Positions 1 to 64,000 of a stretch of 64,000 nt of DNA are shown in pieces. How positions within the stretch are numbered: position 1 is the first letter of the stretch; the number at the start of each line of letters is the position of its first letter. The DNA comes from Cyanidioschyzon merolae (taxonomy: Eukaryota): NCBI GenBank assembly GCA_000091205.1, contig AP006489.2. One strand, written 5' to 3'. The notes below the pieces were generated by a model, which searched no databases, was not told the origin of the DNA, and was given only the letters and a program-made list of their open reading frames with translations. A program made the position numbers and the translations under genes.

Positions 1-381
1 CCGCGTTGGCGCTCCGAGGTCGTGCAGAGGCGCTCGGTATAGCGAGCGGACACACCTGTGCCACTGAACTGGGCCCTGTCCGCGCGGCGTGACTTGCTCC
101 GCAGTTCTGCAGCACGAGCGCGTCTACGTCGGAGCCTCAGCCAATCGGAACGTGGTTGCAGGCGGCTCTCTCTACACGTCGTTGTCATGGACGAGCGACT
201 GCGTCTTGGTCGCTTCCGCCACAGCTTCCGCAACCGGCACCGCCAGCCTCGTTTATGTTCCAGATGCCGAGCATCAAGCCTGCATCGATAACGACTTTGA
301 GCGGAGCCCAGACAAGACATTTTTCCAGTCACGTCTTTTAATGCGGGAATTAAGCGTCATTCGTCGAGAGAAGCGTTGTCT

Positions 382-700
382 GCGGATACAGGGAGCATCA
401 GCGAATGGGACATATATGGAAATAAAGCGTCCTGGACGTCGCGCGTGCGCGTGCGTGTCCGCAAGGCGCGCTGCGTAAGATCGCCAACCGCCGCAGCCTT
501 CTCCAGGGCCAGTCCCTGCCCACGCGATGCGGATACAGGGAGCATCAGCGAATGGGACATATATGGAAATAAAGCGTCCTGGACGTCGCGCGTGCGCGTG
601 CGTGTCCGAAAGGCGCGCTGCGTAAGATCGCCAACCGCCGCAGCCTTCTCCAGGGCCAGTCCCTGCCCACGCGATGCGGATACAGGGGGTATCAGCGACC
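382..700. repeat. Tandem repeat, 147-bp unit x ~2.2 copies (unit begins gcggatacaggg...gcatcagcgaatgggacatatatggaaataaagcgtcctggacgtcgcgcgtgcg), immediately upstream of the fmt-like gene
   Basis: Unit start motif recurs at 382, 529 and 676 (period 147). The track ORFs at 376..738, 357..728 and 274..774 show internally repeated peptides, which are artefacts of the array. Confidence 0.85.
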
Positions 701-765
701 TGCCTGCCTGCCTGCCTTGGCACAGCATTGTTCAGTAGCGTGCAGCGTTCTCGGACGACCCTGAG

Positions 766-2079
766 GTGGCGCATGGTGCTTTCGAGGTCGCCCTGATGTG
801 GGTATCATACGCACTGGTAAAGCGCTCCTGGTTTGCACCAAACAGACCGGCACGTTTTATAGAGACTGTGGCACGAAGTCGCTTGCATAAAGCGTCGTTC
901 AAGTCGCGGGCTCGATGCCTGTGCAACGCTTCAAACGACGTACCGCCCCGACGGATCGTATTTCTGGGGACCCCTCCAGTGGCGGAGTTGGTGCTCGCTC
1001 GCATCGCCGAAGCTACTGGACAGGTTCCCAGAGCGACCGCGGAGCCGGTGAACTTGACCAGCGCAGCAAGTCCAGGAACGCAGCACGTTCCGTTCAGGGT
1101 TGTTGGCGTCGTGACACAGCCGCCAGCGCCCCAGCGTCGCTCGGGAGCACCGCAACCGAGTCCCACACACCGGTATGCGGTTGATGTGATGCAGGTCCCG
1201 GTATGGACGCCAACACGACTAGCACGTGACGAAAGCTTTCTTCGTCTCTGGGAAACGGAGCTGCGACCGGATCTTGCCATTACTGCTGCGTATGGACAAC
1301 TGCTTCCGGAGCGCTTCCTTCGCGTTCCACCGCTCGGTGTGCTCAATATTCATCCGTCTCTCTTGCCGCTGTATCGTGGTGCAGCGCCAGTCCAGCGAAC
1401 GCTTCTGGACGGCTTGGAGTATAGCGGTGTAAGCATTGTGCGCACGGTACTGGAGCTCGACGCCGGCCCTATTCTATGCCAGGAGCGAGTCCCGATCGAC
1501 GAGAACATTCAGGGTCCAGATTTGCTAGAGCAACTGTTTGCACTGGGTGCAGAGCTTCTCATTCAGCGAATCCTATGTCGGCGGGATGTTGCCCGTGCAT
1601 CGACCGCAGCCGAGATGGACGAGCTCCTGGGCGAGATCCGTATGCAAGACTCAAGCCAGGCCACATATGCGCCGAAACTCAGCAAATGTGAAGGTGAGCT
1701 GAGCTTCACCGAAACTGCGTATCGTGTCCACAATCGCGTACGAGCCGTCGTGGACTGGCCTGGTGCCTGGATGGAGCTGATCGTTCGGCCCGGTAGCGAG
1801 GAAGCGCCGCATGCGGGGCAACGCTTGCGTATCAAGGTGCTCCGCACGCGCATTGCTCGCCGTCAAGGCGGAGCAGCGCTCGGCATCCATCGCGTCTCTT
1901 TCGTAGAGGACGCACTTCGCGTGACTTGCGATGACGGCTCACAACTGGATATCCTTGAGGTGCAATTACCTGGAAAGCGGGTGCAGACGGCTCGGGCGTT
2001 CTGGAATGGCTTGCGCGGACGGTTCCTCGAACGGCCACGGGATCCCTATCCGCCATTATATGAGACTCCAGCCAGATGA
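766..2079 (+). CDS. fmt: Methionyl-tRNA formyltransferase (Fmt) with an N-terminal extension of ~60 aa (probable organellar presequence)
   Basis: IVFLGTPPVAELVL (N-terminal nucleotide-binding start of Fmt). LNIHPSLLPLYRGAAPVQRTLLDGLEYSGVSIV (the formyltransferase HxSLLPxxRG active-site block). The C-terminal Fmt domain is present. Single 437-aa ORF. Confidence 0.8.
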   Translation: MAHGAFEVALMWVSYALVKRSWFAPNRPARFIETVARSRLHKASFKSRARCLCNASNDVPPRRIVFLGTPPVAELVLARIAEATGQVPRATAEPVNLTSAASPGTQHVPFRVVGVVTQPPAPQRRSGAPQPSPTHRYAVDVMQVPVWTPTRLARDESFLRLWETELRPDLAITAAYGQLLPERFLRVPPLGVLNIHPSLLPLYRGAAPVQRTLLDGLEYSGVSIVRTVLELDAGPILCQERVPIDENIQGPDLLEQLFALGAELLIQRILCRRDVARASTAAEMDELLGEIRMQDSSQATYAPKLSKCEGELSFTETAYRVHNRVRAVVDWPGAWMELIVRPGSEEAPHAGQRLRIKVLRTRIARRQGGAALGIHRVSFVEDALRVTCDDGSQLDILEVQLPGKRVQTARAFWNGLRGRFLERPRDPYPPLYETPAR

Positions 2080-4617
2080 CGACGCACCAGTGGAACGGTA
2101 TCAATGCTGGTGTCTAGTTCTGTCAGTTTCCGCCTGGTGCACCTGCCGACTCCAATATCGAAAGCTCCCGGTGGACGCGGAGCGCGTTTGGATTGCCCAC
2201 CCTGTTCTCGATAACGCGGCATGTACGTGTCTACGGATTGCTTCTTCGTCTTTGCATCGTTTACGTGAATCACTGAATGCGCAAAGGCCGAACACTGCTA
2301 GCTGAAGGCGCGCATACAGGGCCCGCCCTATAGCGTCCGTGTATTGACAAGTTTCGCGATGATTCCTTATGCGCTTGGGAAGATGAACTGCCTGCCACTC
2401 GGGAGTGTATGCGCACCGTACGCGTCATCATGGACCATGCTAGGACTTGCATGTCTTCTATCTGCGACTTTGTTTATCGAGGTATCCGAGCAGAAAATCA
2501 CCAATCGATTTTTCGTGGCGTCCGCGTCTTGTATGGAGGAACGCGATACCCCGATTCTGTCTAGGTTGTAGGAGGCGGTGCAAACCAGGATCACGGACAG
2601 TGCACCGCCAGAAATGCTGGTAACAACGCTTTTCGGCCTGGCATGGGGCTGCATCGCACGCACCATGTCGCAAGCGTTGTTGTCCGGATCACGGACGTCT
2701 TCATCAGTTCTGTTTGGAGCGCGCTTTGGGACGCTGGCGAGTGATGAAACTCATCGAGGAGGCTGCATGCCCACGAATCGTCCTTGGAGGTCATTGCCGA
2801 CCCTGGGTGGAATATTCATGTCAGCAGTGACTGCCGTGGCGCTCGTTCGAAGCCACCTCGCCGAATTTTGCGTTCATGCTTGTTGTGTGAGCATGAACGA
2901 ATTCTAGGCTCTTTCGAAGTTTGCGTCATAAAACGGGATACCCGCGGAAGCGCGCATAGGCACGGATACGTTGCCGGGCAGCTGCCGCTTCCGCTACACT
3001 CGTGTTAGATTCAAATAGAAACCCGAATAACTCGTTCCGTTGCTGTCGCTCGATATTTTTCTGAGTTTCTACAACACGTGTAGACTTGATATTCGACGTG
3101 CAGCGGTATAGGCGTACGGATTCGTACGTCATTCTAGGGGGCTCGGTCGTGTACTCGGTGAGGCTTCTTCTTCGATAATTTGCAGCTGGAATGCGTTCCG
3201 TCACTGGCATCAAGATCATTCGCAATGCCTTCGACGTCATGTACGTAAAATAACCGACATCATGATCCAAGGCTTCCATGCAAGCTTCCAATCTTCTCCT
3301 TTATTCATGTGTAACATGATCCGATCGCGCATGCTTCAAGTTATCGATCTTTCCGTTTCGTGACGAGTCGTGAGCACAGAAACCCGAGCTGCTGCATTGA
3401 TGAGGAGAGGATTTTTCAAGAGATCGTTCTGTGGCGACTTGTCCGCGAGCGTATGCCTCAGCTTCAGTGAGCTTTTCATGACATATCCGGCTCCCACGGG
3501 ATAGGCTCCCAGGGGCTCCCGTCTCGCTTTTTCCAACGGAATACCGTCTTGGACTCGGACTTGAGTCATCGCAGCGCTCGCGTAGGATGGAGCATGCGTG
3601 ACCGCTTCATACCAAGGAAGCGTACACAGATCGAAATCGCTCGAGTTGTTCTCCATCCTGGATTCCCGTTCCGATACTTGTTCCATCATGGACAGCATCG
3701 CACTCCATAAATTATCTATGAATCGGAACGGCGTGCGCTGGCGTGTCACATAGAGAACGTTCTCGCCGGGGCGTTTGCCCAGAACAAACCCCTGCTCGCA
3801 ATACCCATTTCCAGTCGCTGAAACCGAGGACTACATCGACGCACGCCTTCCGTACCCGTCAAGCGCATCTACCAAGCAATGAAGCAAGCGTTCACGCGCC
3901 ATGAGGCAGGCCTCGGAAGCGTATTTGTGGCAAGCACTTGGAAGCACCAGCTCACAGCAACGTCTCATGGCTACAAAGATCGCATCGAGGCTGCTTCTAA
4001 CGAAGTTTGCAAATCGGATGCAAGACGCAGATCCCAACTTGCTCCAACGCCATGTAACGCATCGACAACAGTCGGACGTAGCGGACTCGATTCATTACCC
4101 CTCCTAGCAATACCCGTCGACTGCTGATCATACAGTTGGTGTGATCGGAGAAAACGCCAAATCAGAAGCATCGTACACAAACGAGGTCGCAGAATCCGTA
4201 ACGAAGAAAAAAGCCCAAGTACGCTGACCCTATTCGCACTAGAACTCGACCCGAACGATAAGAATACACGCCCAGTCCACAAGACCTTTCCCGTTATCTT
4301 CCGATGAGCGTATAACGCGCCGTCTTGTCTATGAACGCCCTCGAGTGGCGATCAAAACACGTTCCTGGGCTTCATGGAGCGCTCCCAACACCGAGGACTC
4401 GGCTCACATAGCGCTCGCCACAGCGCGCCTCACGTCCACTGAATCATGACAGCTCATGCCACGCACTCAGTACTCCATAGAACCTATGAAACGACCAGTA
4501 TATCCGACAAGAAGTACAAGTCATGGAACTTGGAAGTAGGGCGTGAAACAACGAACGCTTTACCATGCACTGATATCCAGCGCCTAGTCGGGCAACGCTG
4601 ACCTGTGTGTTCACATT

Positions 4618-6660
4618 TTGTCCACTGAAGAGAGAAACGTCGAATCACCATCTCGGCTGCAAAGCACGAGCGCCACCCCAGCAACCCCGCTAACGAGGAC
4701 TCCTACCATCGCCTGTTCTCCTGGCTTTTGTGCAGCGCGGCTCGTACGCCTGAGTACAATTGGGCGTAAACTGGCGACGTTCTGGGACCGAGGTTACACC
4801 AGGGTGCTTGTGATGCGTACCGGCTTTCTGCCGACGGTGACGCTCGGTCGCTGGCAGCCGCTGCCTCCAAGCCGTGCCTTTGCCTGGCGACGGTGCGTGA
4901 ATCACCGACTTGCCAAGTTTGCAAAACATTCGCTTCTTTTCGGCGGTGCAACTGCTGAGGCGTCATCGTCAATATCATCATCATGGACGCAACGTGCTGA
5001 TACCTGGGCAATGAGCGACGTTTGGCGGCGGCAGTTTCCGAACGCGACCGCCAGCCAGTGGCACATGCGCTTCGGTGAAAGCGTGACAACGTCCTCCGTG
5101 GAGCAACTGCTCGATGAACTTGTACGCAAGTACGAAACGCAGGTCGAGGCTGCACCTGGCACCCCAGCGGATACCTCTCCGACACCAGCACAGCTGATTC
5201 AAAAAGTTATCGAGTTTTTGCGCGGGCTCGGATTATCTGTGGAGGACGCTGGACGCGTCATCCATAAACGACCGCAGATCTTGCGTCTTTCCCTCAAAAG
5301 CCAGGCAGCGCCTATCATCCATTTTCTGGTTCGCGACCTAGGTTTGACGGACGCGCAGGTTCGACGCGCTGTGCGACATGCGCCCCAGATATTTGAGCAA
5401 CCGCTCGACCTGCTTCGAAGCAATGCTCGTTATCTTTCGAGACCTACGAGCCGGAGAGCCCTGGCACTGCGTATCGCAGATGACACCGTAGCCTCACATG
5501 CGACAAGTGACCCAGCGGACTCAGTGGAGCGCTCGGTAGCTAGTGCGGCGGTGTCGAGCGACCACGGGACGTTCACAACCAGCGCAAATGAGGATGATGA
5601 GGACGGGGATGCTCGCAAACCTCACCAGAACAATGACCTCGTCGCTGGTGAAAGCACTGCTTCGAACGACTCTTCGTCGTCTGCGATGGAAGCATTGAGC
5701 TTTGGTCGACGTCAGCTTGCGAGAGCGGTCGCCAAGTGCCCTGGTATTCTCTGGCGGTCGCCAGCGACGATGGCGCGTATGGTGTATTTCTTTCGATCAG
5801 AAATGGGTTGCAATGCACGCGAGACAGCGCACGTGCTTTCACTGGTACCGCAGCTGCTGCTTCGCTCTCCCGACGAGCTGTTACCGCAGGTGTCCTGGCT
5901 GCGTCGTCATCTCCGACGAAAAGCCGCAGATGGAAACGGCGCTATCGCGCCAAACCAGCGCGACTTGGCGCGGCTGGTGGTCCAGTATCCCACATCGTTA
6001 CTACTGGACCCGATGGAGACCATGCAACCGCGTTTGGACTATTTAAGAGATCACTTTGGAGTGTCTGATTTCCGTCGCTGCCTCTTGAATTCGCCCACTG
6101 TGCTGGAAGCGAGCATCGAGCGGGACTTGGCGGGATTCAAACGGGTCTTGGTGGACTCCATCGGCTTTGCTAGCGATGATCCAGCGCTCGCTACGATTGC
6201 TACCAAGGTTCCGAAATTCTTCCACACCCGACCGCAACTGATATTCGAGTTTCTCACCAGGGAGGCCGGTTTGGACCCTGCGGAGGCACGCACGTGCTTG
6301 GCGCTTGCGCCTACCCTGGTCCTGTTATCGGGGCGGCGGGGCCAGTCGGTGCCCTCTTTCGGGACCCATCTGTTTCCGTATCTGCATTTTTGTACGCAAG
6401 TGCTGGGCCGTTCGCTCGTGGACGTGCTACGCATTGCACCTGATTTCCTTACCATGGACGTGGAGCGACGTCTGATTCCGCGGTACGCCTTTGCGAAAAG
6501 CCGGCTCACGAGTCACGAATGGCAAGCTTTGAAGCTCCACGACTTGCTCTGCTCATCTACGAGTCGCTTCTGTGAACACGTGATGCATGTGCCCGTTTCC
6601 GAGTATCAACGCTATGTGCAGAGTGGCAAATGGTTGTTGTTTTATTTGCAGATCTTGTGA
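4618..6660 (+). CDS. mTERF-family (mitochondrial transcription termination factor-like) repeat protein; the true start may be internal
   Basis: Repeated mTERF-type helical motifs, e.g. LRGLGLSVEDAGRVIHKRPQILRLSLKSQAAPIIHFLVRDLGLTDAQVRRAVRHAPQIF and several later copies (…CPGILWRSPATMARMVYFFRSEMGC…, …LNSPTVLEASIERDLAGFKRVL…). The N-terminal ~180 aa are low-complexity. Confidence 0.65.
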   Translation: MSTEERNVESPSRLQSTSATPATPLTRTPTIACSPGFCAARLVRLSTIGRKLATFWDRGYTRVLVMRTGFLPTVTLGRWQPLPPSRAFAWRRCVNHRLAKFAKHSLLFGGATAEASSSISSSWTQRADTWAMSDVWRRQFPNATASQWHMRFGESVTTSSVEQLLDELVRKYETQVEAAPGTPADTSPTPAQLIQKVIEFLRGLGLSVEDAGRVIHKRPQILRLSLKSQAAPIIHFLVRDLGLTDAQVRRAVRHAPQIFEQPLDLLRSNARYLSRPTSRRALALRIADDTVASHATSDPADSVERSVASAAVSSDHGTFTTSANEDDEDGDARKPHQNNDLVAGESTASNDSSSSAMEALSFGRRQLARAVAKCPGILWRSPATMARMVYFFRSEMGCNARETAHVLSLVPQLLLRSPDELLPQVSWLRRHLRRKAADGNGAIAPNQRDLARLVVQYPTSLLLDPMETMQPRLDYLRDHFGVSDFRRCLLNSPTVLEASIERDLAGFKRVLVDSIGFASDDPALATIATKVPKFFHTRPQLIFEFLTREAGLDPAEARTCLALAPTLVLLSGRRGQSVPSFGTHLFPYLHFCTQVLGRSLVDVLRIAPDFLTMDVERRLIPRYAFAKSRLTSHEWQALKLHDLLCSSTSRFCEHVMHVPVSEYQRYVQSGKWLLFYLQIL

Positions 6661-9104
6661 GCGACCGCACTGCGACACCCGTGAGTTGTTCGATGCGACG
6701 GGCAGCGGGGCATCGCTTCCGCCGCACCTTGACCCATCAGGCGGGTGCTGCGGCTGGGCGTATCGTCGACGGCCGCACCGCAGACGCGAGCGTCTCGACG
6801 AGCTCACTAGCTGCTGCCTTCTGCATGATGATGTTGACGGTTCGCTGCTATGGACGGGAGGCGTGCTGTGCGGTTGGCAAACGCACGTCACTGGCGATCG
6901 CCAGACCCAAAAGGCGTAAGCAGAAGCGCGTTTTTGTCGCATTCATGCGGTGCGTCGACTCGCGTCCGCTGCTCCCTATCCCGGAGCAGTACATTTTGCA
7001 TTGGAAGGTCCCCGAACGAGCCTATGTTGTGAGCATCGTAAACCAAACGGATCCTGGTAGCGCCGTATCCCGATTTGAGCGAATCCCGGGGCCGGAAAGC
7101 ACCGTCACCGCTGTTGTATGCGAAAGTCGGTGATGTGTCGTGGATGGGCGCTAGACTGTGGGCCTGCGCAGGCGACCGGAAAAGCGATACGCTGCCGTCT
7201 AGATGACGGATATCGCGACTTGAGCGCACGTCCGTCACTGGGCTCCATTGGTGGAGTCGTGTCTGGGATGAACCGCCTGCGCCACTGATACCATCAAGGC
7301 GCTATCTCGGGCGGTTTTGTGCAGTCCTTCGCGTAAACTCTGGTTCACTCTCGCATGCACCGAGCTGGTGTCTTGGTGTAACCGAACTCGGCGAGCGACA
7401 TGTCAACATGTGCTTTGGAGATCGCGTGTTGCGGGCGTGGCCTCGGTTATCCTCGATCGAATACGAAACCGCTTACACCGGCTACAAGCGGCGGTGATTC
7501 ATACTCCTGGTGAGAAACGCCACGCGGGCACCGGTATCAGCAGCAGGAGGAGATGCAGACGAAACGTTTGCCGCCATGCCGTTCCCAAACCAGAAGCGAC
7601 TTGCCTGGCATTTGTTGCGACCGCCCGAGGCAGCGACCTGGTCGAGAAATTGCAACAGGCGTGAAAAGGCAACCATCGTTCACGAGCAGTGAAGTCTGGA
7701 ATACCAACGCAAGCACGTCCTTGTTGTTTTTCAGCTTGTTCTTGTCGTAGGTATTTCGTAAAGGGATTGGATTCCATGGATTTGGCAAATGTCGCGAAAA
7801 CGAAACTTGATGCTGTTGTTCCTTGGTTGCGAAAACGGCTTTATTCTTCCGAGTCGATCATAGCATGATGAGCAGATGCACGAACTGGTGCTGTCGTGGA
7901 CAGCATCGTTCACTCAAAACAGCACTTGTCAAATGCGATGGCCATAACCGTCTCCTCGTGAATTTATCCAGAGTCATACGTTCTCTCAGAATGACGATCG
8001 ATCGACGAGAGCGTTGGATGAGAAGTACGCTGCGTCCAGTTGCAACGAACGGTGATAAAAAGACCCGGACGGATAACGAACAAGAAAGCATGGGTCTTTG
8101 AAAAACCGTTGCAGGTTGAAAAGACACCAACGTGGTCGTACGAAAACGCGGACGACTATTCCAGGGGAGACAGATGCTCGACGAACGCCCTGAGAGGTTC
8201 ATCCGGAGGTACGGTGGATTCATGTCTATGGGAATTCAAGGAGGATCAAACCAGTGATTATAAAGAAGAGAAGCGCGAGCATTCCGACAACTTCAGCTCT
8301 AGCAGTGCTTGACAGGTGCAGTCGCCAACGAACTGCCAAACGCATAGGATCGTTCGACGACAAGTAGTTTTTCGAAGCAGCCTTCTTGGCTGCTTCATTC
8401 CATCTTATTCTGCCTTGCACATAGCAAAACGTCGCTTTCCATAAATCAAAAGCGTCAAATTCGTATGCAGTTCAAACTGGCAGTGCACCGAGCTTTGTAC
8501 CAATTCATTGCCCTTGATTCAGTCCAATCGAAGACATTTTTACTCTTTTCAAACGACTTTTTGTACGCTCACGAATCCATAGACGAGTCGTTTGCATCCA
8601 TGACGCCGTTCTTGGACAAGCCGTTCTCTTCCAGCGCCAGTGATCAAATGCCCTGTTACCGCTCTGCCCGTACACAGGAGCGGGGGTACGGAAAGGCGTG
8701 CTTCCGTCTGTGTGCAGATCGGCAATGGAGGACCTGACGAAAGGGTACTTGATGGATCTTGGAATCATCTATAGACAGAAAAGGTGAACGCCAGTTTCAC
8801 TGTCCATCGGGCGGGTCTGAAACTAGAGGAATAGAAAACGGATAAATAGCAGGTTAACTAGATGGATATAGAATCGTCAAGTCAACGAAAAGGCGAGGGA
8901 ACTCCCTCACGAAGAAGGGATACATCTTCGAGAAAAGACGACGAAGGTGACCAGGATCGACGAACTCTCGAAGCGCAAAGATGAGTCTGGAGTCATTGCG
9001 TTGGTCTCCCGAAGAATATACGTCAACGGGGAGAGACTTCGAAACAGCGATATGCAGGACGCCACCAGGAAACTTTCAGGATCTCACTCGAGATGTTTCG
9101 TCTC

Positions 9105-10406
9105 GAGTATCTCGAATTGAGGTACCTCGTTACGAAGACATTCGCAGGGTTTCCGCTCGTTTCGTTGCCAGCTGTTCACATGCTTCCGGAAGTTTTCGAT
9201 CAAACCCTTTATGCGACATCACAACGGATGATCGTAGAATTAACAGTGCACACATGCGCTTCCCAGAATACCTTGACACGTTACCGCACCACATCGGCGT
9301 TTAGAACATCCACCGTGCAGGTTGTCACAGAGGATCCATTAGGGCTCGGCAACAAGATGCGGGTCCATACAGCGCACTTCATGCGGCAAACGATACGGGC
9401 ATTATACCGTAACCTCGCTCGTCGATCATAGCAGGAAACGGCGGAAGGAATTCTCACTGTGTCGTTGGAGACAAATGACGAGCTGGTTATGGCGGAAGCG
9501 ATATCGCAACGAAAGCGAGAATCGCTTCAGAGCGTCCAAACGCATCATGGCGCTTGGCATACGATCGTACGGATGAACATGGCACACAAAGGAAGGTCGC
9601 AACGGAATGACTTTCTTCGTTGTACCTTGCGCTTCCACGTCATCCAGAACAGAGCGTTTCCTGTCAAGCGTATGTGAGCGTCCACACACGGCTCCTGTGC
9701 CCGGTCTTTGGCAAGCGTCCATGAGATGACGCTAGTGCCGCCAGCAATATCGGTTGCACGCGGACAAGAAGCCGGCATCCGTTGTGTTCTTAGATGAGTT
9801 GAAACTGGCACTGACCCGAAAGCCGCGATTGTTTGCGCCCCAGCCTATGACACTGCACATGCGGCAGCGTATAAAGGCTGTACTGATGCCCCTTCGGCGG
9901 GCGCATAGCGCGCTCGTAAATGATCCGACTGCCTACAGTGCCTGTCGACGCCTTTAGGACGAAATATAGGCATCACGTGCTCAGATGCACGCTGAAATAC
10001 CTAGACAGGCTGTGCCAGAAACAGCATTGTCCCCATGAAATGATGCCCCAGCAGTCGACTGAGCATCACACAGCACGCTATGCAGAGGCTGGCGGCCCGC
10101 TACAGTGTGACTCCATCTGCAACCTTGCGCGCAGGCATTACGCGTTTCGTCACAGACTTGAACGACTCGATCAGCATCCAGAACTTTCTCGTGCTTCCGC
10201 AGCGTCCAGCGCCTCTGTATCTAGCAAACATACGAGACTGCTGTATCGTACACCGTGTAGATATTGTGCTGAAACGCTGCGTACTTGCGATGAAAAGCAA
10301 TCTCATCATCCAGTCTAGGTCCAATTCGATTCCCATCTGTGCAGCACAGCATGCTTCCGTTCAGTGCAAGCAATGCCAACAAGAGCCATGTACCGCCGAA
10401 TATACA
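9105..10406. repeat. Left arm of a ~1.3-kb inverted repeat (partner at 22783..24093)
   Basis: The track ORFs 9093..9431(+), 9426..9722(-), 9545..9811(-), 9920..10318(+), 10080..10415(+) and 10315..10626(-) reappear almost residue-for-residue on the opposite strand at 23764..24144, 23473..23769, 23384..23650, 22877..23275, 22756..23115 and 22221..22880. Identity is ~98-99% and decays gradually at the outer edge. Confidence 0.9.
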
Positions 10407-10823
10407 AATCGGTAACGATTTTCCCGGGCGACCCACGATGGAACAAATATGTTCCATGGCAAGATACCGCAGGGTACATACATGCAGCAATTGCACTGCA
10501 CCGACCTACCTCGAGCGAGCAGTCGCGCTTCGACTCCGGCGACGACCAGGCACTCCATAGCAGAGCGTTAACACCAAACCCGCCGTCTCGATAAACATCG
10601 AAAGCGCGTACCGCACGTACCGTCACGCGGCTACTTCAGCTCGAACCATTGCGCCTGAGTCGAAACATTCACGCTGCCCTGCTCAGCATCCGTACAGATA
10701 CCAGACATGACGTTGTGTTCGAACGTTACAGCAGCTACGACTACGACAACTACGGAATCTCCGCTATGTGCATGTCGATTCGAGATGCACCCATCCAATC
10801 CGTATGTTTGATCTTGCAGCGAT

Positions 10824-12722
10824 TTACGGCTCCATCATGTGCGGGTAGCGCCAGTCGTCAGGCGGTAGAAAACTTTCCTTGATGGCTCGTGCACTCGTCC
10901 AACGCAGTAAATTCAGCACGCTGCCGCTTTTGTCATTGGTACCACTCTGACGCGCGCCTCCAAACGGCTGCTGACCCACAATCGATCCGGTGCACTTGTC
11001 GTTGATGTAGAAATTGCCTGCTGCATCGCGTAAGCGATCCGTCAGGGCCATCACCGCGCTGCGCTCTCGAGCAAATATTGCACCCGTCAACGCATAATCC
11101 GTCCCGTACAGGGCGTGATCCAACGCTGACTCCATTTCAGTGTCCCGATAGACATAGACGGTGAGCACTGGACCGAAGATCTCCTCTCGCATGGTGACAA
11201 AATCGGGATCTCGGGTCTCGATCAGTGTTGGCTGGATGAAATAGCCGACACGATCGTCGCATGAACCACCGTGGATAATCTTCGCGACGGGATTCATTTG
11301 CTGTGACGCAGTCCGAGCTTGTTCAATGTAGTTTCGGATTCGCTCGAAGGCCTGGCGATTGATGACTGCAGACATGAAAATCGAGAAATCCTCCACTGGG
11401 CCCTGTTTGATCTGCTGCATCTCGCGAACCAGGCGATCACGCAGTGTTGGCCAGAGCGACGACGGTACGTACAATCGAGAGGTGGCCGAGCACTTCTGGC
11501 CCTGGTACTCAAAGGCTCCGCGGATGGTATGTGGTACGACCCAGTCCAGATCTGCGCTGGGGTGCACAAAGTGAAAATTCTTACCGCCGGTTTCGCCCAC
11601 AATGCGAGGGTAATTGCGATAATGCGGGAGGTTGCTCGCAACCTGTTGCCAAATCGTGCGGAATGTTCGCGTGCTCCCAGTGAAATGGACACCCGCCAGT
11701 GCTGGATGCTGGAGGCAGGCACGACTGAACGATGGTCCGTCTCCGGGAAGGAACTGGATCACACCCTCGGGGAGGCCCGCTTCCCGCAGAACCTGATACA
11801 CAAACCACGAACTCAGTTCGGTGTTCGGTGACGGCTTCCAAAGTGCCACATTGCCCATGATCGCCGGGCTGCTCGGCAGGTTCGCCCCTATCGCAGTAAA
11901 ATTGAAGGGGCTTATTGCCGCCACAAAACCCTCGAGCGGGCGCCATTCCAGCCGGTTCCAAACACCACGAGGAAAGTGCTCCGGCGGCTGCATATTGTAA
12001 ATCTCGCGCATGTACTTGACCCCGAAACGCCAAAAGTCTATCGTTTCGACCGCGGCATCGATTTCAGCCTGCCATACGTTCTTTGATTGGCCAAACATCG
12101 TTGCGGCATTGAGTCGATATCGATATTTTTGAGAGGCAAGTTCAGCAGCTTTTAGAAAGATAGCTGCACGCTCGTCGGCAGGCGTTCGACTCCAGCGCTC
12201 GCGAGCCTCCAATGCGCCCTGAATCGCTTTCTGTACCAGTTGGCCGTCGAGCGGGCGGTACAACGCAATCACTCGCCGGTGATCGTGAGGCATGACCTGT
12301 TCTACGGGTTCAGCATCATCAAAGTATTCCTTACCGTTGACAACGCAAGGTACACGAACGGGAAACTGGCTTTTCAGAGCTTCCAGCTCTGCTTTGAGCG
12401 CTGCCCGCTCCCTCGATCCGGGCGCATAGTGTTTGTACGTTTCGTTTTCGATTGGCGGAAGCTGTGCGTTTCCCAAAATATGTCCGAACGCATTCAGCGC
12501 TCCCACACTACCGACAGCAGCAGCACTTGGCGTCGGTGCATCAGCAACAGAGGTGCGAACCGTGCGATGCTGGAGCGCGCGCTTCGAAAGCTGCTCGGGC
12601 GCTGCTCGTCGCTGTTTCCATGCTTTGCCTGAAGTTGCGCTCAGTAACGCTCCGGGTAGTTGTAAGCGTGCTCCTAGATTGCGCACTTGGTAAATAGCAG
12701 GCATAACCTTTCCAAACTCCAT
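10824..12722 (-). CDS. P5CDH: Delta-1-pyrroline-5-carboxylate dehydrogenase (ALDH4 family)
   Basis: The N-terminal block NETYKHYAPGSRERAALKAELEAL is characteristic of P5CDH. ALDH catalytic regions FTGSTRTFRTIWQQVA, GETGGKNFHFVHPSADLD and EYQGQKCSATSRLYVP carry the catalytic Cys. 632-aa uninterrupted ORF. Confidence 0.88.
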   Translation of the reverse strand: MEFGKVMPAIYQVRNLGARLQLPGALLSATSGKAWKQRRAAPEQLSKRALQHRTVRTSVADAPTPSAAAVGSVGALNAFGHILGNAQLPPIENETYKHYAPGSRERAALKAELEALKSQFPVRVPCVVNGKEYFDDAEPVEQVMPHDHRRVIALYRPLDGQLVQKAIQGALEARERWSRTPADERAAIFLKAAELASQKYRYRLNAATMFGQSKNVWQAEIDAAVETIDFWRFGVKYMREIYNMQPPEHFPRGVWNRLEWRPLEGFVAAISPFNFTAIGANLPSSPAIMGNVALWKPSPNTELSSWFVYQVLREAGLPEGVIQFLPGDGPSFSRACLQHPALAGVHFTGSTRTFRTIWQQVASNLPHYRNYPRIVGETGGKNFHFVHPSADLDWVVPHTIRGAFEYQGQKCSATSRLYVPSSLWPTLRDRLVREMQQIKQGPVEDFSIFMSAVINRQAFERIRNYIEQARTASQQMNPVAKIIHGGSCDDRVGYFIQPTLIETRDPDFVTMREEIFGPVLTVYVYRDTEMESALDHALYGTDYALTGAIFARERSAVMALTDRLRDAAGNFYINDKCTGSIVGQQPFGGARQSGTNDKSGSVLNLLRWTSARAIKESFLPPDDWRYPHMMEP

Positions 12723-12867
12723 CGGTCCCCGTCTCTATACTTTGACTCGCCTTGCCTGAGAGCACTTTGGGCGGAATCGGAGGTGCAGCCTCTCCAAGCG
12801 ATATGCGCCAGACATCGTACTCGAGGCCGTCGTTGCCGCCGCCAGCGCCACCGCCAGCGTCTTCATA

Positions 12868-13327
12868 CACCGCTGATGTGTACCTCTGATGGGAAGCGTC
12901 GACAGTGGAACACGGAAGGAGGACGATGCATAATCGATGCTTCTGTATTCGCTGGTACGGTGCGTATAATCGGGGATCACTTACACCGCTGATGTGTACC
13001 TCTGATGGGAAGCGTCGACAGTGGAACACGGAAGGAGGACGATGGATAATCGATGCTTCTGTAATCGCTGGTACGGTGCGTATAACCGGGGATCACTTAC
13101 ACCGCTGATGTGTACCTCTGATGGGAAGCGTCGACAGTGGAACACGGAAGGAGGACAATGGATAATCGATGCTTCCGTATTCGTTGGTACGGAGCGTATA
13201 ACCGGGGATCACTTACACCGCTGATGTGTACATCTGATGGGTAGCGTCGACAGTGGAACACGGAAGGAGGACGATGGATAATCGATGCTTCTGTATTCGC
13301 TGGTACGGTGCGTATAATCGGGGATCT
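12868..13327. repeat. Tandem repeat, 116-bp unit x ~4 (caccgctgatgtgtacctctgatgggaagcgtcgacagtggaacacggaaggaggacgatg…), 150-600 bp upstream of the P5CDH start codon
   Basis: Unit starts at 12868, 12984, 13100 and 13216. The track ORFs 12905.., 13021.. and 13253.. all begin MEHGRRTM(H/D)NRCFC…, which are repeat artefacts. Confidence 0.9.
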
Positions 13328-13863
13328 CTGGTCTGTATGGAAACGTTCTGTCAAACAAATCGAAAAAATAGAACGCGGATCCGTTCGTCACTGCTCGTCG
13401 CGTTGTTCAGAATGCCGATGAGCAGGCGCAATGCGACACTACGGCATGCAGCGGGGATTCTGTTTTTCCAGCGGCATTCAGAGACACTCGCAACAACAAT
13501 AGCGTATGCTGGTAGACAGACTAGAAAACACAGATGTCGTTGGATGCGCAATCAATGGATCTTTTCTTCAGACGCTCCTGCTGCGCGCTGCACAAAACAG
13601 AAATCTTGCGTTTGTCGATGCCTTCGAGAGACGGCACCTGGCATGCCAGCTGCATGCTTGGCGCTGTGCCAAGCGCGCAAAAAAACGGGACCTGCAGTCC
13701 ATCAAGGTACAGAAGGGATCTTGTATTGTCAAGTGACAGGCATTTCTCGTGGAAAAACGCTCTTGCTCGAACACGTTCATCGAGACTCGTAACGATGGTG
13801 ATCGATGTGTTCACACCAAGTTGGCGCTCGCGCTGGATTCCCTGTTATGGACAGAGCGCAGAA

Positions 13864-14030
13864 CACGAGGAAAACTGCATATCGACAGATTTGGTCTGTA
13901 TTTTACCACCGCTTGGCAACGATCCATCAACGCGATGGTATAGTCGCGCACAATACGAGGAAAACTGCATATCGACAGATTTGGTCTGTATTTTACCACC
14001 GCTTGGCAACGATCCATCAACGCAATCATA
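13864..14030. repeat. Tandem repeat, ~93-bp unit x 2 (acgaggaaaactgcatatcgacagatttggtctgtattttaccaccgcttggcaacgatccatcaacgc)
   Basis: Two near-identical adjacent copies visible in the sequence. The peptide NTRKTAYRQIWSVFYHRLATIHQR is duplicated in track ORFs 13805..14086 and 13534..14031. Confidence 0.8.
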
Positions 14031-14456
14031 GAGTATGCAGCGTTCCTCATCTGGTTATCGGTGCTGCGTGCCGAGCTTCCGTATGACGGCGGCTGTAGCA
14101 ACATTCCAAAACCGAAATCCTTCCGTGGTGCATCAGTTGCAGTGATCCCGCCCAGTGTCGAACGCGCGGATCTGATTGTCCACCAAATATCTCCAAGTAC
14201 CATCCTCGCCGCCGTCATCCTCCTCGTCCACGTCCTTCTCGTCGTCGTCATCGAGAAACATTGTGGAGGTATCTACCAAACGACACAGCGGCAGAATCAC
14301 TGTACACACCTCTGAGAATCCCTTCGAGCAGTCTCGCTGACAGGCAGCGTCAACGCACCTGTCACGCGAGCTATACGTTTATGCACGCCATTTCAGCTGC
14401 CTTCATCCTGCCTGGTATGCTTCTCCGCCGATGCGGTGGCATTAGAGTCGAAGCTT

Positions 14457-16334
14457 TCAATAAATATTTCGACTGTAGAGGTAATGACGCCACTCGCGAC
14501 GATCCCACAGGTTTTCGATGTAATTAAGGATCGCTGCGTCCACATCGAACCCGACGAGATCCGTGGTGTTCACACACACGATCTTCGGCTCTGTGAGACG
14601 GGTGAGGCCCTCCTCCGGTGTCATGATGTAGCGGGGCGGCGTTTTAGCCTCTTCCCCTGTGGTGTTACTCCAGCATGACACCTTCAAGTTGAAGTGCTGC
14701 TTCATAAGAAGTCGAGTTCCTTCCTGCGGGATCTTCCGCTGATTGCGGTGCAAGAACATGACAGAACGTCCCATTTTCTCGAGCCGTGCAAGGACATGTT
14801 TCCGTGCCGATCCATTCGTGGCGAGCGCGGGTGTCCTGACCAGTTCCTCCGGAAACGGCCAGAATTGCAACATGCCATGACCCTGAAACAATCCGTGATC
14901 GTCGTAGAAGCCCACTGATCCCAGAGCTATCGGTGTAATTTCGGATGGCTCATGCAGCGCGAGCGCAGCTAGACGGTACGAGTCCTTGTCGCCGTACAAG
15001 TGCCGATAGAAAAAGTCTCGATGGTGGTACATGTACACGGCAAGCATCAAAGGGCGCCAAAAGCTTCGTTTGCGGTCGATATCACGCCGACGGAGCAGAA
15101 TCTGACCCGATTCGGAACCGCGCCTGTCCTCTATACGGATGCCACAGGCCTGCTGCTCGCTTCCAGGCTCCGTGTACTCTACGGTGCCTTCGTACTGGGA
15201 GCATGGTGGCGGCCCCAGGGCTTTCAGCATCGTTCGGTACGGAACCAGACGGCGATAATCTGACGGTTCAAAGAGGCCAAAATAATCGGTCCAGAAAAAT
15301 CCACCGATATCGCCAAGTCCAAATTTTCCAACGCCAAACAGACCGGTCGGGTCCAGCAATGGGATATTGTCACTGTCGAGAACAAGGATTTCATCGTACA
15401 TGCTCAGCACCATCGCAAATACCTTGAGTCCGTATCCCTCAATGTGCAGCTGTTGCGGACATGACGCATACCAGTTTCGGGTCGTAGCGGAGCCGTTCGC
15501 GCGCAGCTCATAAGCCCGTTGGGCAACCTGCTGAATATTTCGGAAGACAACGGGCGCGAACGTCTTTCGGACCCATGCTTCCAGACCAGGTGTAGGCGCT
15601 TCGCCGGCATCCTGGTAGAAGATCTCAACCGGCAGCCGGCATCCAGCACGATCTCGCAGGGCCTGCAAAGCCACGAGTCCTAGTTGCATGAGTCCGGGCC
15701 CTCCAGCTGGTATCACCACGGCCCTTGTAGCAGTATCCTTGCCGAGTCCGCGGCGCTGTGCTCGTGCTGGCTGAGGCGGCGGTGACGGTATGGCGGCCAT
15801 GAATGCCCTCCAGGCATGTGCATGCCCCCGTATGCGTTGCTCATCGTCGTCGCCCTGGCCTTCTGCGTGTTTCACGTAAACCTCGTGCGCGGAACAGAGC
15901 GCATTTTCAATACCGATCCAAACCTTGGCGAGCTCTGTCAACTCCTCAGTCGTCCAGGGCTCGGGCGCAAGCTCCCAGCCCGACAGGCCGCTGGGCACAA
16001 CTTTCGACGCATCCTCCGAGTCGCCCTCGGGCTGGGCACCGTGCGGTTCCAGTGGCGCCGAGCCGACTCCCGTGGGATGCTCCGGCGAATTCGCGTAGCT
16101 TTTGAAACGCTGCTGCGACCGAGACAGGGTCAAGTGAAACAAGAGCCCAAACAGGAGCAGACCACATAGCACGCCAAGGATCCTCTTCGTGCCCGGCGCC
16201 GTGTCCTGCAACAGCGTACCCCACTTGTTCCGTATTCCACGGAACCTGGAGGCAAGTCTCGGTGCCATAGTCACCGGCAAACCGTCAAGCTCCAAGCGCT
16301 TGGAAGTGACTAGTCCATCCCCCGCCGATGACAA
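14457..16334 (-). CDS. Type-II membrane glycosyltransferase (GT-A fold, DXD motif; Golgi-type; family not resolved, possibly alpha-mannosyl/galactosyl-transferase-like)
   Basis: The N-terminal signal-anchor ILGVLCGLLLFGLLFHLTL follows a short cytosolic tail. The ILVLDSDNIPLLDPTGLF DXD motif lies within a nucleotide-sugar transferase-like region. 625-aa ORF. Confidence 0.6.
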   Translation of the reverse strand: MSSAGDGLVTSKRLELDGLPVTMAPRLASRFRGIRNKWGTLLQDTAPGTKRILGVLCGLLLFGLLFHLTLSRSQQRFKSYANSPEHPTGVGSAPLEPHGAQPEGDSEDASKVVPSGLSGWELAPEPWTTEELTELAKVWIGIENALCSAHEVYVKHAEGQGDDDEQRIRGHAHAWRAFMAAIPSPPPQPARAQRRGLGKDTATRAVVIPAGGPGLMQLGLVALQALRDRAGCRLPVEIFYQDAGEAPTPGLEAWVRKTFAPVVFRNIQQVAQRAYELRANGSATTRNWYASCPQQLHIEGYGLKVFAMVLSMYDEILVLDSDNIPLLDPTGLFGVGKFGLGDIGGFFWTDYFGLFEPSDYRRLVPYRTMLKALGPPPCSQYEGTVEYTEPGSEQQACGIRIEDRRGSESGQILLRRRDIDRKRSFWRPLMLAVYMYHHRDFFYRHLYGDKDSYRLAALALHEPSEITPIALGSVGFYDDHGLFQGHGMLQFWPFPEELVRTPALATNGSARKHVLARLEKMGRSVMFLHRNQRKIPQEGTRLLMKQHFNLKVSCWSNTTGEEAKTPPRYIMTPEEGLTRLTEPKIVCVNTTDLVGFDVDAAILNYIENLWDRREWRHYLYSRNIY

Positions 16335-17028
16335 GCATCAGAGGCATGACGCTCGCGGGAAGGCGACCCCGCGGGACGTATCGACCTCTACGTCCCCGGT
16401 TTCCGACGCGGGTACGGATCGCGGCGGCAGCGGCGGCGGCAGCGGCATATCCGTTGCTGCACCGAATTCTGGCATCGATCCGTGGTCAATCTAGACGTTT
16501 TGTCATATGGAAAACGATCCGTTGCTGCGGCAGTAGCGTCGACGGCACGCGCTTGGCGTCATCAGACGAGGTGTTTAGCGGCGCTGGAGAGCGACGACGG
16601 CTGCGACCCTTGCTATCCCCTAGTGCTAGCAGCGCCAGCAGCAGCAGATCGACTCCTGCGGGCTGCGCCCTACGACGCTTCCCATCGACACACAAACACA
16701 CAAACATACCCACACATTCACACAGATACCCAAATCCAGGTACAAAGCGAGAGTCTGAGATACAAGTCGTACGTTCCCTGTTGTCGTTGTGCGAGGCTCA
16801 CCTGCGCGCACCAGGCCAGCAGGCCCGACCGCGCGCTCTACTACTATGGCGGGACATGCTGCATCATGAATGCTCGCTCCGATACCAGTGTCTGTCGCAT
16901 CATCGCGTATCTGTACGCTGTGATGGAACCCCGTGCCCGCAACCCAGCGCAACTGCGAATGCGTACGGTCTACCCGGACACGCACCGTCAGGAACGCTTA
17001 TGGATAATATGGAACCAAAACATACCAT

Positions 17029-19431
17029 TTGATCCCATTTAATCCAGTCCATCGGTGCAGCGTCTCCCGATCCACCACATCGATGGCTGGTATCCAGGAG
17101 CCGGAGCTGGTGCGGCTTTTCTCGCAGAAGCACCACGACACTGGCAGCGCTTGTCCTGATCGAGTTCTGATCGGAAGCAGGCGTGTCAGCATGCGACGTA
17201 GTCGGGGAAAGTCCGCAAGGCGAAGCCGCAAGCTGGAGCCATGGGAGCTGTCCAGCGACGACGATGAAGACGGTGCGTTGGCGTCGGGTTCAGGCGACAG
17301 CGATGAGAGCTTTGCGAGTGTTTCGGACACAGAGCGTGCGCGTGCTGTGAACCAGGTATCGACAGAGACCTCTGGTCGTGCGATGCTACGGGGCAAACGA
17401 GTGTCTGGCGCAGCTGCCGCTGGATCCAGCACGGACGACGCTGGCACGCTCCAGGACCCTGAGAGCAGAGTGAAGCGGCAGCGCGCGGCGCGTCCCAAGG
17501 ACGACCGACGGACCGGGAGCGACGCGGATACGGACAACCTGGTAAACGCTGACACCGCCGCTGAGAAGGCCAAGGAAGCGTCGACTCAGGACCTGAGCGA
17601 GCTGGAAGATATCGAAACGGAACCCGAATTCGACGACGGCTACGACGCCGAGGGTTACGGCGATGAACAGGATCGTGCGCACCTCCTCTCCCTGACGGCA
17701 GTCGAACGGGAAACCATTCTTGCAGAGCGCTTCGAGCGCCGACAGAGGGAGTACGAAGCATACTTGTTCCGAAAAGCGCTTCGTGAGCGCCGGCGTGCCG
17801 CCATCGACGCTCGAAAGCAGCAGCGGGATGCCTCCAGTGCTGACAAGGCAACGCTTGCCGAACGTGAAAGAGCGAAAAAGAGAACCCGCAAACAGGCTTT
17901 AGATGCCTTAGCACAAGCAAAGAGGCGAGATAAATCGTCTTCTCGGAGGCGTGCCAGCGATAGCGAGGCATTATCGCAGGCGTCGGATCTCGATGAAAGT
18001 GACTGGAGTGCAACACATCCGCCGGGGCTCTCGGAGACCGACTCGGTATCCGACATGCCCCACGGTACCGATGAAGAGGAGGATGGTGCTCAGCGCCGTC
18101 GCCGTGGCACCCTGCCCGTTTCGGCTAGCGCGAGCGTTCAACGAAGAACTCCCGTAGAGCGTTCCCACGGCCTGTTGTCGAAGACCATGACATTCGCGGA
18201 CCTGGTAGATCCACAGACCGGAGCACCGTCACCGCTTGTGTTGACGCGCGGACTTGTGGAACGATTCCATCAGAAGCCATGGTTCACTCGGTTTGCTCTG
18301 GGTTCGTTCGTGCGAGTGCCGTTACCGCCCACAGCAAGCGCGAATGCCACGTCGTCGACACCACAGCAACTGCAACAGTACGTTTTGGCGCGTGTAAGTG
18401 CGATCCTGAAGGCACCGAGGCTGTACCCGGTACCGTCGACGCAGGTCGTCGAGGGCGGGCGCCCCGCACCGCCATTCAAAGTAGGGTTTCGGATTCAGGC
18501 AGAGCTCTGCGGTCGTCAAAGGCGCTTTTCGGTTGATCAGCTGTCACGGCACGCTCCATCAGAGCTCGAGTGGTTGCACTACGAGAAACGTCACCAGGAG
18601 CAACGCCTGCCGCTCCCGTCTCGAGATGAGGTCGAAGCGCTGCGAGCCGAGAAGCTCGCGTTCATGCGAGGCGAGATCCCTGCGACACCCGAGGAGATTG
18701 CCGATTTCCAAGCCGAGTTTGAACGTCTTCACCCCGAAGCCGTGAATTATGCTCGTCGTATCACACAGGTACGGGCGCAACTGGCGCACGCTCAGGAAGC
18801 AGGCGACATGGAGAAGCAAAACGCGTTGGCGGCAGAACTGGAGCGCTTGGCGGAACTCGAGACTCGTTATGGACAGCGCCCGCGTGAGGGCTCGTCCAAC
18901 GAACAAGTACGTGATATGCTGCTATCGAGAAGGCATCATATGCCGTCGACAGAGTCCAAGTTCACACCACAGCGTCCAGCTCCGGAAGCGGAACTCCCGC
19001 TGGCAGCCTCGCTCATGCTGCTGAAACGCACTGTCGAGGAGCAGAACGCTGTGGAGCTGGATCCTTTCGCGCGTCGCGTCGCGCGGGGCACGAGTTACTT
19101 CTTCACACCCAGCAAAGCGACGTCCTCTGAGGCAGCCACCGACGCAAGTGCATCGCTCGAGTCGGAGACCAGGCGGAGCATCGGTGCTACCGGGCAACCG
19201 CCACCGCCTCCGCCTCCGCCTCGTGAAGCGAATATCCCAGCGAACGCACATCGCGCAGAGGCCTTGCGGGAACTCATCCCTCAAATAGAGCGTTGGCTAT
19301 GGTATGGCCCGCTTTTGGAGCCTTTACGCAATGTCGAATTATCATCGGCTGATGAGGATGTGTTCCTTGCTTCTCGCGCGCGCTTTGAGCACCTTCGACG
19401 CGCCCAGGGCGATGCGTCTGTCGCGCTCTGA
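17029..19431 (+). CDS. Rtf1-like Paf1-complex protein (Plus3 domain) with an acidic/Ser-rich N-terminus
   Basis: LTAVERETILAERFERRQREYEAYLFRKA resembles the Rtf1 HMD region. TRGLVERFHQKPWFTRFALGSFVRVPL resembles the Plus3 domain. There are extensive charged low-complexity regions and a poly-Pro tract (PPPPPPPP). 800-aa ORF. Confidence 0.55.
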   Translation: MIPFNPVHRCSVSRSTTSMAGIQEPELVRLFSQKHHDTGSACPDRVLIGSRRVSMRRSRGKSARRSRKLEPWELSSDDDEDGALASGSGDSDESFASVSDTERARAVNQVSTETSGRAMLRGKRVSGAAAAGSSTDDAGTLQDPESRVKRQRAARPKDDRRTGSDADTDNLVNADTAAEKAKEASTQDLSELEDIETEPEFDDGYDAEGYGDEQDRAHLLSLTAVERETILAERFERRQREYEAYLFRKALRERRRAAIDARKQQRDASSADKATLAERERAKKRTRKQALDALAQAKRRDKSSSRRRASDSEALSQASDLDESDWSATHPPGLSETDSVSDMPHGTDEEEDGAQRRRRGTLPVSASASVQRRTPVERSHGLLSKTMTFADLVDPQTGAPSPLVLTRGLVERFHQKPWFTRFALGSFVRVPLPPTASANATSSTPQQLQQYVLARVSAILKAPRLYPVPSTQVVEGGRPAPPFKVGFRIQAELCGRQRRFSVDQLSRHAPSELEWLHYEKRHQEQRLPLPSRDEVEALRAEKLAFMRGEIPATPEEIADFQAEFERLHPEAVNYARRITQVRAQLAHAQEAGDMEKQNALAAELERLAELETRYGQRPREGSSNEQVRDMLLSRRHHMPSTESKFTPQRPAPEAELPLAASLMLLKRTVEEQNAVELDPFARRVARGTSYFFTPSKATSSEAATDASASLESETRRSIGATGQPPPPPPPPREANIPANAHRAEALRELIPQIERWLWYGPLLEPLRNVELSSADEDVFLASRARFEHLRRAQGDASVAL

Positions 19432-19840
19432 CTCGGTCGGGTCCGCTGGCTGGGGGCAAATACCAGTGATGTGCCCGGGACGGTCTGCTGCAACTGGCGA
19501 CTGTCGTGCTGCGGCTCGTGATCCAGGGTGTACGCTGGCAAGCGCGAGCGTGCGCTTGGAACACTAGAAAAAAGAGACAAGTTCGTGGTGTGCCCGTCGA
19601 CGCCGTGCGTGAAACGTTGCGCGTCTCATGCGCTTGTCCGCCAACCACAGCGTTGCTGCTGCGTTTTCGAGCAGCATTGGCGACCTGGTGCACTCATGGT
19701 CACATGATTAGACGCGGTACCTGGTCGGTAGCGCAGGTCACTGGTTTGGGAATGCCGTCCGCGTTTCTTCTTGTCGCGATGGACGTCACCGCAGCACGGT
19801 AAAAGCACGAACCCTCGGATCTGGGCGCCCAAGGCCGATT

Positions 19841-21871
19841 CTATGAATCAGGGAAATCGACCTTTCGTGGCGTGTGTTGGCAGACACCCGGGTCGGTGAA
19901 TGCATCGCCCACGGGCTCCAGATAGACCACAATACAGGTGGTGTCATCAATGACGGATTCCTCGGCCATCCACCGACGCACAGCTTCCTGCACGAGTTGT
20001 TCTGCAACAGCTTGCGGCGACTCGCCTTGATCCTTACGTCTGCCAACGAACTGCACTACATCATCACTGCTGAGGAATTCCCAGATACCGTCGCTACCGA
20101 GTACAATGAACGCATCAGCCGGGCATACCTCCAGGTGATAAATTTCCGGATCGGCGATCACACCGATGTTCTCCACGACCTGGTCACCGAAAGAACGGCT
20201 CATGGCGAGGCCAGGGACTCGAGTTGTCGGTAGCCACACTCGCGCCGGTCCTATATTGCCATGCCAGGACTCTACGTGGCCTCCCAGGTTCTGGATGCGT
20301 TTCCGCTCATCGGGACGGTCGGGCTTGTGGTCGACACTCAGGGCCACCGCGTAATATCGCGCCTGTTTGCTGCGCGTCGCTGCGGCATCGTCAGACGCCC
20401 CGCGTCCAGTCAGCCTTCGACCGAGGACCGCTCGAGAGTCACCGACGTTTGCGCAGAAGAGTTCGCGGCCGTGAAGCAGGACAATGATGCCCGTGGTGCC
20501 GCTAAATCGCGAGTCGATCCCGCCCAGCCCGTCATCCTCATCGTCCACGTCTGGAATAGATTCCATGCTGGTTGATGGTCGCGAATTTTCCCGAACTGTT
20601 GCCACCGCCTGATGCAGCATCGATTTCATGTTGTTCCAGAGGTAGGCAAATGCATCGGTTTCTGGCTCGAGTTCCAGAAGCTCACCGCGTGCAGTCAAGA
20701 GCTGCTCGGCATTCAAACATGTCCGCCGTAGTGCCTCGGCGGGCTTGTCATGGAGCGCGTGATCGTAGAGGAAGCGCGCAAGCAGTTTCGGAACAATGTT
20801 TCGAATGTAGTGCGAACAGAGACGTCCAGCGACACCATGTCCATCGAACACCGCCCACAGGGCATCGGACAAAACATGCGGTGGAATGTTGCTCCCTGTC
20901 GCACGCAGAATCATTTCGTGATACTGTACGGAGGCACCCTTCACGTTCGGGTTCTCTGGCAAATGCCGCAAACTCAGATGACGTGGAGTCATGACTGTCA
21001 CAGTCGCAAGCGACGCCTCCGGATCATCGAAGGTGCGCGTTCCCGAACTATCCTCCATGAGATTGTCGAGGCCATCTCGGGTTGAGATGCGTCGCTCGAG
21101 CTTCGACGGCTGACGCGGAATGCACTGCATGTCGCAGGGTTTTGCAACCTCGTTTTCACCTCTTGGGGCCAAGGTCGAGCAAGTCCACGCTGGGACCAAA
21201 GGCATCAATACGCACGCGGAATCCTGGTTCTCCTTGCCTTTCCGCACGGGTTCCCAGCCGGTTCTGGAAACAACGCCCGCGGATAAACGCAGCGCAGGTC
21301 GGGCGGCAGGCGGCTCCAGCGGCAGTTCATAGGACAACTCCGAGTGCAGAACCTCTGCAGCACTATCCTGCTTGGTGATAGGCAGTGGTCGCACTACGGC
21401 TCCCTTATCGTCAAACTGAACCTTATACTCTTGAAAGTGGTGATGCGCACGGTTCCGGTTACTTTCTTCGTCTGCGGCGGCAGCCTCGCCGTCCAGGGGA
21501 AGCGTTCCCTCGTTCGCGACTGAGAGGCGCCTTCTGGCCCCCAAAAAGGAGAAAAAGAAACGGTCAGACCGGCGGTCAAGCGAAAGTCGGCCGCCGGAGC
21601 TCTCCGAGGCGGCGCCAACTGCCGCGCCCTCCTGCTCTCCAGCAGCGGCACTTGACTGCTGTTGCGACTTGTGCTCCGTGCGACCGCCACCAGCGTTAGG
21701 TTGCACCCCCGCTGCTGTGCTCCGTTCCCCGGGAACTGAAGAAGCGCCCCTGTTCTTCTTCTGCGCGGTCGTTGAACTGGTCGGTTGCTGGGAGCCTCCG
21801 TTGTGAACTGTGTCCACGCAGTCGTCGTCGAGTTTCGTGTCGAGGTCCAACTTGGACTTGCAGAGACCCAT
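19841..21871 (-). CDS. Protein phosphatase 2C (PPM family) with an N-terminal MGxxxS acylation motif and a long low-complexity N-terminal region
   Basis: PP2C motifs LWAVFDGHGVAG, NVGDSRAVLG, VLGSDGIWEF and DDTTCIVVYL. The N-terminus MGLCKSK has Gly2/Cys4, consistent with myristoylation/palmitoylation. Confidence 0.85.
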   Translation of the reverse strand: MGLCKSKLDLDTKLDDDCVDTVHNGGSQQPTSSTTAQKKNRGASSVPGERSTAAGVQPNAGGGRTEHKSQQQSSAAAGEQEGAAVGAASESSGGRLSLDRRSDRFFFSFLGARRRLSVANEGTLPLDGEAAAADEESNRNRAHHHFQEYKVQFDDKGAVVRPLPITKQDSAAEVLHSELSYELPLEPPAARPALRLSAGVVSRTGWEPVRKGKENQDSACVLMPLVPAWTCSTLAPRGENEVAKPCDMQCIPRQPSKLERRISTRDGLDNLMEDSSGTRTFDDPEASLATVTVMTPRHLSLRHLPENPNVKGASVQYHEMILRATGSNIPPHVLSDALWAVFDGHGVAGRLCSHYIRNIVPKLLARFLYDHALHDKPAEALRRTCLNAEQLLTARGELLELEPETDAFAYLWNNMKSMLHQAVATVRENSRPSTSMESIPDVDDEDDGLGGIDSRFSGTTGIIVLLHGRELFCANVGDSRAVLGRRLTGRGASDDAAATRSKQARYYAVALSVDHKPDRPDERKRIQNLGGHVESWHGNIGPARVWLPTTRVPGLAMSRSFGDQVVENIGVIADPEIYHLEVCPADAFIVLGSDGIWEFLSSDDVVQFVGRRKDQGESPQAVAEQLVQEAVRRWMAEESVIDDTTCIVVYLEPVGDAFTDPGVCQHTPRKVDFPDS

Positions 21872-22224
21872 GACTCTTCGCCGCTACTTCGATTCCAAAG
21901 CGTTACGAAGTTCCGTCGCAAGTCGAGCGCCGATCTATAATCGTTACGGTGCCGTACTCCAGTGAGAGGCACACGCTGTACGCAGAGCAAGGTTCACCAA
22001 CAAGGTAGCGCAGGGAGTCGTGTCCAGTGCGTTTCTCGCTCTGACTCTGTCTCTGACTTTGCCCGGCTGCTTATCCCGTGTGGACACGTCCGAACACGTG
22101 TACGTCATTTGCGCGTGGCGATGGCGGCGGTGATGGCGCGTCGTTGGCGGGCGCGTCATCCCCGCTGCTGCTCGAAGCGCTTGATGAGGCCTCTGCTCCG
22201 CTGGTACCAGGTACACGTCGTTGG

Positions 22225-22805
22225 TTGTATCGGGTACTGGAACACCAGTGCCTACAACGACTTGTGAAGAGAACTTGTTTCCTGTGTATATTCGGCGGTA
22301 CATAACACCAGTACCTACAACGACTTGTCAAGAGAAGTTGTTTCCTGTGTATATTCGGCGGTACATAACACCAGTACCTACAACGACTTGTCAAGGGAAC
22401 TTGTTTCCTGTGTATATTCGGCGGTACATACCACCAGTACCTACAACGACTTGTCAAGAGAACTTGTTTCCTGTGTATATTCGGCGGTACATACCACCAG
22501 TACCTACAACGACTTGTCAAGAGAACTTGTTTCCTGTGTATATTCGGCGGTACATAACACCAGTACCTACAACGACTTGTCAAGAGAACTTGTTTCCTGT
22601 GTATATTCGGCGGTACATAACACCAGTACCTACAACGACTTGTCAAGAGAACTTGTTTCCTGTGTATATTCGGCGGTACATAACACCAGTACCTACAACG
22701 ACTTGTCAAGAGAACTTGTTTCCTGTGTATATTCGGCGGTACATAACACCAGTACCTACAACGACTTGTCAAGAGAACTTGTTTCCTGTGTATATTCGGC
22801 GGTAC
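22225..22805. repeat. Minisatellite, 60-bp unit x ~9.7 (cggtacataacaccagtacctacaacgacttgtcaagagaacttgtttcctgtgtatattcgg), abutting the inner end of the right inverted-repeat arm
   Basis: The periodicity is obvious in the sequence. The track ORFs 22221..22880 (repeating PVPTTTCQENLFPVYIRRYIT), 22325..22834 and 22071..22856 are translations of the array. The unit's last ~20 bp (tgtgtatattcggcggtacat) is the terminal sequence of the IR arm. Confidence 0.92.
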
Positions 22806-24093
22806 ATGGCTCTTGTTGGCATTGCTTGCACTGAACGGAAGCATGCTGTGCTGCACAGATGGGAATCGAATTGGACCTAAACTGGATGATGAGGTTGCTT
22901 TTCATCGCAAGTACGCAGCGTTTCAGCACAATATCTACACGGTGTACGATACAGCAGTCTCGTATGTTTGCTAGATACAGAGGCGCTGGACGCTGCGGAA
23001 GCACGAGAAAGTTCTGGATGCTGATCGAGTCGTTCAAGTCTGTGACGAAACGCGTAATGCCTGCGCGCAAGGTTGCAGATGGAGTCACACTGTAGCGGGC
23101 CGCCAGCCTCTGCATAGCGTGCTGTGTGATGCTCAGTCGACTGCTGGGGCATCATTTCATGGGGACAATGCTGTTTCTGGCACAGCCTGTCTAGGTATTT
23201 CAGCGTGCATCTGAGCACGTGATGCCTATATTTCGTCCTAAAGGCGTCGACAGGCACTGTAGGCAGTCGGATCATTTACGAGCGCGCTATGCGCCCGCCG
23301 AAGGGGCATCAGTACAGCCTTTATACGCTGCCGCATGTGCAGTGTCATAGGCTGGGGCGCAAACAATCGCGGCTATCGGGTCAGTGCCAGTTTCAACTCA
23401 TCTAAGAACACAACGGATGCCTGCTTCTTGTCCGCGTGCAACCGATATTGCTGGCGGCACTAGCGTCATCTCATGGACGCTTGCCAAAGACCGGGCACAG
23501 GAGCCGTGTGTGGACGCTCACATACGCTTGACAGGAAACGCTCTGTTCTGGATCAAGTGGAAGCGCAGGGTACAACGAAGAAAGTCATTCCGTTGCGACC
23601 TTCCTTTGTGTGCCATGTTCATCCGTACGATCGTATGCCAAGCGCCATGATGCGTTTGGACGCTCTGAAGCGATTCTCGCTTTCGTTGCGATATCGCTTC
23701 CGCCATAACCAGCTCGTCATTTGTCTCCAACGACACAGTGAGAATTCCTTCCGCCGTTTCCTGCTATGATCGACGAGCGAGGTTACGGTATAATGCCCGT
23801 ATCGTTTGCCGCATGAAGCGCTCGGTATCGACCCGCATCTTGTTGCCGAGCCCTAATGGATCCTCTGTGACAACCTGCACGGTGGATGTTCTAAACGCCG
23901 ATGTGGTGCGGTAACGTGTCAAGGTATTCTGGGAAGCGCATGTGTGCACTGTTAATTCTACGATCATCCGTTGTGATGTCGCATAAAGGGTTTGATCGAA
24001 AACTTCCGGAAGCATGTGAACAGCTGGCAACGAAACGAGCGGAAACCCTGCGAATGTCTTCGTAACGAGGTACGTCAAATCGAAATAAATTAG
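22783..24093. repeat. Right arm of the ~1.3-kb inverted repeat (partner 9105..10406)
   Basis: See the left-arm entry. The reverse-complement match begins at tgtatattcggcggtacatggctc (22783) and runs to ~24093. Confidence 0.9.
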
Positions 24094-25754
24094 GTTAGCC
24101 TTGCTCATGCAAGATGCCTCAACATCGTCGATGGTATTCCGCAACTTTCGATGTCATCCATGCAAACGACTCGTATACTAGTCCGAATACATGAAATTGG
24201 CCTCTGATATCAGAGAAGACGCCTGGACTCTACATATCCGACGAGAAAAAGTCCGGCACGAAGAGCATCTCGAAGCATATCTATGCTGCGTACGCCTCCA
24301 CAGCCACGGACGATGGAAAGCGACGCTATCAAAAAGCAGGGCAGGAGCATTTCGAATACGGAAGCTATGAGTTTCCGCGAATACGAAGGATGAGGCGCTG
24401 GTGGATTCTTCTCGTTGGGCGGTTCGTAGACGACCACAAGACGGCATCGCCGCTGGAGCTGATATTGTCATTAATCTCGCGAGTCTCTGCTTTACAGCCA
24501 ATGGTTTTGCCCTCGTTGAATAACCATACGCAGATCCACCGTTTCAGCTGAAGAAACGCTCATCGACTGAAGAAAGAAACCGACGTTTCTTTGCTCCATA
24601 CCGATCGCTGATTTCTAGGATCTCCCTGGGTGCTTGTTCGGTGGAAGGCTGTCGTGCATGAGCTAGGACTCATTTGTTGCGACTGTGTCCCAGTATTTTC
24701 AGGACCACGAATCCAAGCGGTTGAGAAACTGAGACGTCTGTGGCGGCTTCCATCGTTGCTTTCGCTTTCCGTAAGGTGATCAACAGGACTTTTTCTACCA
24801 TGGACGGCAAGCACTGTTTTAGAGTATTGGTTTTCGGGTAGAGCGCATCTGGTTTCTTTCAGTGTTGTTCATTCATCTGCGTATTTTCGTATGACTAACT
24901 TCAAGGAGAAATACAGTCCTCCTTGCACTGTTCAGAAAAGAACCTATATCCCAAAACGCAACTTATCTCCGATCTATAGTATACATTACATCGTAATGTC
25001 GGTTTCTTGCTACACATCACATCAAGGATGAAACAAATAACAAAGTTGAGAGACTATAAAGAAGCCTGTGATTGTAGTATGCGGCACTGGACTCGGAAAC
25101 GCGGGGCATTGAGGAAAGTCTTCTGTACCCGCCAAGGGCATAAGCCGAGCGGTGATGCACGCTTTCTCGCGCCAATGGGTGGCGCTCGAAGGGAGCGGTT
25201 CGGTTGACCTACGGGAACTCCTGATCACAGCCAGATGTCACAGCTGGGAGCGGCGCTCCGAGTCTCAATGTAAAGGAGTTGTGAAGGCCAAGCGAACCCA
25301 GATGACAACTTGTGCATGAAAAACCTCGAGAACAACCTGAAGCACCGTATTCGCAACCTGAATGCTGTCTTCGACATCCCTCCGCTGCTGAAAATACAGC
25401 TGGCGTCATTGCAGACACCGATGTAATTTAAAGTAGAAAATGAGATAGAGAAAAAAAGCAGACGCAGAAAAGACCCCTCAAACGCGTGTGTTGATGACTG
25501 CTGGAAGAGCATCAAACTCTGGTACCTGCCTACCTATCTACCTATATGTGTGTATGTGTGGTCTTGGACGTCTGTCCATTTTACGCTTCCAAGACTATCG
25601 AAGCACAGAGAGGAACGCGGCAGCTGGTGACTGACGATGGCCCTGACGCCCAGCGCGCCCGGTCGCCACACTGCCCGAGCTGAACGCTGCGTCTTTACCC
25701 AAGCGGAGCGTTCGAAGCGTTCATAGCAGCTGGCGTACTGCCGCTGCCATAGTT

Positions 25755-27713
25755 ATGGAAAACTTGCTCTTCCAGGCAGAAGGAATCGGAACCGGGAACG
25801 ACACCGATTCTGAACCCGGCGATGAGCGCAACTCAACAACCGAGCTCTGGGAGCACAGCGCTGCGGCACTGGCGCGCAACCCCTGCGGCTGTCCTGCAGA
25901 AGAAAGCCAAGCACGATGTTGCCGCGACCTAGACGCTAGGCAAAACTCCCATAGTCATCCGGAACAACGAGCGATCGTCTGTACGCACGAGGCGGTGTTC
26001 AGCCTCGACGAACGCGGCTCAGTAGCGGCTCCGTCGCTGGATACCCGACACTTACTTGCTGAGCCACCGGCACTCGCAACCTCGCTTGGCACCCATTATC
26101 GGCAAATTGGGCTTGCCGTTCCGCCAAATGGGGAACTGCAGTGCTTCACGCCTCGAGGAGAGGCGCTTTCAGCCTACTGGCGAACGAGTCAACTCGGGGG
26201 GCCTGTCACGAGTACCTGCGTCGGCGAACTGGATCCGCTCGAGCACGTCGCTAACCAGACCGTGCTGGACGCGACATCGAGCCGGGGGCTCACTACACCC
26301 GCAGAGCACCATGAAAAGGGCATTGCAGAGCCAGTGACGACGCAACCCGTTTTCCGAATCGTTCTCACAGGTGGTCCGTGCGCCGGCAAGACCACTGCAA
26401 TGGCCCTGTTGGCTGAAAGGTTCCGTTCCCGCGGTTTCCGGGTATTCCTCGTACCAGAGGCTGCAACGCTGCTCTTTACGGGCGGTGCCGGCCAGGCGAA
26501 TATCACTGGAGACTCAGAGTGTCGGATCCTGTTCCAGAGCATTCTAGCTCGCCTCCAGATCACACTGGAGGACGGTTTCTTCGCGCTGGCACAACAGTGT
26601 CGAGCGCCGTCTATCGTTCTCTGTGATCGCGGCTTCCTCGATGGTCGTGCCTACATGTCTGGAGACGAGTATACCGAAATGCTTGGTCAAAACGCATGGA
26701 ATCTGATCGAGATGCGCGATCAGCGGTACGACGCTGTCTTGCACCTGGTGACTGCAGCGGATGGAGCGGAATCGTTTTACACCTGCGAGGGCCACGCTGC
26801 GCGTTCGGAAAGCCTCCGTGAAGCACGACAAGTGGACGCTCGAACCCGGGAAGCTTGGTCGGGTCATCCGCGCCTGTACGTTATCGAAAATCGCAATCGC
26901 TGGCTGGCAGAGCATTCATCGACGTGCTCTCTGGACGAGGCCCCAGCCGCTGCACCACCGAATGACCAAGAATTCCTACCGCTGGGGCACTGCACACCGT
27001 CTCCAGGTTTCGCGGAGAAAATGGAACGTCTCTTCTCCATCGTTTGCCGGCTTGTTGGCTTGCCAACTCCGGCCCATATGCTGGATCGCAAGTTCCTTCT
27101 CACGCCCGACGCGAACATGGTGAATCATTTGCGAGCAGATCCACATGTTCGTGGCCTGCAGACGTTTCGCGTTGAGCAGACATTCCTCATTCGCGCGCAG
27201 GCCTCTAGTAGCAATGACAAGTCGGATCCCAAGAACCAATCCCAGGCACCAGTGTTTTGGGCCAGTCAGCAAGAGCATGTGCGGCGGCGAGGTCGAGACG
27301 GTTTCCATAGCTACACGCACTGCATCCGCCGCCGCTATGCAGAATGGAGTCACCAGCAATCGAATCCAATCTCAGAGCGCAAAGCACAGCCGTGGGTTGA
27401 ACTGCGCCGCAACATCAGCCTCCAAGAGTATCATTTGTTGCTGGGGTACGCAGACCCACGTCATCGGACGCTTTTAGTATGGCGTTCCTGTTTCTTCTAT
27501 CACAATGCTTACTTTGTTCTAGACCAGATAGAGAACGCAAACGTTGGGCCGGTGGCGCTTCTTCGAACGAGCGCTTCGTCAACGTCGCGCTCGGGGTCGA
27601 CGGACGCGCCGACGCCTGCGGGACTCCCGCTCAGCAACTGCGTTCGCTGTGAAGTGACCGCTGATGCGAGGTACGCATTCTACGCCCTGTCTCGACGCTG
27701 TCCATGTAGTTAG
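25755..27713 (+). CDS. P-loop NTPase domain protein (AAA_28/NadR-kinase-like core) with long N- and C-terminal extensions
   Basis: Walker A FRIVLTGGPCAGKTTAMALLAERF. A downstream IVLCDRGFLDGRAYM motif is typical of this small-kinase-like P-loop fold. 652-aa ORF. The N-terminal ~190 aa are low-complexity, so the start is uncertain. Confidence 0.5.
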   Translation: MENLLFQAEGIGTGNDTDSEPGDERNSTTELWEHSAAALARNPCGCPAEESQARCCRDLDARQNSHSHPEQRAIVCTHEAVFSLDERGSVAAPSLDTRHLLAEPPALATSLGTHYRQIGLAVPPNGELQCFTPRGEALSAYWRTSQLGGPVTSTCVGELDPLEHVANQTVLDATSSRGLTTPAEHHEKGIAEPVTTQPVFRIVLTGGPCAGKTTAMALLAERFRSRGFRVFLVPEAATLLFTGGAGQANITGDSECRILFQSILARLQITLEDGFFALAQQCRAPSIVLCDRGFLDGRAYMSGDEYTEMLGQNAWNLIEMRDQRYDAVLHLVTAADGAESFYTCEGHAARSESLREARQVDARTREAWSGHPRLYVIENRNRWLAEHSSTCSLDEAPAAAPPNDQEFLPLGHCTPSPGFAEKMERLFSIVCRLVGLPTPAHMLDRKFLLTPDANMVNHLRADPHVRGLQTFRVEQTFLIRAQASSSNDKSDPKNQSQAPVFWASQQEHVRRRGRDGFHSYTHCIRRRYAEWSHQQSNPISERKAQPWVELRRNISLQEYHLLLGYADPRHRTLLVWRSCFFYHNAYFVLDQIENANVGPVALLRTSASSTSRSGSTDAPTPAGLPLSNCVRCEVTADARYAFYALSRRCPCS

Positions 27714-28850
27714 CGTCGGTAACCGTTGCGAGGAACGCACGAGGTCGCAACGCGAAGATGTGACGGGAGGCCAGCGAACGCGCTCGAGTCCGGGGCGCAG
27801 GTGGATGCGCACTGCCGGAAATAGATGGACATGATGGAACAAGACTGAATATTTGCGTACAGCGACAATACCGTGCATGCGTTCGTTTCCTTCAACGCCT
27901 TCGAAGAGAATACCTTCCTCCGGGGCACCTGTTTCGGTGTCGATGACACCATCGAGTCGTCGATTATCGTGGCTATAACATTGTGGCGATTCGTTTGCCT
28001 GGAGAGCGACGCCAGTGTGTCGTGTTCACCACGGCCGTCGCTGAGCTCGTGGTGGTGCGGACGCACGTGGATAACGCGCCACGGGCCACCACCTTCAACA
28101 GGCCGCTGCAGGCACGTCAATGCTCGCTGCACGACAACTTTTCATATGTCTCTGGATTCTCCCGACGCAAGCATTAACCGCATCGTAGTGGCTCAAGAGC
28201 CGGTCCGATGCAGGGGCGCAACAGGTTAGCGTCTGTGTCGAGGCTTTTCATTGAGGCGACGGAACGGATCAGGTAGCAAAACGGGAGCGCACTCCCCGGG
28301 CGCCTGACTTGCATAAGCACGATGGCGCGCGAGGATTGCAGAGTTACCGCAGGTCGATGATGGGCACGAGTGACGGCGCAAGAAGGCCGTTTCGTACACC
28401 TTTCTCTCGATTTCATTCGAAGAGGTATGTGTATGGTCATTAAAGAACATGCGAGGGATGAGCCAAATGCATTGGACAGCACGCTTGTTGTCTGGGAATG
28501 CGCAAATCGGTAGCAACAGAAGCAGCGGCAATTCGGTCGCCTCCTGGCCTTAGCTGCTGGCCCTGCACGGCTGCGGGTGCAGCGCCCCGGACGCTTCGGA
28601 TGGTATGGACGGCCTCAAGCGTGAGGACCAGAGTTTGAACCTCGCAGATTCTCGAAACGCATCCCATGAGCGGGGCGATATGGTTCGCGTTCATCACTGG
28701 GCCATAGAATGCAGGAGGTGATCAACCAGCACGATCTCTTTATTGAGGAACGAATTGGCGCTCGGGTTACGATTGCCTACGCAAGAACGTTTCCTATAGG
28801 CACGTTCCAGGGAAGAACACGCACATGATGATTTCCGATGAATCCAGGGT

Positions 28851-29789
28851 TCACTTTTTGCCGCTGATATCGTTAACTTTTGTTTTCCCCGAGCTCGATC
28901 CGCTTTTGGATGGCCCGACTTGCACGGATGCCGGCCGACTCGTTGCGAGAATCGATAGGAACATGTTATAAGCAATTTGAATTGAGTTGATGTAAAGAAG
29001 GCGCTGACTCGGTGGAACGAAGCGAAAGTTAATGGCGTGCGCAACGGGCCAGACCGACCACGAGGCGCGAACTCCCGTGAACGTATCTGCCTTGATTTTC
29101 TTCACGGTTTCCTCAGTCGATGCACCGCTCAGCAAGCTTGTGTATCCCAGGAAAATTGCGGTGAATATGGGCGCCCACAGCAGCTGGTCAAGTGCAACTT
29201 TGGAGACCACTTCCCGCACGCCGGTTCCCTTGATCATCTGATCCAGAAATTGGTACCAATAATGGCCCGTTGATCCGTGAATGAGGAATCCAAACGACAT
29301 CATGCGGAAAAGGCGCTTCTTATCCAGTTTCTGCTTATCTAAAAAGTGCTGCGCTAGCACGTCGCCTAACCCGAAACCAACTAGAGACGTGAACATCTTC
29401 GTCAAAAGCGGCCGCTTAGCCAGGTTTTGGAGGTAGAGCGCCCACAGGGCAGCGAGCGGGTTCGGTCGACCCGACGCGCCGCCACCACCTCCGCCACCAC
29501 CACCACCACCTCCGCCACCACCACCGCTGCCGCTGCGACTACCACCGCTACCTCCCGTTCCTCCGTACGCAGGAGCCGCAGTACCCTCAGGCGGAACAGC
29601 GAAGCAGGCGCGCATCCGACGCTGCATCGGGGCGCCCTGCGCGCTCGCGCCGAGCGGTCGCCGGTGCCCCTGCGCCGGCACCCTGCGCCCCACAGAGCAA
29701 CGAAGAGGTGTCGTGTGCACAACCCCGCACGTCCTCGCGGAACGCCCAGGTACCTGCAGCAAACCCGACACAAAACATACGTCAATCAT
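28851..29789 (-). CDS. Mpv17/PMP22-family membrane protein; the N-terminus is probably over-extended (poly-Gly tract encoded by (GGN)n)
   Basis: LWALYLQNLAKRPLLTKMFTSLVGFGLGDVLAQ aligns with the Mpv17 N-terminus (LWRAYQ…GLGDIISQ). The C-terminal WPVAHAINFRFVPPSQRLLYINSIQIAYNMFLS is the family's conserved block. The poly-G run is encoded at ~29455-29550. Confidence 0.75.
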   Translation of the reverse strand: MIDVCFVSGLLQVPGRSARTCGVVHTTPLRCSVGRRVPAQGHRRPLGASAQGAPMQRRMRACFAVPPEGTAAPAYGGTGGSGGSRSGSGGGGGGGGGGGGGGGGASGRPNPLAALWALYLQNLAKRPLLTKMFTSLVGFGLGDVLAQHFLDKQKLDKKRLFRMMSFGFLIHGSTGHYWYQFLDQMIKGTGVREVVSKVALDQLLWAPIFTAIFLGYTSLLSGASTEETVKKIKADTFTGVRASWSVWPVAHAINFRFVPPSQRLLYINSIQIAYNMFLSILATSRPASVQVGPSKSGSSSGKTKVNDISGKK

Positions 29790-31078
29790 TTAAAAGACTC
29801 GCTTCGGTTGTGGAAAGATGGATCCGCACACAAGTTCGCGCACGAAACCGCTGCCGCTCACTACCGTTACCGGCTGACTCAAGCGACACCACAGCGCGTA
29901 CGCTCGTGCAAAGCGCGCCGGCGATTCGAGCGAGCGTTACGCGCAGTCATCGAAGCGCAGCTGGCGCTGCCGGTGTCTGTCGATGATGATCACGGAGGTG
30001 CGCGCGCACCAGCGAGATCGTCGAATGCACGCCACGTTGCATCGTGTGTGTGCGCGCGCGATCTGAAGCAGCAGGCGTGCAACAGTGCCTTGAGTGTGCG
30101 TGTACGTGTGCGTGTGCGCCTGCTGCTGGCACGGTATGCTGGAACGGATGCGTTGGCGAGCGTGCCTTTGTTGTGGTACGCGTTCGCTGGAGCGAGTGCC
30201 CGCTATTCGGGAAGCACTGTGATGCTCGTGGCGGTATTTCCATGAGGTAGGTGTCGGGAGCGGATACGAGTCTAGCCGTACGATCAACTTGCAGAGCGTT
30301 GGGTACTGTCCAGTGCATCCTGGGAGCGGTACTGGGTGATGCGGAATCGAGGCCACCACCGATACGCGAGCGCCAGTATCTCGTTGGGCGGCACGCGGGC
30401 GTTGGTCGGTGTCAGCGCGCGGTTCATAGGGTGCAACTGGGCAGACGGGCGGGTGCGGCGGCGGTCCCTATGCGTTCGTATGTAGGCTATCGTTTGACTC
30501 CAGGTGGCTCTGTTTCGGACGGCGTTTGTCGGGGACTTCAGCGCACCTGCTCGTAATTTTCGCTGAAGATCGTCATGGGAACGACTTCGAGTGGGTACGT
30601 TCCGCTCGCAGAGAATGGGGGTTTTCTGAAACCCGACTGAGCACCTCACACTGCAACTGCGATTCTTGAGTTCCTGTTGATCTGGATGGTTTCCAGTTGG
30701 AAATCAATACGGGGGACTCTTGTTGCCAAATTGACAGTGGCGGCTGATAGACAAGACCTGCAGAGTGGATTCTACCGGGCCTTCGATTCCCGTTCGGGAT
30801 TCCGCGCTGCATGCGAATACCCGGAGGCGACGACGTGACCGCCGCCTGGTATGAGCCTGGTGTGACCCAGGCCATAAAGTCATCTGTTTGTGATGCCCAT
30901 GCAGCATGCGATTCAAGGCGCTGTCATGGCGCCCGCTGCCTACTACCGTCCCGAGTCGGATACGCACCAATCTGAGATCACTGGAGTGCAGTGGCTGCCT
31001 CCGCGATATTCACGCGTGTGCTTTACGAACCATCCTTTTCGGATGTGCGAGCGCACGATCGGCTGCACTGGAAAGCGA

Positions 31079-31328
31079 TATTGTGTAACCACCGCAAGGA
31101 AGCCGCCCTTGTTAAACGCAATGCGATGCTGAATACGACTGTCGATTTCGCGATCAAGCCAATATTGTGTAACCACCGCTAGGAAGCCGACCCTGTTAAA
31201 AGCGATACCACACAGAATATGACTGTCGATTTCGCGATCAGGCCAATATTGTGTAACCACCGCAAGGAAGCCGACCCTGTTAAAAGCGATACCACACAGA
31301 ATACGACTGTCGATTTCGCGATCATGCC
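31079..31328. repeat. Tandem repeat, 84-bp unit x 3 (atattgtgtaaccaccgcaaggaagccgaccctgttaaaagcgataccacacagaatacgactgtcgatttcgcgatca…)
   Basis: Unit starts at 31079, 31163 and 31247. Track ORF 30943..31449(-) shows the repeated peptide DREIDS(R/H)ILCGIAFNRVGFLAVVTQYW. Confidence 0.85.
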
Positions 31329-32492
31329 ATTCGTAGTGCCATGCTCGGACTCTAGTGTGTAGCACTGTACTGCGCAAGGATCGGGGTGATCTCTTCCATA
31401 TATCTACACATGACATCGTATGAAGCTGGTGCTTGTTCCGACGCACCACATCTACATGGATATATAAACAAGGACGGCGTCATGTTTTCCGAGGTCGAGT
31501 GCGCTCGGTGAAAGAGGAGAGCATGTTCCCTTCAGGTTCCACACTGATTGACATCTGTGTCTCCCACATGCATACGCCAGTATTTGAAAATCTAGAGAGC
31601 GCACCAGTATCGTGCCAGGATGGTGTGTGCCTCTGAAACGGCGAAAGCCGCGCAGTGCCATGCAGCTGGCAGTACCATCTGGACACTGCGGACACAGGTG
31701 GCCGCGCACCGTCTTTTCCCGAGAGCGCATCCCATGATGCGCCACGGACGCGGGAAATCGCAGGTCGTGTCACGGAAACAGCAGATTCCGTGACGCCGGC
31801 GATGAACAGCGCATGCGCGCATCACGTATCTAGGCCGCAGCGCGCGACGTGGTGCGCGGCAGATGTGTATGTATGTGTCATTATTTCCCTGAAGCAGGAC
31901 GCTGCACCCGCGATGCGCTTCTAACGACGCATCTGATTTTATTGAGACGATGCGGTAAACACGATATCGGTTAGCACTCGTGTGCCTGCACCGGACCTCT
32001 TGGACGGTGAGAATCTCGGGAACTGGTTATCCCGAAGAAATCGAAGCCAGCCGCGTCGACGAAGCGTTGCCGGAGGAGCTCGGGCGACATAGTCGTATTC
32101 GTCCTGTCACCGAAAATCACACGTATAACAGCTTGATAATCTAGAGCACGACACTGATTGGGTGTGTCGATGTGGCGTAAACGGTTGCTCAGCTCAGGCA
32201 CGTCGGGCCGATACTGCCGACCAAGACACCTGAGCGATCTGGTGTCCCGCGCAAGCTGGTGCCGGACGCACGCAACATTCGGAGAGAGTCGGCAGTTCCC
32301 TTTCGGTGCTGAGTTTGCGTCTGCGACCACTCGATTAGTATACGAAACGCACACCTGCCGTTTACAACCATTGTAGAGCTTGCCGTTCCGGACTTGTGCC
32401 CGAACCTTCATGTTTCCTGATGGCGCACTATCTATGCTGTAGTTCGCCTGCATTCAAAGAATTCAGCTTTCCATGGAGCCTCCTTTGCGTTT

Positions 32493-33068
32493 TCAGTATG
32501 CGCAAATGCTCCCTGTGTTCTGAATGTACACGATGATGCCAATCTCGTCCGTGCTCTCGCCGTTGATAGACCAGCGGTTGCCAACTATACGCCATGCAAT
32601 AGTTCCCACGAAGCAGTCTGCATTTATCTCCGCCACTGCTGCATCATCGACTTGGTAGAGATATCCATCGGAGTTGGCCTGAAACGGTTCATCGGTAACA
32701 GTAACATCATTGATAATGCAGCATTCACCGAAGCATAACGTGTTTCCCTCGAAGTAATCACCGTTAACCATGCGAACCGTGATGTACGACGGGCAAGATT
32801 CGCTGTTGACACTGTAGTCATTTTCGAGGTCACTGGTGTACCACTGAGCTTCATAGAGACCGTCCTCGCAACTGGAATAGAAATACGAGCCACTATCGCA
32901 CAGGTTACTTGGGCTGCAGGAGGAACAGTCCGTTTGAATACTGTTCTCTATCGTGCCGGTATCTGTATAGCACTCATAATAACAAGTCTGCCCCGAAACG
33001 GGTTCCTGCATAAAAGACAAGACAAACACGAGCGTCAAAAACACGAAAAGAGCACGCTTGCAAGACAT
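32493..33068 (-). CDS. Small secreted cysteine-rich protein, paralog A (signal peptide + ~165-aa mature region with ~12 Cys)
   Basis: MSCKRALFVFLTLVFVLSFMQEPVSG|QTC… is a classic n/h/c signal peptide. The mature part is Cys-rich and ends …GSICAY. It is the only convincing gene inside the duplicated unit. Confidence 0.6.
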   Translation of the reverse strand: MSCKRALFVFLTLVFVLSFMQEPVSGQTCYYECYTDTGTIENSIQTDCSSCSPSNLCDSGSYFYSSCEDGLYEAQWYTSDLENDYSVNSESCPSYITVRMVNGDYFEGNTLCFGECCIINDVTVTDEPFQANSDGYLYQVDDAAVAEINADCFVGTIAWRIVGNRWSINGESTDEIGIIVYIQNTGSICAY

Positions 33069-33132
33069 AAGGTTGGCGCTTTCGAGCAGAGTCTATAGCT
33101 TTTACTTCAACAACAAGCGACGCAGTTACGTA

Positions 33133-33217
33133 CTATGTGACTGTCACGCTGCGCGACACGCACACCGAGATGCAGCCGTGTCACGCTGCGCGACACGCAC
33201 ACCGAGATGCAGCCGCG
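33133..33217. repeat. 42-bp x 2 tandem motif (tgtcacgctgcgcgacacgcacaccgagatgcagccg) in the 5' flank of secreted-protein gene A; the same feature occurs at 40612..40696 upstream of gene B
   Basis: Direct duplication visible in the sequence; conserved between both segmental copies. Confidence 0.8.
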
Positions 33218-35688
33218 TCACGCCACCTGTGCATGGTGCACACGGATGCGCTCACAACGCCCCCAACGGATAGGAGATCTCCCAACGACGTGCGTTGTAT
33301 GAGAGCCGCCGCCGCCGCCGCCGAGCTTCACACGAGCGCATGACGTATCTGCGCGTCGTGTTCGCGCTTTGCGTATCTGGGCGCTGTCGTTGCGCTCGCG
33401 AGCGGCGGCGTCGTTTACTGGCGGGCAGCGCTGGTGTATTCGCGGTACGCGGTGCTGTATGTTGTACGCGAGCGCTGAGGAATCGGAAAGGTGGTATAAG
33501 TGTACCGAGTGGTCTGGGTGGCCATTGGGCACGCTCAGGGCGTCGTTGTTGACAGCAGGGATCCTGTTTCGCTGCTCGGTAGAGCTAAGAACGACTCAAA
33601 CAGAAGGAGTTCGCATAGCGACCGAGGGCGGAAACGGCAAACTTTGAACCTATTCTAGCTGCTATCGATAGCAGGCTTTGCGGACTTTCTCGGAGACTGT
33701 TTCCTTTTCCGCTCTTTTTTTTCTGCAAGTTTGACTGGGCTTGTTTCTCGTGTCTATCTTGCACTGTTGCTGTGAGCTGTTGAAGGATGTACACAACAGC
33801 GGTATAGCTCCGACCTCGCTGCCTCTGGTTGCTTTTCACGCTTCTCATATGCAGTATTTCGTTGCAACCTACGCTCCTGTTGCCTTTTTCATGAACTTTG
33901 GTGGCAGGAACGATGCGCCTTTTGCAGCGGTGTCACCTGGCAATGCTCGGATGTTGCAGCAGGTCTGGTGCACCTGCTGCAGCGCGGGCTCGCCCTGCAG
34001 CCCACGAAGGCTTGTCGCACCGCTCGGTACATGCCCGTGCGGGCCAGGGAAGGGTCGCGCGATGGTCTCCCCAGTTTCCACACCGGGTGCCGTATCCTAC
34101 GTTCACGGGCTACTGCATGGCGACTGTATTGGCAAGTAGGCCGTCGGCCGGAGAATCAAGCGGAGGCTGTTCCATTCTGTCGAAGATTTGCGGGACGAAA
34201 CTTCGTCTATGGTGAAACCAGCACCGGGAAGGAACCCCAGGCTGAAGCACAAATCGAGATATTTCGATCCGTATGCGCTCGCCTGGGGCAGTTCGGTGGA
34301 GCGTTTCCACAGGGAGCTGTGGTAGCCACGAGACGAACTCGTATCCAAGATCTTTTTTTTACGCGCAAACAGAAGAGACCCGAGTCTCCGGGAGCATATC
34401 CGTGCGAAATATGATGATGCTACTGTTGCGTGCCGTTTTGCAAACCGCCACAGAGAGACGCACACCTTTCGAACAGATAGAATTACTAGCCGTGACAGGT
34501 TCAATGAACTTTTATGTTTGAGCTTGTGGAGAAATCGAGAAAGGACGGCGCCCAGTTTATCCATGGTCATTGCAACAGAAGGCATTGTTGCGCCTTCGCA
34601 ATACCTTGGCCCAGGGAGTTTGGAAACATGAACCATGCGTGATATGCGCACGCTGCTTCGGAGGAAAGGAGACAAGCCGAGGCTCCTGCGTATCCACTGG
34701 ACCATGAAATAGAGTCTTTTGAAAGGCCTCGTATAAGAGCATCCCGAATCATGAAGAATCCGATGGTGTACCAAATTCTAGCGGCAAGGCGTTGAATAAA
34801 CCACTTCGAACATTCGACCCAGAATCCTAAAACTACGAATACGTCGGAACGTTCGTACTGGCGCACTTTGAGTCTCAAGTCTGCGGGTCAAAAAACAGTC
34901 CGAGAACCTCGAAGACCAGGAACAAAAGCGCGCAGTTATGTGGTTCTTTTCAGTCTGCCATGAGTCGAGGGCGAGCGACTGAGCGCGAACGCTCAAGGCA
35001 GTACCGCCCCAAAGTCGTATTCTTCCTCGCTATACGCGGAATCTCTGGGGCGTAGTGAGCCGAAAAAATACAGAAAAAACAAAACAAACTAGTTGCAAAA
35101 TATTGATTAAAGAACACCTATCTTATGGACCTACACACCACGGCCGCCTAAGAGGTTCCAATTTTCCTGGAGAAGCTCTGAAAGTGGGTTAACACGGGGT
35201 GCTTGGACGACGGCGATAGAAGACCACGACAGGAACCTTGACCGCAACGAACGGAGAGGCGGAGGCAGTAGCATCACAAAGTATTGACGAAAATGCTGAG
35301 CAGACATTCGCACCTCCCGAAACAACGCTGCAGGTGCGGGCACATATTCTGGATCCATCCTCGAACTCGGACTCAGGATTACCTCCTACCATGGGTACCT
35401 ACCTCGACTTTGGAAACAGTCTCGGCGGATACTTTGGAAGACGGCTGGCGGCATGTTCACGGTCGAAACTGGAGTAAGCGACTTGCCCGCGTATGTGTTT
35501 GGGGAGCGGATACGTAGCTGCTGAAAGGGTGTTTTGCAGACTGTTCCCAATGGTTGCGGGTAGCTTCACGCGTCCGGCAAGATAAAGTTTGCATTCGAAT
35601 CGACCAAGACTAATGTACTTCTGTTGCTAACTTCGCGCTGTGCCAAGCACTCAATGGACGACTGGAATGCAGGAAGCGCTGGTGGCGT

Positions 35689-38600
35689 GTGCGTTCACAC
35701 ACCCCGTGGAGCGTGCGTCTAAATCGACGACGTATCTCTGGAGCACCGCAGCGCCATTCCTATTTCCTTATGCGCTATGACTCGATAGGTTTCGCATCAT
35801 GGAATATTTGTGAGATAGCCCCGATACTAGACGACGAGAAGTCGAATTACCAGTACAGTAATGAGGAACTGATACAAATCGAGGACTCTACCTTAGCGAT
35901 AGAGACCCAACGAGATACGGAGAAGGAGGTACAGAGCCATCATGATCCAACCAGAAGCAAAATAACCAGAGAAAGTAGCTCAGGACAGAGCCCGAAGAAG
36001 AAGACCAGCAAGAGAAAACAAGAGAATAGAAAGAAGAACTCCGAAACGAGCCCATCACAAGTCATCCCCGGAAAGAACACCCCAGCCGGAACTCAAGAAA
36101 GCTGTCAAAAAACTCAGTCACCTACTCACAACGCGGTAGATCCGAAAAGCCGTGCATGCAAATCATTAGACCAACCGGGACGGCTGGCACCAGAACGTAA
36201 AAGTTGCAATCCGCAGTACCTGAAACGACGTACCAATACCCAGATTGATGAATGCCACCGACTCTATCAGATCGTCAACCGCACCGCCTTACGCGCCAAC
36301 GCCGGAGACAAGGAAGCGAAGGCAGTCCTAACGGCGCTACAGGCGCAACGTGAAGAAGCTATCAAAAGAAAGAAGAAACTTTCCAGAGAAGACAAACGAG
36401 AGGATCGAAGCCGCAAAATCGCCTCCCTGGCGAAATCTATGCTGGAGAGCACCACCGAAGATGAGACTTGGCGCTCCATTCGATCGAGACTGGAGCCACC
36501 AAAAAAGTGCTTGGGGCTCACACCAATCGTTGATAAGGAAGAGCTGAGGACGGAGGGTGCCTCAGTGAATGAGGCCTGGACAGACCACGGGACAGAGCTG
36601 CATGAAGACGCAACTGGGCACTGCCAAGACCCAATCTATCGGCACCAATATGCCGCAGAAGTACCGCGCATCGAACCGGTACTTGGAATGGAACGACCCA
36701 ATCTTCTGGCCTGAAATCGCTGAGACACTCTTAAGCTCATGCAACCGCAAAACACCTGGCATCGACGGTATCGCTGCCGAGTGGGTGAAACTGGCGACAC
36801 CAGAAGGCGAGACAACAGGGACACCATGGATACCAGATGAACCTGACACAAGCTTAGGCAAACGCTTTCTGGAGCTCATCCAACGCATGTTTGAAGAGGC
36901 ATACATCCCTGATGTATGGGGGACTGCCGAGGTCGTACCGGTCCTCAAAAAAGACTCCCACACAGACATGAACAGCTACCGGCCTATTCGCCTCATCCCG
37001 TCAATCATGAAGCTACTTTGCGCCATCCTCACGAACCGTATCCACAGCGGCCTCCAGGAGCGCAAGTTCTTCGCCCCAGAACAGGCTGGATTCCGGAGCC
37101 GCGAGGAGTGCATGAGCCATGCCCTGACCTTCATTGAAGTGGTGCAACGTCGCTTCACTAGCGACCAACAACCAACTTACGTATGCTTCATCGACTTCCA
37201 AAAGGCCTCGGACACGGTCCCGCACGAGGCTCTATTTCTGAAGATGGAACGTGCCGGAGTCTCCGAAAAGTGCTTAGCGTTCTTCCGTGCGCTCTATGTA
37301 GACTCATGGATGCGCATCCGACTGGGCGACGGCTCAAGAACCCCTTCGATAAGAATGCGCCGTGGACTGCGACAGGGCGATCCCGCATTCCCGCTCCTTT
37401 TCAACATCTTCATCAACGACCTGCTGAACAACTGCAGACAATACGTGCTTGAGGTGCCGTGGATAGACTGGGGAGATGCCCGATGAGGAGCCCTCATGTA
37501 GGAACCGCCTCGCAGGCCTTCTATTTGCGGACGATGTCGTGCTGTTGGTACCCGCCCCGGAAACGCTTGCGGGTAGCATGGAACAAGTCAGCGACTGGGC
37601 CGATCGCTGGGAGATAAGCATAGGAGCATCGAAGTGCGGCGTCATGGTCATTCATGGAGACTCGCAGAGCATTCGCAATCGCTCGTGGCGGTTGCAGAAT
37701 CAGGAAATTCCGATCGTGGAAAAATATCGCTACCTGGGGGGTCTGTCGCACATCGACGCTCGACGAAAAGGCACACGTCGACGAGATGATCGCCAAGATG
37801 CATAGACGTACAGCGATCGCACGCCCATTCTTATCCGACCCCTCTACCTGCATAGCAATCCGTACCAGCGCACTAAGGATGTGTATCATCCAGCCTGCGA
37901 CCTGGGGTGCTGAATGGTGCGGCATGAAGCACCCAAATGCCTCGCGTCTGCAGGCAGCCGCCAACAGGGCAATGCGACTCGTTGTTGTTGGGTGCTCAGT
38001 ACAGAGCAGAGCAACCACCGCGCTGGCACTCGGACTTGAACTCCAAATACCCTCGACAGAGGCGATAGCAGCAGGCTGCCGGGCATGTATACGGGCGAAG
38101 GGCTCCACTATGCGCACCTCTTTGAGTCGGATTTTCATGCAGACCCCAACGCACCGCAAGAACTCTTGGATGAAATCGACGCAGATTTGGCTGAAGCGCC
38201 TCTTGGGCGAAAACACGCTCCCCAATCTTTCCCCCAGGGATATAGAAGGCTCCCGCCGCCTCAAGCGAACGGTCCAAACACCAATATGGGATCGTAGACA
38301 CGGAACAAGTCGCGCCGGTAACGCCGGCTTTACTCTATACCGGAACTACACCCTAGCATACACATGCAAGTACTGGCGGGAGGCGCTGGAATTCCCGGGA
38401 CTTGCTCGAGGTACCCAGTGGCTCGCCAAAATGCGCGTTGGTGGCTTCTGGCTAGCAGCACCGGCTCTAAGCCGTATAGGAACACTGGAATCGCACTGGG
38501 AATCACACTGTCCCTGCTGTGGAAACGAGACCCCCGAGACGCTGACACATTTAGGCCTACAGTGGCCGCGCTGGAAACAGGAGCGCAGCGAGCTCCTTGA

Positions 38601-39298
38601 AGGACAGCAGCAGCTGGGCATCACCGTGATAGACGAAGGTCGGACACTCACTCTGAGTGTAGCACTGGCAATTGATGGTCCGCTAACCGAGCCTCAGCGC
38701 TCATTAGTGGCCAAAAAACTCACATGCTACCTTGTAGGTAAAAGGTCCAGCGAATCGGATGCGCATACGGGCGCAGTGCGCTTTCTGCGCCTACCTTCTG
38801 TGGTGGGTGTCAAGCACAAACCCGCATTGCCAACCAAGAACGCATTCCGTGCATGATCACGAGGAAGAGAGGCGGCTCCCAGAATTCATCCTAACAGCCA
38901 AGTTTCTCCAGCGTGTCGTGTAGCGAAGGCAGGCCTGCATCCGCAGACTGCCCGAGCGCAAACTGACGACGAGACCCGATTCTACGTCGGGTGAACCACG
39001 CCTCGAGCCGACGCCCTCTGAGGTATAGGAAAGCTGTTCTAGCTCTATGAACTATCTGCTCCAGCGGTTCAGGTGCCAAGGCGGATACGGAACGGCAGGC
39101 ACTCGGAACACACGATAGGACATATGAGGCGACAAGAATATCCGAGATGAAACATGGGTAATGTAATTTGAGAGTATGGTGTTGATGGACACCTCTCCTC
39201 GCACTGAAAAAAAAACACACAAAACAAGTAAGAAAAGAAAAATGCGCATAATCGGGGAACGCTGGCCTAAGAAAACGTTTTATCAATGAAAAAAAAAT
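35689..39298 (+). mobile_element. Non-LTR (LINE-like) retrotransposon, degenerate. It has a basic/coiled ORF1-like region (35689..36714), an RT-bearing ORF2 split by at least 2 frameshifts (36569..37486 / 37476..37805 / 37654..38856), and a 3' UTR ending in an A-rich tail (~39195..39298)
   Basis: RT motifs FIDFQKASDTVPHEALFLKMERAGV, MRRGLRQGDPAFPLLFNIFINDL and LLFADDVVLLVPAPE (FADD). The C-terminal motif CPCCGNETPETLTHLGL is the C..CG..ET.E..H zinc-knuckle-like block common to LINE ORF2 tails. The A-runs gaaaaaaaaacacacaaaacaag…caatgaaaaaaaaa end exactly where duplicate copy B begins. I recognise no APE endonuclease domain. The 5' boundary is uncertain and may lie 35.05-35.7 kb. Confidence 0.8.
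36569..38856 (+). pseudogene. LINE ORF2 (reverse transcriptase + C-terminal Cys/His motif) disrupted by frameshifts
   Basis: The RT domain continues across three different reading frames in the ORF track (305-aa, 109-aa and 400-aa pieces) with overlapping ends. Confidence 0.75.
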
Positions 39299-42200
39299 GC
39301 GCATCACGTATCTAGGCCGCAGCGCGCGATGTGGTGCGCGGCAGATGTGTATGTATGTGTCATTATTTCCCTGAAGCAGGACGCTGCACCCGCGATGCGC
39401 TTCTAACGACGCATCTGATTTTATTGAGACGATGCGGTAAACACGATATCGGTTAGCACTCGTGTGCCTGCACCGGACCTCTTGGACGGTGAGAATCTCG
39501 GGAACTGGTTATCCCGAAGAAATCGAAGCCAGCCGCGTCGACGAAGCGTTGCCGGATGAGCTCGGGCGACATAGTCGTATTCGTCCTGTCACCGAAAATC
39601 ACACGTATAACAGCTTGATAATCTAGAGCACGACACTGATTGGGTGTGTCGATGTGGCGTAAACGGTTGCTCAGCTCAGGCACGTCGGGCCGAGACTGCC
39701 GACCAAGACACCTGAGCGGTCTGGTGTCCCGCGCAAGCTGGTGCCGGACGCACGCAACATTCGGAGAGAGTCGGCAGTTCCCTTTCGGTGCTGAGTTTGC
39801 GTCAGCGACCACTCGATTAGTATACGAAACGCACACCTGCCGTTTACAACCATTGTAGAGCTTGCCGTTCCGGACTTGTGCCCGAACCTTCATGTTTCCT
39901 GATGGCGCACTATCTATGCTGTAGTTCGCCTGCATTCAAAGAACTCAGCTTTCCATGGAGCCTCCCTTGCGTTTTCAGTATGCGCAAATGCTTCCCGTGT
40001 GCGGAATGTACACGATGACGCCAAATGCGTCCGTGCTCTCGCCGTTGATAGACCAGTTTCTGGCATTTGCAGCCCATGCAATAGTTCCCACGAAGCAGTC
40101 TGCATTTATCTTCGCCACACCTGCATAATCGACTTTGTACAGATGCCCATCGGATTTGGCCCGATACGGTTCATACTTAACAGCAACATCATTGGCACTG
40201 CAGCATTCGTCGAAGCATATCGTGTTGGCCTCGAGGTAATGATAGTTAACCAAGCGAAACGTAATGTAGGACGGGCAAGGAACGCTCTTGACACTGTAGT
40301 CTACATCCAGAAAACTGGTGTACCACTGAGCGTCAAAAGTGCCGTCCTTGCAATTGGAAAAGAAGCTCAAGTCTCTGCAGAGGTGACTTGGACTGCAGGA
40401 GGAACAGTCCGTATGAATAGTTTTCTCAATCGTGCGGTTTTCTGTATAGCACAGATAGGAACAAGTCTGCCCCGAAACGGGTTCCTGCATAAAAGACAAG
40501 ACAAACACGAGCGTCAAAAACACGAAAAGAGCACGCTTGCAAGACATAAGGTTGGCGCTTTCGAGCAGAGCCTATAGCTTTTACTTCAACAACAAGCGAC
40601 GCAGTTACGTACTATGTGACTGTCACGCTGCGCGACACGCACACCGAGATGCAGCCGTGTCACGCTGCGCGACACGCACACCGAGATGCAGCCGTGTCAC
40701 GCCACCTGTGCATGGTGCACACGGATGCGCTCACAACGCCCCCAACGGATAGGAGATCTCCCAACGACGTGCGTTGTATGAGAGCCGCCGCCGCCGCCGA
40801 GCTTCACACGAGCGCATGACGTATCTGCGCGTCGTGTTCGCGCTTTGCGTATCTGGGCGCTGTCGTTGCGCTCGCGAGCGGCGGCGTCGTTTACTGGCGG
40901 GCAGCGTTGCTGTATTCGCGGTACGCGGTGCTGTATGTTGTACGCGAGCGCTGAGGAATCGGAAAGGTGGTATAAGTGTACCGAGTGGTCTGGGTGGCCA
41001 TTGGGCACGCTCAGGGCGTCGTTGTTGACAGCAGGGATCCTGTTTCGCTGCTCGGTAGAGCCAAGAACGACTCAAACAGAAGGAGTTCGCATAGCGACCG
41101 AGGGCGGAAACGGCAAACTTTGAACCTGTTCTCGCTGCTATCGATAGCAGGCTTTGCGGACTTTCTCGGAGACTGTTTCCTTTTCCGCTCTTTTTTTCTG
41201 CAAGTTTGACTGGGCTTGTTTCTCGTGTCTATCTTGCACTGTTGCTGTGAGCTGTTGAAGGATGTACTCAACAGCGGTATAGCTCCGACCTCGCTGCCTC
41301 TGGTTGCTTTTCACGCTTCTCATATGCAGTATTTCGTTGCAACCTACGCTCCTGTTGCCTTTTTCATGAACTTTGGTGGCAGGAACGATGCGCCTTTTGC
41401 AGCGGTGTCACCTGGCAATGCTCGGATGTTGCAGCAGGTCTGGTGCACCTGCTGCAGCGCGGGCTCGCCCTGCAGCCCACGAAGGCTTGTCGCACCGCTC
41501 GGTACATGCCCGTGCGGGCCAGGGAAGGGTCGCGCGATGGTCTCCCCAGTTTCCACACCGGGTGCCGTATCCTACGTTCACGGGCTACTGCATGGCGACT
41601 GTATTGGCAAGTAGGCCGTCGGCCGGAGAATCAAGCGGAGGCTGTTCCATTCTGTCGAAGATTTGCGGGACGAAACTTCGTCTATGGTGAAACCAGCACC
41701 GGGAAGGAACCCCAGGCTGAAGCACAAATCGAGATATTTCGATCCGTATGCGCTCGCCTGGGGCAGTTCGGTGGAGCGTTTCCACAGGGAGCTGTGGTAG
41801 CCACGAGACGAACTCGTATCCAAGATCTTTTTTTTACGCGCAAACAGAAGAGACCCGAGTCTCCGGGAGCATATCCGTGCGAAATATGATGATGCTACTG
41901 TTGCGTGCCGTTTTGCAAACCGCCACAGAGAGACGCACACCTTTCGAACAGATAGAATTACTAGCCGTGACAGGTTCAATGAACTTTTATGTTTGAGCTT
42001 GTGGAGAAATCGAGAAAGGACGGCGCCCAGTTTATCCATGGTCATTGCAACAGAAGGCATTGTTGCGCCTTCGCAATACCTTGGCCCAGGGAGTTTGGAA
42101 ACATGAACCATGCGTGATATGCGCACGCTGCTTCGGAGGAAAGGAGACAAGCCGAGGCTCCTGCGTATCCACTGGACCATGAAATAGAGTCTTTTGAAAG

Positions 42201-42525
42201 GCCTCGTATAAGAGCATCCCGAATCATGAAGAATCCGATGGTGTACCAAATTCTAGCGGCAAGGCGTTGAATAAACCACTTCGAACATTCGACCCAGAAT
42301 CCTAAAACTACGAATACGTCGGAACGTTCGTACTGGCGGACTTTTAGTCTCAAGTCTGCAGGTCAAAAAACAGTCCGAGAACCTCGAAGACCAGGAACAA
42401 AAGCGCGCAGTTATGTGGTTCTTTTCAGTCTGCCATGAGTCGAGGGCGAGCGACTGAGCGCGCGCGCTCATAGCAGTACCCCCCAGCACCATATCCTTCC
42501 TTGCTATACGCGGCATCTTTGGGGC
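39299..42525. repeat. Copy B of the ~3.2-kb direct segmental duplication
   Basis: See copy A. It begins at gcgcatcacgtatctaggccgcag immediately after the LINE A-tail. Similarity to copy A fades at ~42525. Confidence 0.9.
39975..40547 (-). CDS. Small secreted cysteine-rich protein, paralog B. The signal peptide is identical to paralog A, while the mature region has diverged (~60% aa identity) on a conserved Cys scaffold
   Basis: MSCKRALFVFLTLVFVLSFMQEPVSGQTCSYLCYTEN…GSICAY. Cys positions are conserved relative to paralog A and intervening residues are largely replaced. Confidence 0.6.
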   Translation of the reverse strand: MSCKRALFVFLTLVFVLSFMQEPVSGQTCSYLCYTENRTIEKTIHTDCSSCSPSHLCRDLSFFSNCKDGTFDAQWYTSFLDVDYSVKSVPCPSYITFRLVNYHYLEANTICFDECCSANDVAVKYEPYRAKSDGHLYKVDYAGVAKINADCFVGTIAWAANARNWSINGESTDAFGVIVYIPHTGSICAY

Positions 42526-43870
42526 GTGTCTGCGCAAACAATCATGTAGACGAGCGCCCCGCCAGGACACTCGTTCAGGGCGCTGCCTCTACCACCGTGC
42601 ACATCCTGTGCGAGTCCGACAAACGCACGCCGTCTCACTACGGAGCAAACCTAACCACCCACACACTCATTCGCTCTGGTATCCACGCACCGATTGTCGA
42701 TAGCATGGTCATCGAGCGCCCCGCGAACATGCGTCAGGACGCCCGGACATCCTTGCACGGAGCCGGTAACCTTCTTGCCAGACTCGCGTCTCACCAGTGC
42801 TCGGAATCGCTCCAGAGAAACACCAGAGGCAACATAACCGTAATGTGTGCCAGATTATGCGATGAAGCTGCTGTCGATACCAGTATTCTGGCAGCGGTGA
42901 TTCTTGCGCTGATTTCATACGACGGACGTGCTCCCATTGCCACGTTCGCCGTGTCATGATGTTATCAGTTACCGAGCAGGTAGTTGCGCACTCATTCAAC
43001 TCAGCTAGCGTCCCGATGCCCTGCAAAACACGAGTCACGTTGCTTATCGTCTGTCGATCGAGCAAGTTGGAGACACGAGTGAGGCTCGTCCTATGCGCAT
43101 GGATGCGGTATTCGAAGCAAGCTGCACCTTTTGATGTTTTACGCGATGCATCATGGTGTGCTTTGTTCTCACGGCGACACAGGAATCAAGTTGACCAACA
43201 GGCGTTGCCATCGCAAGGCTCAGCAAGACGCAAACATATGGTCGCTCTCGCAAGTACAGCTCGCGTGCGGGTTGCTGTCTTCGTCTAGCGATACTTGTGC
43301 CGGGTAAGCGGGAGTGTGCCAGTCGTGCATGTGCAACGACAGCAAAGAAAGCGTTGAAGATCAGCGCGACACGTTGGCTGTTGATACCAACGCTCTCGCG
43401 TGCCCGTTGTTCGACGTGCACCGCCTAAGCAAGGCGTACCTTGGGCACACACACGTAGCTCGACACCGCGCACATTGAAGGACCAGTTTGTCGCCAGCTC
43501 GAGCCCAGTACCTAGAACGCGCTTCTTGTGCAACGTATCACAGAGCTAGTTCTCCGGCAGCGCAACGTGCTAGTAGCCAGTCACGTGCAAAATTCCCAGC
43601 TACAAAACTGGCTCCGCGCGTTGACGACAAGCTCCAAGCGCCCAGGCAGAGTCGCTTTGGCTCCCAGCTTGGCGCCCGTTGCTCCAGCACCGCACTTGAC
43701 CGAACAAGGTCTTCACGCGCTACGCTCACTTCTGTGTACCGGTCACGATTGCCGCGCGTACTTGGTGACTCCAGGTACAGCGTTTCTCGTGCAACGCCCA
43801 CAACTTGCGGCAAGTGAAGCTTCGTTATGAGACAGTCGCGAACGACAACCGTCAAATGATGCACCAATAA

Positions 43871-43990
43871 CAGCACAAGCAGTAGCACAAGCAGCAGCAC
43901 AAGCAGCAGCACAAGCAGCAGCACAAGCAGCAGCACAAGCAGCAGCACGAGCAGCAGCACAAGCAGCAGCACAAGCAGCAGCACAAGCAG
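43871..43990. repeat. 12-bp microsatellite (agcacaagcagc)n x ~10, ~100 bp upstream of the TRAF-type zinc-finger gene
   Basis: Direct read of the sequence. The track ORFs 43538..44020 (LLLVLLLV…) and 43743..44138 (AACAAAC…) are translations of this array. Confidence 0.9.
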
Positions 43991-44094
43991 AGATATTGCT
44001 GGTGACACAAGAAGCAGCACCGGCGATTGTCCCCGAGATTGCTAGCAGCGTATTGCGTGGCAACCTGGCGCTCGCCTTCGGTGTCGGGTGAGCT

Positions 44095-44781
44095 TTGACT
44101 GAATACCAACCTCCTTGGCTCGTTCTCGTATGGCTCATGTCCCTTACTGCAGCAGAGAATAGTGGTGCTCGAGTTGTTGATACCGAGCCGAATGAGGTTG
44201 AGGCTCGTCGTTGCCAGGTCTGTGGGCACCAGGTGCCGCTCTCTAACTGGACACTTCACGAAGTTCGCTGCGCCCGTGGTGCCTGTACCTGTGAGCACTG
44301 CGGCTCCCGGATGCACGAATCAGAACTGGACGCACACTGGAAGACCGAGTGTCCCTGCACCTTAGTGGATTGCGTGTACTGTGAGCTACCGGTCAAGAGG
44401 AGCGACATGGAAGGCCACGTGCGCCGCTGTGGCGCACGTACCGAACGCTGTAAGGCCTGCGGCGACTACATTCGTTTAATTGATCGGCTTGAGCACGAGT
44501 TGTATATCTGCTCGGCGTCAAGAGCGCATAACGGTGAAAGCGATGCGTCGCACCCTGCGAAGGAGTCTGTCCACGCGTGCGCAGCCTCGCTCCCGGAGAG
44601 CGCCCCGGACACGGTGACTTCGACAACCCCAGCCAGGCGACCGCAGACAGCGCGAGGGCGCTCGGGAGTACCCTCCAGAAAGCTCTCCGCAAGCAAACCT
44701 TGGCTGCTAACCATGGGAGCAATTCTCGCCGTTGTCGTTTTGCAGGGTCTCCGGAGCCGTGAGCGACGCCCCGCTCCATAG
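44095..44781 (+). CDS. TRAF-type zinc-finger protein with a C-terminal transmembrane anchor
   Basis: The Cys/His-rich core CQVCGHQVPLSNWTLHEVRC…CEHCGSRMHESELDAHWKTECPC…CVYCELPVKRSDMEGHVRRCG…CKACGDYI fits TRAF-type/XAF1-like zinc fingers. The C-terminal hydrophobic segment WLLTMGAILAVVVLQGL is the anchor. Confidence 0.6.
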   Translation: MTEYQPPWLVLVWLMSLTAAENSGARVVDTEPNEVEARRCQVCGHQVPLSNWTLHEVRCARGACTCEHCGSRMHESELDAHWKTECPCTLVDCVYCELPVKRSDMEGHVRRCGARTERCKACGDYIRLIDRLEHELYICSASRAHNGESDASHPAKESVHACAASLPESAPDTVTSTTPARRPQTARGRSGVPSRKLSASKPWLLTMGAILAVVVLQGLRSRERRPAP

Positions 44782-45715
44782 GCCGCGGTCGGCGGGAAGC
44801 GCCAAGTTTCGATCGAACTGTAACTATGACGCTCGAGGAGCTGCCTCCTATTCTCTCAATTGTTGACGGAACCGTCGCTCGTAGCGAGGCTTGTTGTGCT
44901 TGTGTCTCGCGTCGATCGCAAGCCGCCACTGACTATGCACGACAACAAGCGGAATGCTTTGAACACGAAGGAATATCACAGGGTAGCGACATAGCTGGTG
45001 GCGTGGTTGAGCCCCAGCGCTTCACTGGAGCGCTGCCTCTTGTCGGACGTCTCCAGGCTGTTACTTACCCGGCAGCACTGCGCTTTCCACAGCTCTCCTT
45101 GGCGCTGATGCGAACTTTGCTGTCTCCCTCGGACGCATTTGGCTATGAGCACCGAATTGTTCGTGGACTTGTAGGCATCGTATTCGTCTAGCTTCCAGAA
45201 GAATTCTGACTCTTCTGACTCATCGGGGTAGATGGTCTGACGCTAGAGCAATCCATGCCAGATGCGAATAAAGTCGTATCCGCATAGACAGACACTCTTG
45301 TGGAATTCACTGACCAAACCAAGGAAGAGCTCGTCGAATACAGCGTGGCGAGAGTGCCCAGCGCGGTTCAACGGCTTGGGGCCTTGGTCAGGCATCCGCT
45401 GTGAAGTCAGCGACCAGGCAGCGAGAACGCGTTTGTCCTTTGGTTCTCGAGGTGTTGTCGTTGTTCTGCGAGTACGCGGCCGGCATTCGAGTCTAGGCGG
45501 CTGGCACACTCCTTGTCCTTCCGAAGAAACGCAGTCACTTGGGAGGAGGTTCCAGCGGCGAACACGGTGCTCGTTAGCGAGGCTTGCTGCCGTCAACCAG
45601 CCAGCTGGCCGGCTTGGAGCGCGCGCTACCTGCTCGCACTGATACTTTTCTCTGTTTCCTGGGCGGTTTTCGGTACGAAGCACCCGTTGAAGCAGCGGAT
45701 TCTGTGTAGTAGTGC

Positions 45716-47338
45716 GTGTTCGCGCTATCTAGTGCACAATCAGTTCCGTTTCACGCCATGGCTCGCAGGCACCTTTTCGCTGGCAGGTTTGCGGGATTCG
45801 CACCCGTCACTGGTGCGCTCTGGTTACGTCCAGGGCAGCGGGCGAGCTCACCGGTGACAGGCGCCTCGGACTCAGTATCGCGCCTTGGACAACGGCATCC
45901 GGTTTCTAGGCGTTGGCGGCAACAGCGAACCGGGCTGTTCAACGTGCGACTGTCCACGCGTCGGCTCCGGGTCTTTATCTCCACGGGGGAGGTCTCTGGT
46001 GATATGCACGGTGCTGCGCTAGCCCGGAGCCTCAAGCAGCAAGCGATGCATCGAGGTGGCTCGAGACAGCAGCAGCAGCTGCTGCTGCTGCGCGGAGTAG
46101 GCGGCCCAGCGATGCGACAAGAAGGTGTCGAGCTCTACGCCGACACGCTTCGCATCTCCTCCATTGGCCTCTATGAGGCACTGCGCTTTGTGGTGCCTGC
46201 TTATCTCGCATACGAAAAAGCAAAAAAGGAGCTGCTCGAGGATCCTCCGGATGTCGCCGTTCTGATCGATTACACTGGACCGAATATGGCGCTGGCCACC
46301 TGGTTTCGCCAAAACCTGCCTGGTGTGCCGGTAATCTCGTACATCGGACCTCAGCAGTGGATCTGGGAAGCGAATGGGAAGCCAGCGCACCGTCTATTGG
46401 ATTATTTTCCGATTCTGGCGACATGCTGCCGTTGTCTGGTTGCGATTTTCCCGCTAGAGGCAGCGTTCTACTGCCGAAAGCTCGAGGAGCTCGGGGCGCT
46501 TCCAAATCCACCGCCGCAAATTGTCTACGTAGGACATCCGATTCTGGATCTGGTTGAGCCCGTGACGCGAGACGCCGCTCGGGCAATGCTTCCATGGACA
46601 AGCTCGGAGCACGTGTGTGTGGCGTTGATGGTCGCCTCACGCCTACAGGAAATCGGTGCTTTGCTTCCGGCGACAACGCGCGCAGCCCTGGCTATGGAAA
46701 AGTCGCTAGAGGCGAAGGACCCCCCGAAGCGCATTCGGTTTATCATTCCAACGGCTAGACCTGAGTTTTCGGATCAAATTCGTCGTGTCTTGTTGGATCA
46801 GGGCGTGCCGTCGTCACGTATTGCGTCATGGGATCCGAACCTGCGCGAGATGCATCCCGAGACGCTCTTTTTCCTGGTACCACGAGATTATGCTCGCCTG
46901 GTGCTTGCAGCAGCCGATCTTGCAATCTGCAAGTCGGGCACGGTAAATTTGGAGGCGGCGGTGCTCGGTGTACCTCAAATCGTGCTGTATCGTTTATCGT
47001 GGACCTCGGCCTTTGTCATCCGTCACCTATTCCAGATGCAACTACCGTACGTGTCAGCAGTGAATGTAGTCTGTCTGGATCAGGCGATTGTGCCGGAGCT
47101 GCTGCAGGAGCACGTCACACCGGAGCGAATCCACGAAGAGGCCATGGCGTTGCTAGAGAATCGCAACGGCTGTGCTGACCGGATGCGTCACTCGTACCAG
47201 AGCCAGGTGCTGCCGCGCCTGCGTCTAGCCGAGGACTGCCCTGAGCCGGTCGTCGAGCGAACTGCGGCCGGCAGAGCTGCCGCCGTTGTTTGGCGCTACC
47301 TAGACCAGGCGCAAGAAAGCCGCACACTGGTCACCTGA
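45716..47338 (+). CDS. lpxB: Lipid-A-disaccharide synthase (LpxB, GT19), preceded by an ~80-aa Arg/Ser/Ala-rich presequence (probable organellar transit peptide)
   Basis: LRVFISTGEVSGDMHGAALARSLK is the LpxB N-terminal signature. Also VLIDYTGPNMALA, DLAICKSGTVNLEAAVLGVPQIVLYR and YVSAVNVVCLDQAIVPELLQ. 540-aa ORF. Confidence 0.8.
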   Translation: MFALSSAQSVPFHAMARRHLFAGRFAGFAPVTGALWLRPGQRASSPVTGASDSVSRLGQRHPVSRRWRQQRTGLFNVRLSTRRLRVFISTGEVSGDMHGAALARSLKQQAMHRGGSRQQQQLLLLRGVGGPAMRQEGVELYADTLRISSIGLYEALRFVVPAYLAYEKAKKELLEDPPDVAVLIDYTGPNMALATWFRQNLPGVPVISYIGPQQWIWEANGKPAHRLLDYFPILATCCRCLVAIFPLEAAFYCRKLEELGALPNPPPQIVYVGHPILDLVEPVTRDAARAMLPWTSSEHVCVALMVASRLQEIGALLPATTRAALAMEKSLEAKDPPKRIRFIIPTARPEFSDQIRRVLLDQGVPSSRIASWDPNLREMHPETLFFLVPRDYARLVLAAADLAICKSGTVNLEAAVLGVPQIVLYRLSWTSAFVIRHLFQMQLPYVSAVNVVCLDQAIVPELLQEHVTPERIHEEAMALLENRNGCADRMRHSYQSQVLPRLRLAEDCPEPVVERTAAGRAAAVVWRYLDQAQESRTLVT

Positions 47339-48474
47339 TCCACTGCGAGCACTGCTTGTGTGCTGGTCCAGCGTTGCCAAAGTCGCTCTCTCCGCTCGGA
47401 ACGAAAAGTTCGCAGTGCGCACTCATCGTTCCACCGAGGATGACACATGCAAATTCAGGAGCGGGCGAGGTCTCACAGACGCTGCCAAGACGCAGAAAGT
47501 CATCTAATTGGCGATCGAGTTTCTCATTTACGTAAGGTAAAAGGAGCAAGCATGATTCAGGTCGACTTGGAGGGTTTGTGGCCTTTGTAGCCGCACAAAT
47601 CCATGTGCATGGCATTGCAAATTACAGGTAAGTGCGTGGTGCCTCCTTGCGGTATAGGATATAGCCCTCATATCGGATTCCTCCAGCTGCGCGATCATCG
47701 TCCGTATCGAGTACGCAGGTCTCGCCCCGTGGATATGCATTCCGTCGAACACATATGAAGTCTGTTGCCACGCTCGCCAAGACACGCGTCGATAAGGTTA
47801 TTCGATTGCGTTCCCACGAACGTCCTAACTCGCTCGCATTTGGACTCGGGGCCAGCACAGCACATTGTTTCGCGTTGCCTGCTTGGTGCACGCAGGACAA
47901 GGCCTCGTCCTCACCTCCGGAACATCGTGGCGATACCGTCTCTTCAGCGAGCGCAACCGATCGCGCGTTGTGAATGCTGTGCCTTCGACAGGGTCTTCGC
48001 TATCGCTTCGAGATACCGAATTCGTACACGACTTCGAAGTCAGCAGGCATGCTCCTGAGTCTGGATGGAGGCGGCAGTAACGCATATGCAGCATGGTGCG
48101 CCCAGCAACCGCCCGGAAGAGTGCTCTGCGTTCACCTCAGGTTTTCAGATGGGCGCCCATAACCCATATACATTCGACGATGCGCCTTTTCAATGACCAG
48201 CGCGAATGCTTCGAAGAGCGATTTCAGTCACCATCACATGATACAGATAAAAGTTCCGTGCACGATATTTGGTGCAAGCTGCTTCCTGGCCAGCGCTGCT
48301 GCCCAAGCAGACGCTCACAACGACTCGGCATCGTGCTCGGCGCTCATGCGGCGCCCCAAGTCACGCTACCGAGTCGTTGTGAGCGTCTCCGTCCATTCAA
48401 ACGGTTGCCGCTCTCGATCGACAGCATGAGCGCGAAAGCAACGACAATTGCGTCGTAGCATCATGTGCATCGCG

Positions 48475-50436
48475 TCAAACGCCTGATTCGAATGGTGTAC
48501 GATCCTCGCGTTCTGTCTCCGCGTCAAGGTGCTGGCGACGTCGATCCTGCCGTTTTGTCCATCGATGGAAGGCTAGTGCTCCTGTCGAGATGCTCATCGT
48601 ACTCATGGTCGCCAATGTCGGAAACCGTCGGGGCGACGACAGCGTAAAAGATACGCCGTACATGAGCAGTTCAGCGAGTGAGCACAGGGCGGCTTCGACG
48701 GCGGAGACCTCGCCGACAGCGCTTGCATCGACCATGGTTTGCATGATTTCGGTTTCGGCGGTGTCCCAGCACCAGAGGCCCCAGCGAGAGAGTGTCACGA
48801 AGACGAGAACACCAATGAGCAAGGGCGGTTGCTGATACGTTATCTGCGCGACTGAGTTCTGCGCGGCGCTGGGGAGCGGCACCTCAGGAACGCGGACGAG
48901 CCACAAAAGCAGCTGCGCTGGGAGCAAGCACGCAAGCTGGCACAGCACGCCAACGCGGCCTACCTGCAGCACAGACCAGTGGAGACGGGTGACAAGGATC
49001 TCGAAACTGAAGGTTGCAAGGATACCGATGATTGCGGATGCAGCACGGAAGATGCCAATGGTGCTGCCATTCACGCCGCAATACGTCAGGAAACCGAACA
49101 GGAGGCCGCCAGGCGAAAGCACCGTGAAATAGAGACTAACATGTGCAAGGGATGGTACAAAAGTTTCCTGTTCGTAATATAGTCGCCAGGATGAGAAGAG
49201 CTCTCGCAGGTGTTGATAAACCGTTCGAGCCGCAACCGCGACTCTAGTGGTTGTGCTTGGGATTGGCTCCTCACGAGTCGATGCTGTGCCCTGTACTTTG
49301 CGCCCGGTTCTCCGCGCTGCATCCTGCTGCTCGTTTGAGGCGTTCACGTTCTCGCCTCGGGCGCAGATTTGGCTCGCCCTGAACAGCGCAACGAGCTGAA
49401 TAGCTAGCAGAAACGCCCCGAAACGCGCCACAAGTACAGAGCCTTGCACTTCACCGCGCGAGGAGAGGAGCCAACCCACCAGCAGCGGCATTCCGATATC
49501 GATCGTCATGGTGATACGGCGCATACGCGCGTTTGCGATCGCCAGCTGCTCCTCTGTTTTGGAGCCATCTATTGCACCACTTTGGTACTGCTGGGCATGC
49601 ACAGTGAGCGGTAACCACCGTTTCCAGAGCGAAATTTCCAGTGCGAATTCGCTGAGTGCCGCAATTGTACCGAAAACACAGAACCATAAAGTACCCTCAG
49701 GAATCGCGGTTGCCTGATCGTTTGGCCGGTACCGCGCAAGCAGAGGCATCCAAATCGCACAGAGCGATGTGCTGACTCCATACAATACGGAGGCAACGGC
49801 CGCTGTTCGGAAGCGCCAGCCCCAATCCAGCATTTTTCCAACCGTTGGGCCGAGTAGAAAGCACGCTCCGCGGCTGCTCAGCATGTAGATTGCCGCCGGC
49901 ACGAACGAGCCATCCGTCCGGTTCAGCGCTCGCTGTGAGACTATCATTAAGAATATTGGAACAACGAAGGTGAACGCCCTCTGGACGCCGCAGATGAGGG
50001 CATATGCAGTGTACAGCGGCAGGAACGCCAAAATGGACGGCTTCGCTTGTCGGCTGTGCTGCGTCGCTGGCTCACCGGTGCGGTTGGCGTCGTTCGCGGG
50101 GGTACTTTCGACTTCCGAACTTGCGTGAGTCCCTCCCGAGTCACTTTCAGGGGGTCTGCGACTCTCTGAAGGTGGCAGGAATTCCGTGTCCGCAGAGACA
50201 GTCGCAGACCTGCTCTCCGCAACGTGCTGTGCCTTCTGAGTGACCGCCTGCTGGAAGCCCGACGTTGCGACCTTTTCGGGCTGCGCAAGCACTACGCAGG
50301 TTTCAGCGGTCGCTTCAGCACACATATCAGAGCACACAGTGCCTCTCGTCAGGGTCAAAGTGACGGCTCCTGGTAAACAGTCTTGCCTCGCGTCGCCTCT
50401 GGGACAAGTCGACCGACCGTGCCTCAATTTGAGCAA
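48475..50436 (-). CDS. Polytopic membrane transporter, ferroportin/IREG-like (assignment tentative); the N-terminal ~130 aa are probably not all coding
   Basis: About 10-12 hydrophobic segments. LLGPTVGKMLDWGWRF and the surrounding helices resemble the ferroportin N-terminal half (…IGDWVDK…). 653-aa ORF. Confidence 0.5.
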   Translation of the reverse strand: MLKLRHGRSTCPRGDARQDCLPGAVTLTLTRGTVCSDMCAEATAETCVVLAQPEKVATSGFQQAVTQKAQHVAESRSATVSADTEFLPPSESRRPPESDSGGTHASSEVESTPANDANRTGEPATQHSRQAKPSILAFLPLYTAYALICGVQRAFTFVVPIFLMIVSQRALNRTDGSFVPAAIYMLSSRGACFLLGPTVGKMLDWGWRFRTAAVASVLYGVSTSLCAIWMPLLARYRPNDQATAIPEGTLWFCVFGTIAALSEFALEISLWKRWLPLTVHAQQYQSGAIDGSKTEEQLAIANARMRRITMTIDIGMPLLVGWLLSSRGEVQGSVLVARFGAFLLAIQLVALFRASQICARGENVNASNEQQDAARRTGRKVQGTASTREEPIPSTTTRVAVAARTVYQHLRELFSSWRLYYEQETFVPSLAHVSLYFTVLSPGGLLFGFLTYCGVNGSTIGIFRAASAIIGILATFSFEILVTRLHWSVLQVGRVGVLCQLACLLPAQLLLWLVRVPEVPLPSAAQNSVAQITYQQPPLLIGVLVFVTLSRWGLWCWDTAETEIMQTMVDASAVGEVSAVEAALCSLAELLMYGVSFTLSSPRRFPTLATMSTMSISTGALAFHRWTKRQDRRRQHLDAETEREDRTPFESGV

Positions 50437-53400
50437 CCACCACTCTGTCTATGTGTATATGCCCGCTAGAGCCTGCAATGAAGAGCCAGGTTTAAGTTCC
50501 TCAGGTATCCCACGGCTTATCTGAGAACCATTCTGCATGCAGCGTACTTCTGAGTCCTCAGCTGCGTCACCAGCTGTGTAGCGCAGCACTTGGTGGATGC
50601 TCGTGCTGACGGCAGACGCAGGCCCCCCTGCGGACACCCGGGGATTCGTTGCGATCGACTCATCGGGGACATACCCCGAGCGGGTGGATGGGCGCTCTCC
50701 AGCTGGGTAGTTATCCACCCTGAGGTGCGTTTCATGAAATGCTTTTACGTGGCCTATAGCAGATGCTTGTGAAGTGGGTTCGTTGGAAGAAATAAAAATG
50801 TATGGGAAAGGTATGGATGTGGAAGCTGGCGGACTAGAGAGTCGTCATCGCTGGCTACCGACAAACTCAAAGCGAACAATCCTCTTCTCATTGAGCATCG
50901 AGCGAGGAGGAGCGAGTGACGAATAAAAGCAGAAGAGGGGAAATAGTCGAGATATCGTGTTTAACCGATGGGAGTATGATGAGACTTTAGGGGTAGAGCG
51001 GGCACGAGTTCCAGTTATTCATGCATCGGTGCTAGCGAAAATACACACATGGAGTTCTTGAATCGATACTTGAACGCCGCCTTCAATATCATACGATGTG
51101 CGGCGCTGAAGACGAGAACCGAGGAGCTGACGCGAGCCAATTTTGTGGGGAAGCCTCTCAGGCTCGAAGCGTGCAGGGAAAATCTGAAACAGACAGCAGT
51201 GGGCAAGTCAAAAATTGCTTGGAGCGTGTCTTTGAGTCCATACATATAAATGTACATACGTAGGTATCCTCCATGGTAGCAAAGCTCTTTCTATTCCACT
51301 GATCACGTACATACAGAGGGCGGGGAGTCGAAGGTTCTGCATGTTGCCTCCTTGAGACGCTGCCGATTCGACATACTTGGTGCTTCGTTGGGATGCGTCC
51401 ATTTTAGGTAAAGATTTTTTTTTTGATCTGTAGCAGAGCGGCAAACGAGTCTTTTCAGATACTGCGAGATGCACGAGTGCAGCTGCGAATGAGACCAGAC
51501 GCCGTAAGTTTTGCAAGCGTGTTCAATGCTGAATACTGCCATGCAACATCGATGAATCGCCCAGCACGTGGCGACGCTGGATCGAGTCCCTACATAGCAT
51601 AGAGTAGCTAGTCTGGATAAAGGAGCTTGGGATGGTGCGCGAATGCGTTCCCGTCGTTGACCTTGCAGCCTGTAGCGCCCGCATACATGGCGCGAGCCCA
51701 GAATATTTATCAAGTCAAATGCGCCGTGGTTCGTTGGTCTTTCGTCGTCAGTTCGAGGTGCCCTGGATGCCCTTTGGAGAACGAATTTTCTGAAGTTCGC
51801 TTCTTCCTGGCTGTCTGGCTGGGTGCACCAGGGCCATTGTGCGACAGGTTCGTGGCAAACAACACGTCAACAGATGCGTGCGTCTTGTAGGGATGGTGCC
51901 GTCGCATCCAGGCCTCCCGCCGGGGCGCTGAGCAAACTTCACGCGACTCCAGCACGGCTTCGCCATCCAGCCGGCTCCGTCAATCACGTGGCGGACGCTG
52001 GGCTCCAGCACAGCGAAGCTGGATCACGTCCCGTACGTTTCGGGAGTCGCCAGCAGCCCCCGATCATTGAACTGGGAAACATTCACAAATAAAATACCTC
52101 CTTGTCGTTGATGCCAAGACGCGCTGGATTTCCCCAGGCTACCTGATGGCCTTCTCAACTGTGCTCGGTATCTGGTATCGAGCGCCCACAAACATGGGCA
52201 GTCGCACCAGCGACTCAACTCCACATCCAGTCACGCGAAGCCTGTCACTGCGAGATCCCCGATCAACGCCCTGTATAGCCAGCCCCGGGCACCGTGCCCC
52301 GACTTGCACCAGCGCGTCCATCTGTTGTCCATAGTGAGTCCAGCGAGCGATCAACCACGCAAATCGGCGACTCGAGAACGGACACGTAGCAGCGATCGCA
52401 CCGTGCGACTCCAGGTGCTGCGTACGCATGCCCGCCGCCACAGCACGGATGACGGCGAGTTTTTTTTCATGGACAAAACGTTTACCTAGCCAGCGTTCTC
52501 CGATTATGCACATTTCTCTTTCCTTTTGGTTTTTTTTCAGTGCACGGTGAGGTATCCATCAAGCCCCTACTCCCATGTTACATGACCTGCACTTCATCTC
52601 GAATATTCTGGTCGTATCATAAGTCCTATCGTGTGTGCCTAGTGCCTGCCGAAAGCGACAGCAATGGCGCCTGTAGCGCCGGGGCGGTCGCAGCACGGAG
52701 ACAGAACGGCGTTGCCGTACCACAAAGGGCGTCGGCTCGAGGGGATACCGGCGAGTACGCACGCATTTGCGGCCGGTGGTGCGAGTCGTTGCGAGCCGCT
52801 TCCGCCGCCATCGGATACAGCAGCGCAGGCGTCCGTTTTGTTTTCTGATCCTGCAGCATCGATGTATCCGAGAGACTGGGCGTATGCAGCGGAAACGCGC
52901 ATACCACTATCAGCTCGAACAGAGACAGCAATTCGCCTGCACGGATACGCCTTAGATTCCACCAGGTCCAGTCTACTGTCTCCCGCGAACGCACCCAGTG
53001 AATACTGCGAGCCTCTAGACTCGGGGCCTGCAGCGGGCGCTCTCGCTGTGGCGCCGTGTGCGCATCGAGCGTGCCATGGCGGCTTCTGTGCGCCGCTGCG
53101 GGCGTTCGCCCTGCAAGGCGGCGCACTGTCCAACTGAATGGCGCGTCGCTGCTCGGCTCGCTGGCTCCTGTGTGGGGCTCTGTTCCGCAACGGCTTTGTA
53201 CTCTGTGGGTGCAGTTGAGACGGCGTACTCTCGGGGAGCGGGTTGCTCACTGGTACGCAGGACCAATTGAGGTGCAAGATAAATCATTTCAAGCTCTCAC
53301 AGTTACTGTTACGCTGATTCTACACAGCATCTGTGACATAATTTGGTACTGTTGGAACTCGGGTGTTGTTTACACTCGACTCGGGTGGCGCATTGTCACC

Positions 53401-53975
53401 GACCAGCTGTTTCACTGACTGTTCCACAGCATCTGTGCGTACTTCGGATCTCTCGGGACAAGTGTGTCGGTTGTGTACAACGCAAGCGGTGCTTTGTTAT
53501 CGAGTTGGTGTTCCACTGGCTTTTCCAAAGCATCACTGACACAATCGGCTCCGGTTGGAGCGTTTGCGTCGTTTGTGGTTGACGCAGCTGTGTCGCTCTG
53601 TTATTGTTTTGCTCGCCGGGCAGCCTAGTAACCCCAGCATTCTTTCAAAAGGCTTCGGACCACCAGAGTGTGTGCACACGCCGCCGCACACTGTGGAATT
53701 TTAATGTCGATTGCGTTTCAAAGGCTATTCACGGTGTCTGCACACTAGAGCCGTGTTCTTGCCGAAGACGTGTATCACGAGTTCGGGACGGTGACGCCAG
53801 CGACAAGTGCCCCGAGCGTAAGCGGCAGTTGGCCGTCTCCGACTGTGTTACGACGATTTAGCGGGCGCTTCTTCGGCTCTGCTTTGGGGGGAGTAACTGA
53901 ACGCGCAAAAAATCGCTCCACGGCAGAGCGGCTGGACGGCGACTGAACAGCTCCTCAACTGCCCGCAAGCTGGGA

Positions 53976-56069
53976 ATGTCTCTAGTGCGTTCTCTAACAG
54001 AGCGCCGCTCCATATGTCTCCAATCTGTTTCGTCTCTTCTGCGCACTGAAGTGACGCCTAGCGAATACACGCAACGAAGGTCACGTGAGTGTGCAGCGCA
54101 CCAGTCATCCACGTTGAACGCTCAAAGGGCGTGCTCACGGCACGCGCCTGCCTGGCAGCTGGTCGCGGGCTTCCAGCAGTCGTGCAGATCGCTTGAGAGG
54201 TCCGCTGAATACGATGCGAAATCACTCAGATATCCAGCGACAGGCACAACAGGACAAATCATGTCCATGCGACAGCGATCTTTTGGGGTGCAGTCACGGA
54301 GCCTGGGAGTGACCGTTGGTCCGGCCTCATCGCTGCCGCTCGAGTCGGAGGAGTCCGGATCTGGCACCAGCAAGCGCTCCAGTGGACCAGCTACTGAGGA
54401 GCGTGCCGCTGTCGCAGCAGCACTCGCATCGAGTGCTTCAGAAGCGAACGAAGTTGCCTCGTCTGCCAAGATATCTGGACTGCTACCACCGCCGCCTTCT
54501 GCTGAAACTCGCTTGGAGTCAGCTCCGCCCCTGAACCTGTTCGACGTGGAGGCGACATACGGCACAACGCCAACGCGTGATCTCATTCGATCGCTTTTTG
54601 TTCTCCGCACCGCTCAAATGGGATGGCTGGTGCGCTACGCACCGACACTTTATCGCTGGACACAGCGCGTGCCATTGTTGCGAGAATCAACAAACCTATT
54701 CATTAAGTACACATTTTTCCGGCATTTCTGTGGCGGCGAGACGCTTTCCGAATGCCGCGAGTACGTTGAAAAATTGCGTGCTCGTGGCGTCGGCTCTATT
54801 CTCGACTATTCGGCAGAGGGCGAAGCGGCGCCAATGAACGCGGCCGCAGTCGGGCGTCGCCGCGGAGATGGTCTGCTCCTGGAGGAATCGGATATCTCTC
54901 CTGATGAGGTACGTTACGACGGCGCCGCAAATGTGCTCATGACGACGGTGCAATGGGCTGGCAACGAGGCCAGACACTGCGACACGATCAGCTGTCTCAA
55001 GGTATCAGCGCTTGCTCGGTTCGAGTTGCTGGAAAGGATCAGCGAGGCATTAGCTATTCGTTTTGGGAATCTGACGACGACCCACGATGGCACGCCATTC
55101 CTGCTATTAGGTCACTTTGATGCAAATGGCCTCGTTCGAGCGATAGCTGACTCTTACGAATTCGACGAGTCGGAAATTGGCATGGCAGGTGCTGTCGGCA
55201 TGGCAGCGTCGGGCTCTGGAGCTGCTGTGGATCACGAGCCCAAGCAGCCGTCGGATTCGATTTTGGACCACGTGTCACTGCATCTTTTCAATGAGTATTT
55301 GTCGCCTGCGGAGCGCCTCGAATTCGCGCGGGTACTCTGTCGCCTCGATGCGGTGTGTTCTGAGGCAAGGCGCTATCGAGTCCCGATGCTGATCGATGCA
55401 GAGCAGTACTCCATTCAGACTGCGATTGATTTCTGTGCGGGACTGATGATGTTGCGACACAATCGCTCGTTTGAGTCCGACCAGGAAACACCAGCAATTA
55501 TGTACTCCACTGTACAGTCGTATCTGAAAGATTCACCGGAACGCCTCAAGGCCTACCGCGAGCTTGCGAGTCGTTTCCGTTTCCGCTACGGTGTCAAGCA
55601 GGTGCGTGGTGCCTACATGGCCTCAGAGCGTCGACGCGCTGCTGCGGCGGGTCGCCCAGACCTATCACCCATCCACGACACGATCGAGGATACACACGCG
55701 AGCTACAATGCTGGACTGAGTGCGCTCATCGACGAGGTGCGGGCTGGCCACGCGGCGGCTCTATTTGCCACGCACAACGTGGAGTCGCTCCAGCGAGCAG
55801 TGGAGCTTGTTGGCTCCGACTCTTTACTGCGCCGAAACGCGGCGTTACGTTTCGCTCAGCTCTACGGGATGGGTGATTCGCTAACTTTCGGCCTTGCCAG
55901 GGCAGGCTTCAGAGCCTGCAAATACGTTCCATTCGGGCGCGTCGATGAGGTGATGCCGTACCTGTTACGACGGCTGGAGGAGAATCACAGCGCGTTGGGA
56001 ACGGCACCACGAGATATCTCGCACTTCTTGGCCGAACTGCGGCGTAGAGACCTCCGTGTGCCTTTATGA
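53976..56069 (+). CDS. PRODH: Proline dehydrogenase (PRODH/PutA-type); an internal start near MSMRQRSF (~54262) is plausible
   Basis: VPMLIDAEQYSIQTAIDFC and YGMGDSLTFGLARAGFRACKYVPFGRVDEVMPYLLRRLEENHS are conserved C-terminal PRODH blocks. VQSYLKDSPERL also fits. 697-aa ORF. Confidence 0.85.
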   Translation: MSLVRSLTERRSICLQSVSSLLRTEVTPSEYTQRRSRECAAHQSSTLNAQRACSRHAPAWQLVAGFQQSCRSLERSAEYDAKSLRYPATGTTGQIMSMRQRSFGVQSRSLGVTVGPASSLPLESEESGSGTSKRSSGPATEERAAVAAALASSASEANEVASSAKISGLLPPPPSAETRLESAPPLNLFDVEATYGTTPTRDLIRSLFVLRTAQMGWLVRYAPTLYRWTQRVPLLRESTNLFIKYTFFRHFCGGETLSECREYVEKLRARGVGSILDYSAEGEAAPMNAAAVGRRRGDGLLLEESDISPDEVRYDGAANVLMTTVQWAGNEARHCDTISCLKVSALARFELLERISEALAIRFGNLTTTHDGTPFLLLGHFDANGLVRAIADSYEFDESEIGMAGAVGMAASGSGAAVDHEPKQPSDSILDHVSLHLFNEYLSPAERLEFARVLCRLDAVCSEARRYRVPMLIDAEQYSIQTAIDFCAGLMMLRHNRSFESDQETPAIMYSTVQSYLKDSPERLKAYRELASRFRFRYGVKQVRGAYMASERRRAAAAGRPDLSPIHDTIEDTHASYNAGLSALIDEVRAGHAAALFATHNVESLQRAVELVGSDSLLRRNAALRFAQLYGMGDSLTFGLARAGFRACKYVPFGRVDEVMPYLLRRLEENHSALGTAPRDISHFLAELRRRDLRVPL

Positions 56070-56643
56070 GCGTGAAAACCGCCAGTGCGAGCAGTACAGC
56101 GTCTTGCTGCGGGTCAGCTGGAGCTTGATTGTGCTCCTTCGTGCACAAAGAGTGCTGCATGGATGAAAGCTCGAAAAGGCCACACAGAGTCCCTGGTACC
56201 TGAGACGTGGAAAACAGCGCAACTGCTCTCTATGACGCGTGTGTTTCATACCGATATCGTGTTTGTACGCGTAAAATCATGATCCGTTATCGAATGAGTC
56301 ATCACCATTCAGTTCCGCAAGCACCGCCAGTGAATGCCATGGGCGAAGCATGCCATCAAATTTGAACGTAGCGGACGCCATCCGCATGCGTATTTAGCCT
56401 TGAATGGCTTCTTGCCACCGGTGCCGCGAGACGTCAGCTTGTGTTGCTGCAAGTGGGCAGTGCGCGCCTTGAAACATCTGGATTTGGGTTGATTAGGTCC
56501 AGGACGTGCGCAGAAGCATGTCGCATAATCAGAGAGCCACCTGCGGCGCCAATTCTCACTAGAACGGATTCTCTCGGTCGTTGGCGGTTCGATGAGTGAG
56601 TCTGGCGCGTTGCTCAATGAGAGTTAAGGTGCTGATGCCCTGG

Positions 56644-58371
56644 TCAACTGGATTTGGCGAGATGGTTGACGAGCGCGAGTCCGAGCGCTCCTGGCGCCCG
56701 GCCGACGAAAACTGTCGAGGGCGGAATGGATTCGGGGACACGTCCGTCGCAGGCTTCCATTGGCTGCTGCGGGTAGACGTGCGCAAGCCTTTCTAGCAGT
56801 TCCAGGGTTGCGAGCCGCCAATACTTGGCGAGCTCGGGACCAGTCTCCCTCCATAAAGGCGCAGTTGTGAGGCGCTGGCTGAACTCTGCCCACTCTTCCG
56901 GGTCGAGATCTTCCAGGCTGCCAATCTCTCGGCCGCTAATGAACGGTTGCTCATCAGTATCTGTAGTACGAAGCGAACCACTTGCGATGGCAAAGTCTGG
57001 CGGACATGCGTGAAAGACCAGTACGACCGGCGCAGGGAGCGAACGCTCTTCGTGTCGAGACGACTCCAGCCGGCCACTGGTAGCCCGCACCGATGAAATC
57101 GCGACAGAGTCCTGAATAGTCTCAATAAAATTACAGAAAGTGTCTAATAGTCGATCGAAGGTAACAAAATCGTCCTGATGAAGTCGAAGCGCATCATCCA
57201 GCGGTGAGGTAACTGGTGTCGATCCCACCGCGGTGATCAGGTCCAGCCCCGATGTGGTTAGATCGATCCTCCCGAGAAGCGTGCAGGCACATGTTCGTGT
57301 CGCAGCTCTGCTTCGCTGGTCTATCTGGATGTCGGTGCATCCTGCGGATGCATCCTGGCGGATGCTGGTCCCTGAAATAGACGTTGGCAATTTCGACAGG
57401 TCCCCTGTCTCAAGGCGCCTAGCTGAGGAAGTAGACTCTATGGCGGCCGTCAATGGTAGCGTTTTTGCGGGCTCGGAAGCCGCATCGAAGCAAACACCCC
57501 GAGGTATGCGGTGTGGATCGCGCTCTTCAGGCACATCAGATACGGAATGCGTCCCCGAATCGCCGTACGGACGCTCGAGTCCTAGCCAGTCATGTTCGCG
57601 GTTGATGACGCGACCAGCACGAATTAGAATTTGTACCATATCACGACTTGCTCCTGGTGGAAAAAAATCGCGGAACGGGAGATGCAGGCGCAGAACTGGT
57701 ACAGGCAGGTGCGACGATGCGACCGGGCACCGTGCAGAGGTCGCAGGTGTTTCCGCTCGAGAGCTCGTCGGCGGTGGCAACGTTCCAGTCTGGGCCCAGG
57801 CTACCGCAGCTGGATATGCCCTGGCTGCTGCAGTCGCTAACTGGAAGGCACAATCTGGGGTATCCCCTACGATATACAGGTCCACAGACAGTGAGTCCCG
57901 CAACCTGTGAGTCTCTACCGGTCGCGTACCATACCCAGACCATTTCTCTTCGATGCGTTGCCGCAGTTCAGGCATGGGGTAGCTACTCTTTAGGCGGTAC
58001 GGTGCCGTCAACCCAATTTGTATTGCAAGGTAGCCTAGAACCTTTTTTACCGTCTTTAGAGACGACTCCAACGGGGGCACCGCGAGGCCAAGCCAGTCGA
58101 GACCTCGCAGCGCTGCCGAGCAGCCATGAAGAGCGTGACGCCTTAGTCGCCTACTAACGTGCACGGCAGCCGTACGAATGCTCTGGAACCTGCCGTCAAC
58201 CACGCGTAGATCTGTCTGGTCAACGGCGGCGGAGTAGAAAGCGCTCGGTAGTGTTGGTTCAGCGAGGGCGTTTCGGCGCACCCACCAGGCGCCCGCAGCG
58301 CACCCGAGCCCCCAAACCACAAGCACGCCCTTCAGGCGCCGAAACCGTGACCCCTGCTGGTACCCATACAT
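56644..58371 (-). CDS. Hypothetical protein with an N-terminal transmembrane helix; no family recognised
   Basis: 575-aa uninterrupted ORF with N-terminal VLVVWGLGCAAGAWWV. The long antisense ORF 57233..57910(+) is most likely a GC artefact. Weak call. Confidence 0.35.
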   Translation of the reverse strand: MYGYQQGSRFRRLKGVLVVWGLGCAAGAWWVRRNALAEPTLPSAFYSAAVDQTDLRVVDGRFQSIRTAAVHVSRRLRRHALHGCSAALRGLDWLGLAVPPLESSLKTVKKVLGYLAIQIGLTAPYRLKSSYPMPELRQRIEEKWSGYGTRPVETHRLRDSLSVDLYIVGDTPDCAFQLATAAARAYPAAVAWAQTGTLPPPTSSRAETPATSARCPVASSHLPVPVLRLHLPFRDFFPPGASRDMVQILIRAGRVINREHDWLGLERPYGDSGTHSVSDVPEERDPHRIPRGVCFDAASEPAKTLPLTAAIESTSSARRLETGDLSKLPTSISGTSIRQDASAGCTDIQIDQRSRAATRTCACTLLGRIDLTTSGLDLITAVGSTPVTSPLDDALRLHQDDFVTFDRLLDTFCNFIETIQDSVAISSVRATSGRLESSRHEERSLPAPVVLVFHACPPDFAIASGSLRTTDTDEQPFISGREIGSLEDLDPEEWAEFSQRLTTAPLWRETGPELAKYWRLATLELLERLAHVYPQQPMEACDGRVPESIPPSTVFVGRAPGALGLALVNHLAKSS

Positions 58372-59436
58372 CGAGGCGCCATGCTCGAGTGCAAACTCTC
58401 AAGTCGCTGTCGTTGGAGCAACAGTGCCAGTTAGGAATAAAATAGTAATAGTGGACACGCGGCGTTATGGCTGCCGTGCATGCGTGCGTTGTCACACTCG
58501 TGTCACACATTTGGACGTTCGATCCATTGTGTGTGCGGGCGCTGTGGGAAAGAGAATCTGCTGCGCTCCAGGCTGTCTATGTGTGTCTATGTGCCTGTGT
58601 AATTGTATGCCCACGCAGAAGGTGTAGAGTATCCTGTGTATGCGGGTGGATTCAGGGGTGCGGCACGCGTTCGTGATGAACGCTGCTGGGCGTTCCGAGA
58701 CGCGTCGATTGCTGATGGTTTCAGAGGCACCGTCTGCGAGGCGATTCTCAATGTTCGTTCAATCGAAATGCGATGAAAATCATAGCTTTAGGTGCAAGCA
58801 CAGATGCAAGTCCTACGGTGGAAGTCTTCAGGTCTGTAACTTGCACACGAACCGTCGTCCTGTACCGACCTGGACCGCTCGATCGCTTCGAATTCTAGCC
58901 GAGGATTCCTGTTCTGTTGCCTTGCTCCGCGTCCTGGGTATCACCGGAGAGATCATCAGAGTACTACCAGTAGCGTTGGGTGTTGAGCGCAAGCAGATGT
59001 GCTCGACACGGGAGCAGTGCACGTGCCCAGGTCGACCTAGTGGGCAGTGAGTAGTGTCCAGAACGGCAATTGGGCATATCGACTGCATAATTGGAGCAGA
59101 AAAGCACACTTCCGGATGTGTGCGTTCGCCACGTACACTAAACGTCTGTTGGAAAATAGATTCCCTGCGATGCGCCCCTTAAAAAAAGGAGCACCGCATC
59201 GCGATCGGCGAACGCGTCTACCGAGCACCTTGTCCTGCCGCTTAAGAACTACGTTTGACGTTTGAAAGGCGTTCTCAAACGCACTGGCGCGTTCTTTGCC
59301 TCTTTGGTTCGGTTGCAGAGCACGGCCCGCGCGGCGCGATCAGCGAACCTGACAGACTGGCGCCAAGCGCTTCGACTTCAAAACCAGGTTCGGCAACCCA
59401 AAAAGCCTTTGCAATCCGTACAAACTCGTTATTTTC

Positions 59437-59640
59437 CTACTTGAGGCGGACGAAAAGCTTCGAGGCTACGCACAAGTCAATGCACCGCCAAAAGTCCAGG
59501 TACTGGCCGGTGCAGTGCGCCTCGCCGGCTGGGTCGTTTTCGATTCGTTTGGTGCAGTCTTCGTACTCTATTAGTTGCCTTATACACTGCGGCCGACATG
59601 ACTCCTCAATCTCGACTTTTGGATCGACCGTCTCTGACAT
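59437..59640 (-). CDS. QCR6: Cytochrome bc1 complex hinge protein (subunit 6 / UQCRH / QCR6)
   Basis: The 67-aa ORF ends …HCTGQYLDFWRCIDLCVASKLFVRLK, matching the hinge-protein C-terminus (…DHCVAHKLFNNLK) with conserved Cys pairs (CRPQC…C…C…C). Confidence 0.7.
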   Translation of the reverse strand: MSETVDPKVEIEESCRPQCIRQLIEYEDCTKRIENDPAGEAHCTGQYLDFWRCIDLCVASKLFVRLK

Positions 59641-59852
59641 TTCCTGCGTGTTCTACGATCAGCGAACGACTTTCGAAAGACAAACGTCGCTGCGGTCGAC
59701 AGTACAGTAGTGGCGAGAAACCCGCCTTGACGAGACGTCTCCAACTGATGTGCAGACGCCTCTGTCTTTTTGGACCGGCCACCTACTACTGCTTCCATTG
59801 TTTTCTCATATAGTTCCACTTTGGCATATTGTCCAACAAAGTTCCCTCGTGT

Positions 59853-60464
59853 CTATTCTGGAGGACTCGTCTCCATCACCGCATATCTTGTTGTATTGAT
59901 AGCGGCATTGTAGTCACGATTCACGAATGCCATATGTTTCTCACCATCATTGGTTGTACATACTAACGCAAGTAGCCCGCGAACTTTTGCCCTCCTTTCC
60001 GTTTGCTCTTCCGTCAGCGGTCTGTACTTTTTTGTATCATCAAGGCTCCGCAGGCACTTTTCCATCTCCACCCTCTGAGGTGTGCATTCCAACTCATGGT
60101 GTGTATACGATGTTCGGAACTCATCCATCGGTATCGTAACGAAATGCCTTGCGCAAGCTTTGTACGTTCTCGTCGTTGATGCTGATGCACACCCTTTTCG
60201 GGTCTTCCAGCGCCATGCTCCGTGTGCTACTACGAGCCCCTGACGTACATCCTCCTTCAGGGCGCACAACTCATTGAAAAAGTTCGCGAACGCACGCCAT
60301 TTCCCCCAGTATAGATTCATACGAAGACGAGCCCACCGGGGCTTTGTATACTCTTTACAGAGCGCATCCAAATAAGCAACGCGAACTTCCATGAATTTCC
60401 GAAAAGATTTAAAGTACGCGCCGCGGCTCGTCGCCTCGCTGATACCTTCCAGGTGATCCTTCAT
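59853..60464 (-). pseudogene. C-terminal part of a TnpB/Fanzor-like (RuvC-III + Zn-finger) nuclease ORF; upstream frames (60714..61142, 61147..61614, same strand) are probably broken N-terminal parts of the same lower-GC element
   Basis: The C-terminus …LVCTTNDGEKHMAFVNRDYNAAINTTRYAV matches the RDxNAAxNI RuvC-III signature of IS605 TnpB/Fanzor/Cas12. Upstream it is preceded by TYKACARHF (YKAE-like), EFRTSYTHHELEC (TS + Cys/His), and a Cys/His cluster (C..C…C…H). In-frame stops occur at 60534, 60588 and 60714. Lower GC than the surroundings. Confidence 0.4.
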
Positions 60465-60713
60465 ACCTACATTCCATGTCTCAATTTTCTTCCTTGCATT
60501 CGTTATCCCAGATTCTCGGCAGCATCTCGATCTTTAGAGCTTTAAAAGACGCATGTCCTTCTGATGTAAGTTGTTGTCGTTACCATCTTACACACGCTTG
60601 GGTACAGCGATGGTTACGATGTTCGTGTTCCCAGCGTCCGCGCAAAACGACAATGTCATTCTCATGCACTTCCTGCATCGCAGGATCCGCCTCCTTCTCA
60701 TCTCCGTGCTTCG

Positions 60714-61614
60714 TCACCGGCGCAGCCGAGGGCGGGACTGGACAATGTTTCTTCGACCCCGATAGTTTACACGCATAGACATGCCATCGGTTTCCATGGT
60801 GCCTGTGAATGCATTATTTCTTGCCCGCATCGAGACGTATGAAATGGAGGGGTAATTTTCATGTTCGTCTCCCGGTTTTCGCAAGTGAACTCTATCTTCC
60901 TTACATCGAACTCCGTACAAAAAATCCCTCATGGTATCTTGAAGAGCTGAGGAGTCCATTGTCACACACTGTAATCTGATGCTCCGTAAGGGAACGACGT
61001 CGAAGCGCTTCCCCATTAGGGCAGCGTTCCGGTTCTCCGACTGTATACTTTCCCACATCCAGCTGCTTTTCGGTCTTGCGTTCGAGTTCTCGTTCCAACA
61101 ACACGAGAAACGGCAGAATGAAGCGATAACATCTTTCTTCATCTTTTTACATATCTGATATTTTGTCTGCTGGGTTGAGCAGCCTCAGAAAAGCACGGTG
61201 CTCTTGAATAGCCGCCGGGATTACAGAAGCTTCATTCCTTCCCCTGCGTAGTATCTTCTTGCCGACAAATTCGATCTCCTCTTCATGCTGGCGACCGTTG
61301 GCGATGCCATTGATGATGGCCCATATACCTTTGCGAGAGACGCTCGGGTACAGCGCAGAGGTGCAGCGTATCATGAAGCGTTCGAGGTTCACAATCACGT
61401 GTTTCTCCAGGTTGGTGAGGTACTTCATGGCCCCAGAGCAGTAAATATCCCCGTCTTCCTTGTATCGATAATTGTTGAACCGGAATTCGGCGTTGGTTTC
61501 GTGGAGGGAATGCACTAGCCCATTTATTGTAGACGTTTCCCCGTGCCAACCATCAGGTGGCGAATAAAGGTCTTGTCGAAGAGTTCTTCCGGAAACTGGT
61601 CTCTTTTGATGCAC
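60714..61614 (-). other. Two further same-strand ORFs (142 aa and 155 aa) of the putative TnpB/Fanzor-like element; no family motif recognised
   Basis: Collinear, same strand, with adjacent ends (61142/61147). The frame shifts between them. GC content is lower than in the flanking genes. Confidence 0.25.
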
Positions 61615-63475
61615 GTAACGTCGTAGTACATCTCCTTGACCATATAAACCAGTGCTAAAGAAGCTTTACGAATACTCCTGGAGTACAAATTGACACAGTT
61701 TCTGATGGCCTCTCACAAATTTTCCTTGTACGGGTTCTTAACATGTTTAAGAAGAGAGGCATTCACGAGCATCTCGTCGTACTGTCGCTTCCTTGCATCG
61801 TTTGACGTAGGGCCTCCTGCCTTTGGTTCTTGGTCCTCTCCCGTTCCTATGAGCTTGGCACTGGTTTTCGATTTTTCTCCCGCAGCCGGCGATACCGGCT
61901 CTCCAGGATCCTCCACTCCCTATTCCACAACTTTCCTTTCTTATTATTTTGAAAATGAACGCATTCTGAATGCTTCTGGCATAAACCGCGAAAAATCAGT
62001 TGGACATACTTACTTGGGGATTGGTACACGGTTGAACTGAAATCTATTCTTTGCTACGACTTTAGTAAATATATTTTACGTTAGCGCAACACGCGAATAC
62101 AAAGGATCGCGTCTCGCTTTAGCTGCGAGATGCAAGTCGTGTCTCATGCCTGCCAGCTATGAAGGTGCGCTTATCGACCGCGCAACAGAAAAAAAAGAAC
62201 AGAAACTAAACACTAACTAGTAACGAAAGATAAATTTCGTTCGAACTTCATGCTAAGCGATAAAAGAAGAAAAGGTTTCCGTATTTTAGAAAGCTTGCCT
62301 TCTAGGAGGAAGGCCACGCGAGCCGCACATGTGTGCGGGGCACGTGCTCTATGCTTCCCAAGTGACAGGTGCTTTAGTGCGATCTGGGCAACTCATCCAC
62401 AACGCAGTTTATTCTTCCGGTAGGAGAGGGTATGCTGCAGGTGAGCGTCGCACTGGTCGAAGATGACTCCCAGTATAAAGCGCCGCGCTGTTACAGGCAG
62501 TAGGTCAGCGTGTCCAGCTTGGAGGCTCCCAGAAGTATAAATAGCCCTGGTTCCGTGTCAAGGGAACCAAGCCTCTTCCGACGCGCTCAGTGGTATGCCG
62601 AAGCTGTTCTGTTTCCGTAGCGCATCCGCATCAGCGATAGAGATGCTACGGCGGGTGCTCATGGCAAGCAAACGGAGCACGATAGAAAGTATGAATCAAC
62701 CAGTACAGCCGAGAGTAAATAAAAACGTTGGAACGTACAGAAATTTTTCACCATGATGGACGCATTCCCGACAGCCAATATCTATCAAGCAATCTGGGAT
62801 ATATGTTGAGTGGAAACGTTCCGTCGAACCAAAGAAAGCATAGCACGTGAGGGAATTCCCTAATGTCTCTGGTATTCGAAGCATCGCCTTGGCAGATGCA
62901 TGTGCGCTCAAATTATCCCGCAGGAGTAAATTCCCTTATACCTCCGCTGCGCTATTCGTCGGCAGGCAGCGATCGTCGTGATCTCGGAGGAAGACTTTGC
63001 GGAGCTCTTAGCGCGAAGTATTTGCGAGGTTACTGGTCCGAAAACTGGGAGCTTTAACTGGTTTCTGAAAAGGATACAGAGCGCTTGTGCTAGTTCCACT
63101 CAACGCTTGGAAGTCTACACGAGACTGAGGTCAGAATCTGTGTAATTGACGGACGATCACTCGTGCAGCTACACCAAAGAGGTTTTTGACTGGATACGCA
63201 CGCTTACGCGAACGTTCCTAGTTGGTGGCGCGATTGGCAGCTTTGCACCGGAGAAAATCTAATCCAAGAAAATGCAAGCTCTTTTCGTTTCTGTTCCGCT
63301 GTACCAGGAAAGACATATTGTTTGCGCGCGCGCTGCAACTCGAGCACCGTTCCCGCTGCGTACGCCTCGTAACGGGTGCTTCGCAGCTGGACATCGTCAC
63401 CACTGCCAGCATCCGCTTCCTTTGGTGGTGCAGCGTTTGCCTGTAGCGCGCCGGCACCACGCGCTGCATCTTCGT

Positions 63476-64000
63476 ATGGGCCCGAAACAGTCGCAGATCG
63501 CCGTGATCACTGGCGCGTCCTCTGGGGTCGGTCTGTATGCAGCTCGCGCTCTGATCAACAAGGGCAACTGGCACATCGTCATGGCATGTCGTGACGTCGA
63601 CCGGGCGGAGCGCGCAGCAAACAGCGTAAACCTTCCAAAAGACGCCTATACAGTGCTGCATTGTGATCTGGCTGATTTCGCCTCTGTGTTGAAGTTTGTG
63701 AGAGAGCTGTCAAGTGTGGCGCGCGTCGACCACCTGGATGCCCTGATCTGCAATGCCGCAATCTGGCATCCGCGGGACAAGAAACCGCGTTTCACGGTGG
63801 ACGGCATCGAGGAAACCATGCAGGTATGCCATCTGAGCCATTTGCTTCTATGTCGGGAGCTGTTGCCGAAGCTGAAAATATCGCGCGGGCGCATTGTGTT
63901 TCTGACGACTCAGACACACTCGCCGAATTCGTTGCCGGGAAAGATTCCCCCGCAGGCTCGTCTCGGTGATTTGTCTGGTCTAGCCGCGGGGCTTGGTCCG
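63476..64000 (+). CDS. POR: Light-dependent protochlorophyllide oxidoreductase (LPOR, SDR family), 5' partial — runs off the window end
   Basis: My translation from the ATG at 63476 is MGPKQSQIAVITGASSGVGLYAARALINKGNWHIVMACRDVDRAERAANSVNLPKDAYTVLHCDLADFASVLKFV…ALICNAAIWHPRDKKPRFTVDGIEETMQVCHLSHLLLCRELLPKLK…LPGKIPPQARLGDLSGLAAGL. It is collinear with LPOR (ITGASSGxGL…WHxxMACRD…PKDSYT…LDL…VCNAAVY…NHLGHFLL…GNxPPKAxLGDLxGLAGG). It is absent from the ORF track because there is no stop codon before the window edge. Confidence 0.85.
   Translation, partial: MGPKQSQIAVITGASSGVGLYAARALINKGNWHIVMACRDVDRAERAANSVNLPKDAYTVLHCDLADFASVLKFVRELSSVARVDHLDALICNAAIWHPRDKKPRFTVDGIEETMQVCHLSHLLLCRELLPKLKISRGRIVFLTTQTHSPNSLPGKIPPQARLGDLSGLAAGLGP

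Follow-up and report, generated by a model that had tools for sequence, protein, structure and literature searches.

Chromosome 7 of Cyanidioschyzon merolae 10D carries two direct copies of a 3.2-kb segment, here called X, which are 96% identical to each other. The sole sequence separating copy A from copy B is one non-LTR retrotransposon (LINE) on the plus strand (Table 1; positions refer to the window, that is, the whole stretch of 64,000 nucleotides that was analyzed). Self-BLAST aligns 31817-35053 with 39299-42527 as one direct repeat pair at 95.98% identity (E=0), with 122 mismatches and 4 gap openings over 3237 columns, and a separate repeat search agrees, which confirms the earlier note in placing the LINE exactly between two 3.2-kb direct repeats. 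Since the homology extends over a (GC)3/(GC)2 indel at the very start of the alignment to 31814 and 39298 (TGCGCGCAT vs. TGCGCAT), the poly-A tail of the LINE occupies 39289-39297. The start of copy B at 39298/39299 differs by no more than one base from the boundary drawn in that note. At the other end, the homology between the copies stops at 35053/42527. The poly-A thus abuts the first base of copy B at 39297|39298, and the 5' end of the LINE abuts the last base of copy A at 35053|35054, where a CGT microhomology is possible and homology to other members of the LINE family is found from 35059 onwards.

The left edge of copy A runs into unique upstream flank both in the reference and in four strain contigs (L002, L003, L006, and L007), while contig L001 spans copy B and its downstream flank up to LpxB and FPN1. 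The A/LINE junction is spanned by the independent environmental contigs L012, L013, L023, and L026 (98-99.6% identical), the first two of which also span the LINE/B junction. Given these contigs, the A-LINE-B arrangement is not an assembly artifact.

Each copy of X holds a gene for a secreted Cys-rich protein for which Pfam has no family. The mature part of paralog A has 12 conserved Cys, and the signal peptides of both paralogs are identical. The exact sequence of paralog A is present on at least 13 environmental contigs and was not found in NCBI sources.

Table 1. Positions of the duplicated segment, its genes, and the retrotransposon sequences in the window.
Feature	Position	Strand	Remarks
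Copy A, upstream copy of X	31814-35053		Last base abuts LINE 5' terminus
Paralog A, orphan secreted Cys-rich protein	32493-33068	-	191 aa; predicted 26-aa signal peptide
Right-edge block of copy A	34985-35053		About 19% diverged from copy B (13/69 sites)
LINE, degenerate but full-length	35054-39297	+	RVT_1; 4.24-kb spacer
A-rich 5' leader of LINE (AGTGAGCCGAAAAAATACAGAAAAAACAAAACAAAC)	35054-35089	+	Common to independent insertions with unrelated flanks
N-terminal ORF remnant of LINE	35689-36714	+	GFASWNI at 35788, AIETQ, then K/E-rich linker
Reverse-transcriptase domain of LINE	36947-37757	+	Frameshift near 37470-37500
CCHC zinc-knuckle motif (HCPCCGNETPETLTHL), LINE C-terminus	38509-38556	+	Counterpart in P0024 matches zf-RVT
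LINE poly-A tail, 9 A	39289-39297	+	Next base is first base of copy B
Copy B, downstream copy of X	39298-42527		Right edge runs into unique downstream flank
Paralog B, secreted Cys-rich protein	39975-40547	-	190 aa; 70% aa identity to A
3' TSD of truncated copy (ACTCGCCGTCATCC)	52447-52460	-	Partner at 52743-52756, 12/14 matches
Second LINE-family copy, 5'-truncated	52461-52742	-	Last ~290 bp and poly-A
5' TSD of truncated copy (ACTCGCCGGTATCC)	52743-52756	-	Pairs with 52447-52460

The retrotransposon and its termini

Over 35059-39296, the LINE is 83-87% identical to independent copies of its family (L016, L017, L018, and L021-L053). In an alignment with the full-length relative P0024 (1263 aa), it covers residues 416-1135; mapped onto the LINE, P0024 places the start of ORF2 near 35089-35108. 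The LINE shares 36-40% amino acid identity with APE+RT elements of 1200-1263 aa. The RVT_1 match on the plus strand is split by a frameshift (36569-37486, E=1.4e-18; 37476-37805, E=1.3e-5); the element is degenerate, as had been noticed before. The remnant of the N-terminal ORF retains only the first endonuclease motifs (ASWNI and AIETQ), as do L017 and L018. An intact homolog of this ORF, P0060, has no Pfam match to an APE-type endonuclease at E<=0.1; the Pfam endonuclease domain is present in P0024 and P0022. Judged from these sequences, the family is LINE-derived, and its endonuclease looks internally deleted. In its extent the window LINE is as complete as any family member, and L016 and the members of group h are 5'-truncated at other points.

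The 3' terminus of the element, '...ATGAAAAAAA(A)', is common to the window LINE, the copy at 52.4 kb, L022, L030, L040, L046, and L052. The copy at 52.4 kb, on the opposite strand, and copies in other genomes end alike ('...CGTTTT.T.CATGAAAAAAAA'). Being 73.6% identical to 39001-39296, with the shared ending ATGAAAAAAAA, the 52.4-kb copy independently defines the 3' terminus of the family. By eye, a T follows the poly-A in five of seven family copies, the window LINE included.

The 5' terminus bears on the A-rich tract at the end of copy A, which the earlier note had read as a degenerate tail belonging to that copy (35045-35080). The homology between the copies stops short of it, at 35053, and the tract itself (~35062-35089) lies outside copy A and within the LINE. 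The same A-rich leader is present in at least five insertions that are independent of each other and have unrelated upstream flanks (groups c, d, e, g, and b). BLAST homology to group c reaches 35059, five nucleotides from the end of copy A, and in other independent insertions the family homology starts at 35063, 35067, 35074, or 35078/79. The tract thus belongs to the LINE as its 5' leader, which leaves copy A without a poly-A tail. Since A/B homology ends at 35053 and family homology begins at 35059, both breakpoints coincide with the termini of a complete element, and the retroelement-linked duplication of the effector-like gene that had been suggested is strengthened.

Templated insertions are known at the duplication junctions of replication-based rearrangements. 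A DNA template switch of the FoSTeS/MMBIR type might in this way have made the duplication, with another genomic LINE serving as the templated junction insertion and no retrotransposition taking part, and the possible CGT microhomology at the A/LINE junction would fit. However, the insert extends exactly from the 5' terminus of the family to its poly-A end, with no foreign flank on either side, which is the signature of an RNA or cDNA intermediate and unexpected from an arbitrary DNA template switch; this origin appears quite unlikely.

The copy at 52.4 kb serves as a positive control for ordinary insertion of this LINE family, since it is flanked by a target-site duplication (TSD) of 14 bp that includes, in the positions expected for it, an exact 8-mer match (shuffle P=0.03). 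A clear TSD was not evident in five other family copies, and no short TSD was found flanking the window LINE. With most of the other copies showing no clear TSD, its absence here discriminates poorly between explanations. For five further members of the family, the flanks on both sides were available, and long flanking repeats were found at none of them, so the 3.2-kb duplication is a one-off event.

The earlier note had proposed an orphan or 5'-truncated 3' transduction. At this locus, transcription of the LINE would then have read through into X, with polyadenylation near 42527, and an X-only copy would have been reinserted just upstream as copy A. As in 3' transduction by L1, the LINE lies directly upstream of a sequence with a second copy nearby; its orientation is right and an A-rich tract follows copy A. 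Nevertheless, that tract is the leader of the LINE, and copy A has no tail and is not dispersed, but lies directly against the 5' end of this very LINE. No TSD of 6 nt or more surrounds copy A and the tract either, as 31777-31822 and 35050-35140 share no word of 6 nt or more. Two coincidences would be needed in addition, namely a truncation exactly at the poly-A/X boundary and an insertion no more than 5 nt away from the source LINE's 5' terminus. AATAAA and ATTAAA are absent from 42400-42527, although this point is weak. With copy A lacking both tail and TSD, 3' transduction is very improbable.

Relatives, gene conversion, and age of the duplication

The gap between the genes for Mpv17 and the TRAF zinc finger protein (ZnF) measures 14.3 kb in the window, compared with 4.5 kb in a syntenic relative known from two independent samples and assemblies (L020 and L054) and 2.6 kb in another, Cyanidiococcus (L019). 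In L020/L054, the gap contains exactly one homolog of the secreted protein (E=2e-36 to A and 4e-31 to B, with 62/194 identities to each) and no reverse transcriptase. In Cyanidiococcus it contains neither. The state before the event would accordingly be a single copy without the element, as judged from distant outgroups rather than from a near-identical empty allele: the outgroup homolog, with 32% amino acid identity, is too diverged for breakpoint alignment, and a U-X-D allele (U and D being the sequences on either side of X) was not found at high identity, as all close strains already carry A-LINE-B.

Within X, the copies share 99-100% identity in the signal peptide, the UTRs, and the flanks, and the mature peptide differs at 30% of its amino acids with all Cys conserved. 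Allele swapping is seen between copies A and B. The best explanation is an ongoing gene conversion that has homogenized the copies of X, sparing the mature-peptide coding block and the ~70 bp that end X on the right. In the mature block, dS (0.25) is as high as dN (0.22; omega about 0.9), and the divergence is therefore explained by conversion sparing this block or being selected against in it; accelerated substitution is not required. Conotoxins show a similar pattern, in which tandem paralogs evolve in concert and keep their signal and flanks conserved around a mature-peptide block that is hypervariable. The likeness lies in the near-identical signal and flanks, the diverged mature peptide, and the retained Cys, whereas the C. 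merolae locus differs in having only two paralogs and a dS as high as dN.

The right-edge block is copy-specific in all strains, and we regard it as sequence untouched by conversion, in which the true age of the duplication is preserved. At unconverted sites, the copies differ by K=0.217 (right edge) and 0.211 (mature CDS), that is, 0.105-0.108 per lineage. The LINE differs from its family consensus, an imperfect one built from copies in other genomes, by K=0.103 over 1655 sites. On the basis of 69 edge sites and a coding block that is possibly under selection, the age of the LINE matches that of the duplication.

These results also bear on a conventional order of events, in which unequal sister-chromatid exchange or replication slippage first gave X|X and the LINE later inserted exactly at the junction. 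Tandem duplications are common, and insertions of this family often lack a recognizable TSD, so the junction sequence alone is compatible with a blunt insertion. Against this order, the insertion would have to be nucleotide-exact, with no base lost from either copy. In the 16.5-Mb genome of C. merolae, class I elements number only 26 (PMC1955436), which makes an independent insertion within a few bp of an existing junction very improbable; as a rough estimate, the chance is about 1e-5 per junction. As the LINE is of the same age as the duplication, both events would, in addition, have had to take place at almost the same time. Moreover, X-X without the LINE is seen in no relative examined: those lacking the LINE have one copy or none, and the homology of copy A does not continue beyond the A-rich tract, so an earlier tandem duplication gains no support from either of the findings that the earlier note had named as favoring it. 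This order of events is unlikely.

A probable origin in a single retrotransposition event

We propose that the tandem duplication arose through one event of non-LTR retrotransposition, with a probability of roughly 0.7. Among the secondary alternatives raised before, a LINE-associated duplication comes nearest to this reading, whereas the insertion of a LINE into a tandem duplicate is disfavored. The ancestral order would have been Mpv17 - U - X - D - TRAF-ZnF - LpxB, with one X and no LINE. A full-length LINE RNA would have been reverse-transcribed from a 3'-OH at the U|X boundary, and priming at this position is proposed to explain why the poly-A abuts the first base of copy B. The deleted look of the family's endonuclease speaks against this origin, but the first nick could be due to trans-mobilization or to endonuclease-independent priming at a pre-existing lesion. 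The 5'-leader end of the cDNA would then have been connected with a DNA end at the X|D boundary, 3.2 kb further downstream, possibly via the CGT microhomology, which would explain why the leader abuts the last base of copy A.

Two routes could lead to this second join, and either would give U-X-LINE(pA)-X-D. In the first, both breaks would lie on one duplex and produce a 3.2-kb 'giant target-site duplication'. In the other, more plausible route, the second end would belong to the sister chromatid or to a replication fork, in line with the proposal for L1-mediated tandem duplications in human tumors. A short TSD would not be expected if the target that was duplicated is the 3.2-kb segment, although its absence is weak evidence. 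After insertion, the LINE would have decayed and the copies of X would have been homogenized by gene conversion.

Among the closest known systems are human ones. For a direct tandem duplication that has a single L1 at its junction, a model of sister-chromatid bridging has been described (Rodriguez-Martin et al. 2020, PMC7058536, Fig. 7), and small tandem duplications occur at L1 insertion sites (Mendez-Dorantes et al. 2024, PMC11702581). In these cases as at the C. merolae locus, two direct copies of the flank meet at one LINE that carries a poly-A. Its poly-A side corresponds to the primary integration site, its 5' side is connected with a second DNA end lying downstream, and an ordinary short TSD is missing. 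The human cases, on the other hand, are somatic or experimental, involve mostly truncated L1, and range from 64 kb to 22.6 Mb or are 'small' and local. The C. merolae case belongs to a red alga and is evolutionarily fixed and old (K about 0.2); its element is full-length with a degenerate family endonuclease, and a whole gene has been duplicated and has since diverged.

In rotifers, work by Gladyshev and Arkhipova from 2009 (cited in PMC2861651 and PMC5035012) describes 'exceptionally long' TSDs for the LINE R9, which reportedly measure about 126 bp. There too, target DNA is directly duplicated on both sides of one element, as staggered breaks would give. In contrast, the 3.2 kb is ~25 times longer, such a duplication is not regular in its LINE family, and the insertion is not site-specific; for the 3.2-kb duplication, rearrangement is a more fitting term than TSD.

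LINE-mediated tandem duplication has been documented in human tumors and in cell models over-expressing L1, where the products are somatic. At the C. merolae locus, the same outcome is apparently fixed in a natural lineage, with base-exact junctions, a single-copy outgroup, and matching ages. If the single-event origin is true, this mechanism can create heritable new genes. With 26 retroelements and very few paralogs, each such event is conspicuous in this genome. A more specific scenario, which we consider possible but doubtful, is that a LINE with a crippled endonuclease, acting at a replication-associated or broken end, gave a heritable 3.2-kb giant TSD and a new gene copy in one step, the copies being kept apart only in the mature-peptide block while conversion erases their other differences. 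If so, this would constitute a route of gene duplication in one of the most paralog- and transposon-poor genomes of free-living eukaryotes, and the divergence of the mature-peptide block would suggest that diversity is selected for where the surface of a wall-less extremophile alga engages in extracellular interactions. The locus offers a compact natural case in which conversion homogenizes a duplicate pair and the mature block of a secreted peptide stays diverged.

Anatomy of the duplication and termini of the retroelement

Self-BLAST of the window returns one long direct repeat pair (95.98% identity, 122 mismatches, four gap openings), the upstream copy A and the downstream copy B of a 3.2-kb segment, X, lying between the unique flanks U (upstream) and D (downstream). 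The homology starts at 31814/39298, reached via a (GC)3/(GC)2 indel at the left edge, and ends sharply at 35053/42527; when the global alignment is extended by 150 nt of flank it does not resume, and copy A shows no homology past the A-rich tract that follows it. The 4.24-kb spacer carries a frameshift-split RVT_1 domain on the + strand and matches residues 416-1135 of P0024, a full-length APE+RT relative of 1263 aa, in three successive frames. This degenerate non-LTR retrotransposon, the LINE, includes an RT ORF identical to BAM79701.1 ('retroelement', Cyanidioschyzon merolae 10D). Environmental contigs of close strains (98-99.8% identity) contain independently assembled A/LINE (L012, L013, L023, L026) and LINE/B (L012, L013) junctions. 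The LINE sandwiched between 3.2-kb direct repeats, as described in an earlier note, is thus confirmed by the self-BLAST, by the RVT_1 domain of the spacer, and by contigs across both junctions.

The poly-A tail of the LINE occupies 39289-39297 and is directly followed by base 1 of copy B, within one base of the adjacency previously placed at 39298|39299. A second, 5'-truncated family copy in the window (73.6% identical) terminates in the same '...CGTTTT.T.CATGAAAAAAAA', a 3' terminus also found in family copies of other genomes. To survey the 5' end, the stitched ORF2 was used as query in a protein search, and an invariant 22-mer of the 5' region was sought in one metagenome scan. More than 30 family loci were recovered, in at least seven groups whose upstream flanks are unrelated (designated a to h, the window being a). 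Homology to the window starts at 35059 (group c), 35063 (c2), 35067/35074 (d), 35078 (b, g), 35079 (e), 35085 (f), and 35095 (h). An A-rich leader precedes the common 'ACAAAACAAACTAGT...' in groups a, c, d, and e, and in b as a diverged form. Since it recurs in groups with unrelated flanks, the A-rich tract at 35062-35089 is the LINE's own 5' leader; its earlier reading as the tail of copy A was not borne out. On these alignments the window LINE is as complete as any other family copy. A boundary motif, 'CGTNGTG..GGAAAAA', is common to the window and group c, and CGT, the final 3 nt of copy A, is suggestive of microhomology with the LINE 5' end.

In the three copies sampled (window 35689-36330, L017, and L018), only ASWNI and AIETQ, the first endonuclease motifs, are kept before a K/E-rich linker, and no Pfam endonuclease was found in P0060, an intact homologue of the N-terminal ORF. 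The family endonuclease thus appears to be internally deleted. Separately, a LINE derivative of ~1.2 kb, in which the 5' ~650 bp are joined to the 3' ~560 bp (window equivalents 35063-35729 and 38729-39296), is seen in L022, L030, L032, L040, L045, and L047 in several distinct flanking contexts, and looks like an amplified non-autonomous, SINE-like form.

Ancestral state and age of the duplication

Syntenic regions were fetched using LpxB as an anchor. These were L019 (Cyanidiococcus yangmingshanensis VWRR01000017.1, LpxB 71% aa identity) and L020, a 104-kb contig of an environmental relative (LpxB 65% aa identity). The gene order AAA_28, Mpv17(-), TRAF-type ZnF(+), LpxB(+), FPN1(-), Pro_dh is conserved in the window and both relatives. 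Between Mpv17 and ZnF the window has a gap of 14,306 bp, against 4,532 bp for L020 and 2,557 bp for L019. The L020 locus contains a single homologue of the secreted protein encoded in X, in the same orientation (6044-6640; 198 aa; E=2e-36 vs A, E=4e-31 vs B, 62/194 identities to each) and no RT, an arrangement repeated in L054, an 85-kb contig from an independent sample. The L019 locus (5124-7679) has neither a homologue nor an RT, reflecting either loss of the gene there or its origin or arrival after the L019 split. The ancestral state is therefore single-copy and LINE-free, and the A/B split postdates the divergence of the L020 lineage. The comparison of orthologous loci called for earlier thus yields one copy or none, and no LINE, in relatives; two copies without the LINE, which would have spoken for a conventional duplication, were seen in none of L019, L020, and L054. 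In C. merolae the FPN1-to-Pro_dh interval (50027-54474) is ~2 kb longer than in L019 (14541-16998) and L020 (13957-16457), and harbours the truncated LINE copy, flanked by a 14-bp target-site duplication (TSD).

The A/B mismatches are very unevenly distributed: none in 33800-34800, ~18% over 32500-33000, which corresponds exactly to the mature-peptide codons (the signal peptide being identical), 13/69 differing sites in the last 70 bp at the right edge, and ~0.4-1% elsewhere. The mature-peptide and right-edge blocks are copy-specific in strain contigs; the few other differences swap sides, strains' copy A having reference copy-B alleles at 32212, 32237, 32484, and 34864-34885. The uneven mismatches and allele swaps point to an old duplication (K ~0.21-0.22) with ongoing gene conversion outside the two blocks. 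For the mature part, dS=0.25 and dN=0.22 (omega ~0.9), with all 12 Cys kept. Positive selection alone was rejected as an explanation for the divergent block, dS being as high as dN, as was a third-paralogue donor, since a search among 5.8 billion proteins returned only two clusters, A-type and B-type. In L004 and L005 the LINE 3' tail adjoins a copy whose mature-peptide block is A-type, which may reflect an assembly crossover through 680 near-identical bp or conversion of copy B by copy A in some strains; these contigs were not used as evidence of a different arrangement.

Against a family consensus built without it, the window LINE shows K=0.103 over 1655 sites, and K(A,B)/2 at the unconverted blocks is 0.105-0.108; as far as the small number of sites and the imperfect consensus allow, insertion and duplication are thus of the same age. 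The least decayed family copies, in groups c and d, differ from consensus by ~1.2-1.4%. A tandem duplication later invaded by the LINE is unlikely: the element would have had to hit the junction independently, with single-base precision and simultaneously with the duplication, although the genome is reported to contain only 26 class I elements, all non-LTR-like, and ~0.7% transposable elements overall (Nozaki et al. 2007, PMC1955436).

A LINE-bridged tandem duplication as the probable mechanism

The link between the duplication of the effector-like gene and a retroelement holds. The mechanism preferred in the earlier note, orphan 3' transduction, in which LINE read-through of X would have been reinserted upstream as copy A, predicts a poly-A tail of copy A's own and TSDs around copy A plus tail. 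These hallmarks fail: the A-rich tail belongs to the LINE, and no common word of at least 6 nt exists between 31777-31822 and 35050-35140. Neither AATAAA nor ATTAAA was found ahead of the end of copy B, a point of little weight. Transduction would further require truncation precisely at the poly-A/X boundary and a landing site no more than 5 nt from the 5' terminus of the source LINE itself, and is considered highly improbable. The truncated copy, serving as positive control, has a 14-bp TSD (12/14 matches) directly at both junctions; five of five other family copies have no clear TSD, so the absence of a short one around A-LINE-B is given little weight, and this feature was downgraded as a discriminator between models.

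Most likely, the locus arose by LINE-bridged tandem duplication rather than by 3' transduction, a single event to which a probability of roughly 70% is assigned. Target-primed reverse transcription would have used a first-strand primer at U|X and a second DNA end at X|D, giving U-X-LINE(pA)-X-D. This could occur through two breaks on one duplex with a 3.2-kb stagger, or through joining of the cDNA to broken DNA of the sister chromatid or of a replication fork, the two routes giving the same product. Because the sampled copies keep only ASWNI and AIETQ and P0060 has no Pfam endonuclease, it is plausible that priming occurred at a lesion already present or that the element was mobilised in trans. 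DNA-level template switching, slightly less probable than a duplication preceding the insertion, leaves unexplained the exact span of the insert, from the family 5' terminus to the poly-A end. At five other family loci, no kb-scale flanking repeats were found.

A single L1 at a direct tandem duplication junction has been reported, with a sister-chromatid/fork route drawn (Rodriguez-Martin et al. 2020, PMC7058536, Fig. 7), as have a 64-kb tandem duplication and small ones located where L1 had inserted (Mendez-Dorantes et al. 2024, PMC11702581). Those cases come from human somatic contexts, whereas the C. merolae locus would add a naturally fixed one.

The duplicated protein and other features of the window

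The product of each copy, 190 or 191 aa long, has a signal peptide and a conserved Cys framework and matches no Pfam family. Both proteins are called on many environmental contigs; their exact sequences are not in NCBI sources, including strain 10D, where the genes may be unannotated or annotated with another start. Beyond the A-type and B-type clusters, exhaustive profile searching of 1.84 billion representatives yielded only the L020-type orthologue and one distant homologue from a different genomic context, a result that likewise spoke against a third-paralogue donor. By sequence the protein is essentially without relatives. Its AlphaFold model is unusable (pLDDT 38), and 'effector-like' describes its form only. 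Rfam and tRNA scans of 28-46 kb gave no matches.

Coordinates of features in the window
Feature	Position	Strand	Remark
Copy A of X	31817-35053		self-BLAST limits
Copy B of X	39299-42527		self-BLAST limits
LINE	35054-39297	+	between A and B
LINE ORF2 start	~35089-35108		extrapolated from P0024
RT ORF	36569-37486		
CCHC motif	38509-38556		in LINE
Secreted protein A	32493-33068	-	
Secreted protein B	39975-40547	-	
LpxB	45716-47338	+	
Truncated family copy	52461-52742	-	
TSD of truncated copy	52743-52756; 52447-52460		ACTCGCCGGTATCC; ACTCGCCGTCATCC; adjoins both junctions
Inverted repeat pair	9108-10406; 22789-24087		1299 bp, 98.9% identity, 12.4 kb between
Tandem array	381-698		~147-bp units
Tandem array	12866-13329		116-bp units x4
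Tandem array	13856-14034		90-bp units x2
Tandem array	22241-22807		63-bp units x9
Tandem array	31078-31329		84-bp units x3, just upstream of copy A
12-nt repeat	43837-44028		GCACAAGCAGCA x ~12; just upstream of and overlapping long ORF with TRAF-type ZnF gene region

The stretch 59665-62182 (and 62193-62826) recurs in relatives as a dispersed repeat at 71-81% identity, with several copies on one contig (L032, for example). The nucleotides at its end, '...CTCACCGAGCGCGAT(G/T)C', lie directly against the LINE 5' ends of groups b and f; in L030 and L032 they adjoin, in inverted orientation, the LINE poly-A tails. The repeat ends at 62182 in the window, and a diverged sequence resembling the LINE leader, 'AGAAAAAAAAGAACAGAAACTAAACACTAACTAGTAACGAAAG', follows at 62183-62225. 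The repeat may be a target favoured by the LINE, a partner element, or one portion of a longer composite element.

Follow-up and report, generated by a model that had tools for sequence, protein, structure and literature searches.

Organization of the locus

The window, a stretch of 64,000 nucleotides of Cyanidioschyzon merolae DNA, derives from strain 10D and encodes BAM79695, BAM79698, BAM79699, and BAM79705 exactly. BLASTN of the window against itself finds one direct repeat with 96.0% identity over 3,240 columns, and its two units, A and B, lie on either side of a non-LTR retroelement (Table 1). Nearly all of the differences between the units fall, in a MAFFT alignment, within a block of ~500 bp coding for the mature part of a secreted, cysteine-rich protein, and outside this block the units are ~99% identical. 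An earlier note on this DNA had described two near-identical 3.2-kb copies with divergence limited to the mature region, and this is confirmed by both methods. The left end of unit A runs on into single-copy flank in environmental contig L022, and the right end meets the retroelement.

Over the 676 nt of the downstream flank (31817-32492) there are 7 differences, and over the 1,919 nt of the upstream flank (33069-34987) there are 13 events, with none at all in the 1,070 nt from 33794 to 34863. The earlier description of both flanks as nearly identical holds except at the extreme end of the unit, where a short cluster is also diverged. Within this cluster, environmental contig L025 is A-like at the last three sites only; these three differences, specific to the left unit and lying within its last 26 nt, are common to 10D and L025 and could have survived from an older duplication without conversion.

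Table 1. Features of the duplicated locus (positions in the window)
Feature	Position	Strand	Basis or remark
Duplicated unit A (3,237 nt)	31817..35053		Self-BLASTN and MAFFT
Duplicated unit B (3,229 nt)	39299..42527		Self-BLASTN and MAFFT; begins right after the A-run 39289-39297
CDS copy A, 191 aa	32493..33068	-	ORF; most probably CMX046C of the 2026 re-annotation
CDS copy B, 190 aa	39975..40547	-	ORF; apparently unannotated, annotation v2.0 included
Signal-peptide codons 1-26	32991..33068 (copy A); 40470-40547 (copy B)	-	MSCKRALFVFLTLVFVLSFMQEPVSG, followed by QTC
Diverged core, copy A	32484..32980	-	Mature-protein codons 30-191 plus 9 nt of 3' UTR
Diverged core, copy B	39966..40459	-	MAFFT alignment
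Inferred transcription start, copy A	33098..33103	-	Copy B equivalent 40577-40582
Tandem repeat, 37 nt x 2.2	33142..33223	-	TRF; also at 40621-40702
Difference cluster	34988..35053		Last 66 nt of unit A, beside the retroelement 5' junction; 14 differences, MAFFT
Spacer, non-LTR retroelement CMG208C	35054..39297	+	RVT_1 PF00078; A-run 39289-39297
Spacer ORFs	35689-36714; 36569-37486 (carries RVT_1); 37654-38856	+	

A tandem motif is present upstream of both copies, as had been noted, although TRF assigns it a period of 37 nt in 2.2 copies rather than 42 bp in two. It lies ~40 to 120 nt upstream of the inferred transcript start and is a candidate cis-regulatory element. Six contigs from six samples start at 33098-33103, and a contig with the B-type core (L028) starts at the equivalent position, 40582; taking the samples as metatranscriptomes, these ends would mark the transcription start. 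When the unit's flanks were compared by TBLASTX with the orthologous intergenic regions, nothing matched, and the unit yielded no further conserved coding sequence, in agreement with the earlier view that the secreted-protein gene is its sole convincing gene.

Two secreted proteins with a common cysteine framework

Both open reading frames are absent from the 2007 reference annotation. The exact protein of copy A is encoded in at least 13 environmental contigs and is absent from NCBI/UniRef, and the exact protein of copy B is also present in environmental contigs. The full-length proteins are 70% identical, and the 26 signal-peptide codons are the same at all 78 nt, with recognizable n, h, and c regions, V-x-G at -3/-1, and a cleavage site between VSG and Q, as read from the sequence. 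The mature parts match at 108 of 165 residues (65%) and 395 of 495 nt (80%), with a single in-frame indel of 3 nt, and all 13 cysteines (12 of them mature) are aligned and retained. The earlier figures of ~80% nucleotide identity and complete cysteine retention stand, and that of ~60% amino acid identity is revised to about 65%. The charge of the two proteins differs strongly, copy A having no lysine and no histidine and copy B having seven lysines and five histidines.

The mature domain (~165 aa; 164-165) is probably all-beta, with its 12 cysteines probably forming six disulfides. Neither protein matches a Pfam-A family with hmmscan (E ≤ 0.1), with elicitin, CFEM, hydrophobin, and defensin families included; a profile search of PDB sequences (E ≤ 1) gave no matches, and comparison of a structural model with solved and viral predicted structures gave no fold match.

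That the frames are chance openings or decaying pseudogenes in repeated intergenic DNA would agree with their absence from the 2007 annotation and with a mature region in which dN/dS is near 1 and the codon positions are equally changed (32, 32, and 33 differences). However, 97 random substitutions in the mature region leave the frame free of stops with a probability of 0.02 and keep all 12 cysteines with a probability of 0.0007, and the two did not hold jointly in any of 20,000 simulated trials. Both frames are under coding constraint. The in-frame indel, syntenic orthologues in two other taxa with ~31% identity and the same cysteine framework, and the very high, phase-specific expression of the probable CMX046C with its SignalP-predicted signal peptide (PMC13353863) also count against this explanation, which is refuted for practical purposes and has hardly any probability left. 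As the earlier note had proposed, the two frames are genuine genes that encode a secreted cysteine-rich protein.

Copy A as the probable CMX046C and its expression

Copy A is most probably CMX046C, matched by gene order, signal peptide, and orthogroup rather than by coordinates. This gene is new in the 2026 re-annotation, and its row sits between CMG206C and CMG208C; it has a SignalP prediction of SP(Sec/SPI) and no Phobius transmembrane segment (PMC13353863, Data Set S8). With these predictions, CMX046C has both marks of a classically secreted protein, a Sec signal peptide and no transmembrane segment. Data Set S8 of PMC13353863 has no row between CMG208C and CMG210C, and copy B is apparently unannotated.

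CMX046C is among the highly expressed diploid-phase secretory genes, with TPM values of 1728, 1858, and 1237 in MS1 2n, 1.9, 2.7, and 2.3 in MS1 Ha3 n, and 36, 33, and 56 in 10D n, and a logFC of 9.7 for 2n versus n (PMC13353863, Data Set S8). The copy A gene is therefore most probably near-silent in the haploid and very strongly expressed in the cell-walled diploid. Between 35 and 50% of secretory-protein genes change between the phases (PMC13353863), and the cell wall is 50 to 55% protein (as cited in PMC13353863). The most likely site of action of the protein is extracellular, at pH 1 to 2, where it would serve the proteinaceous wall or matrix of the diploid as a component or accessory. The label of an effector-, toxin-, or defensin-like gene given previously does not suit a 165-aa mature domain lacking any Pfam, PDB, or fold match and a probable identity as a diploid-phase secretory gene.

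C. merolae serves as a minimal, almost redundancy-free model eukaryote, and the descriptions of its sexual cycle and cell-walled diploid are recent. To this the locus adds a member of an orphan secreted family with a second copy that is apparently unannotated in v2.0, the first copy being probably one of the most diploid-specific secreted-protein genes. Since this second copy shares both UTRs with the first, RNA-seq quantification of CMX046C is likely confounded by its twin.

Divergence of the cores

Divergence in the cores is ~20 to 30 times that in the flanks, and synonymous sites share in it. In the mature region, pS is 0.215 and dS is 0.25, compared with ~1% flank divergence, and since core divergence, synonymous sites included, is far above that of the flanks, the cores are older than the duplication. 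The NG86 dN/dS is 0.88 overall (0.64 in the N-terminal half and 1.22 in the C-terminal half). A rough MK-type contrast (Dn/Ds ~75/22 versus Pn/Ps 13/5) has no excess of replacement fixations. The earlier note had attributed the divergence to diversifying selection and had held that a dN/dS of no more than 1 with divergent synonymous sites would instead favor conversion from an older paralogue; by that reasoning, a dS of 0.25 beside flanks at ~1% favors import or retention of older sequence, and selection is not upheld as the cause.

A recent duplication followed by rapid diversifying selection, or by targeted hypermutation, of the mature peptide in the manner of toxins, defensins, and effectors would fit the conserved signal peptide with a divergent mature region, the C-terminal dN/dS, and the charge shift. 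Selection on amino acids, however, cannot yield synonymous divergence of 0.21 to 0.25 in cores beside ~0.01 in flanks, which largely refutes this reading; the dN/dS of the whole mature region and the similarity of Pn/Ps to Dn/Ds also speak against it. Between 10D and the environmental contigs, each core type hardly varies, so hypervariation is not ongoing. The core differences comprise 36 transitions and 61 transversions that involve every base type across 500 nt, which is not the pattern of a diversity-generating retroelement, and the whole reading is very improbable. Such a retroelement was considered and rejected, as the differences are not adenine specific and the reverse transcriptase is that of a dispersed LINE family.

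Conotoxins, beta-defensins, frog antimicrobial peptides, and fungal and oomycete effectors combine a conserved signal sequence with a hypervariable mature peptide. The present genes resemble these superfamilies in their identical signal-peptide codons, invariant cysteine framework, and fast-evolving mature region but differ in having a mature domain of 165 aa rather than 10 to 60 aa, no propeptide, only two copies in the window, and synonymous sites equally diverged with dN/dS not above 1. Neither a dN/dS above 1 with low pS nor a short peptide in a large family was found. Expression here also follows life-cycle phase and not a venom, immune, or infection setting.

Two core types in environmental contigs

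Twenty environmental contigs were assessed, 14 of A type and 6 of B type, and each has 87 to 92 of the 92 core sites of one type; the two types are discrete and conserved between 10D and these contigs. The A-type coding sequence of 10D is nucleotide identical to that of 10 environmental contigs, and the A type is nearly monomorphic and the B type polymorphic. 10D was isolated in Italy (PMC13353863). The environmental contigs appear to include samples from Yellowstone (YNP).

The "diagnostic" sites of the flanks are independent of core type in these contigs. L022 (46.8 kb) has one unit with a B core and both outer flanks and is without the LINE, L028 has a B core joined to the copy A downstream flank, and L008 and L009 have an A core beside the LINE poly(A), and L029 has a B core beside the LINE 5' side; neither of the two B-type contigs extending past the downstream end of the unit joins the LINE poly(A) side. 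L022 and L028 are candidates for a haplotype with a single copy of B type. These linkages of core to outer flank come from short-read assemblies spanning a near-identical repeat of 0.7 to 2 kb, and the arrangements could be assembly path errors or collapses. Mosaic proteins are also present: P0008 is of A type at residues 30-32 and otherwise has a B background, Y136 occurs in P0005, and both L020 and P0008 have five A-type sites within a B core. Exchange between the types does occur, which also fits conversion between paralogues, and the mosaic cores and shuffled flank variants are accounted for equally well by allelic recombination or assembly artefacts.

Orthologues and the search for a third copy

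Contig L016 and Cyanidiococcus yangmingshanensis (P0060, L024) each have a single, syntenic orthologue between zinc-finger and PMP22 genes, with no retroelement at the site. The identity of the orthologues is only 30 to 32%, compared with 64 to 71% for neighboring genes. Only two further relatives came up in searches of 5.8 billion clustered proteins and 1.84 billion representatives, which take in gene calls on environmental C. merolae contigs, and no third copy was found there or in the window (TBLASTN). The locus defines an orphan cysteine-rich family confined to Cyanidioschyzon and Cyanidiococcus (Cyanidioschyzonales specific).

These searches bear on whether one core was replaced through ectopic conversion by a third, diverged paralogue elsewhere in the genome or introgressed from another Cyanidioschyzon lineage. 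An old core within young flanks does resemble an imported tract, and a near-monomorphic A type beside a polymorphic B type is expected for the recent arrival or spread of one type, but no third relative was recovered in the window or in either protein set, and import of this kind is improbable. The third-paralogue donor that the earlier note had offered as an alternative is not supported, a diverged allele being a likelier source.

The retroelement and the age of the duplication

CMG208C is listed as "retroelement" BAM79701 (PMC13353863, Data Set S8), in a genome that carries 26 non-LTR elements (Nozaki 2007). It has the attributes of a LINE: a reverse transcriptase domain (RVT_1; Pfam E-value, 1.4e-18), an A-rich 3' terminus, and dispersed 5'-truncated copies such as L026. 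The homology of two other copies (L027 and window positions ~52457-52742) stops at the A-run, which defines the 3' end; the 5' end is seen in one copy only, and part of the spacer may be non-LINE.

The A-run abuts unit B, and the element has no short target-site duplication of its own; these features and its exact position at the junction indicate that the LINE belongs to the duplication event. All three LINE ORFs (341, 305, and 400 codons) are open, which has a probability of 0.065 at 2% neutral divergence and 0.001 at 5% and did not occur in 3,000 trials at 10%. The duplication is young, given a retroelement at the junction with its ORFs still open.

The arrangement of a single LINE between direct copies, with poly(A) at the downstream copy, is that of a LINE-bridged tandem duplication, for which the prior state would be one copy within the same outer flanks; a single unit is seen in L022, which may be a collapsed assembly, and in the outgroups L016 and L024. 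A single L1 at a tandem-duplication junction is a documented outcome of aberrant retrotransposition (PMC7058536), and LINE-1-bridged tandem duplications occur in human tumors (Rodriguez-Martin et al. 2020, PMC7058536). Like these, the locus has one non-LTR element between direct copies, has the poly(A) end at the downstream copy, and lacks a short target-site duplication of the ordinary kind, but it is germline, fixed in a unicellular algal strain, 3.2 kb rather than megabases in size, and associated with an unrelated LINE family, and its copies carry different cores. As a natural example of gene duplication bridged by a retroelement, it is a clean one.

Origin of the two cores

The reading that best accommodates these observations, held at about an even chance, is a young LINE-mediated duplication whose two cores are ancient lineages, possibly alleles, of an extracellular protein of the diploid phase. 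Both ORFs would be functional, with the 26-aa signal peptide cleaved, and the 3.2-kb duplication would have arisen with the non-LTR retroelement between the copies ([unit]-LINE-A(n)-[unit]), a geometry matching either a giant target-site duplication or a tandem duplication bridged by a LINE. The cores would be two old lineages, most simply alleles of an ancestrally single-copy locus in a diploid sexual population, and the tandem A and B copies of 10D may have come together by bridging of two homologues or by later recombination or conversion with the other allele. Recombination may have wiped out linked divergence up to the selected block, leaving the sharp edges at the cleavage site and stop codon. 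The cell wall role, the allelic origin of the cores, and the exact mechanism of duplication are the inferred elements of this account.

A serious rival, though considerably less probable, is that the copies are tandem paralogues in concerted evolution whose duplication dates back as far as the split of the cores, with conversion homogenizing the promoter, signal peptide, and 3' flank and selection sparing the differing cores. This is close to the main model of the earlier note, in which gene conversion homogenized the surroundings, and it is retained here as possible but not as the best fit. It would explain the sharp boundaries at functional landmarks, the mosaic variants at core edges (P0008 and L020), the flank variants common to both core types with either core joined to either outer flank, the long identical tract at 33794-34863, and the left-unit-specific differences at the extreme edge of the unit. 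However, it leaves unexplained a retroelement that lies exactly at the unit junction, touches unit B with its poly(A), and lacks its own short target-site duplication; the three open LINE ORFs are incompatible with neutral divergence of ~10% per lineage, and the orthologues are single copy in two relatives. The junction geometry and the open ORFs point instead to a young duplication.

A more specific form of the preferred reading, in which A and B are ancient balanced alleles of a diploid surface or extracellular protein and were both captured onto one chromosome in one step by a retroelement cDNA bridging the homologues of a heterozygous diploid, is rather unlikely in full. Possible drivers would be interaction with viruses or microbes or self/non-self recognition in mats, and haploid 10D would thereby be permanently "heterozygous." Should the cores prove to be old alleles, the Cyanidiophyceae would gain their first candidate case of long-term balancing selection, and with it a way to find the interaction partners of the diploid wall. 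Ancient balanced allelic lineages with homogenized flanks are familiar from the peptide-binding exons of the MHC as compared with its introns. The locus is similar in having two discrete old classes in a coding block with near-identical flanks, flank polymorphisms common to both classes, and occasional edge recombinants, and it differs in carrying both classes on one 10D haplotype, in having two classes only, and in having no replacement excess; allelism here is putative.

Compared with the cell-wall-related secretory genes of the diploid phase in the Cyanidiophyceae, the family is typical in its signal peptide and its strong, diploid-dominant expression in Cz. merolae, but it has no FAS1, LOX, or other Pfam domain and is found in Cyanidioschyzon and Cyanidiococcus only. 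Tandem copy number changes are known in some lineages, as for LOX and FAS1 in Cyanidium (PMC13353863), and adjacent copies are likewise present in the CMX046C orthogroup, which lists four adjacent genes of Cyanidiococcus NIES-4659 (PMC13353863, Data Set S8).

Anatomy of the duplicated units

The window contains a single long direct repeat, units A and B, which are 96.0% identical over 3,240 alignment columns, and a column-by-column alignment places the clustered differences in one block of ~500 bp (the core) corresponding to the mature-protein part of two minus-strand ORFs, copies A and B. The downstream flanks of the two units differ at 7 of 676 nt, and the upstream flanks by 13 events in 1,919 nt, with a perfectly identical tract of 1,070 nt. 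Codons 1 to 26 (MSCKRALFVFLTLVFVLSFMQEPVSG) are the same in both copies at every nucleotide, and codons 30 to 184 share 80% nucleotide and 65% amino acid identity; the ORFs differ by one in-frame 3-nt indel, and all 12 of the 12 mature Cys residues are kept. The alignment thus confirms, with small corrections, the description in an earlier note of near-identical units with divergence limited to the mature-coding block. The upstream motif described there as 42 bp x 2 is instead a tandem repeat with a 37-nt period and 2.2 copies; it is partly palindromic (TGTCACGCTGCGCGACA), its copy number is lower in some of the environmental contigs (L008), and it is a candidate for phase-specific regulation.

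A further 14 differences are clustered in the final 66 nt of the unit, where the edge of unit A adjoins the 5' junction of the retroelement. About 10 of the 14 are specific to unit A of strain 10D, and environmental contig L025, which crosses the same junction, is B-like save at the last three of these sites. Junction-associated error-prone repair and an unconverted remnant are both candidate explanations for this cluster.

Coordinates of features in the window
Feature	Coordinates	Strand	Remarks
Unit A	31817-35053
Unit B	39299-42527
Difference cluster (core), unit A	32484-32980
Difference cluster (core), unit B	39966-40459
Second difference cluster, unit A	34988-35053
Copy A ORF	32493-33068	-	191 aa
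Copy B ORF	39975-40547	-	190 aa
37-nt tandem repeat	33142-33223		upstream of copy A
37-nt tandem repeat	40621-40702		upstream of copy B
Retroelement CMG208C (spacer)	35054-39297	+	5' end putative
LINE-family 3'-terminal fragment	~52457-52742	-	77-80% identical; terminus '...CCATG-A8'
CMG206C	28851-29789		PMP22-like
Zinc-finger gene CMG210C (ORF)	44095-44781
Spurious 160-aa ORF	31971-32453
Inverted repeat, first arm	9108-10406
Inverted repeat, second arm	22789-24087
Tandem array	22241-22807		63 nt x 9
Tandem array	31078-31329		84 nt x 3
Tandem array	43871-43990		12 nt x 10
Tandem array, intergenic	381-698		147 nt x 2.2
Tandem array, intergenic	12866-13326		116 nt x 4
Tandem array, intergenic	13856-14023		90 nt x 1.9

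Gene status, annotation, and expression

Both Cys-rich ORFs are genes. When the observed 97 substitutions were placed at random, the frame remained open in only 2% of trials and all Cys codons were kept in 0.07%, and an open frame with all Cys retained was obtained in 0 of 20,000, which leaves a pseudogene interpretation as the least probable of those considered.

The window is from Cyanidioschyzon merolae 10D; ORFs elsewhere in it exactly match BAM79695, BAM79698, BAM79699, and BAM79705 (CMG200C, CMG203C, CMG205C, and CMG213C in the 2026 supplement). The copy A and copy B ORFs have no entry in NCBI, UniRef, or EukProt, so the 2007 annotation had overlooked them. The 2026 re-annotation added 219 genes, and its Data Set S8 places new gene CMX046C, a 'hypothetical protein, SP(Sec/SPI)' with 0 TM segments, between CMG206C and CMG208C ('retroelement') (PMC13353863). 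In this interval a signal peptide is found in copy A alone, and from gene order and the signal peptide copy A is thus most probably CMX046C. Data Set S8 lists nothing between CMG208C and CMG210C, and copy B thus seems to have been left out of the 2026 v2.0 annotation as well. Transcript levels of CMX046C (TPM) are 1728, 1858, and 1237 in the MS1 diploid, 1.9, 2.7, and 2.3 in the MS1 Ha3 haploid, and 36, 33, and 56 in 10D (PMC13353863), although, because copy B has both UTRs in common with CMX046C, these values may mix two genes. Six contigs from six samples start at positions 33098 to 33103, and one B-type contig starts at the equivalent position, which would fit a transcript start ~35 nt upstream of the ATG. 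A 160-aa ORF called downstream by metagenome gene finders lies within the 3' UTR or read-through region, is without a signal peptide or homologues, and was judged to be spurious.

Divergence of the core

In the mature region, Nei-Gojobori estimates of pS and pN are 0.215 and 0.193, and dN/dS is 0.88 (0.64 in the N-terminal half and 1.22 in the C-terminal half), and the differences fall on the three codon positions as 32, 32, and 33. Synonymous divergence is ~0.25 in the core but ~0.01 in the flanks, so selection on amino acids cannot be the cause; the diversifying selection on the mature region proposed in the earlier note is not borne out, and diversifying selection following duplication is a highly improbable account of the pattern. 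Judged by these divergences, the core is much older than its surroundings. Within core types there are 13 replacement and 5 silent polymorphisms, a ratio similar to that of the divergence between types (about 75 versus 22), and there is thus no McDonald-Kreitman (MK)-type signal. Apart from its scaffold of Cys and hydrophobic residues the protein looks weakly constrained, and B shows a directional change in charge.

An old core could have been imported from an unseen third paralogue or from another lineage, the former having been suggested previously as a donor. No third paralogue was found in the window or in two large protein searches, and such an import is considered improbable.

A retroelement lies between the two units

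The 4.2-kb spacer is a non-LTR retroelement (LINE) with an RVT_1 domain. The last base of its 3' end ('...TTATCAATG-A9') is 39297, with unit B starting at the next bases, and two other LINE-family copies (one on contig L027 and the fragment in the window, located between ferroportin and proline dehydrogenase genes) lose homology exactly past the A-run. Unit A ends where the spacer begins, and the junctions together give the structure unit-LINE-A(n)-unit. No ordinary short target-site duplication is present at the retroelement flanks, and the 3.2-kb unit is thus in effect the target-site duplication. A single L1 at a tandem-duplication junction is documented in tumours, where the explanation is that the cDNA invades a second break on the sister chromatid (PMC7058536). 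A 3'-transduction variant may also account for the arrangement, given the A-rich stretch after 35053.

Three long ORFs of the retroelement (341, 305, and 400 codons) are still open, for which simulation gives P = 0.065 at 2% neutral divergence and 0.001 at 5%, with 0 of 3,000 trials at 10%. The LINE, and hence the bridged duplication, is as old as the ~1% flank divergence, and both are much younger than the cores. The explanation ranked first, and held with middling confidence, is a young LINE-bridged duplication carrying two core lineages that are ancient and probably alleles. Ranked second, and rather unlikely, is a pair of old paralogues whose flanks have been converted, a model against which the still-open ORFs of the LINE and the geometry of the junction chiefly count. 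A diversity-generating retroelement, with a reverse transcriptase between two repeats and a variable coding block, was also considered and rejected; the reverse transcriptase is that of a dispersed LINE, and the differences between copies A and B are not adenine-specific.

Core types in environmental contigs

The environmental contigs appear, from the JGI sample series, to include material from Lemonade Creek, Yellowstone. Core types are discrete, with 87 to 92 of 92 diagnostic sites being of one type in each contig assessed, and the cores are very close to those of 10D, the A-type coding sequence being nucleotide-identical in 10 contigs. The sites at which the flanks of units A and B differ in 10D are shared polymorphisms unrelated to core type, and assigning contigs to unit A or B by flank SNPs consequently fails.

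Contig L022 (46.8 kb) lacks the LINE and carries a single B-core unit together with both outer flanks. In L028 the copy A downstream flank comes after a B core, and this contig starts where the A-type contig L007 does and ends at nearly the same point. An A core adjoins the LINE poly(A) in L008 and L009, a B core adjoins the LINE 5' side in L029, and neither of the two B-type contigs crossing the downstream end of the unit is joined to the poly(A) side. Such joins are compatible with A and B being alternative alleles in a population where some haplotypes carry the LINE-bridged duplication; they are also compatible with assembly path errors over 0.7 to 2 kb of identical repeat, or with paralogue conversion and unequal crossing-over. 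The allelic, balancing-selection reading is the part that deserves testing.

Protein family and likely role

The copy A and B proteins match no Pfam family and have no sequence relative in the PDB. Among 5.8 billion clustered proteins and 1.84 billion representatives, the only relatives are the two copies themselves, P0058 (32% identity), encoded on an 85-kb JGI contig (L016), and Cyanidiococcus yangmingshanensis CCYA18G4452 (P0060, contig L024; about 30% identity). A 1,445-aa repeat protein (P0059, E 1e-4) was judged to be a spurious low-complexity or Cys match, and a degenerate-pattern metagenome scan returned only three loci, all already known. Both outgroup genes are single copy and syntenic, lying between zinc-finger and PMP22-like genes without a retroelement. 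Neighbouring genes are 64 to 71% identical to those of the same taxa, compared with 30 to 32% for the Cys-rich protein, which is thus intrinsically fast-evolving. The Cys framework is common to the copies and outgroup orthologues, and the Cyanidiococcus protein lacks the counterparts of C112 and C117 (numbered on full-length copy A), two Cys residues that are perhaps a disulfide pair.

An AF2 model of the mature domain is all-beta (pLDDT 70, pTM 0.66), and no structural likeness was found in the PDB or BFVD. Mature A has no Lys or His and a calculated charge of +3.6 at pH 2, and mature B has 7 Lys, 5 His, and a calculated charge of +17.7; the L016 orthologue is A-like in charge and the Cyanidiococcus orthologue is B-like. 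There are two N-glycosylation sequons in B and none in A. In the Cyanidiophyceae the diploid is the walled form, with a wall described in cited literature as largely protein, and 35 to 50% of secretory genes differ in expression between phases (PMC13353863). On these grounds the product most likely acts outside the cell, or in association with the wall, during the diploid phase.

The closest biological context for CMX046C is the diploid-dominant secretory genes of Cyanidiophyceae reported in 2026, where it is represented only by a table row and by orthogroup OG0001016, together with four adjacent Cyanidiococcus NIES-4659 genes, and with no discussion of its twin or of the mosaic divergence (PMC13353863). 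Copies A and B resemble conotoxin and defensin superfamilies in having a conserved signal sequence and a divergent mature part, but their overall dN/dS does not exceed 1, the mature peptide is not short, and the family is not large, and the effector, toxin, or defensin-like character ascribed to them from the sequence is not upheld. They belong to known kinds, namely fast-evolving secreted Cys-rich proteins and LINE-mediated duplications, and are no new kind of system. The locus combines an orphan phase-specific secreted-protein gene with a second copy that appears to be unannotated, and its core sequences are older than the retroelement-bridged duplication in which they lie.

Copy number and other repeats

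In C. yangmingshanensis (L024) a TRAF-type zinc-finger gene is duplicated (8370-8921 and 13407-14051), flanking the Cys-rich gene, and supplementary orthogroup data give four Cys-rich paralogues in strain NIES-4659; the locus thus seems prone to copy-number change in several lineages.

The C. merolae genome is reputed to be repeat-poor. In the window, a 1.3-kb inverted repeat, with arms 98.9% identical and ~12.4 kb apart, encloses CMG200C to CMG203C; there is no convincing ORF in the first arm, and the second abuts the 63-nt array. The 84-nt array lies just downstream of unit A and is length-polymorphic, as contig L006 has two extra copies. The 12-nt repeat (CAGCACAAGCAG) is directly upstream of, or at the start of, the zinc-finger ORF, and would encode an Ala/Gln-rich run if translated.

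What the first reader, a model, noticed from the sequence alone, without database searches (positions are those of the whole stretch)
45716..47338. Bacterial-type lipid-A-disaccharide synthase (LpxB) encoded in a eukaryotic nuclear context with a probable transit peptide
The ORF has the LpxB N-terminal signature and core motifs behind an ~80-aa R/S/A-rich, acidic-residue-free leader typical of organellar targeting. Eukaryotic LpxB homologues are restricted to plastid-bearing lineages, where lipid-A-like precursors are made in organelles. Its presence, together with POR at the 3' window edge, marks this organism as photosynthetic. It also raises the question of whether the rest of the Lpx pathway (LpxA/C/D/K, KdtA) is present.
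Basis: partly seen in the sequence, partly recalled or inferred. Interest (0 to 1): 0.5.

Follow-up and report, generated by a model that had tools for sequence, protein, structure and literature searches.

The report
Red-alga nuclear LpxB gene, already annotated
This is the already annotated nuclear gene of the red alga Cyanidioschyzon merolae for a bacterial-type lipid A disaccharide synthase with an organelle-targeting leader; it is a real and intact gene but not a new discovery.

Summary
The ORF is real. Read from its first ATG (45758..47338, 526 aa), it is letter-for-letter XP_005535989.1 / BAM79703.1, [quoted passage not shown]. It passes the curated LpxB models: Pfam PF02684 at 211 bits, and the TIGR00215 equivalog at 199.4 bits against a cutoff of 190.25. 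It keeps the E. coli active-site residues. The AlphaFold model is a confident GT-B fold whose best PDB matches are E. coli LpxB.

A 71-aa leader precedes the catalytic domain. It is Arg-rich (15 R), has one acidic residue, and is disordered in the model. All five cyanidiophycean orthologues carry such a leader, but it is poorly conserved.

The neighbours are eukaryotic genes. Their order is conserved in Cyanidiococcus and in a metagenomic cyanidialean contig, so contamination is excluded.

The closest prokaryotic relatives are cyanobacterial. In my NJ trees the red-algal clade never paired with green-plant LpxB, but the deep nodes are weakly supported.

Plastid versus mitochondrial targeting cannot be settled from sequence. 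The early Phe favours the plastid; the Arabidopsis precedent favours the mitochondrion.

A Tetrahymena mitochondrial complex I subunit belongs to the LpxB family.

Lipid A biosynthetic potential in Cyanidiales was already published in 2004, so the finding is correct but known.

The parts
45758..47338 (+). Complete intron-less CDS of C. merolae lipid-A-disaccharide synthase (LpxB, GT19), 526 aa plus TGA stop
   Evidence: Identical to XP_005535989.1/BAM79703.1; PF02684 211 bits; TIGR00215 199.4 bits > 190.25; first ATG and stop checked
45716..45757 (+).
   Evidence: GTG at 45716 is preceded by two in-frame stops; first ATG at 45758; the deposited protein starts at the ATG
45758..45970 (+). N-terminal organelle-targeting leader, 71 aa: R 15, K 0, D 1, E 0, net +14; Phe at positions 7, 11 and 14
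   Evidence: Absent from all cyanobacterial homologues; composition; residues 1-57 have pLDDT < 50 and no secondary structure; 23-40% identity among cyanidialean orthologues versus 54-72% for the mature part
45971..47335 (+). Catalytic GT-B domain (two Rossmann-like halves plus C-terminal helices)
   Evidence: AlphaFold2 mean pLDDT 87.5, pTM 0.85; best PDB fold matches are E. coli LpxB 5w8s/5w8n/5w8x, E 5e-17
45980..46003 (+). STGEVSGD motif; E78 and S80 correspond to E. coli E15 and S17
   Evidence: Alignment to 5w8s; invariant in red algae and cyanobacteria; residue roles from PMC5785501
46163..46204 (+). IGLYEALRFVVPAY: equivalent of the E. coli membrane-binding hydrophobic loop and helix (V66, V68, L69, L72, L75, L76)
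   Evidence: Alignment pairs these with Y139, A141, L142, F144, P147, A148; role of the patch from PMC5785501
46268..46270 (+). [quoted passage not shown]
   Evidence: conserved in at least 90% of 89 sequences; role from PMC5785501
46637..46642 (+). S294-R295, equivalents of E. coli S200-R201 (UDP phosphate contacts; R201 is essential)
   Evidence: R295 is invariant across 89 LpxB sequences; alignment; role
46934..46954 (+). SGTVNLE; T395 and E399 correspond to E. coli T277 (beta-phosphate) and E281 (ribose hydroxyls)
   Evidence: roles
47063..47065 (+). N436, equivalent of E. coli N316 (stabilises the swapped C-terminal segment)
   Evidence: Invariant across 89 sequences; alignment; role
46481..46516 (+). 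Cyanidiaceae-specific insertion LEELGALPNPPP, longer in Cyanidium; absent from Galdieria, green-lineage and bacterial LpxB
   Evidence: Alignment blocks

Best explanation
This is the single-exon nuclear gene of Cyanidioschyzon merolae 10D for lipid-A-disaccharide synthase (LpxB, glycosyltransferase family 19).

Proposed mechanism:
- The precursor is made in the cytosol.
- Its 71-residue basic, unstructured leader directs it into an organelle and is then removed. I judge the plastid somewhat more likely than the mitochondrion (about 55:35, the rest dual or other).
- The mature GT-B enzyme sits peripherally on a membrane. It condenses UDP-2,3-diacylglucosamine with 2,3-diacylglucosamine-1-phosphate (lipid X) to give the beta-1',6-linked tetra-acyl disaccharide-1-phosphate plus UDP, as in the bacterial Raetz pathway.

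Shown here: gene identity, family membership, conservation of the active-site residues, the fold, the presence and disorder of the leader, and the eukaryotic syntenic context.

Inferred: enzymatic activity, the substrates, cleavage of the leader, the destination organelle, and the presence of the upstream enzymes.

Ancestry: the gene belongs to a clade uniting cyanobacteria, Archaeplastida and a few other bacteria. Within it, it lies nearest to cyanobacteria. This fits transfer from the plastid ancestor, but that node is weakly supported.
For: - Identity: exact match to XP_005535989.1/BAM79703.1.
- Family: PF02684 at 211 bits, TIGR00215 equivalog above its cutoff, E. coli LpxB E 9e-17 by sequence, and 2.7e-106 with the family profile.
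- Active site: E. coli E15, S17, D98, S200, R201, T277, E281 and N316 correspond to E78, S80, D171, S294, R295, T395, E399 and N436, all conserved (roles from PMC5785501).
- Fold: pLDDT 87.5, pTM 0.85, residues 1-57 disordered; the top PDB matches are LpxB.
- Leader: present in all five cyanidiophycean orthologues at 52-77 aa, with 13-15 Arg in the four Cyanidiaceae; the Galdieria leader has only 3 Arg + 5 Lys. It evolves much faster than the mature part. It has Phe at position 7 after Leu; Cyanidiococcus has F4 and Galdieria F6, and the window's own POR begins MQALFVSVP. An early Phe in a hydrophobic context is described as typical of red-algal plastid transit peptides (PMC3095331, PMC9407449, PMC2222254).
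- Context: eukaryotic neighbours and conserved synteny in Cyanidiococcus and a cyanidialean metagenome contig.
- Relatives: after the Cyanidiophyceae, all of the best 120 hits in the 90% database are cyanobacterial-type, at 35-40% identity. NJ bootstrap support: Cyanidiaceae 100%, red+cyanobacteria 40-43%, the whole cyanobacteria+Archaeplastida clade 62-78%.
Against: - No biochemical or localisation data exist for this protein.
- The leader is very Arg-rich (21%) and almost free of acidic residues, which suits a mitochondrial presequence equally well.
- The Arabidopsis Lpx proteins are reported to be mitochondrial (PMC3355754, PMC5741210).
- The early Phe is not conserved in position: first Phe at 16 in the metagenomic orthologue and 22 in Cyanidium.
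- My crude hydrophobic-moment and composition comparison did not separate it from likely mitochondrial proteins of the same window.
- P198 of E. coli, conserved in at least 90% of homologues, is Val here. The F298 equivalent is not aromatic in the pairwise alignment.
- I could not check whether LpxA, LpxC, LpxD, LpxK or KdtA exist in this genome.
- The phylogeny used NJ only, with unnamed metagenomic taxa and weak deep nodes.
Confidence: 0.85

Rival explanations
1. Same enzyme, but imported into mitochondria as in Arabidopsis. The lipid A-like pathway would then be a mitochondrial lipid pathway in red algae too.
For: Arabidopsis Lpx homologues are described as part of a mitochondrial pathway that makes lipid X (PMC3355754; PMC5741210). 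The leader has 21% Arg, no Lys, one acidic residue and net charge +14. Possible R-2/R-3 processing contexts lie near its end (VRLS/TRRLR; read directly from the sequence). An LpxB-family protein is a mitochondrial complex I subunit in Tetrahymena.
Against: Phe lies at position 7 in a hydrophobic context, the feature reported to mark red-algal plastid transit peptides. The leader is long (71 aa) and predicted fully unstructured, with no amphipathic helix. The nearest prokaryotic relatives are cyanobacterial. Green-plant LpxB did not group with the red-algal clade in any bootstrap replicate, so the Arabidopsis localisation may not transfer.
Confidence: 0.35
2. The gene reached the Cyanidiophyceae by later horizontal transfer from a cyanobacterium or allied bacterium, not by inheritance from the plastid endosymbiont shared with green plants.
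For: Red+green monophyly received 0 of 200 and 0 of 100 (two distance methods) bootstrap replicates. The green lineage shares STGD..GD and PPNEW motifs with a bacterial clade that includes a Schekmanbacteria MAG, whereas red algae share STGEVSGD and (A/G)PQ(E/Q)W with cyanobacteria. No non-cyanidiophycean red alga appeared among the best 120 or best 150 hits.
Against: Galdieria and the Cyanidiaceae group together in 42-75% of replicates, so the gene predates the deepest split in the class. A GT19 lpxB homologue is reported in Porphyridium (PMC12843361) but was not placed in my tree. An RLLD-containing insertion is shared with the non-cyanobacterial clade, which confuses the signal. NJ on divergent sequences is prone to long-branch artefacts.
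Confidence: 0.2
3. An LpxB-family protein that no longer makes lipid A disaccharide. It would either use other substrates or have a mainly structural role, like the LpxB-like subunit of ciliate complex I.
For: No lipid A has been chemically demonstrated in red algae, as far as the searched library shows. There are Cyanidiaceae-specific insertions. P198 is replaced by Val, and F298 has no aromatic equivalent. The TIGR00215 score is only just above its cutoff. Tetrahymena provides a precedent.
Against: Every residue with an assigned catalytic or UDP-binding role is retained. The mature domain is under clear constraint, at 54-72% identity across genera versus 23-40% for the leader. It is 35-40% identical to bona fide cyanobacterial LpxB.
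Confidence: 0.1
4. A bacterial contaminant, or a bacterial-type gene mis-assembled into the contig.
For: None beyond its bacterial family. Prokaryotic gene callers on metagenomes also called it.
Against: The flanking genes are eukaryotic. The same gene order, AAA_28 - Mpv17/PMP22 - ZnF - LpxB - ferroportin - ProDH, occurs in an independent Cyanidiococcus assembly and in a metagenomic contig. GC content is uniform with the surroundings. The leader is absent from bacterial homologues.
Confidence: 0.01

Closest known systems
Escherichia coli LpxB (PDB 5W8S/5W8N/5W8X; GT19)
   Same: Same family and fold. The E15/S17/D98/S200/R201/T277/E281/N316 equivalents are all present, as is a hydrophobic loop-helix at the membrane-binding position.
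   Different: About 23% identity in the structural alignment. The alga has a 71-aa leader, several insertions and a longer C-terminal helix region. P198 is Val. Whether it forms the C-terminally swapped dimer was not tested.
Cyanobacterial LpxB (for example Planktothrix, Halothece, Leptolyngbyaceae)
   Same: The closest prokaryotic sequences, at 35-40% identity over about 76-86% of the query. They share the exact FISTGEVSGD and SGTVNLE motifs and group with the red-algal clade in NJ trees.
   Different: They have no leader and lack the Cyanidiaceae insertions (LLDYFP region, LEELGAL..PNPP, C-terminal PRLRLAEDCPEP).
Arabidopsis thaliana LpxB (At2g04560) and other green-lineage LpxB (Marchantia, Sphagnum, Mesostigma, Cymbomonas, Closterium, Prasinoderma, Taxus)
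   Same: Nuclear-encoded bacterial-type LpxB with an N-terminal extension. They fall in the same broad clade with cyanobacteria. They belong to a partial Raetz pathway in a eukaryote (PMC3355754; PMC5741210).
   Different: Only 28-35% identical to the C. merolae protein. Their motifs differ (STGDVxGD, PPNEW). They never paired with the red-algal clade in bootstrap replicates. They are reported as mitochondrial, whereas the location of the red-algal protein is unknown.
Orthologues in Cyanidiococcus yangmingshanensis, Cyanidium caldarium and Galdieria phlegrea
   Same: Orthologous: 71%, 49% (53% in the multiple alignment) and 42% identity respectively (38% in the multiple alignment). All carry leaders, and synteny is conserved in Cyanidiococcus.
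   Different: Leader sequences are barely alignable. Galdieria lacks the Cyanidiaceae-specific insertions.
Tetrahymena thermophila complex I subunit deposited as 'Lipid-A-disaccharide synthase' (PDB 7TGH chain T1)
   Same: LpxB-family by profile (E 2.8e-19) and by fold (E 1e-14, TM 0.54-0.58). It is a eukaryotic, organelle-located member.
   Different: 13-14% identity. It is a structural part of a respiratory complex in an organism without a plastid. Its catalytic competence was not examined here.

Membership tests
LpxB / glycosyltransferase family 19 (lipid-A-disaccharide synthase) | Score above the curated thresholds of the family models | tested here: met
   PF02684 211.4 bits against cutoff 22.6. 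TIGR00215 equivalog 199.4 bits against cutoff 190.25, a narrow pass.
LpxB / glycosyltransferase family 19 (lipid-A-disaccharide synthase) | GT-B fold of two Rossmann-like domains, most similar to solved LpxB | tested here: met
   AlphaFold2 pLDDT 87.5, pTM 0.85. The Foldseek top three PDB hits are E. coli LpxB at E 5e-17; the high rmsd is expected because the crystal chain has a swapped C-terminus.
LpxB / glycosyltransferase family 19 (lipid-A-disaccharide synthase) | Active-site residues E15, S17, D98 (predicted base), S200, R201, T277, E281, plus N316 (E. coli numbering) | tested here: met
   E78, S80, D171, S294, R295, T395, E399 and N436 are all present (roles from PMC5785501). P198 is Val and G199 is Ala; Ala also occurs in cyanobacteria.
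LpxB / glycosyltransferase family 19 (lipid-A-disaccharide synthase) | Surface hydrophobic patch for membrane association (E. coli V66, V68, L69, L72, L75, L76) | tested here: inconclusive
   The aligned residues are Y139, A141, L142, F144, P147 and A148, with V145-V146 replacing R73-R74. Hydrophobic character is kept, but the alignment in this loop is approximate and function cannot be judged from sequence.
LpxB / glycosyltransferase family 19 (lipid-A-disaccharide synthase) | Catalyses UDP-2,3-diacyl-GlcN + lipid X -> disaccharide-1-phosphate + UDP | not testable with these tools
   Needs an enzyme assay or complementation of E. coli lpxB.
Raetz pathway (lipid A biosynthesis) as a functioning pathway in this organism | Presence of LpxA, LpxC and LpxD (substrate supply), a UDP-diacylglucosamine hydrolase (LpxH/I/G), and LpxK and KdtA | not testable with these tools
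   Only this 64-kb window of the genome is available. None of its ORFs of at least 150 aa that I scanned belongs to those families. No paper in the library links C. merolae to these genes. The title of Weber et al. 2004 reports lipid A biosynthesis potential in Galdieria.
Red-algal-type plastid transit peptide | N-terminal extension lacking in bacterial homologues, few acidic residues, unstructured | tested here: met
   71 aa with one Asp and no Glu, absent from cyanobacterial LpxB, pLDDT < 50 with no helices. These features do not exclude a mitochondrial presequence.
Red-algal-type plastid transit peptide | Phenylalanine within a few residues of the N-terminus, in a hydrophobic context | tested here: inconclusive
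   C. merolae has L6-F7-A8, with further Phe at 11 and 14. Cyanidiococcus has F4 and Galdieria F6, but the first Phe is at 16 and 22 in two other orthologues. The criterion comes from PMC3095331, PMC9407449 and PMC2222254. P5CDH and mTERF in this window, whose locations I can only guess, also have an early Phe.
Red-algal-type plastid transit peptide | Demonstrated import into the plastid and processing | not testable with these tools
   Needs a GFP fusion or import assay in C. merolae. No targeting predictor was available.

The most novel reading that the evidence does not exclude
Red-algal and green-plant LpxB are not the same inherited gene. The red-algal copy would descend from the cyanobacterial plastid ancestor and work in the plastid envelope, a surviving piece of the endosymbiont's outer-membrane lipid machinery. 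The green-lineage copy would come from a different bacterial donor and work in mitochondria. Archaeplastida would then have kept or acquired a lipid A-type pathway twice, in two different organelles.
Probability: 0.2. Interest if true: 0.55.

Novelty: already known. Interest (0 to 1): 0.2.

Why it matters
The product and role of the bacterial-type lipid A pathway in photosynthetic eukaryotes remain unresolved. In Arabidopsis the final lipid product had not been identified as of the 2012 summary (PMC3355754). C. merolae has a tiny, nearly intron-free genome and single-copy genes, and targeted transformants are routine (for example PMC9407449). A knockout or tagged allele of this one gene could therefore show in which organelle the pathway runs and what lipid it makes. 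That is a useful experimental handle, not a discovery. The gene is already annotated as lipid-A-disaccharide synthase, and lipid A biosynthetic potential in Cyanidiales was reported in 2004.

Tried and rejected
1. Contamination or mis-assembly: rejected on eukaryotic neighbours and conserved synteny.
2. Another GT-B family: UDP-GlcNAc 2-epimerase (PF02350) scored 15.7 bits, below its 30.6 cutoff. The LpxB-related TIGR03492 scored 26 bits against a cutoff of 219. Both rejected.
3. GTG start at 45716: rejected in favour of the first ATG at 45758, which matches the deposited protein.
4. Separating plastid from mitochondrial targeting by composition and helical hydrophobic moment, using other organellar proteins of the window as a comparison: uninformative. 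No TargetP-type tool was available.
5. Finding the rest of the Lpx pathway: not possible with only this window. Protein searches list only the top hits, which would all be bacterial, so I did not spend searches on it. Six literature searches combining Cyanidioschyzon, red algae or Galdieria with Lpx or lipid A terms found no analysis of the C. merolae genes.
6. Li et al. 2011 and Weber et al. 2004 could not be read because they are not held. They are cited only through other papers' text and reference lists.
7. An exact-sequence contig look-up for the window protein returned nothing. Orthologue look-ups worked.
8. No maximum-likelihood tree software was available. I used my own NJ with Kimura and BLOSUM-score distances plus bootstrapping, so the deep branching should be treated as provisional.
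9. A paper that seemed to mention lipid A in Galdieria partita had no whole-word match.
Full report
**Observation**

The ORF listing shows an open frame at exactly the reported coordinates: 45716..47338, plus strand, 540 aa from a GTG. Two in-frame stop codons lie immediately upstream, and the first ATG is at 45758. Read from that ATG, the 526-aa product is identical in sequence to XP_005535989.1 / BAM79703.1 / UniRef100_M1VGC1, [quoted passage not shown], carried on a 584,452-bp record.

**Family assignment**

- The protein matches Pfam LpxB (PF02684) at 211 bits, E 2.4e-62, over residues 86-487 of the 540-aa frame.
- It passes the NCBIfam equivalog model TIGR00215 at 199.4 bits against a cutoff of 190.25, a narrow pass.
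- Competing GT-B models fall below threshold: the UDP-GlcNAc 2-epimerase family scores 15.7 bits against 30.6, and TIGR03492 scores 26 bits against 219.
- The only solved structures found by sequence are E. coli LpxB, at E 9e-17. A profile of 89 homologues finds the same entries at E 2.7e-106.
- An AlphaFold2 model built on that alignment is confident (mean pLDDT 87.5, pTM 0.85). It shows alternating strand-helix elements from residue 70 to the C-terminus.
- The three best Foldseek matches in the PDB are E. coli LpxB at E 5e-17. The large rmsd is expected, because the crystal chain exchanges its C-terminal segment with the dimer partner (PMC5785501).

**Active site**

PMC5785501 assigns these roles in E. 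coli LpxB: E15 and S17 in the N-terminal loop, D98 as the predicted catalytic base, S200, R201 and T277 on the UDP phosphates, E281 on the ribose hydroxyls, and N316 stabilising the swapped C-terminus. The corresponding residues here are E78, S80, D171, S294, R295, T395, E399 and N436.

Across 89 diverse homologues, R295 and N436 are invariant. S80, D171, S294 and E399 are conserved in at least 90%. There are two deviations: Val replaces the usually conserved Pro before the Ala-Ser-Arg triplet (E. coli Gly-Ser-Arg), and there is no aromatic residue at the position aligned with F298. The segment aligned with the E. coli membrane-binding patch (IGLYEALRFVVPAY) is hydrophobic.

I conclude that the protein is very probably a competent LpxB. 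Activity itself is inferred, not shown.

**The leader**

Seventy-one residues precede the conserved RVFISTGEVSGD start of bacterial LpxB. They contain 15 Arg, no Lys, no Glu and one Asp, giving a net charge of +14. Cyanobacterial homologues begin within a few residues of the motif.

All five cyanidiophycean orthologues have leaders of 52-77 residues: C. merolae, a metagenomic relative, Cyanidiococcus, Cyanidium and Galdieria. The four Cyanidiaceae leaders are Arg-rich (13-15 Arg); the Galdieria leader is not (3 Arg, 5 Lys). The leaders are only 23-40% identical where alignable, against 54-72% for the mature part. In the model, residues 1-57 have pLDDT below 50 and no secondary structure. This is the behaviour of a cleavable targeting peptide.

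Which organelle it addresses cannot be decided here.

- For the plastid: three papers describe an early Phe in a hydrophobic context as the mark of red-algal and glaucophyte transit peptides (PMC3095331; PMC9407449; PMC2222254). This leader has L6-F7-A8 plus F11 and F14. Cyanidiococcus has F4 and Galdieria F6. The POR gene at the window edge begins MQALFVSVP.
- Against the plastid: the first Phe is at 16 and 22 in two orthologues. The Arg richness suits a mitochondrial presequence. The Arabidopsis Lpx proteins are reported as mitochondrial (PMC3355754; PMC5741210).
- A simple composition and hydrophobic-moment comparison with other organellar proteins of the window did not discriminate.

I put plastid at about 55% and mitochondrion at about 35%.

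**Context**

The window has uniform GC of about 50-60%. It encodes typical eukaryotic proteins: mTERF, PP2C, a Plus-3 domain protein, Mpv17/PMP22, ferroportin, proline dehydrogenase, P5C dehydrogenase, a reverse transcriptase, organellar Met-tRNA formyltransferase, and light-dependent protochlorophyllide reductase truncated by the 3' edge.

The order AAA_28 - Mpv17/PMP22 - zinc-finger protein - LpxB - ferroportin - ProDH recurs in the independent Cyanidiococcus yangmingshanensis assembly. The LpxB - ferroportin - ProDH part also recurs on a 104-kb metagenomic contig. Contamination is excluded.

**Relatives and ancestry**

- In the 90%-clustered database, the hits after the Cyanidiaceae are all cyanobacterial-type LpxB at 35-40% identity.
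- In the 50%-representative library, the order is Cyanidiococcus, Galdieria phlegrea (248 bits), cyanobacteria-like sequences (188-222 bits), then green-lineage proteins: Mesostigma, Marchantia, Closterium, Cymbomonas, Sphagnum, Prasinoderma and Taxus.
- I built neighbour-joining trees with bootstrapping, using two taxon sets and two distance measures:

| Grouping | Bootstrap support |
|---|---|
| Cyanidiaceae | 100% |
| Cyanidiaceae + Galdieria | 42-75% |
| Red algae + cyanobacteria | 40-43% |
| Green lineage + a bacterial clade that includes a Schekmanbacteria MAG | 40-56% |
| All of these together, against other bacteria | 62-78% |
| Red + green | 0% in every analysis |

- Motifs agree with this pattern. 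Red algae and cyanobacteria share STGEVSGD and (A/G)PQ(E/Q)W. Green sequences have STGDVxGD and PPNEW, like the other bacterial clade.
- One insertion (RLLD...) links the red algae to that bacterial clade instead.

The safest statement is that Archaeplastida LpxB belongs with cyanobacterial LpxB, with the red-algal gene nearest to cyanobacteria. Whether red and green copies share one origin is open. One published phylogenomic survey lists eukaryotic lpxB among mitochondrion-derived genes (PMC4198247), which my trees do not obviously support for the red-algal gene.

**What is known already**

- The gene carries its functional name in GenBank and UniProt.
[quoted passage not shown]" (reference list of PMC10154280; the paper itself is not held).
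- Plant homologues of six Raetz-pathway genes, and their mitochondrial location, are established.
- The patchy distribution in green algae has been discussed.
- A GT19 lpxB homologue is noted in Porphyridium transcriptomes (PMC12843361).
- I found no paper in the library that analyses the C. merolae Lpx genes specifically.

The PDB holds a Tetrahymena thermophila complex I subunit deposited as "Lipid-A-disaccharide synthase" (7TGH chain T1 and four further entries). It matches the LpxB profile at E 2.8e-19 and the C. merolae model at Foldseek E 1e-14. LpxB-family proteins are therefore not confined to plastid-bearing eukaryotes.

**Verdict**

This is a correct reading of an already annotated gene in a well-known model genome. 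Its remaining interest lies in unanswered questions: which organelle, what lipid product, and one or two origins in Archaeplastida. C. merolae would be a good system for answering them.

Noticed in passing
PDB 7tgh_T1 (also 8b6f, 8bqs, 8gym, 8gzu); not in the window: An accessory subunit of Tetrahymena thermophila mitochondrial complex I is deposited as 'Lipid-A-disaccharide synthase'. It matches the LpxB profile (E 2.8e-19) and the C. merolae model (Foldseek E 1e-14, TM 0.54-0.58). This is an LpxB-family protein in a eukaryote without a plastid, built into a respiratory complex.
   Followed up: partly
window 31800-34700 and 39300-42200, with ORFs 35770-36714, 36569-37486 and 37654-38856 between them: Two direct repeats of about 3 kb, 95-100% identical and spaced about 7.48 kb apart, flank a reverse-transcriptase ORF (RVT_1). 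This looks like a retroelement or a tandem pair of elements. The syntenic Cyanidiococcus locus has only about 2.5 kb between the Mpv17/PMP22 and zinc-finger genes (L001), so the block appears specific to C. merolae.
   Followed up: partly
window 25755-58371; L001 1-17470; L002 8001-16103: The gene order AAA_28 - Mpv17/PMP22 - TRAFD1-like zinc finger - LpxB - ferroportin - proline dehydrogenase is conserved between C. merolae and Cyanidiococcus yangmingshanensis. The LpxB - ferroportin - ProDH part is also conserved in a JGI metagenome contig (3300051397, Ga0531430_00098).
   Followed up: yes
window 63272-64000 (+): The 5' part of light-dependent protochlorophyllide reductase (TIGR01289, 182.9 bits, model positions 2-171 of 315) runs off the window end. 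Its N-terminus, MQALFVSVP, is a textbook red-algal Phe-type transit peptide start.
   Followed up: yes
window 53976-56069 (+) and 10824-12722 (-): Both enzymes of proline catabolism lie in this window about 41 kb apart: proline dehydrogenase (PF01619) and P5C dehydrogenase (TIGR01236, 764 bits).
   Followed up: no
alignment A2 (green-lineage proteins P0147, P0148, P0163, P0175, P0292, P0151): Green-lineage LpxB replace the E15-equivalent Glu with Asp (STGDVxGD). They share a PPNEW motif with a small bacterial clade that includes a Candidatus Schekmanbacteria MAG (P0167), rather than with cyanobacteria.
   Followed up: partly
cluster of P0001: Many metagenome gene calls for this same protein are 444-445 aa. 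Prokaryotic gene callers apparently started them at Met83, which would remove the leader and the STGEVSGD motif. These truncated database entries are artefacts, not isoforms.
   Followed up: no
window 796-2079 (+) and 4813-6660 (+): Two further organelle-related genes each carry an N-terminal extension: a methionyl-tRNA formyltransferase (TIGR00460, 199.2 bits, just under its 201.5 cutoff) and an mTERF-family protein.
   Followed up: no

What the first reader, a model, noticed from the sequence alone, without database searches (positions are those of the whole stretch)
59853..61614. Lower-GC block with a broken ORF series ending in a TnpB/Fanzor-type RuvC-III motif (RDYNAAIN)
ORF 59853-60464(-) ends with AFVNRDYNAAINTTRY. 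Upstream in the same ORF are YKA and TS-containing segments and a Cys/His cluster, in the order seen in TnpB/Fanzor/Cas12 C-terminal halves (YKAE … TSq … Zn finger … RDxNAAxNI). Two more same-strand ORFs lie directly upstream (60714-61142, 61147-61614). In-frame stops at 60534, 60588 and 60714 and a frame change interrupt the series, suggesting a decayed or intron-containing element. Eukaryotic RNA-guided OMEGA nucleases (Fanzors) are sporadic. A copy, even decayed, in this lineage, next to the QCR6 gene, would be worth documenting. Intact copies elsewhere in the genome with a conserved non-coding omega-RNA-like region at the 3' end would be the real prize.
Basis: partly seen in the sequence, partly recalled or inferred. 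Interest (0 to 1): 0.7.

Follow-up and report, generated by a model that had tools for sequence, protein, structure and literature searches.

The report
Dead Fanzor1 transposon copy (CMe-1A)

Summary
ORF 59853-60464(-) ends in ...AFVNRDYNAAINTTRY, two same-strand ORFs lie upstream, and the block is lower in GC. The Fanzor interpretation also holds. A profile of full-length homologs hits only Fanzor1 chains in the PDB, and an AlphaFold model's seven best fold matches are all Fanzor1 (E 4e-15 to 8e-13).

It is not new. Five window proteins are exact matches to Cyanidioschyzon merolae 10D proteins. The published 3169-bp CMe-1A consensus (Bao & Jurka 2013: about 150 copies, about 80% identical to consensus) aligns end to end with window 62820-59667 at 80.6% identity.

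The real element is about 3.17 kb (about 59657-62829, minus strand), larger than the reported interval. This copy is a pseudogene, not an intron-containing gene. It has 13 frameshifting indels, 7 in-frame stops, a lost start codon and a broken RuvC-I motif.

Small additions at family level:
- Codon-position conservation indicates past purifying selection.
- Insertions sit just 3' of a T-rich tract.
- The 3' end carries a hairpin, rich in G-U pairs, that folds well only on the sense strand. This fits an omega-RNA terminal stem but is unproven.

Interest is low.

The parts
59657..62829 (-). Full-length, decayed copy of the CMe-1A transposable element (Fanzor1 family of C. merolae)
   Evidence: Published CMe-1A consensus nt 10-3169 aligns to window 62820-59667 at 80.6% identity over 3171 columns. 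The 5' terminus was fixed at 62829 by comparing 21 independent 5' junctions. The 3' terminus was put at about 59657, the end of the terminal hairpin.
62190..62829 (-). 5' module equivalent to the separate short element TE-N2_CMe (about 635 bp)
   Evidence: It corresponds to consensus nt 1 to about 640. Bao & Jurka state that the 5' 635 bp of CMe-1A is the TE-N2_CMe element. The module is absent from some Fanzor-core copies (L069, L081, L024) and present in others. Related fragments occur alone elsewhere in the window.
62830..62838 (-). T-rich target tract immediately 5' of the element (reads CTTTCTTTG on the minus strand)
   Evidence: One search gives the sequence. Across 21 distinct 5' junctions, positions -8 to -2 are 52-86% T against a background of 22%, and position -1 is C or T in 86%.
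61929..62189 (-). Non-coding leader between the TE-N2-like module and the Fanzor1 start codon
   Evidence: It aligns to consensus nt about 641-905. No conserved ORF was found in the 5' non-coding part (about 62100-63000, which overlaps this leader) across copies.
59727..61928 (-). Fanzor1 pseudogene (remnant of the 734-codon CMe-1 ORF)
   Evidence: Codon-level comparison with the consensus shows 13 frameshifting indels. They fall at codons 18, 47, 87, 88, 129, 296, 336, 360, 372, 391, 428, 722 and 735. There are 7 in-frame stops, whose first bases are at 61922, 61849, 61715, 61149, 60590, 60536 and 59855. Changed codons split 232 nonsynonymous to 77 synonymous. The start ATG is GTG at 61928-61926. 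A family HMM hits pieces across 59856-61712 at E 2e-93 to 4e-16.
60622..60651 (-). Broken RuvC-I motif (consensus VVGADPGNTN)
   Evidence: A 1-nt insertion at about 60648 shifts the frame. In the shifted frame the motif reads CADAGNTN, with the Asp codon GAC kept at 60638-60636 and Pro changed to Ala.
60108..60125 (-). DEFRTS motif, the Fanzor1-type glutamate followed by the TS motif
   Evidence: Translation. It aligns with lDEYKTS of the Spizellomyces Fanzor in the profile-PDB alignment. It is conserved in all full-length homologs except P0165, which has SEFRTS.
59895..59921 (-). RuvC-III motif NRDYNAAIN
   Evidence: Translation. It aligns with WNRDM of the Spizellomyces Fanzor. NRD(F/L/M)NAA(I/M)NI is conserved across distant homologs.
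59657..59852 (-). Conserved 3' region: tail of the consensus ORF plus the non-coding right end. Candidate omega-RNA scaffold region.
   Evidence: The window ORF stops at 59853-59855, 43 codons before the consensus stop. The region is conserved among 54 copies, with a mean of 69% over all 315 alignment columns, including the RuvC-III coding end and 3' flanks, and many columns at or above 90%. Identity to the consensus is 0.87-0.88 for nt 3001-3100.
59657..59702 (-). Terminal hairpin of the element, decayed in this copy
   Evidence: The window copy folds at -15.7 kcal/mol with z -0.3. The well-kept copy L019 forms a 19-bp hairpin at -28.7 kcal/mol, z -6.2, against -16.9 on the antisense strand. 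Across 45 distinct copies the mean is -17.0 sense against -11.1 antisense. The sense strand is more stable in 41 of 45, with about 3 G-U pairs per hairpin.
59437..59640 (-). QCR6 (cytochrome bc1 hinge protein) gene. A neighbour, not part of the element.
   Evidence: Pfam UCR_hinge at E 2.5e-18. Exact match to BAM79707.1 / XP_005535993.1 of C. merolae 10D. Its ATG lies only about 16 nt downstream of the element's 3' end.

Best explanation
Window 59657-62829 (minus strand) is one of the roughly 150 copies of CMe-1A in the genome of Cyanidioschyzon merolae 10D. CMe-1A is a transposable element of about 3.2 kb with no terminal inverted repeats or target-site duplications. Its only gene is a single-exon Fanzor1, the eukaryotic TnpB-like RuvC nuclease.

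Shown here: this copy is full length but dead. It has diverged about 19% from the family consensus. It has lost its start codon and carries 13 frameshifts and 7 in-frame stops. Its RuvC-I motif is disrupted. The 203-aa ORF with the intact DEFRTS and NRDYNAAIN motifs is simply the longest surviving piece. The insertion is old and fixed: it is present in all ten metagenome places that carry the identical QCR6 protein.

Inferred, by analogy with characterised Fanzor1 and TnpB systems: intact master copies encode an RNA-guided DNA endonuclease. Its guide RNA would be transcribed from the conserved 3' end of the element, finishing in the strong sense-strand hairpin at the right end, so that the guide is read from the adjoining flank. 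The T-rich tract always found 5' of the element would then be the target-adjacent motif as well as the insertion site. Which enzyme actually mobilises the element is unknown.
For: Host: five window ORFs are exact matches to C. merolae 10D proteins (BAM79695, 79699, 79705, 79706, 79707) on a 584-kb record.

Identity with the published element: the CMe-1A consensus from Bao & Jurka's supplement aligns end to end at 80.6%. This matches their description of about 150 copies, about 80% identical to a consensus of about 3 kb, with a 635-bp 5' part equal to TE-N2_CMe.

Fanzor1 identity of the protein family:
- The profile of 14 homologs hits only SpuFz (8gkh, E 1.6e-4) and GtFz1 (9cer, E 0.011) among 177,635 PDB sequences.
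- The AlphaFold2 model (pLDDT 68, pTM 0.60) has Fanzor1 chains as its top 7 Foldseek hits (E 3.8e-15 to 7.6e-13, TM up to 0.57/0.69). Cas12 proteins follow only at E>2e-3.
- The motifs G-x-DPG, DE(F/Y)RT(S/T) and NRDxNAAxNI are conserved in homologs down to 31% identity.

Decay of this copy: indels, stops, 232 nonsynonymous to 77 synonymous changed codons; RuvC-I.

The family was functional. Identity to the consensus by codon position is 0.877, 0.902 and 0.810. At least one intact ORF of 722-752 aa exists (L069 / P0121).

T-rich target. Sense-specific terminal hairpin. Fixation.
Against: Nothing argues against the identification.

The mechanistic part is weaker:
- RNAalifold on 54 copies found no consensus structure beyond a 3-bp stem and no compensatory pairs.
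- Rfam found nothing.
- The 3' region is not more conserved than the coding region.
- The zinc-finger segment of this clade is non-canonical (H-H-C...C, with the second Cys pair lost).
- No RNA or cleavage data are available.
Confidence: 0.97

Rival explanations
1. The ORF series is a functional Fanzor gene interrupted by introns. The stops and the frame change would be removed by splicing.
For: Fanzor1 genes in some hosts do have introns. Chlamydomonas CRe-1/2/3 have 5-10 exons according to Bao & Jurka.
Against: The family ORF is a single exon of 734 codons, and an intact uninterrupted copy exists (L069). The window copy differs from it by 13 scattered 1-2 nt indels and 7 point-mutation stops, not by inserted blocks. 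The start codon is lost. RuvC-I is hit by a 1-nt insertion. Changed codons are about 3:1 nonsynonymous to synonymous, as expected for neutral decay.
Confidence: 0.01
2. The NAAIN ending is a chance motif in an unrelated or spurious ORF.
For: Pfam gives only a sub-threshold hit (PF07282, E 0.12), and NCBIfam gives nothing.
Against: There are hundreds of homologous copies. Profile and fold matches go exclusively to Fanzor1. The element aligns end to end with a published Fanzor1 element.
Confidence: 0.005
3. At family level, CMe-1A and TE-N2_CMe are non-autonomous Helitron2-type (rolling-circle) elements. They would be mobilised in trans by a RepHel transposase, as shown for the Fanzor1-carrying CRe-1/2/3 elements of Chlamydomonas. 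Fanzor1 would be cargo or a helper. This concerns how the element moves and is compatible with the best explanation for the window copy.
For: Insertion lies immediately 3' of a T-rich tract, as for Helitron2, which inserts after TTTT. No target-site duplication or terminal inverted repeat is visible. There is a strong hairpin at the 3' end. A 10-nt inverted match (ACGTTTTGTC) links nt 5-14 of the 5' end to a subterminal 3' site and is kept at 8-9 of 10 positions in most copies. The 5' boundaries of the Fanzor core are variable, which recalls one-ended transposition.
Against: The inverted match sits 4 nt from the 5' end and about 62-72 nt from the 3' end, not directly upstream of the hairpin. 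Helitron2 asymmetric terminal inverted repeats lie 0-2 nt and 20-30 nt from the ends. The hairpin's stability depends on G-U pairs and is strand-specific. That points to an RNA role rather than a DNA hairpin recognised by an HUH enzyme. Bao & Jurka defined Helitron2 in the same paper and still left CMe-1A unclassified. No RepHel gene was seen in the window, and the genome could not be searched.
Confidence: 0.2
4. The block is a bacterial IS200/IS605- or IS607-type TnpB insertion, either a recent horizontal transfer or a contaminant.
For: TnpB and Fanzor share the RuvC motifs, and the weak Pfam hit is to the Cas12f1-like/TnpB TNB domain.
Against: The window is an exact C. merolae nuclear chromosome segment. 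The best structural and profile matches are eukaryotic Fanzor1, with Cas12f far weaker. The protein is about 730 aa with a basic N-terminal segment (KKRK), like the other Fanzor1-length homologs of 600-700 aa. No TnpA-like ORF is present.
Confidence: 0.005

Closest known systems
CMe-1A / CMe-1 Fanzor1 element of Cyanidioschyzon merolae (Bao & Jurka 2013, Mob DNA 4:12, PMC3627910; Repbase-style consensus of 3169 bp)
   Same: Same genome. End-to-end alignment at 80.6%, which is the divergence reported for the family. Same architecture: a 635-bp TE-N2_CMe-like 5' module, a single-exon 734-aa Fanzor1 ORF, and no terminal inverted repeat or target-site duplication.
   Different: Nothing categorical. 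This is an individual, mutationally inactivated copy. Points not stated in the 2013 description but seen here are the T-rich 5' target tract, the sense-strand-specific terminal hairpin, and 3' terminal sequence that is conserved about 10 nt beyond the published consensus end.
Structurally characterised Fanzor1 nucleases: Spizellomyces punctatus SpuFz (8GKH, 9CEU-9CEZ), Guillardia theta GtFz (9CER), Parasitella parasitica PpFz (9CF0/1)
   Same: Overall fold (Foldseek E 4e-15 to 8e-13, TM 0.5-0.69). The D-P-containing RuvC-I strand, the DE(Y/F)xTS glutamate and the NRD RuvC-III motif.
   Different: Only 12-15% sequence identity. The CMe-1 clade has a degenerate zinc-finger segment, and some copies carry a variable tandem repeat of about 25 aa just before RuvC-I. 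Omega RNA, target-adjacent motif and activity are untested for CMe-1.
[quoted passage not shown]
   Same: A high-copy element with Fanzor1 as its only gene, insertion after T-rich sequence, a 3' hairpin, and variable 5' ends.
   Different: The geometry of the asymmetric terminal inverted repeats does not match. No autonomous Helitron partner is known for C. merolae. The CMe-1 ORF has no introns.
Bacterial TnpB-only IS200/IS605-like elements (e.g. IS1341 type)
   Same: An element with a solo RuvC nuclease gene, no terminal inverted repeat or target-site duplication, a conserved structured 3' end abutting the flank, and a sequence-specific 5' target.
   Different: The protein is about 730 aa with the rearranged Fanzor1-type glutamate, in a eukaryotic nuclear genome. 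Pfam TnpB models are sub-threshold.

Membership tests
CMe-1A element (Bao & Jurka 2013) | Alignment to the published 3169-bp consensus over its full length, at the family's typical identity of about 80% | tested here: met
   Consensus nt 10-3169 aligns to window 62820-59667 at 80.6% identity with 28 gap columns.
CMe-1A element (Bao & Jurka 2013) | Host genome is Cyanidioschyzon merolae | tested here: met
   Five window ORFs are exact matches to C. merolae 10D proteins.
CMe-1A element (Bao & Jurka 2013) | The 5' part of about 635 bp corresponds to the independent short element TE-N2_CMe | tested here: met
   Window 62190-62829 aligns to consensus nt 1 to about 640. The module is present or absent independently of the Fanzor core in other copies, and solo fragments occur in the window. 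The TE-N2_CMe consensus itself was not available for comparison.
CMe-1A element (Bao & Jurka 2013) | No terminal inverted repeats and no recognisable target-site duplication | tested here: met
   The window flanks (...CTTTCTTTG | element | GTAGAACACG...) share no duplication. Only a 10-nt asymmetric inverted match was found.
Fanzor1 (eukaryotic TnpB-like RNA-guided nuclease) | RuvC-I aspartate (x-D-P-G strand) | tested here: met
   Family level: G(A/C/V/N)DPG is conserved in full-length homologs. In the window copy the Asp codon survives, but the motif is frameshifted and Pro has become Ala, so the copy itself cannot encode it in frame.
Fanzor1 (eukaryotic TnpB-like RNA-guided nuclease) | Glutamate in DE(F/Y)xT(S/T), followed by the TS motif | tested here: met
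   DEFRTS at 60108-60125. It aligns to DEYKTS of SpuFz.
Fanzor1 (eukaryotic TnpB-like RNA-guided nuclease) | RuvC-III R-D in NRDxNAAxN | tested here: met
   NRDYNAAIN at 59895-59921. It is conserved in the family.
Fanzor1 (eukaryotic TnpB-like RNA-guided nuclease) | C4 zinc finger between the TS motif and RD (the Bao & Jurka motif) | tested here: inconclusive
   The CMe-1 clade has THHELGC...EKC, and the second pair is replaced (RGLLALVST). More distant homologs keep RGLLWC. Metal binding cannot be judged from sequence.
Fanzor1 (eukaryotic TnpB-like RNA-guided nuclease) | Fold and profile similarity to solved Fanzor1 proteins | tested here: met
   Foldseek top 7 hits are all Fanzor1, E 3.8e-15 to 7.6e-13. 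A family hmmsearch against the PDB hits only SpuFz (1.6e-4) and GtFz1 (0.011).
Fanzor1 (eukaryotic TnpB-like RNA-guided nuclease) | Omega RNA encoded at the 3' end of the ORF and the right end of the element | tested here: inconclusive
   There is a conserved 3' region with a sense-strand-specific terminal hairpin. RNAalifold found no consensus fold or covariation, and Rfam found nothing. No expression data are available.
Fanzor1 (eukaryotic TnpB-like RNA-guided nuclease) | RNA-guided, TAM-dependent DNA cleavage | not testable with these tools
   This needs biochemistry. The window copy cannot be active in any case.
Helitron2-type non-autonomous element | Insertion after TTTT or T-rich sequence, without target-site duplication | tested here: met
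   Positions -8 to -2 are 52-86% T at 21 junctions. Definition taken.
Helitron2-type non-autonomous element | Asymmetric terminal inverted repeats of 8-15 bp: 5' copy 0-2 bp from the end, 3' copy 20-30 bp from the end and directly upstream of the 3' hairpin | tested here: not met
   A 10-nt inverted match exists, but it lies 4 nt from the 5' end and about 62-72 nt from the 3' end, separated from the hairpin by about 20 nt.
Helitron2-type non-autonomous element | A RepHel-encoding autonomous partner in the same genome with matching termini | not testable with these tools
   The C. merolae genome is not in a searchable collection here. None was seen in the 64-kb window.
Bacterial TnpB (IS200/IS605, IS607) | Pfam OrfB_Zn_ribbon / Cas12f1-like_TNB above the gathering threshold, and an associated TnpA | tested here: not met
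   PF07282 scores 13 bits against a cut-off of 26.3 (E 0.12). NCBIfam gives no hit. No TnpA-like ORF is in the element.

The most novel reading that the evidence does not exclude
Intact CMe-1A masters in Cyanidioschyzon populations may still be active Fanzor1/omega-RNA systems. In that reading the guide RNA ends in the G-U-rich 19-bp hairpin at the element's right end. The T-rich tract 5' of every insertion (TTTY) would be both the insertion site and the target-adjacent motif. The family may also shape the genome, since synteny between Cyanidioschyzon lineages repeatedly breaks at element ends. It would be a Fanzor1 from an acid-hot-spring alga, with defined guide and target-motif logic.
Probability: 0.3. 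Interest if true: 0.4.

Novelty: already known. Interest (0 to 1): 0.12.

Why it matters
For this locus it matters little. It is one dead copy of a transposon family catalogued in 2013 in a model genome.

The check does have some value:
- It shows the first-stage reader can spot a Fanzor from motifs alone, even where Pfam and NCBIfam models fail.
- It corrects the element's extent.
- It records family-level features that could guide an experimental test of the C. merolae Fanzor1: the T-rich 5' target, the strand-specific terminal RNA hairpin, a codon-level signature of selection, and an intact 722-752 aa copy in a metagenome.

A Fanzor from an alga of acidic hot springs could interest genome-editing work, but that is an application, not a conceptual advance.

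Tried and rejected
- Direct Pfam and NCBIfam scans of the three ORFs gave only a sub-threshold PF07282 hit. Pfam scans of the full-length and distant homologs gave the same.
- A single-sequence phmmer of the intact homolog against the PDB gave nothing relevant. Only the family profile worked.
- An Rfam scan of 59.0-63.5 kb at E<=1 gave two chance-level hits.
- RNAalifold on 54 aligned 3' ends gave a 3-bp stem and no covariation. The terminal hairpin is misaligned by MAFFT because it comes in at least two sequence variants, so it was analysed copy by copy instead.
- A search for a coding gene in the 5' 650-bp module found no ORF conserved across copies.
- An attempt to define exact junctions from filled and empty sites failed. 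Relatives carry insertions next to sequence orthologous to window 38023, 35065-35085 and 39295, but their other flank is not in the window. All ten metagenome places with the identical QCR6 protein already carry the insertion.
- My first anchor pattern for the hairpin analysis matched only 8 copies, so I redid it with a broader anchor that matched 45.
- Pfam on ORFs of the unrelated 3.2-kb direct repeat gave nothing. One call failed on a frame with stops.
- PF26935.1, listed as a precomputed domain on many homologs, is not in the local Pfam copy and could not be identified.
Full report
**Observation.** ORF 59853-60464 ends ...KHMAFVNRDYNAAINTTRYAVMETSPPE. Upstream it contains TRTYKACARHF, DEFRTS and a His/Cys cluster (HHELEC...EKC). 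GC falls to 0.45-0.50 over 59.5-63.0 kb, against 0.53-0.60 on the left flank and 0.57 beyond 63.2 kb. The downstream gene is QCR6 (Pfam UCR_hinge, E 2.5e-18).

**Standard models fail; the family does not.** Pfam gives only a sub-threshold hit to PF07282, Cas12f1-like TNB (E 0.12, 13 bits against a cut-off of 26.3). NCBIfam gives nothing. The 203-aa ORF nevertheless has 166 homologs at E<=0.01, mostly 65-75% identical. A degenerate-pattern scan found at least 399 confirmed copies in a handful of JGI metagenomes, often several per contig.

Most copies are fragmented. One locus, L069, has an uninterrupted ORF of 722 aa from the first Met. It corresponds to database protein P0121 (752 aa). A second search returned divergent full-length relatives of 620-700 aa at 31-42% identity.

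Their alignment shows three conserved motifs:
- G-x-DPG (RuvC-I);
- a VVAYGAG-type segment without the canonical RuvC-II glutamate, followed by (V/I)DE(F/Y)RT(S/T);
- NRDxNAAxNI (RuvC-III).

**Fanzor1 identity.** A profile of this alignment searched against all PDB sequences hits only two proteins at E<=10. They are the Spizellomyces punctatus Fanzor (8GKH, E 1.6e-4, aligned over about 360 positions including DEYKTS and NRD) and Guillardia theta Fanzor1 (E 0.011).

An AlphaFold2 model of P0121 (pLDDT 68, pTM 0.60) has seven Fanzor1 chains as its best Foldseek matches: SpuFz, PpFz and GtFz, at E 3.8e-15 to 7.6e-13 and TM up to 0.57/0.69. Cas12-type proteins follow only at E>2e-3. An exhaustive HMMER search finds 3734 representative clusters at E<=1e-3 and 493 at E<=1e-30, mostly proteins of 600-700 aa. 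This is a large, established family.

[quoted passage not shown] Their description:
- about 150 copies, each about 80% identical to a 3169-bp consensus;
- a single-exon 734-aa protein;
- no terminal inverted repeats, and target-site duplications undetermined;
- a 5' 635 bp that equals another element, TE-N2_CMe (about 70 copies);
- some copies still intact.

I took the consensus from their supplement. Its nt 10-3169 align with window 62820-59667 at 80.6% identity. Five window ORFs, including QCR6, are exact matches to C. merolae 10D proteins on a 584-kb record. The window is therefore the genome in which the family was defined, and this is one of its copies.

**State of this copy.** Measured against the consensus ORF, the window copy has:
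- ATG changed to GTG at 61928-61926;
- 13 frameshifting 1-2 nt indels;
- 232 nonsynonymous against 77 synonymous codon changes, about the 3:1 ratio expected from neutral decay;
- a 1-nt insertion inside RuvC-I, where VVGADPGNTN now reads CADAGNTN out of frame.

It is a pseudogene, not a gene with introns. The insertion is old and fixed. All ten metagenome places that encode the identical QCR6 protein carry the same upstream ORF.

**Anatomy and extent.** The element is larger than the reported interval. Comparison of 21 independent 5' junctions places the 5' end at 62829, where the window reads GTTCGACGGAACGTTT... against the consensus CGATGACAAAACGTTT.... The 3' end lies at about 59657, roughly 10 nt beyond the published consensus end, where similarity between independent copies decays to background. 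From 5' to 3' the parts are:
- a TE-N2-like module (62190-62829);
- a leader (61929-62189);
- the Fanzor1 remnant (59727-61928);
- a conserved 3' tail ending in a hairpin (59657-59852).

Some related copies lack the TE-N2 module or have other sequence in its place. This is consistent with CMe-1A being a composite of two parts.

**How the family probably works (inference).** Identity to the consensus by codon position is 0.877, 0.902 and 0.810 across copies. The protein was therefore under purifying selection while the family spread, as Bao & Jurka also argued.

The sequence immediately 5' of the element is strongly T-rich. Positions -8 to -2 are 52-86% T against a background of 22%, and position -1 is C or T.

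The last 40 nt or so of the element form a long hairpin that is much more stable in the sense RNA than in the antisense. The means are -17.0 and -11.1 kcal/mol, the sense strand is better in 41 of 45 distinct copies (Wilcoxon p 4e-8), and there are about 3 G-U pairs per hairpin. The best-kept example forms 19 bp at -28.7 kcal/mol with z -6.2. The window's own hairpin is degraded (z -0.3).

Strand asymmetry through G-U pairs suggests an RNA-level role. In TnpB and Fanzor systems the guide RNA scaffold is encoded at the 3' end of the ORF and the element's right end, with the guide read from the flank. The target-adjacent motif then equals the insertion-site motif at the left end. The T-rich tract and the terminal hairpin fit that scheme.

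This remains an analogy. RNAalifold found no covarying consensus, Rfam has no match, and no expression or cleavage data are available.

**Mobilisation.** The T-rich target, the absence of a target-site duplication, the 3' hairpin and a 10-nt asymmetric inverted match (ACGTTTTGTC) recall Helitron2 elements. Helitron2 elements carry Fanzor1 in Chlamydomonas. The geometry of the inverted match does not fit the Helitron2 definition, however, and no RepHel partner could be sought. I give this reading about 0.2.

**Verdict.** The element is CMe-1A, known since 2013, and this copy is dead. Interest is low.

Noticed in passing
window 59641-59656 and QCR6 at 59437-59640 (-): The element's 3' end lies only about 16 nt upstream of the QCR6 start codon, in the same orientation, and an in-frame TAG sits 5 codons upstream of the ATG. 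The QCR6 promoter and 5' UTR must therefore lie inside the transposon's 3' end, or the gene is transcribed by read-through. The arrangement is fixed in all 10 metagenome places examined.
   Followed up: partly
window 50983-51246 (+): A second Fanzor1 C-terminal relic from a more divergent subfamily. It reads MEFLNRYLNAAFNIIRC..., with the RuvC-III Asp replaced by Tyr. The family HMM scores it at E 7e-11 and tblastn gives 55% identity to CMe-1 residues 666-720. It lies within a repeat of about 490 bp also seen in L044 and L060.
   Followed up: partly
window 9108-10406 (+) and 24087-22789 (-): A 1.3-kb inverted repeat pair at 98.9% identity brackets about 12 kb of genes. Each arm holds a weak Fanzor1-like C-terminal fragment (VPVDAFRTKYRHHVLRC...; HMM E 6.5e-7, 33% to CMe-1 residues 595-671). 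A weak N-terminal-like piece lies at 23767-24153.
   Followed up: partly
window 31817-35053 and 39299-42527 (+): A 3.24-kb direct repeat at 96% identity with no Fanzor similarity and no Pfam hits on its ORFs. Its inner ends (35053 and 39299) lie within about 5-30 nt of the points where related metagenome contigs instead carry CMe-1A copies (35065-35085 and 39295). These sites look like repeated targets of insertion or recombination.
   Followed up: partly
window 52455-52742 (+), 38964-39298 (-), 4452-4544 (-), 16462-16508 (-): Solo fragments related to the TE-N2_CMe-like 5' module of CMe-1A, at 75-81% identity to the consensus. The one at 16508 keeps a recognisable 5' terminus preceded by a T-rich tract.
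   Followed up: partly
L069:3523-3827, L024, L067, L032 (metagenome copies): A 75-bp (25-aa) unit...TKHEEKKEA.PATQ.VQDNDLVVDA..., lies immediately upstream of RuvC-I. It is tandemly expanded to 2-5 copies in some elements, including the intact L069 ORF. The consensus and the window copy have one unit. The region is predicted disordered (pLDDT below 50 at residues 373-472).
   Followed up: no
L037, L043, L045, L069, L011, L078 compared with the window: Related Cyanidioschyzon-like contigs (80-89% identical in flanking genes) share one flank of an element with the window but not the other. Synteny between lineages therefore often breaks at CMe-1A copies.
   Followed up: no
homologs P0121-P0165: Many homologs carry a precomputed Pfam annotation, PF26935.1, that is not in the local Pfam-A copy. 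It may be a recent family covering the Fanzor1 N-terminal or REC region. Its name could not be determined.
   Followed up: no
window 22241-22807, 12866-13326, 31078-31329, 381-698: Several tandem-repeat arrays appear in the window self-comparison, with periods of about 63, 116, 84 and 147 bp. They are unrelated to the finding.
   Followed up: no
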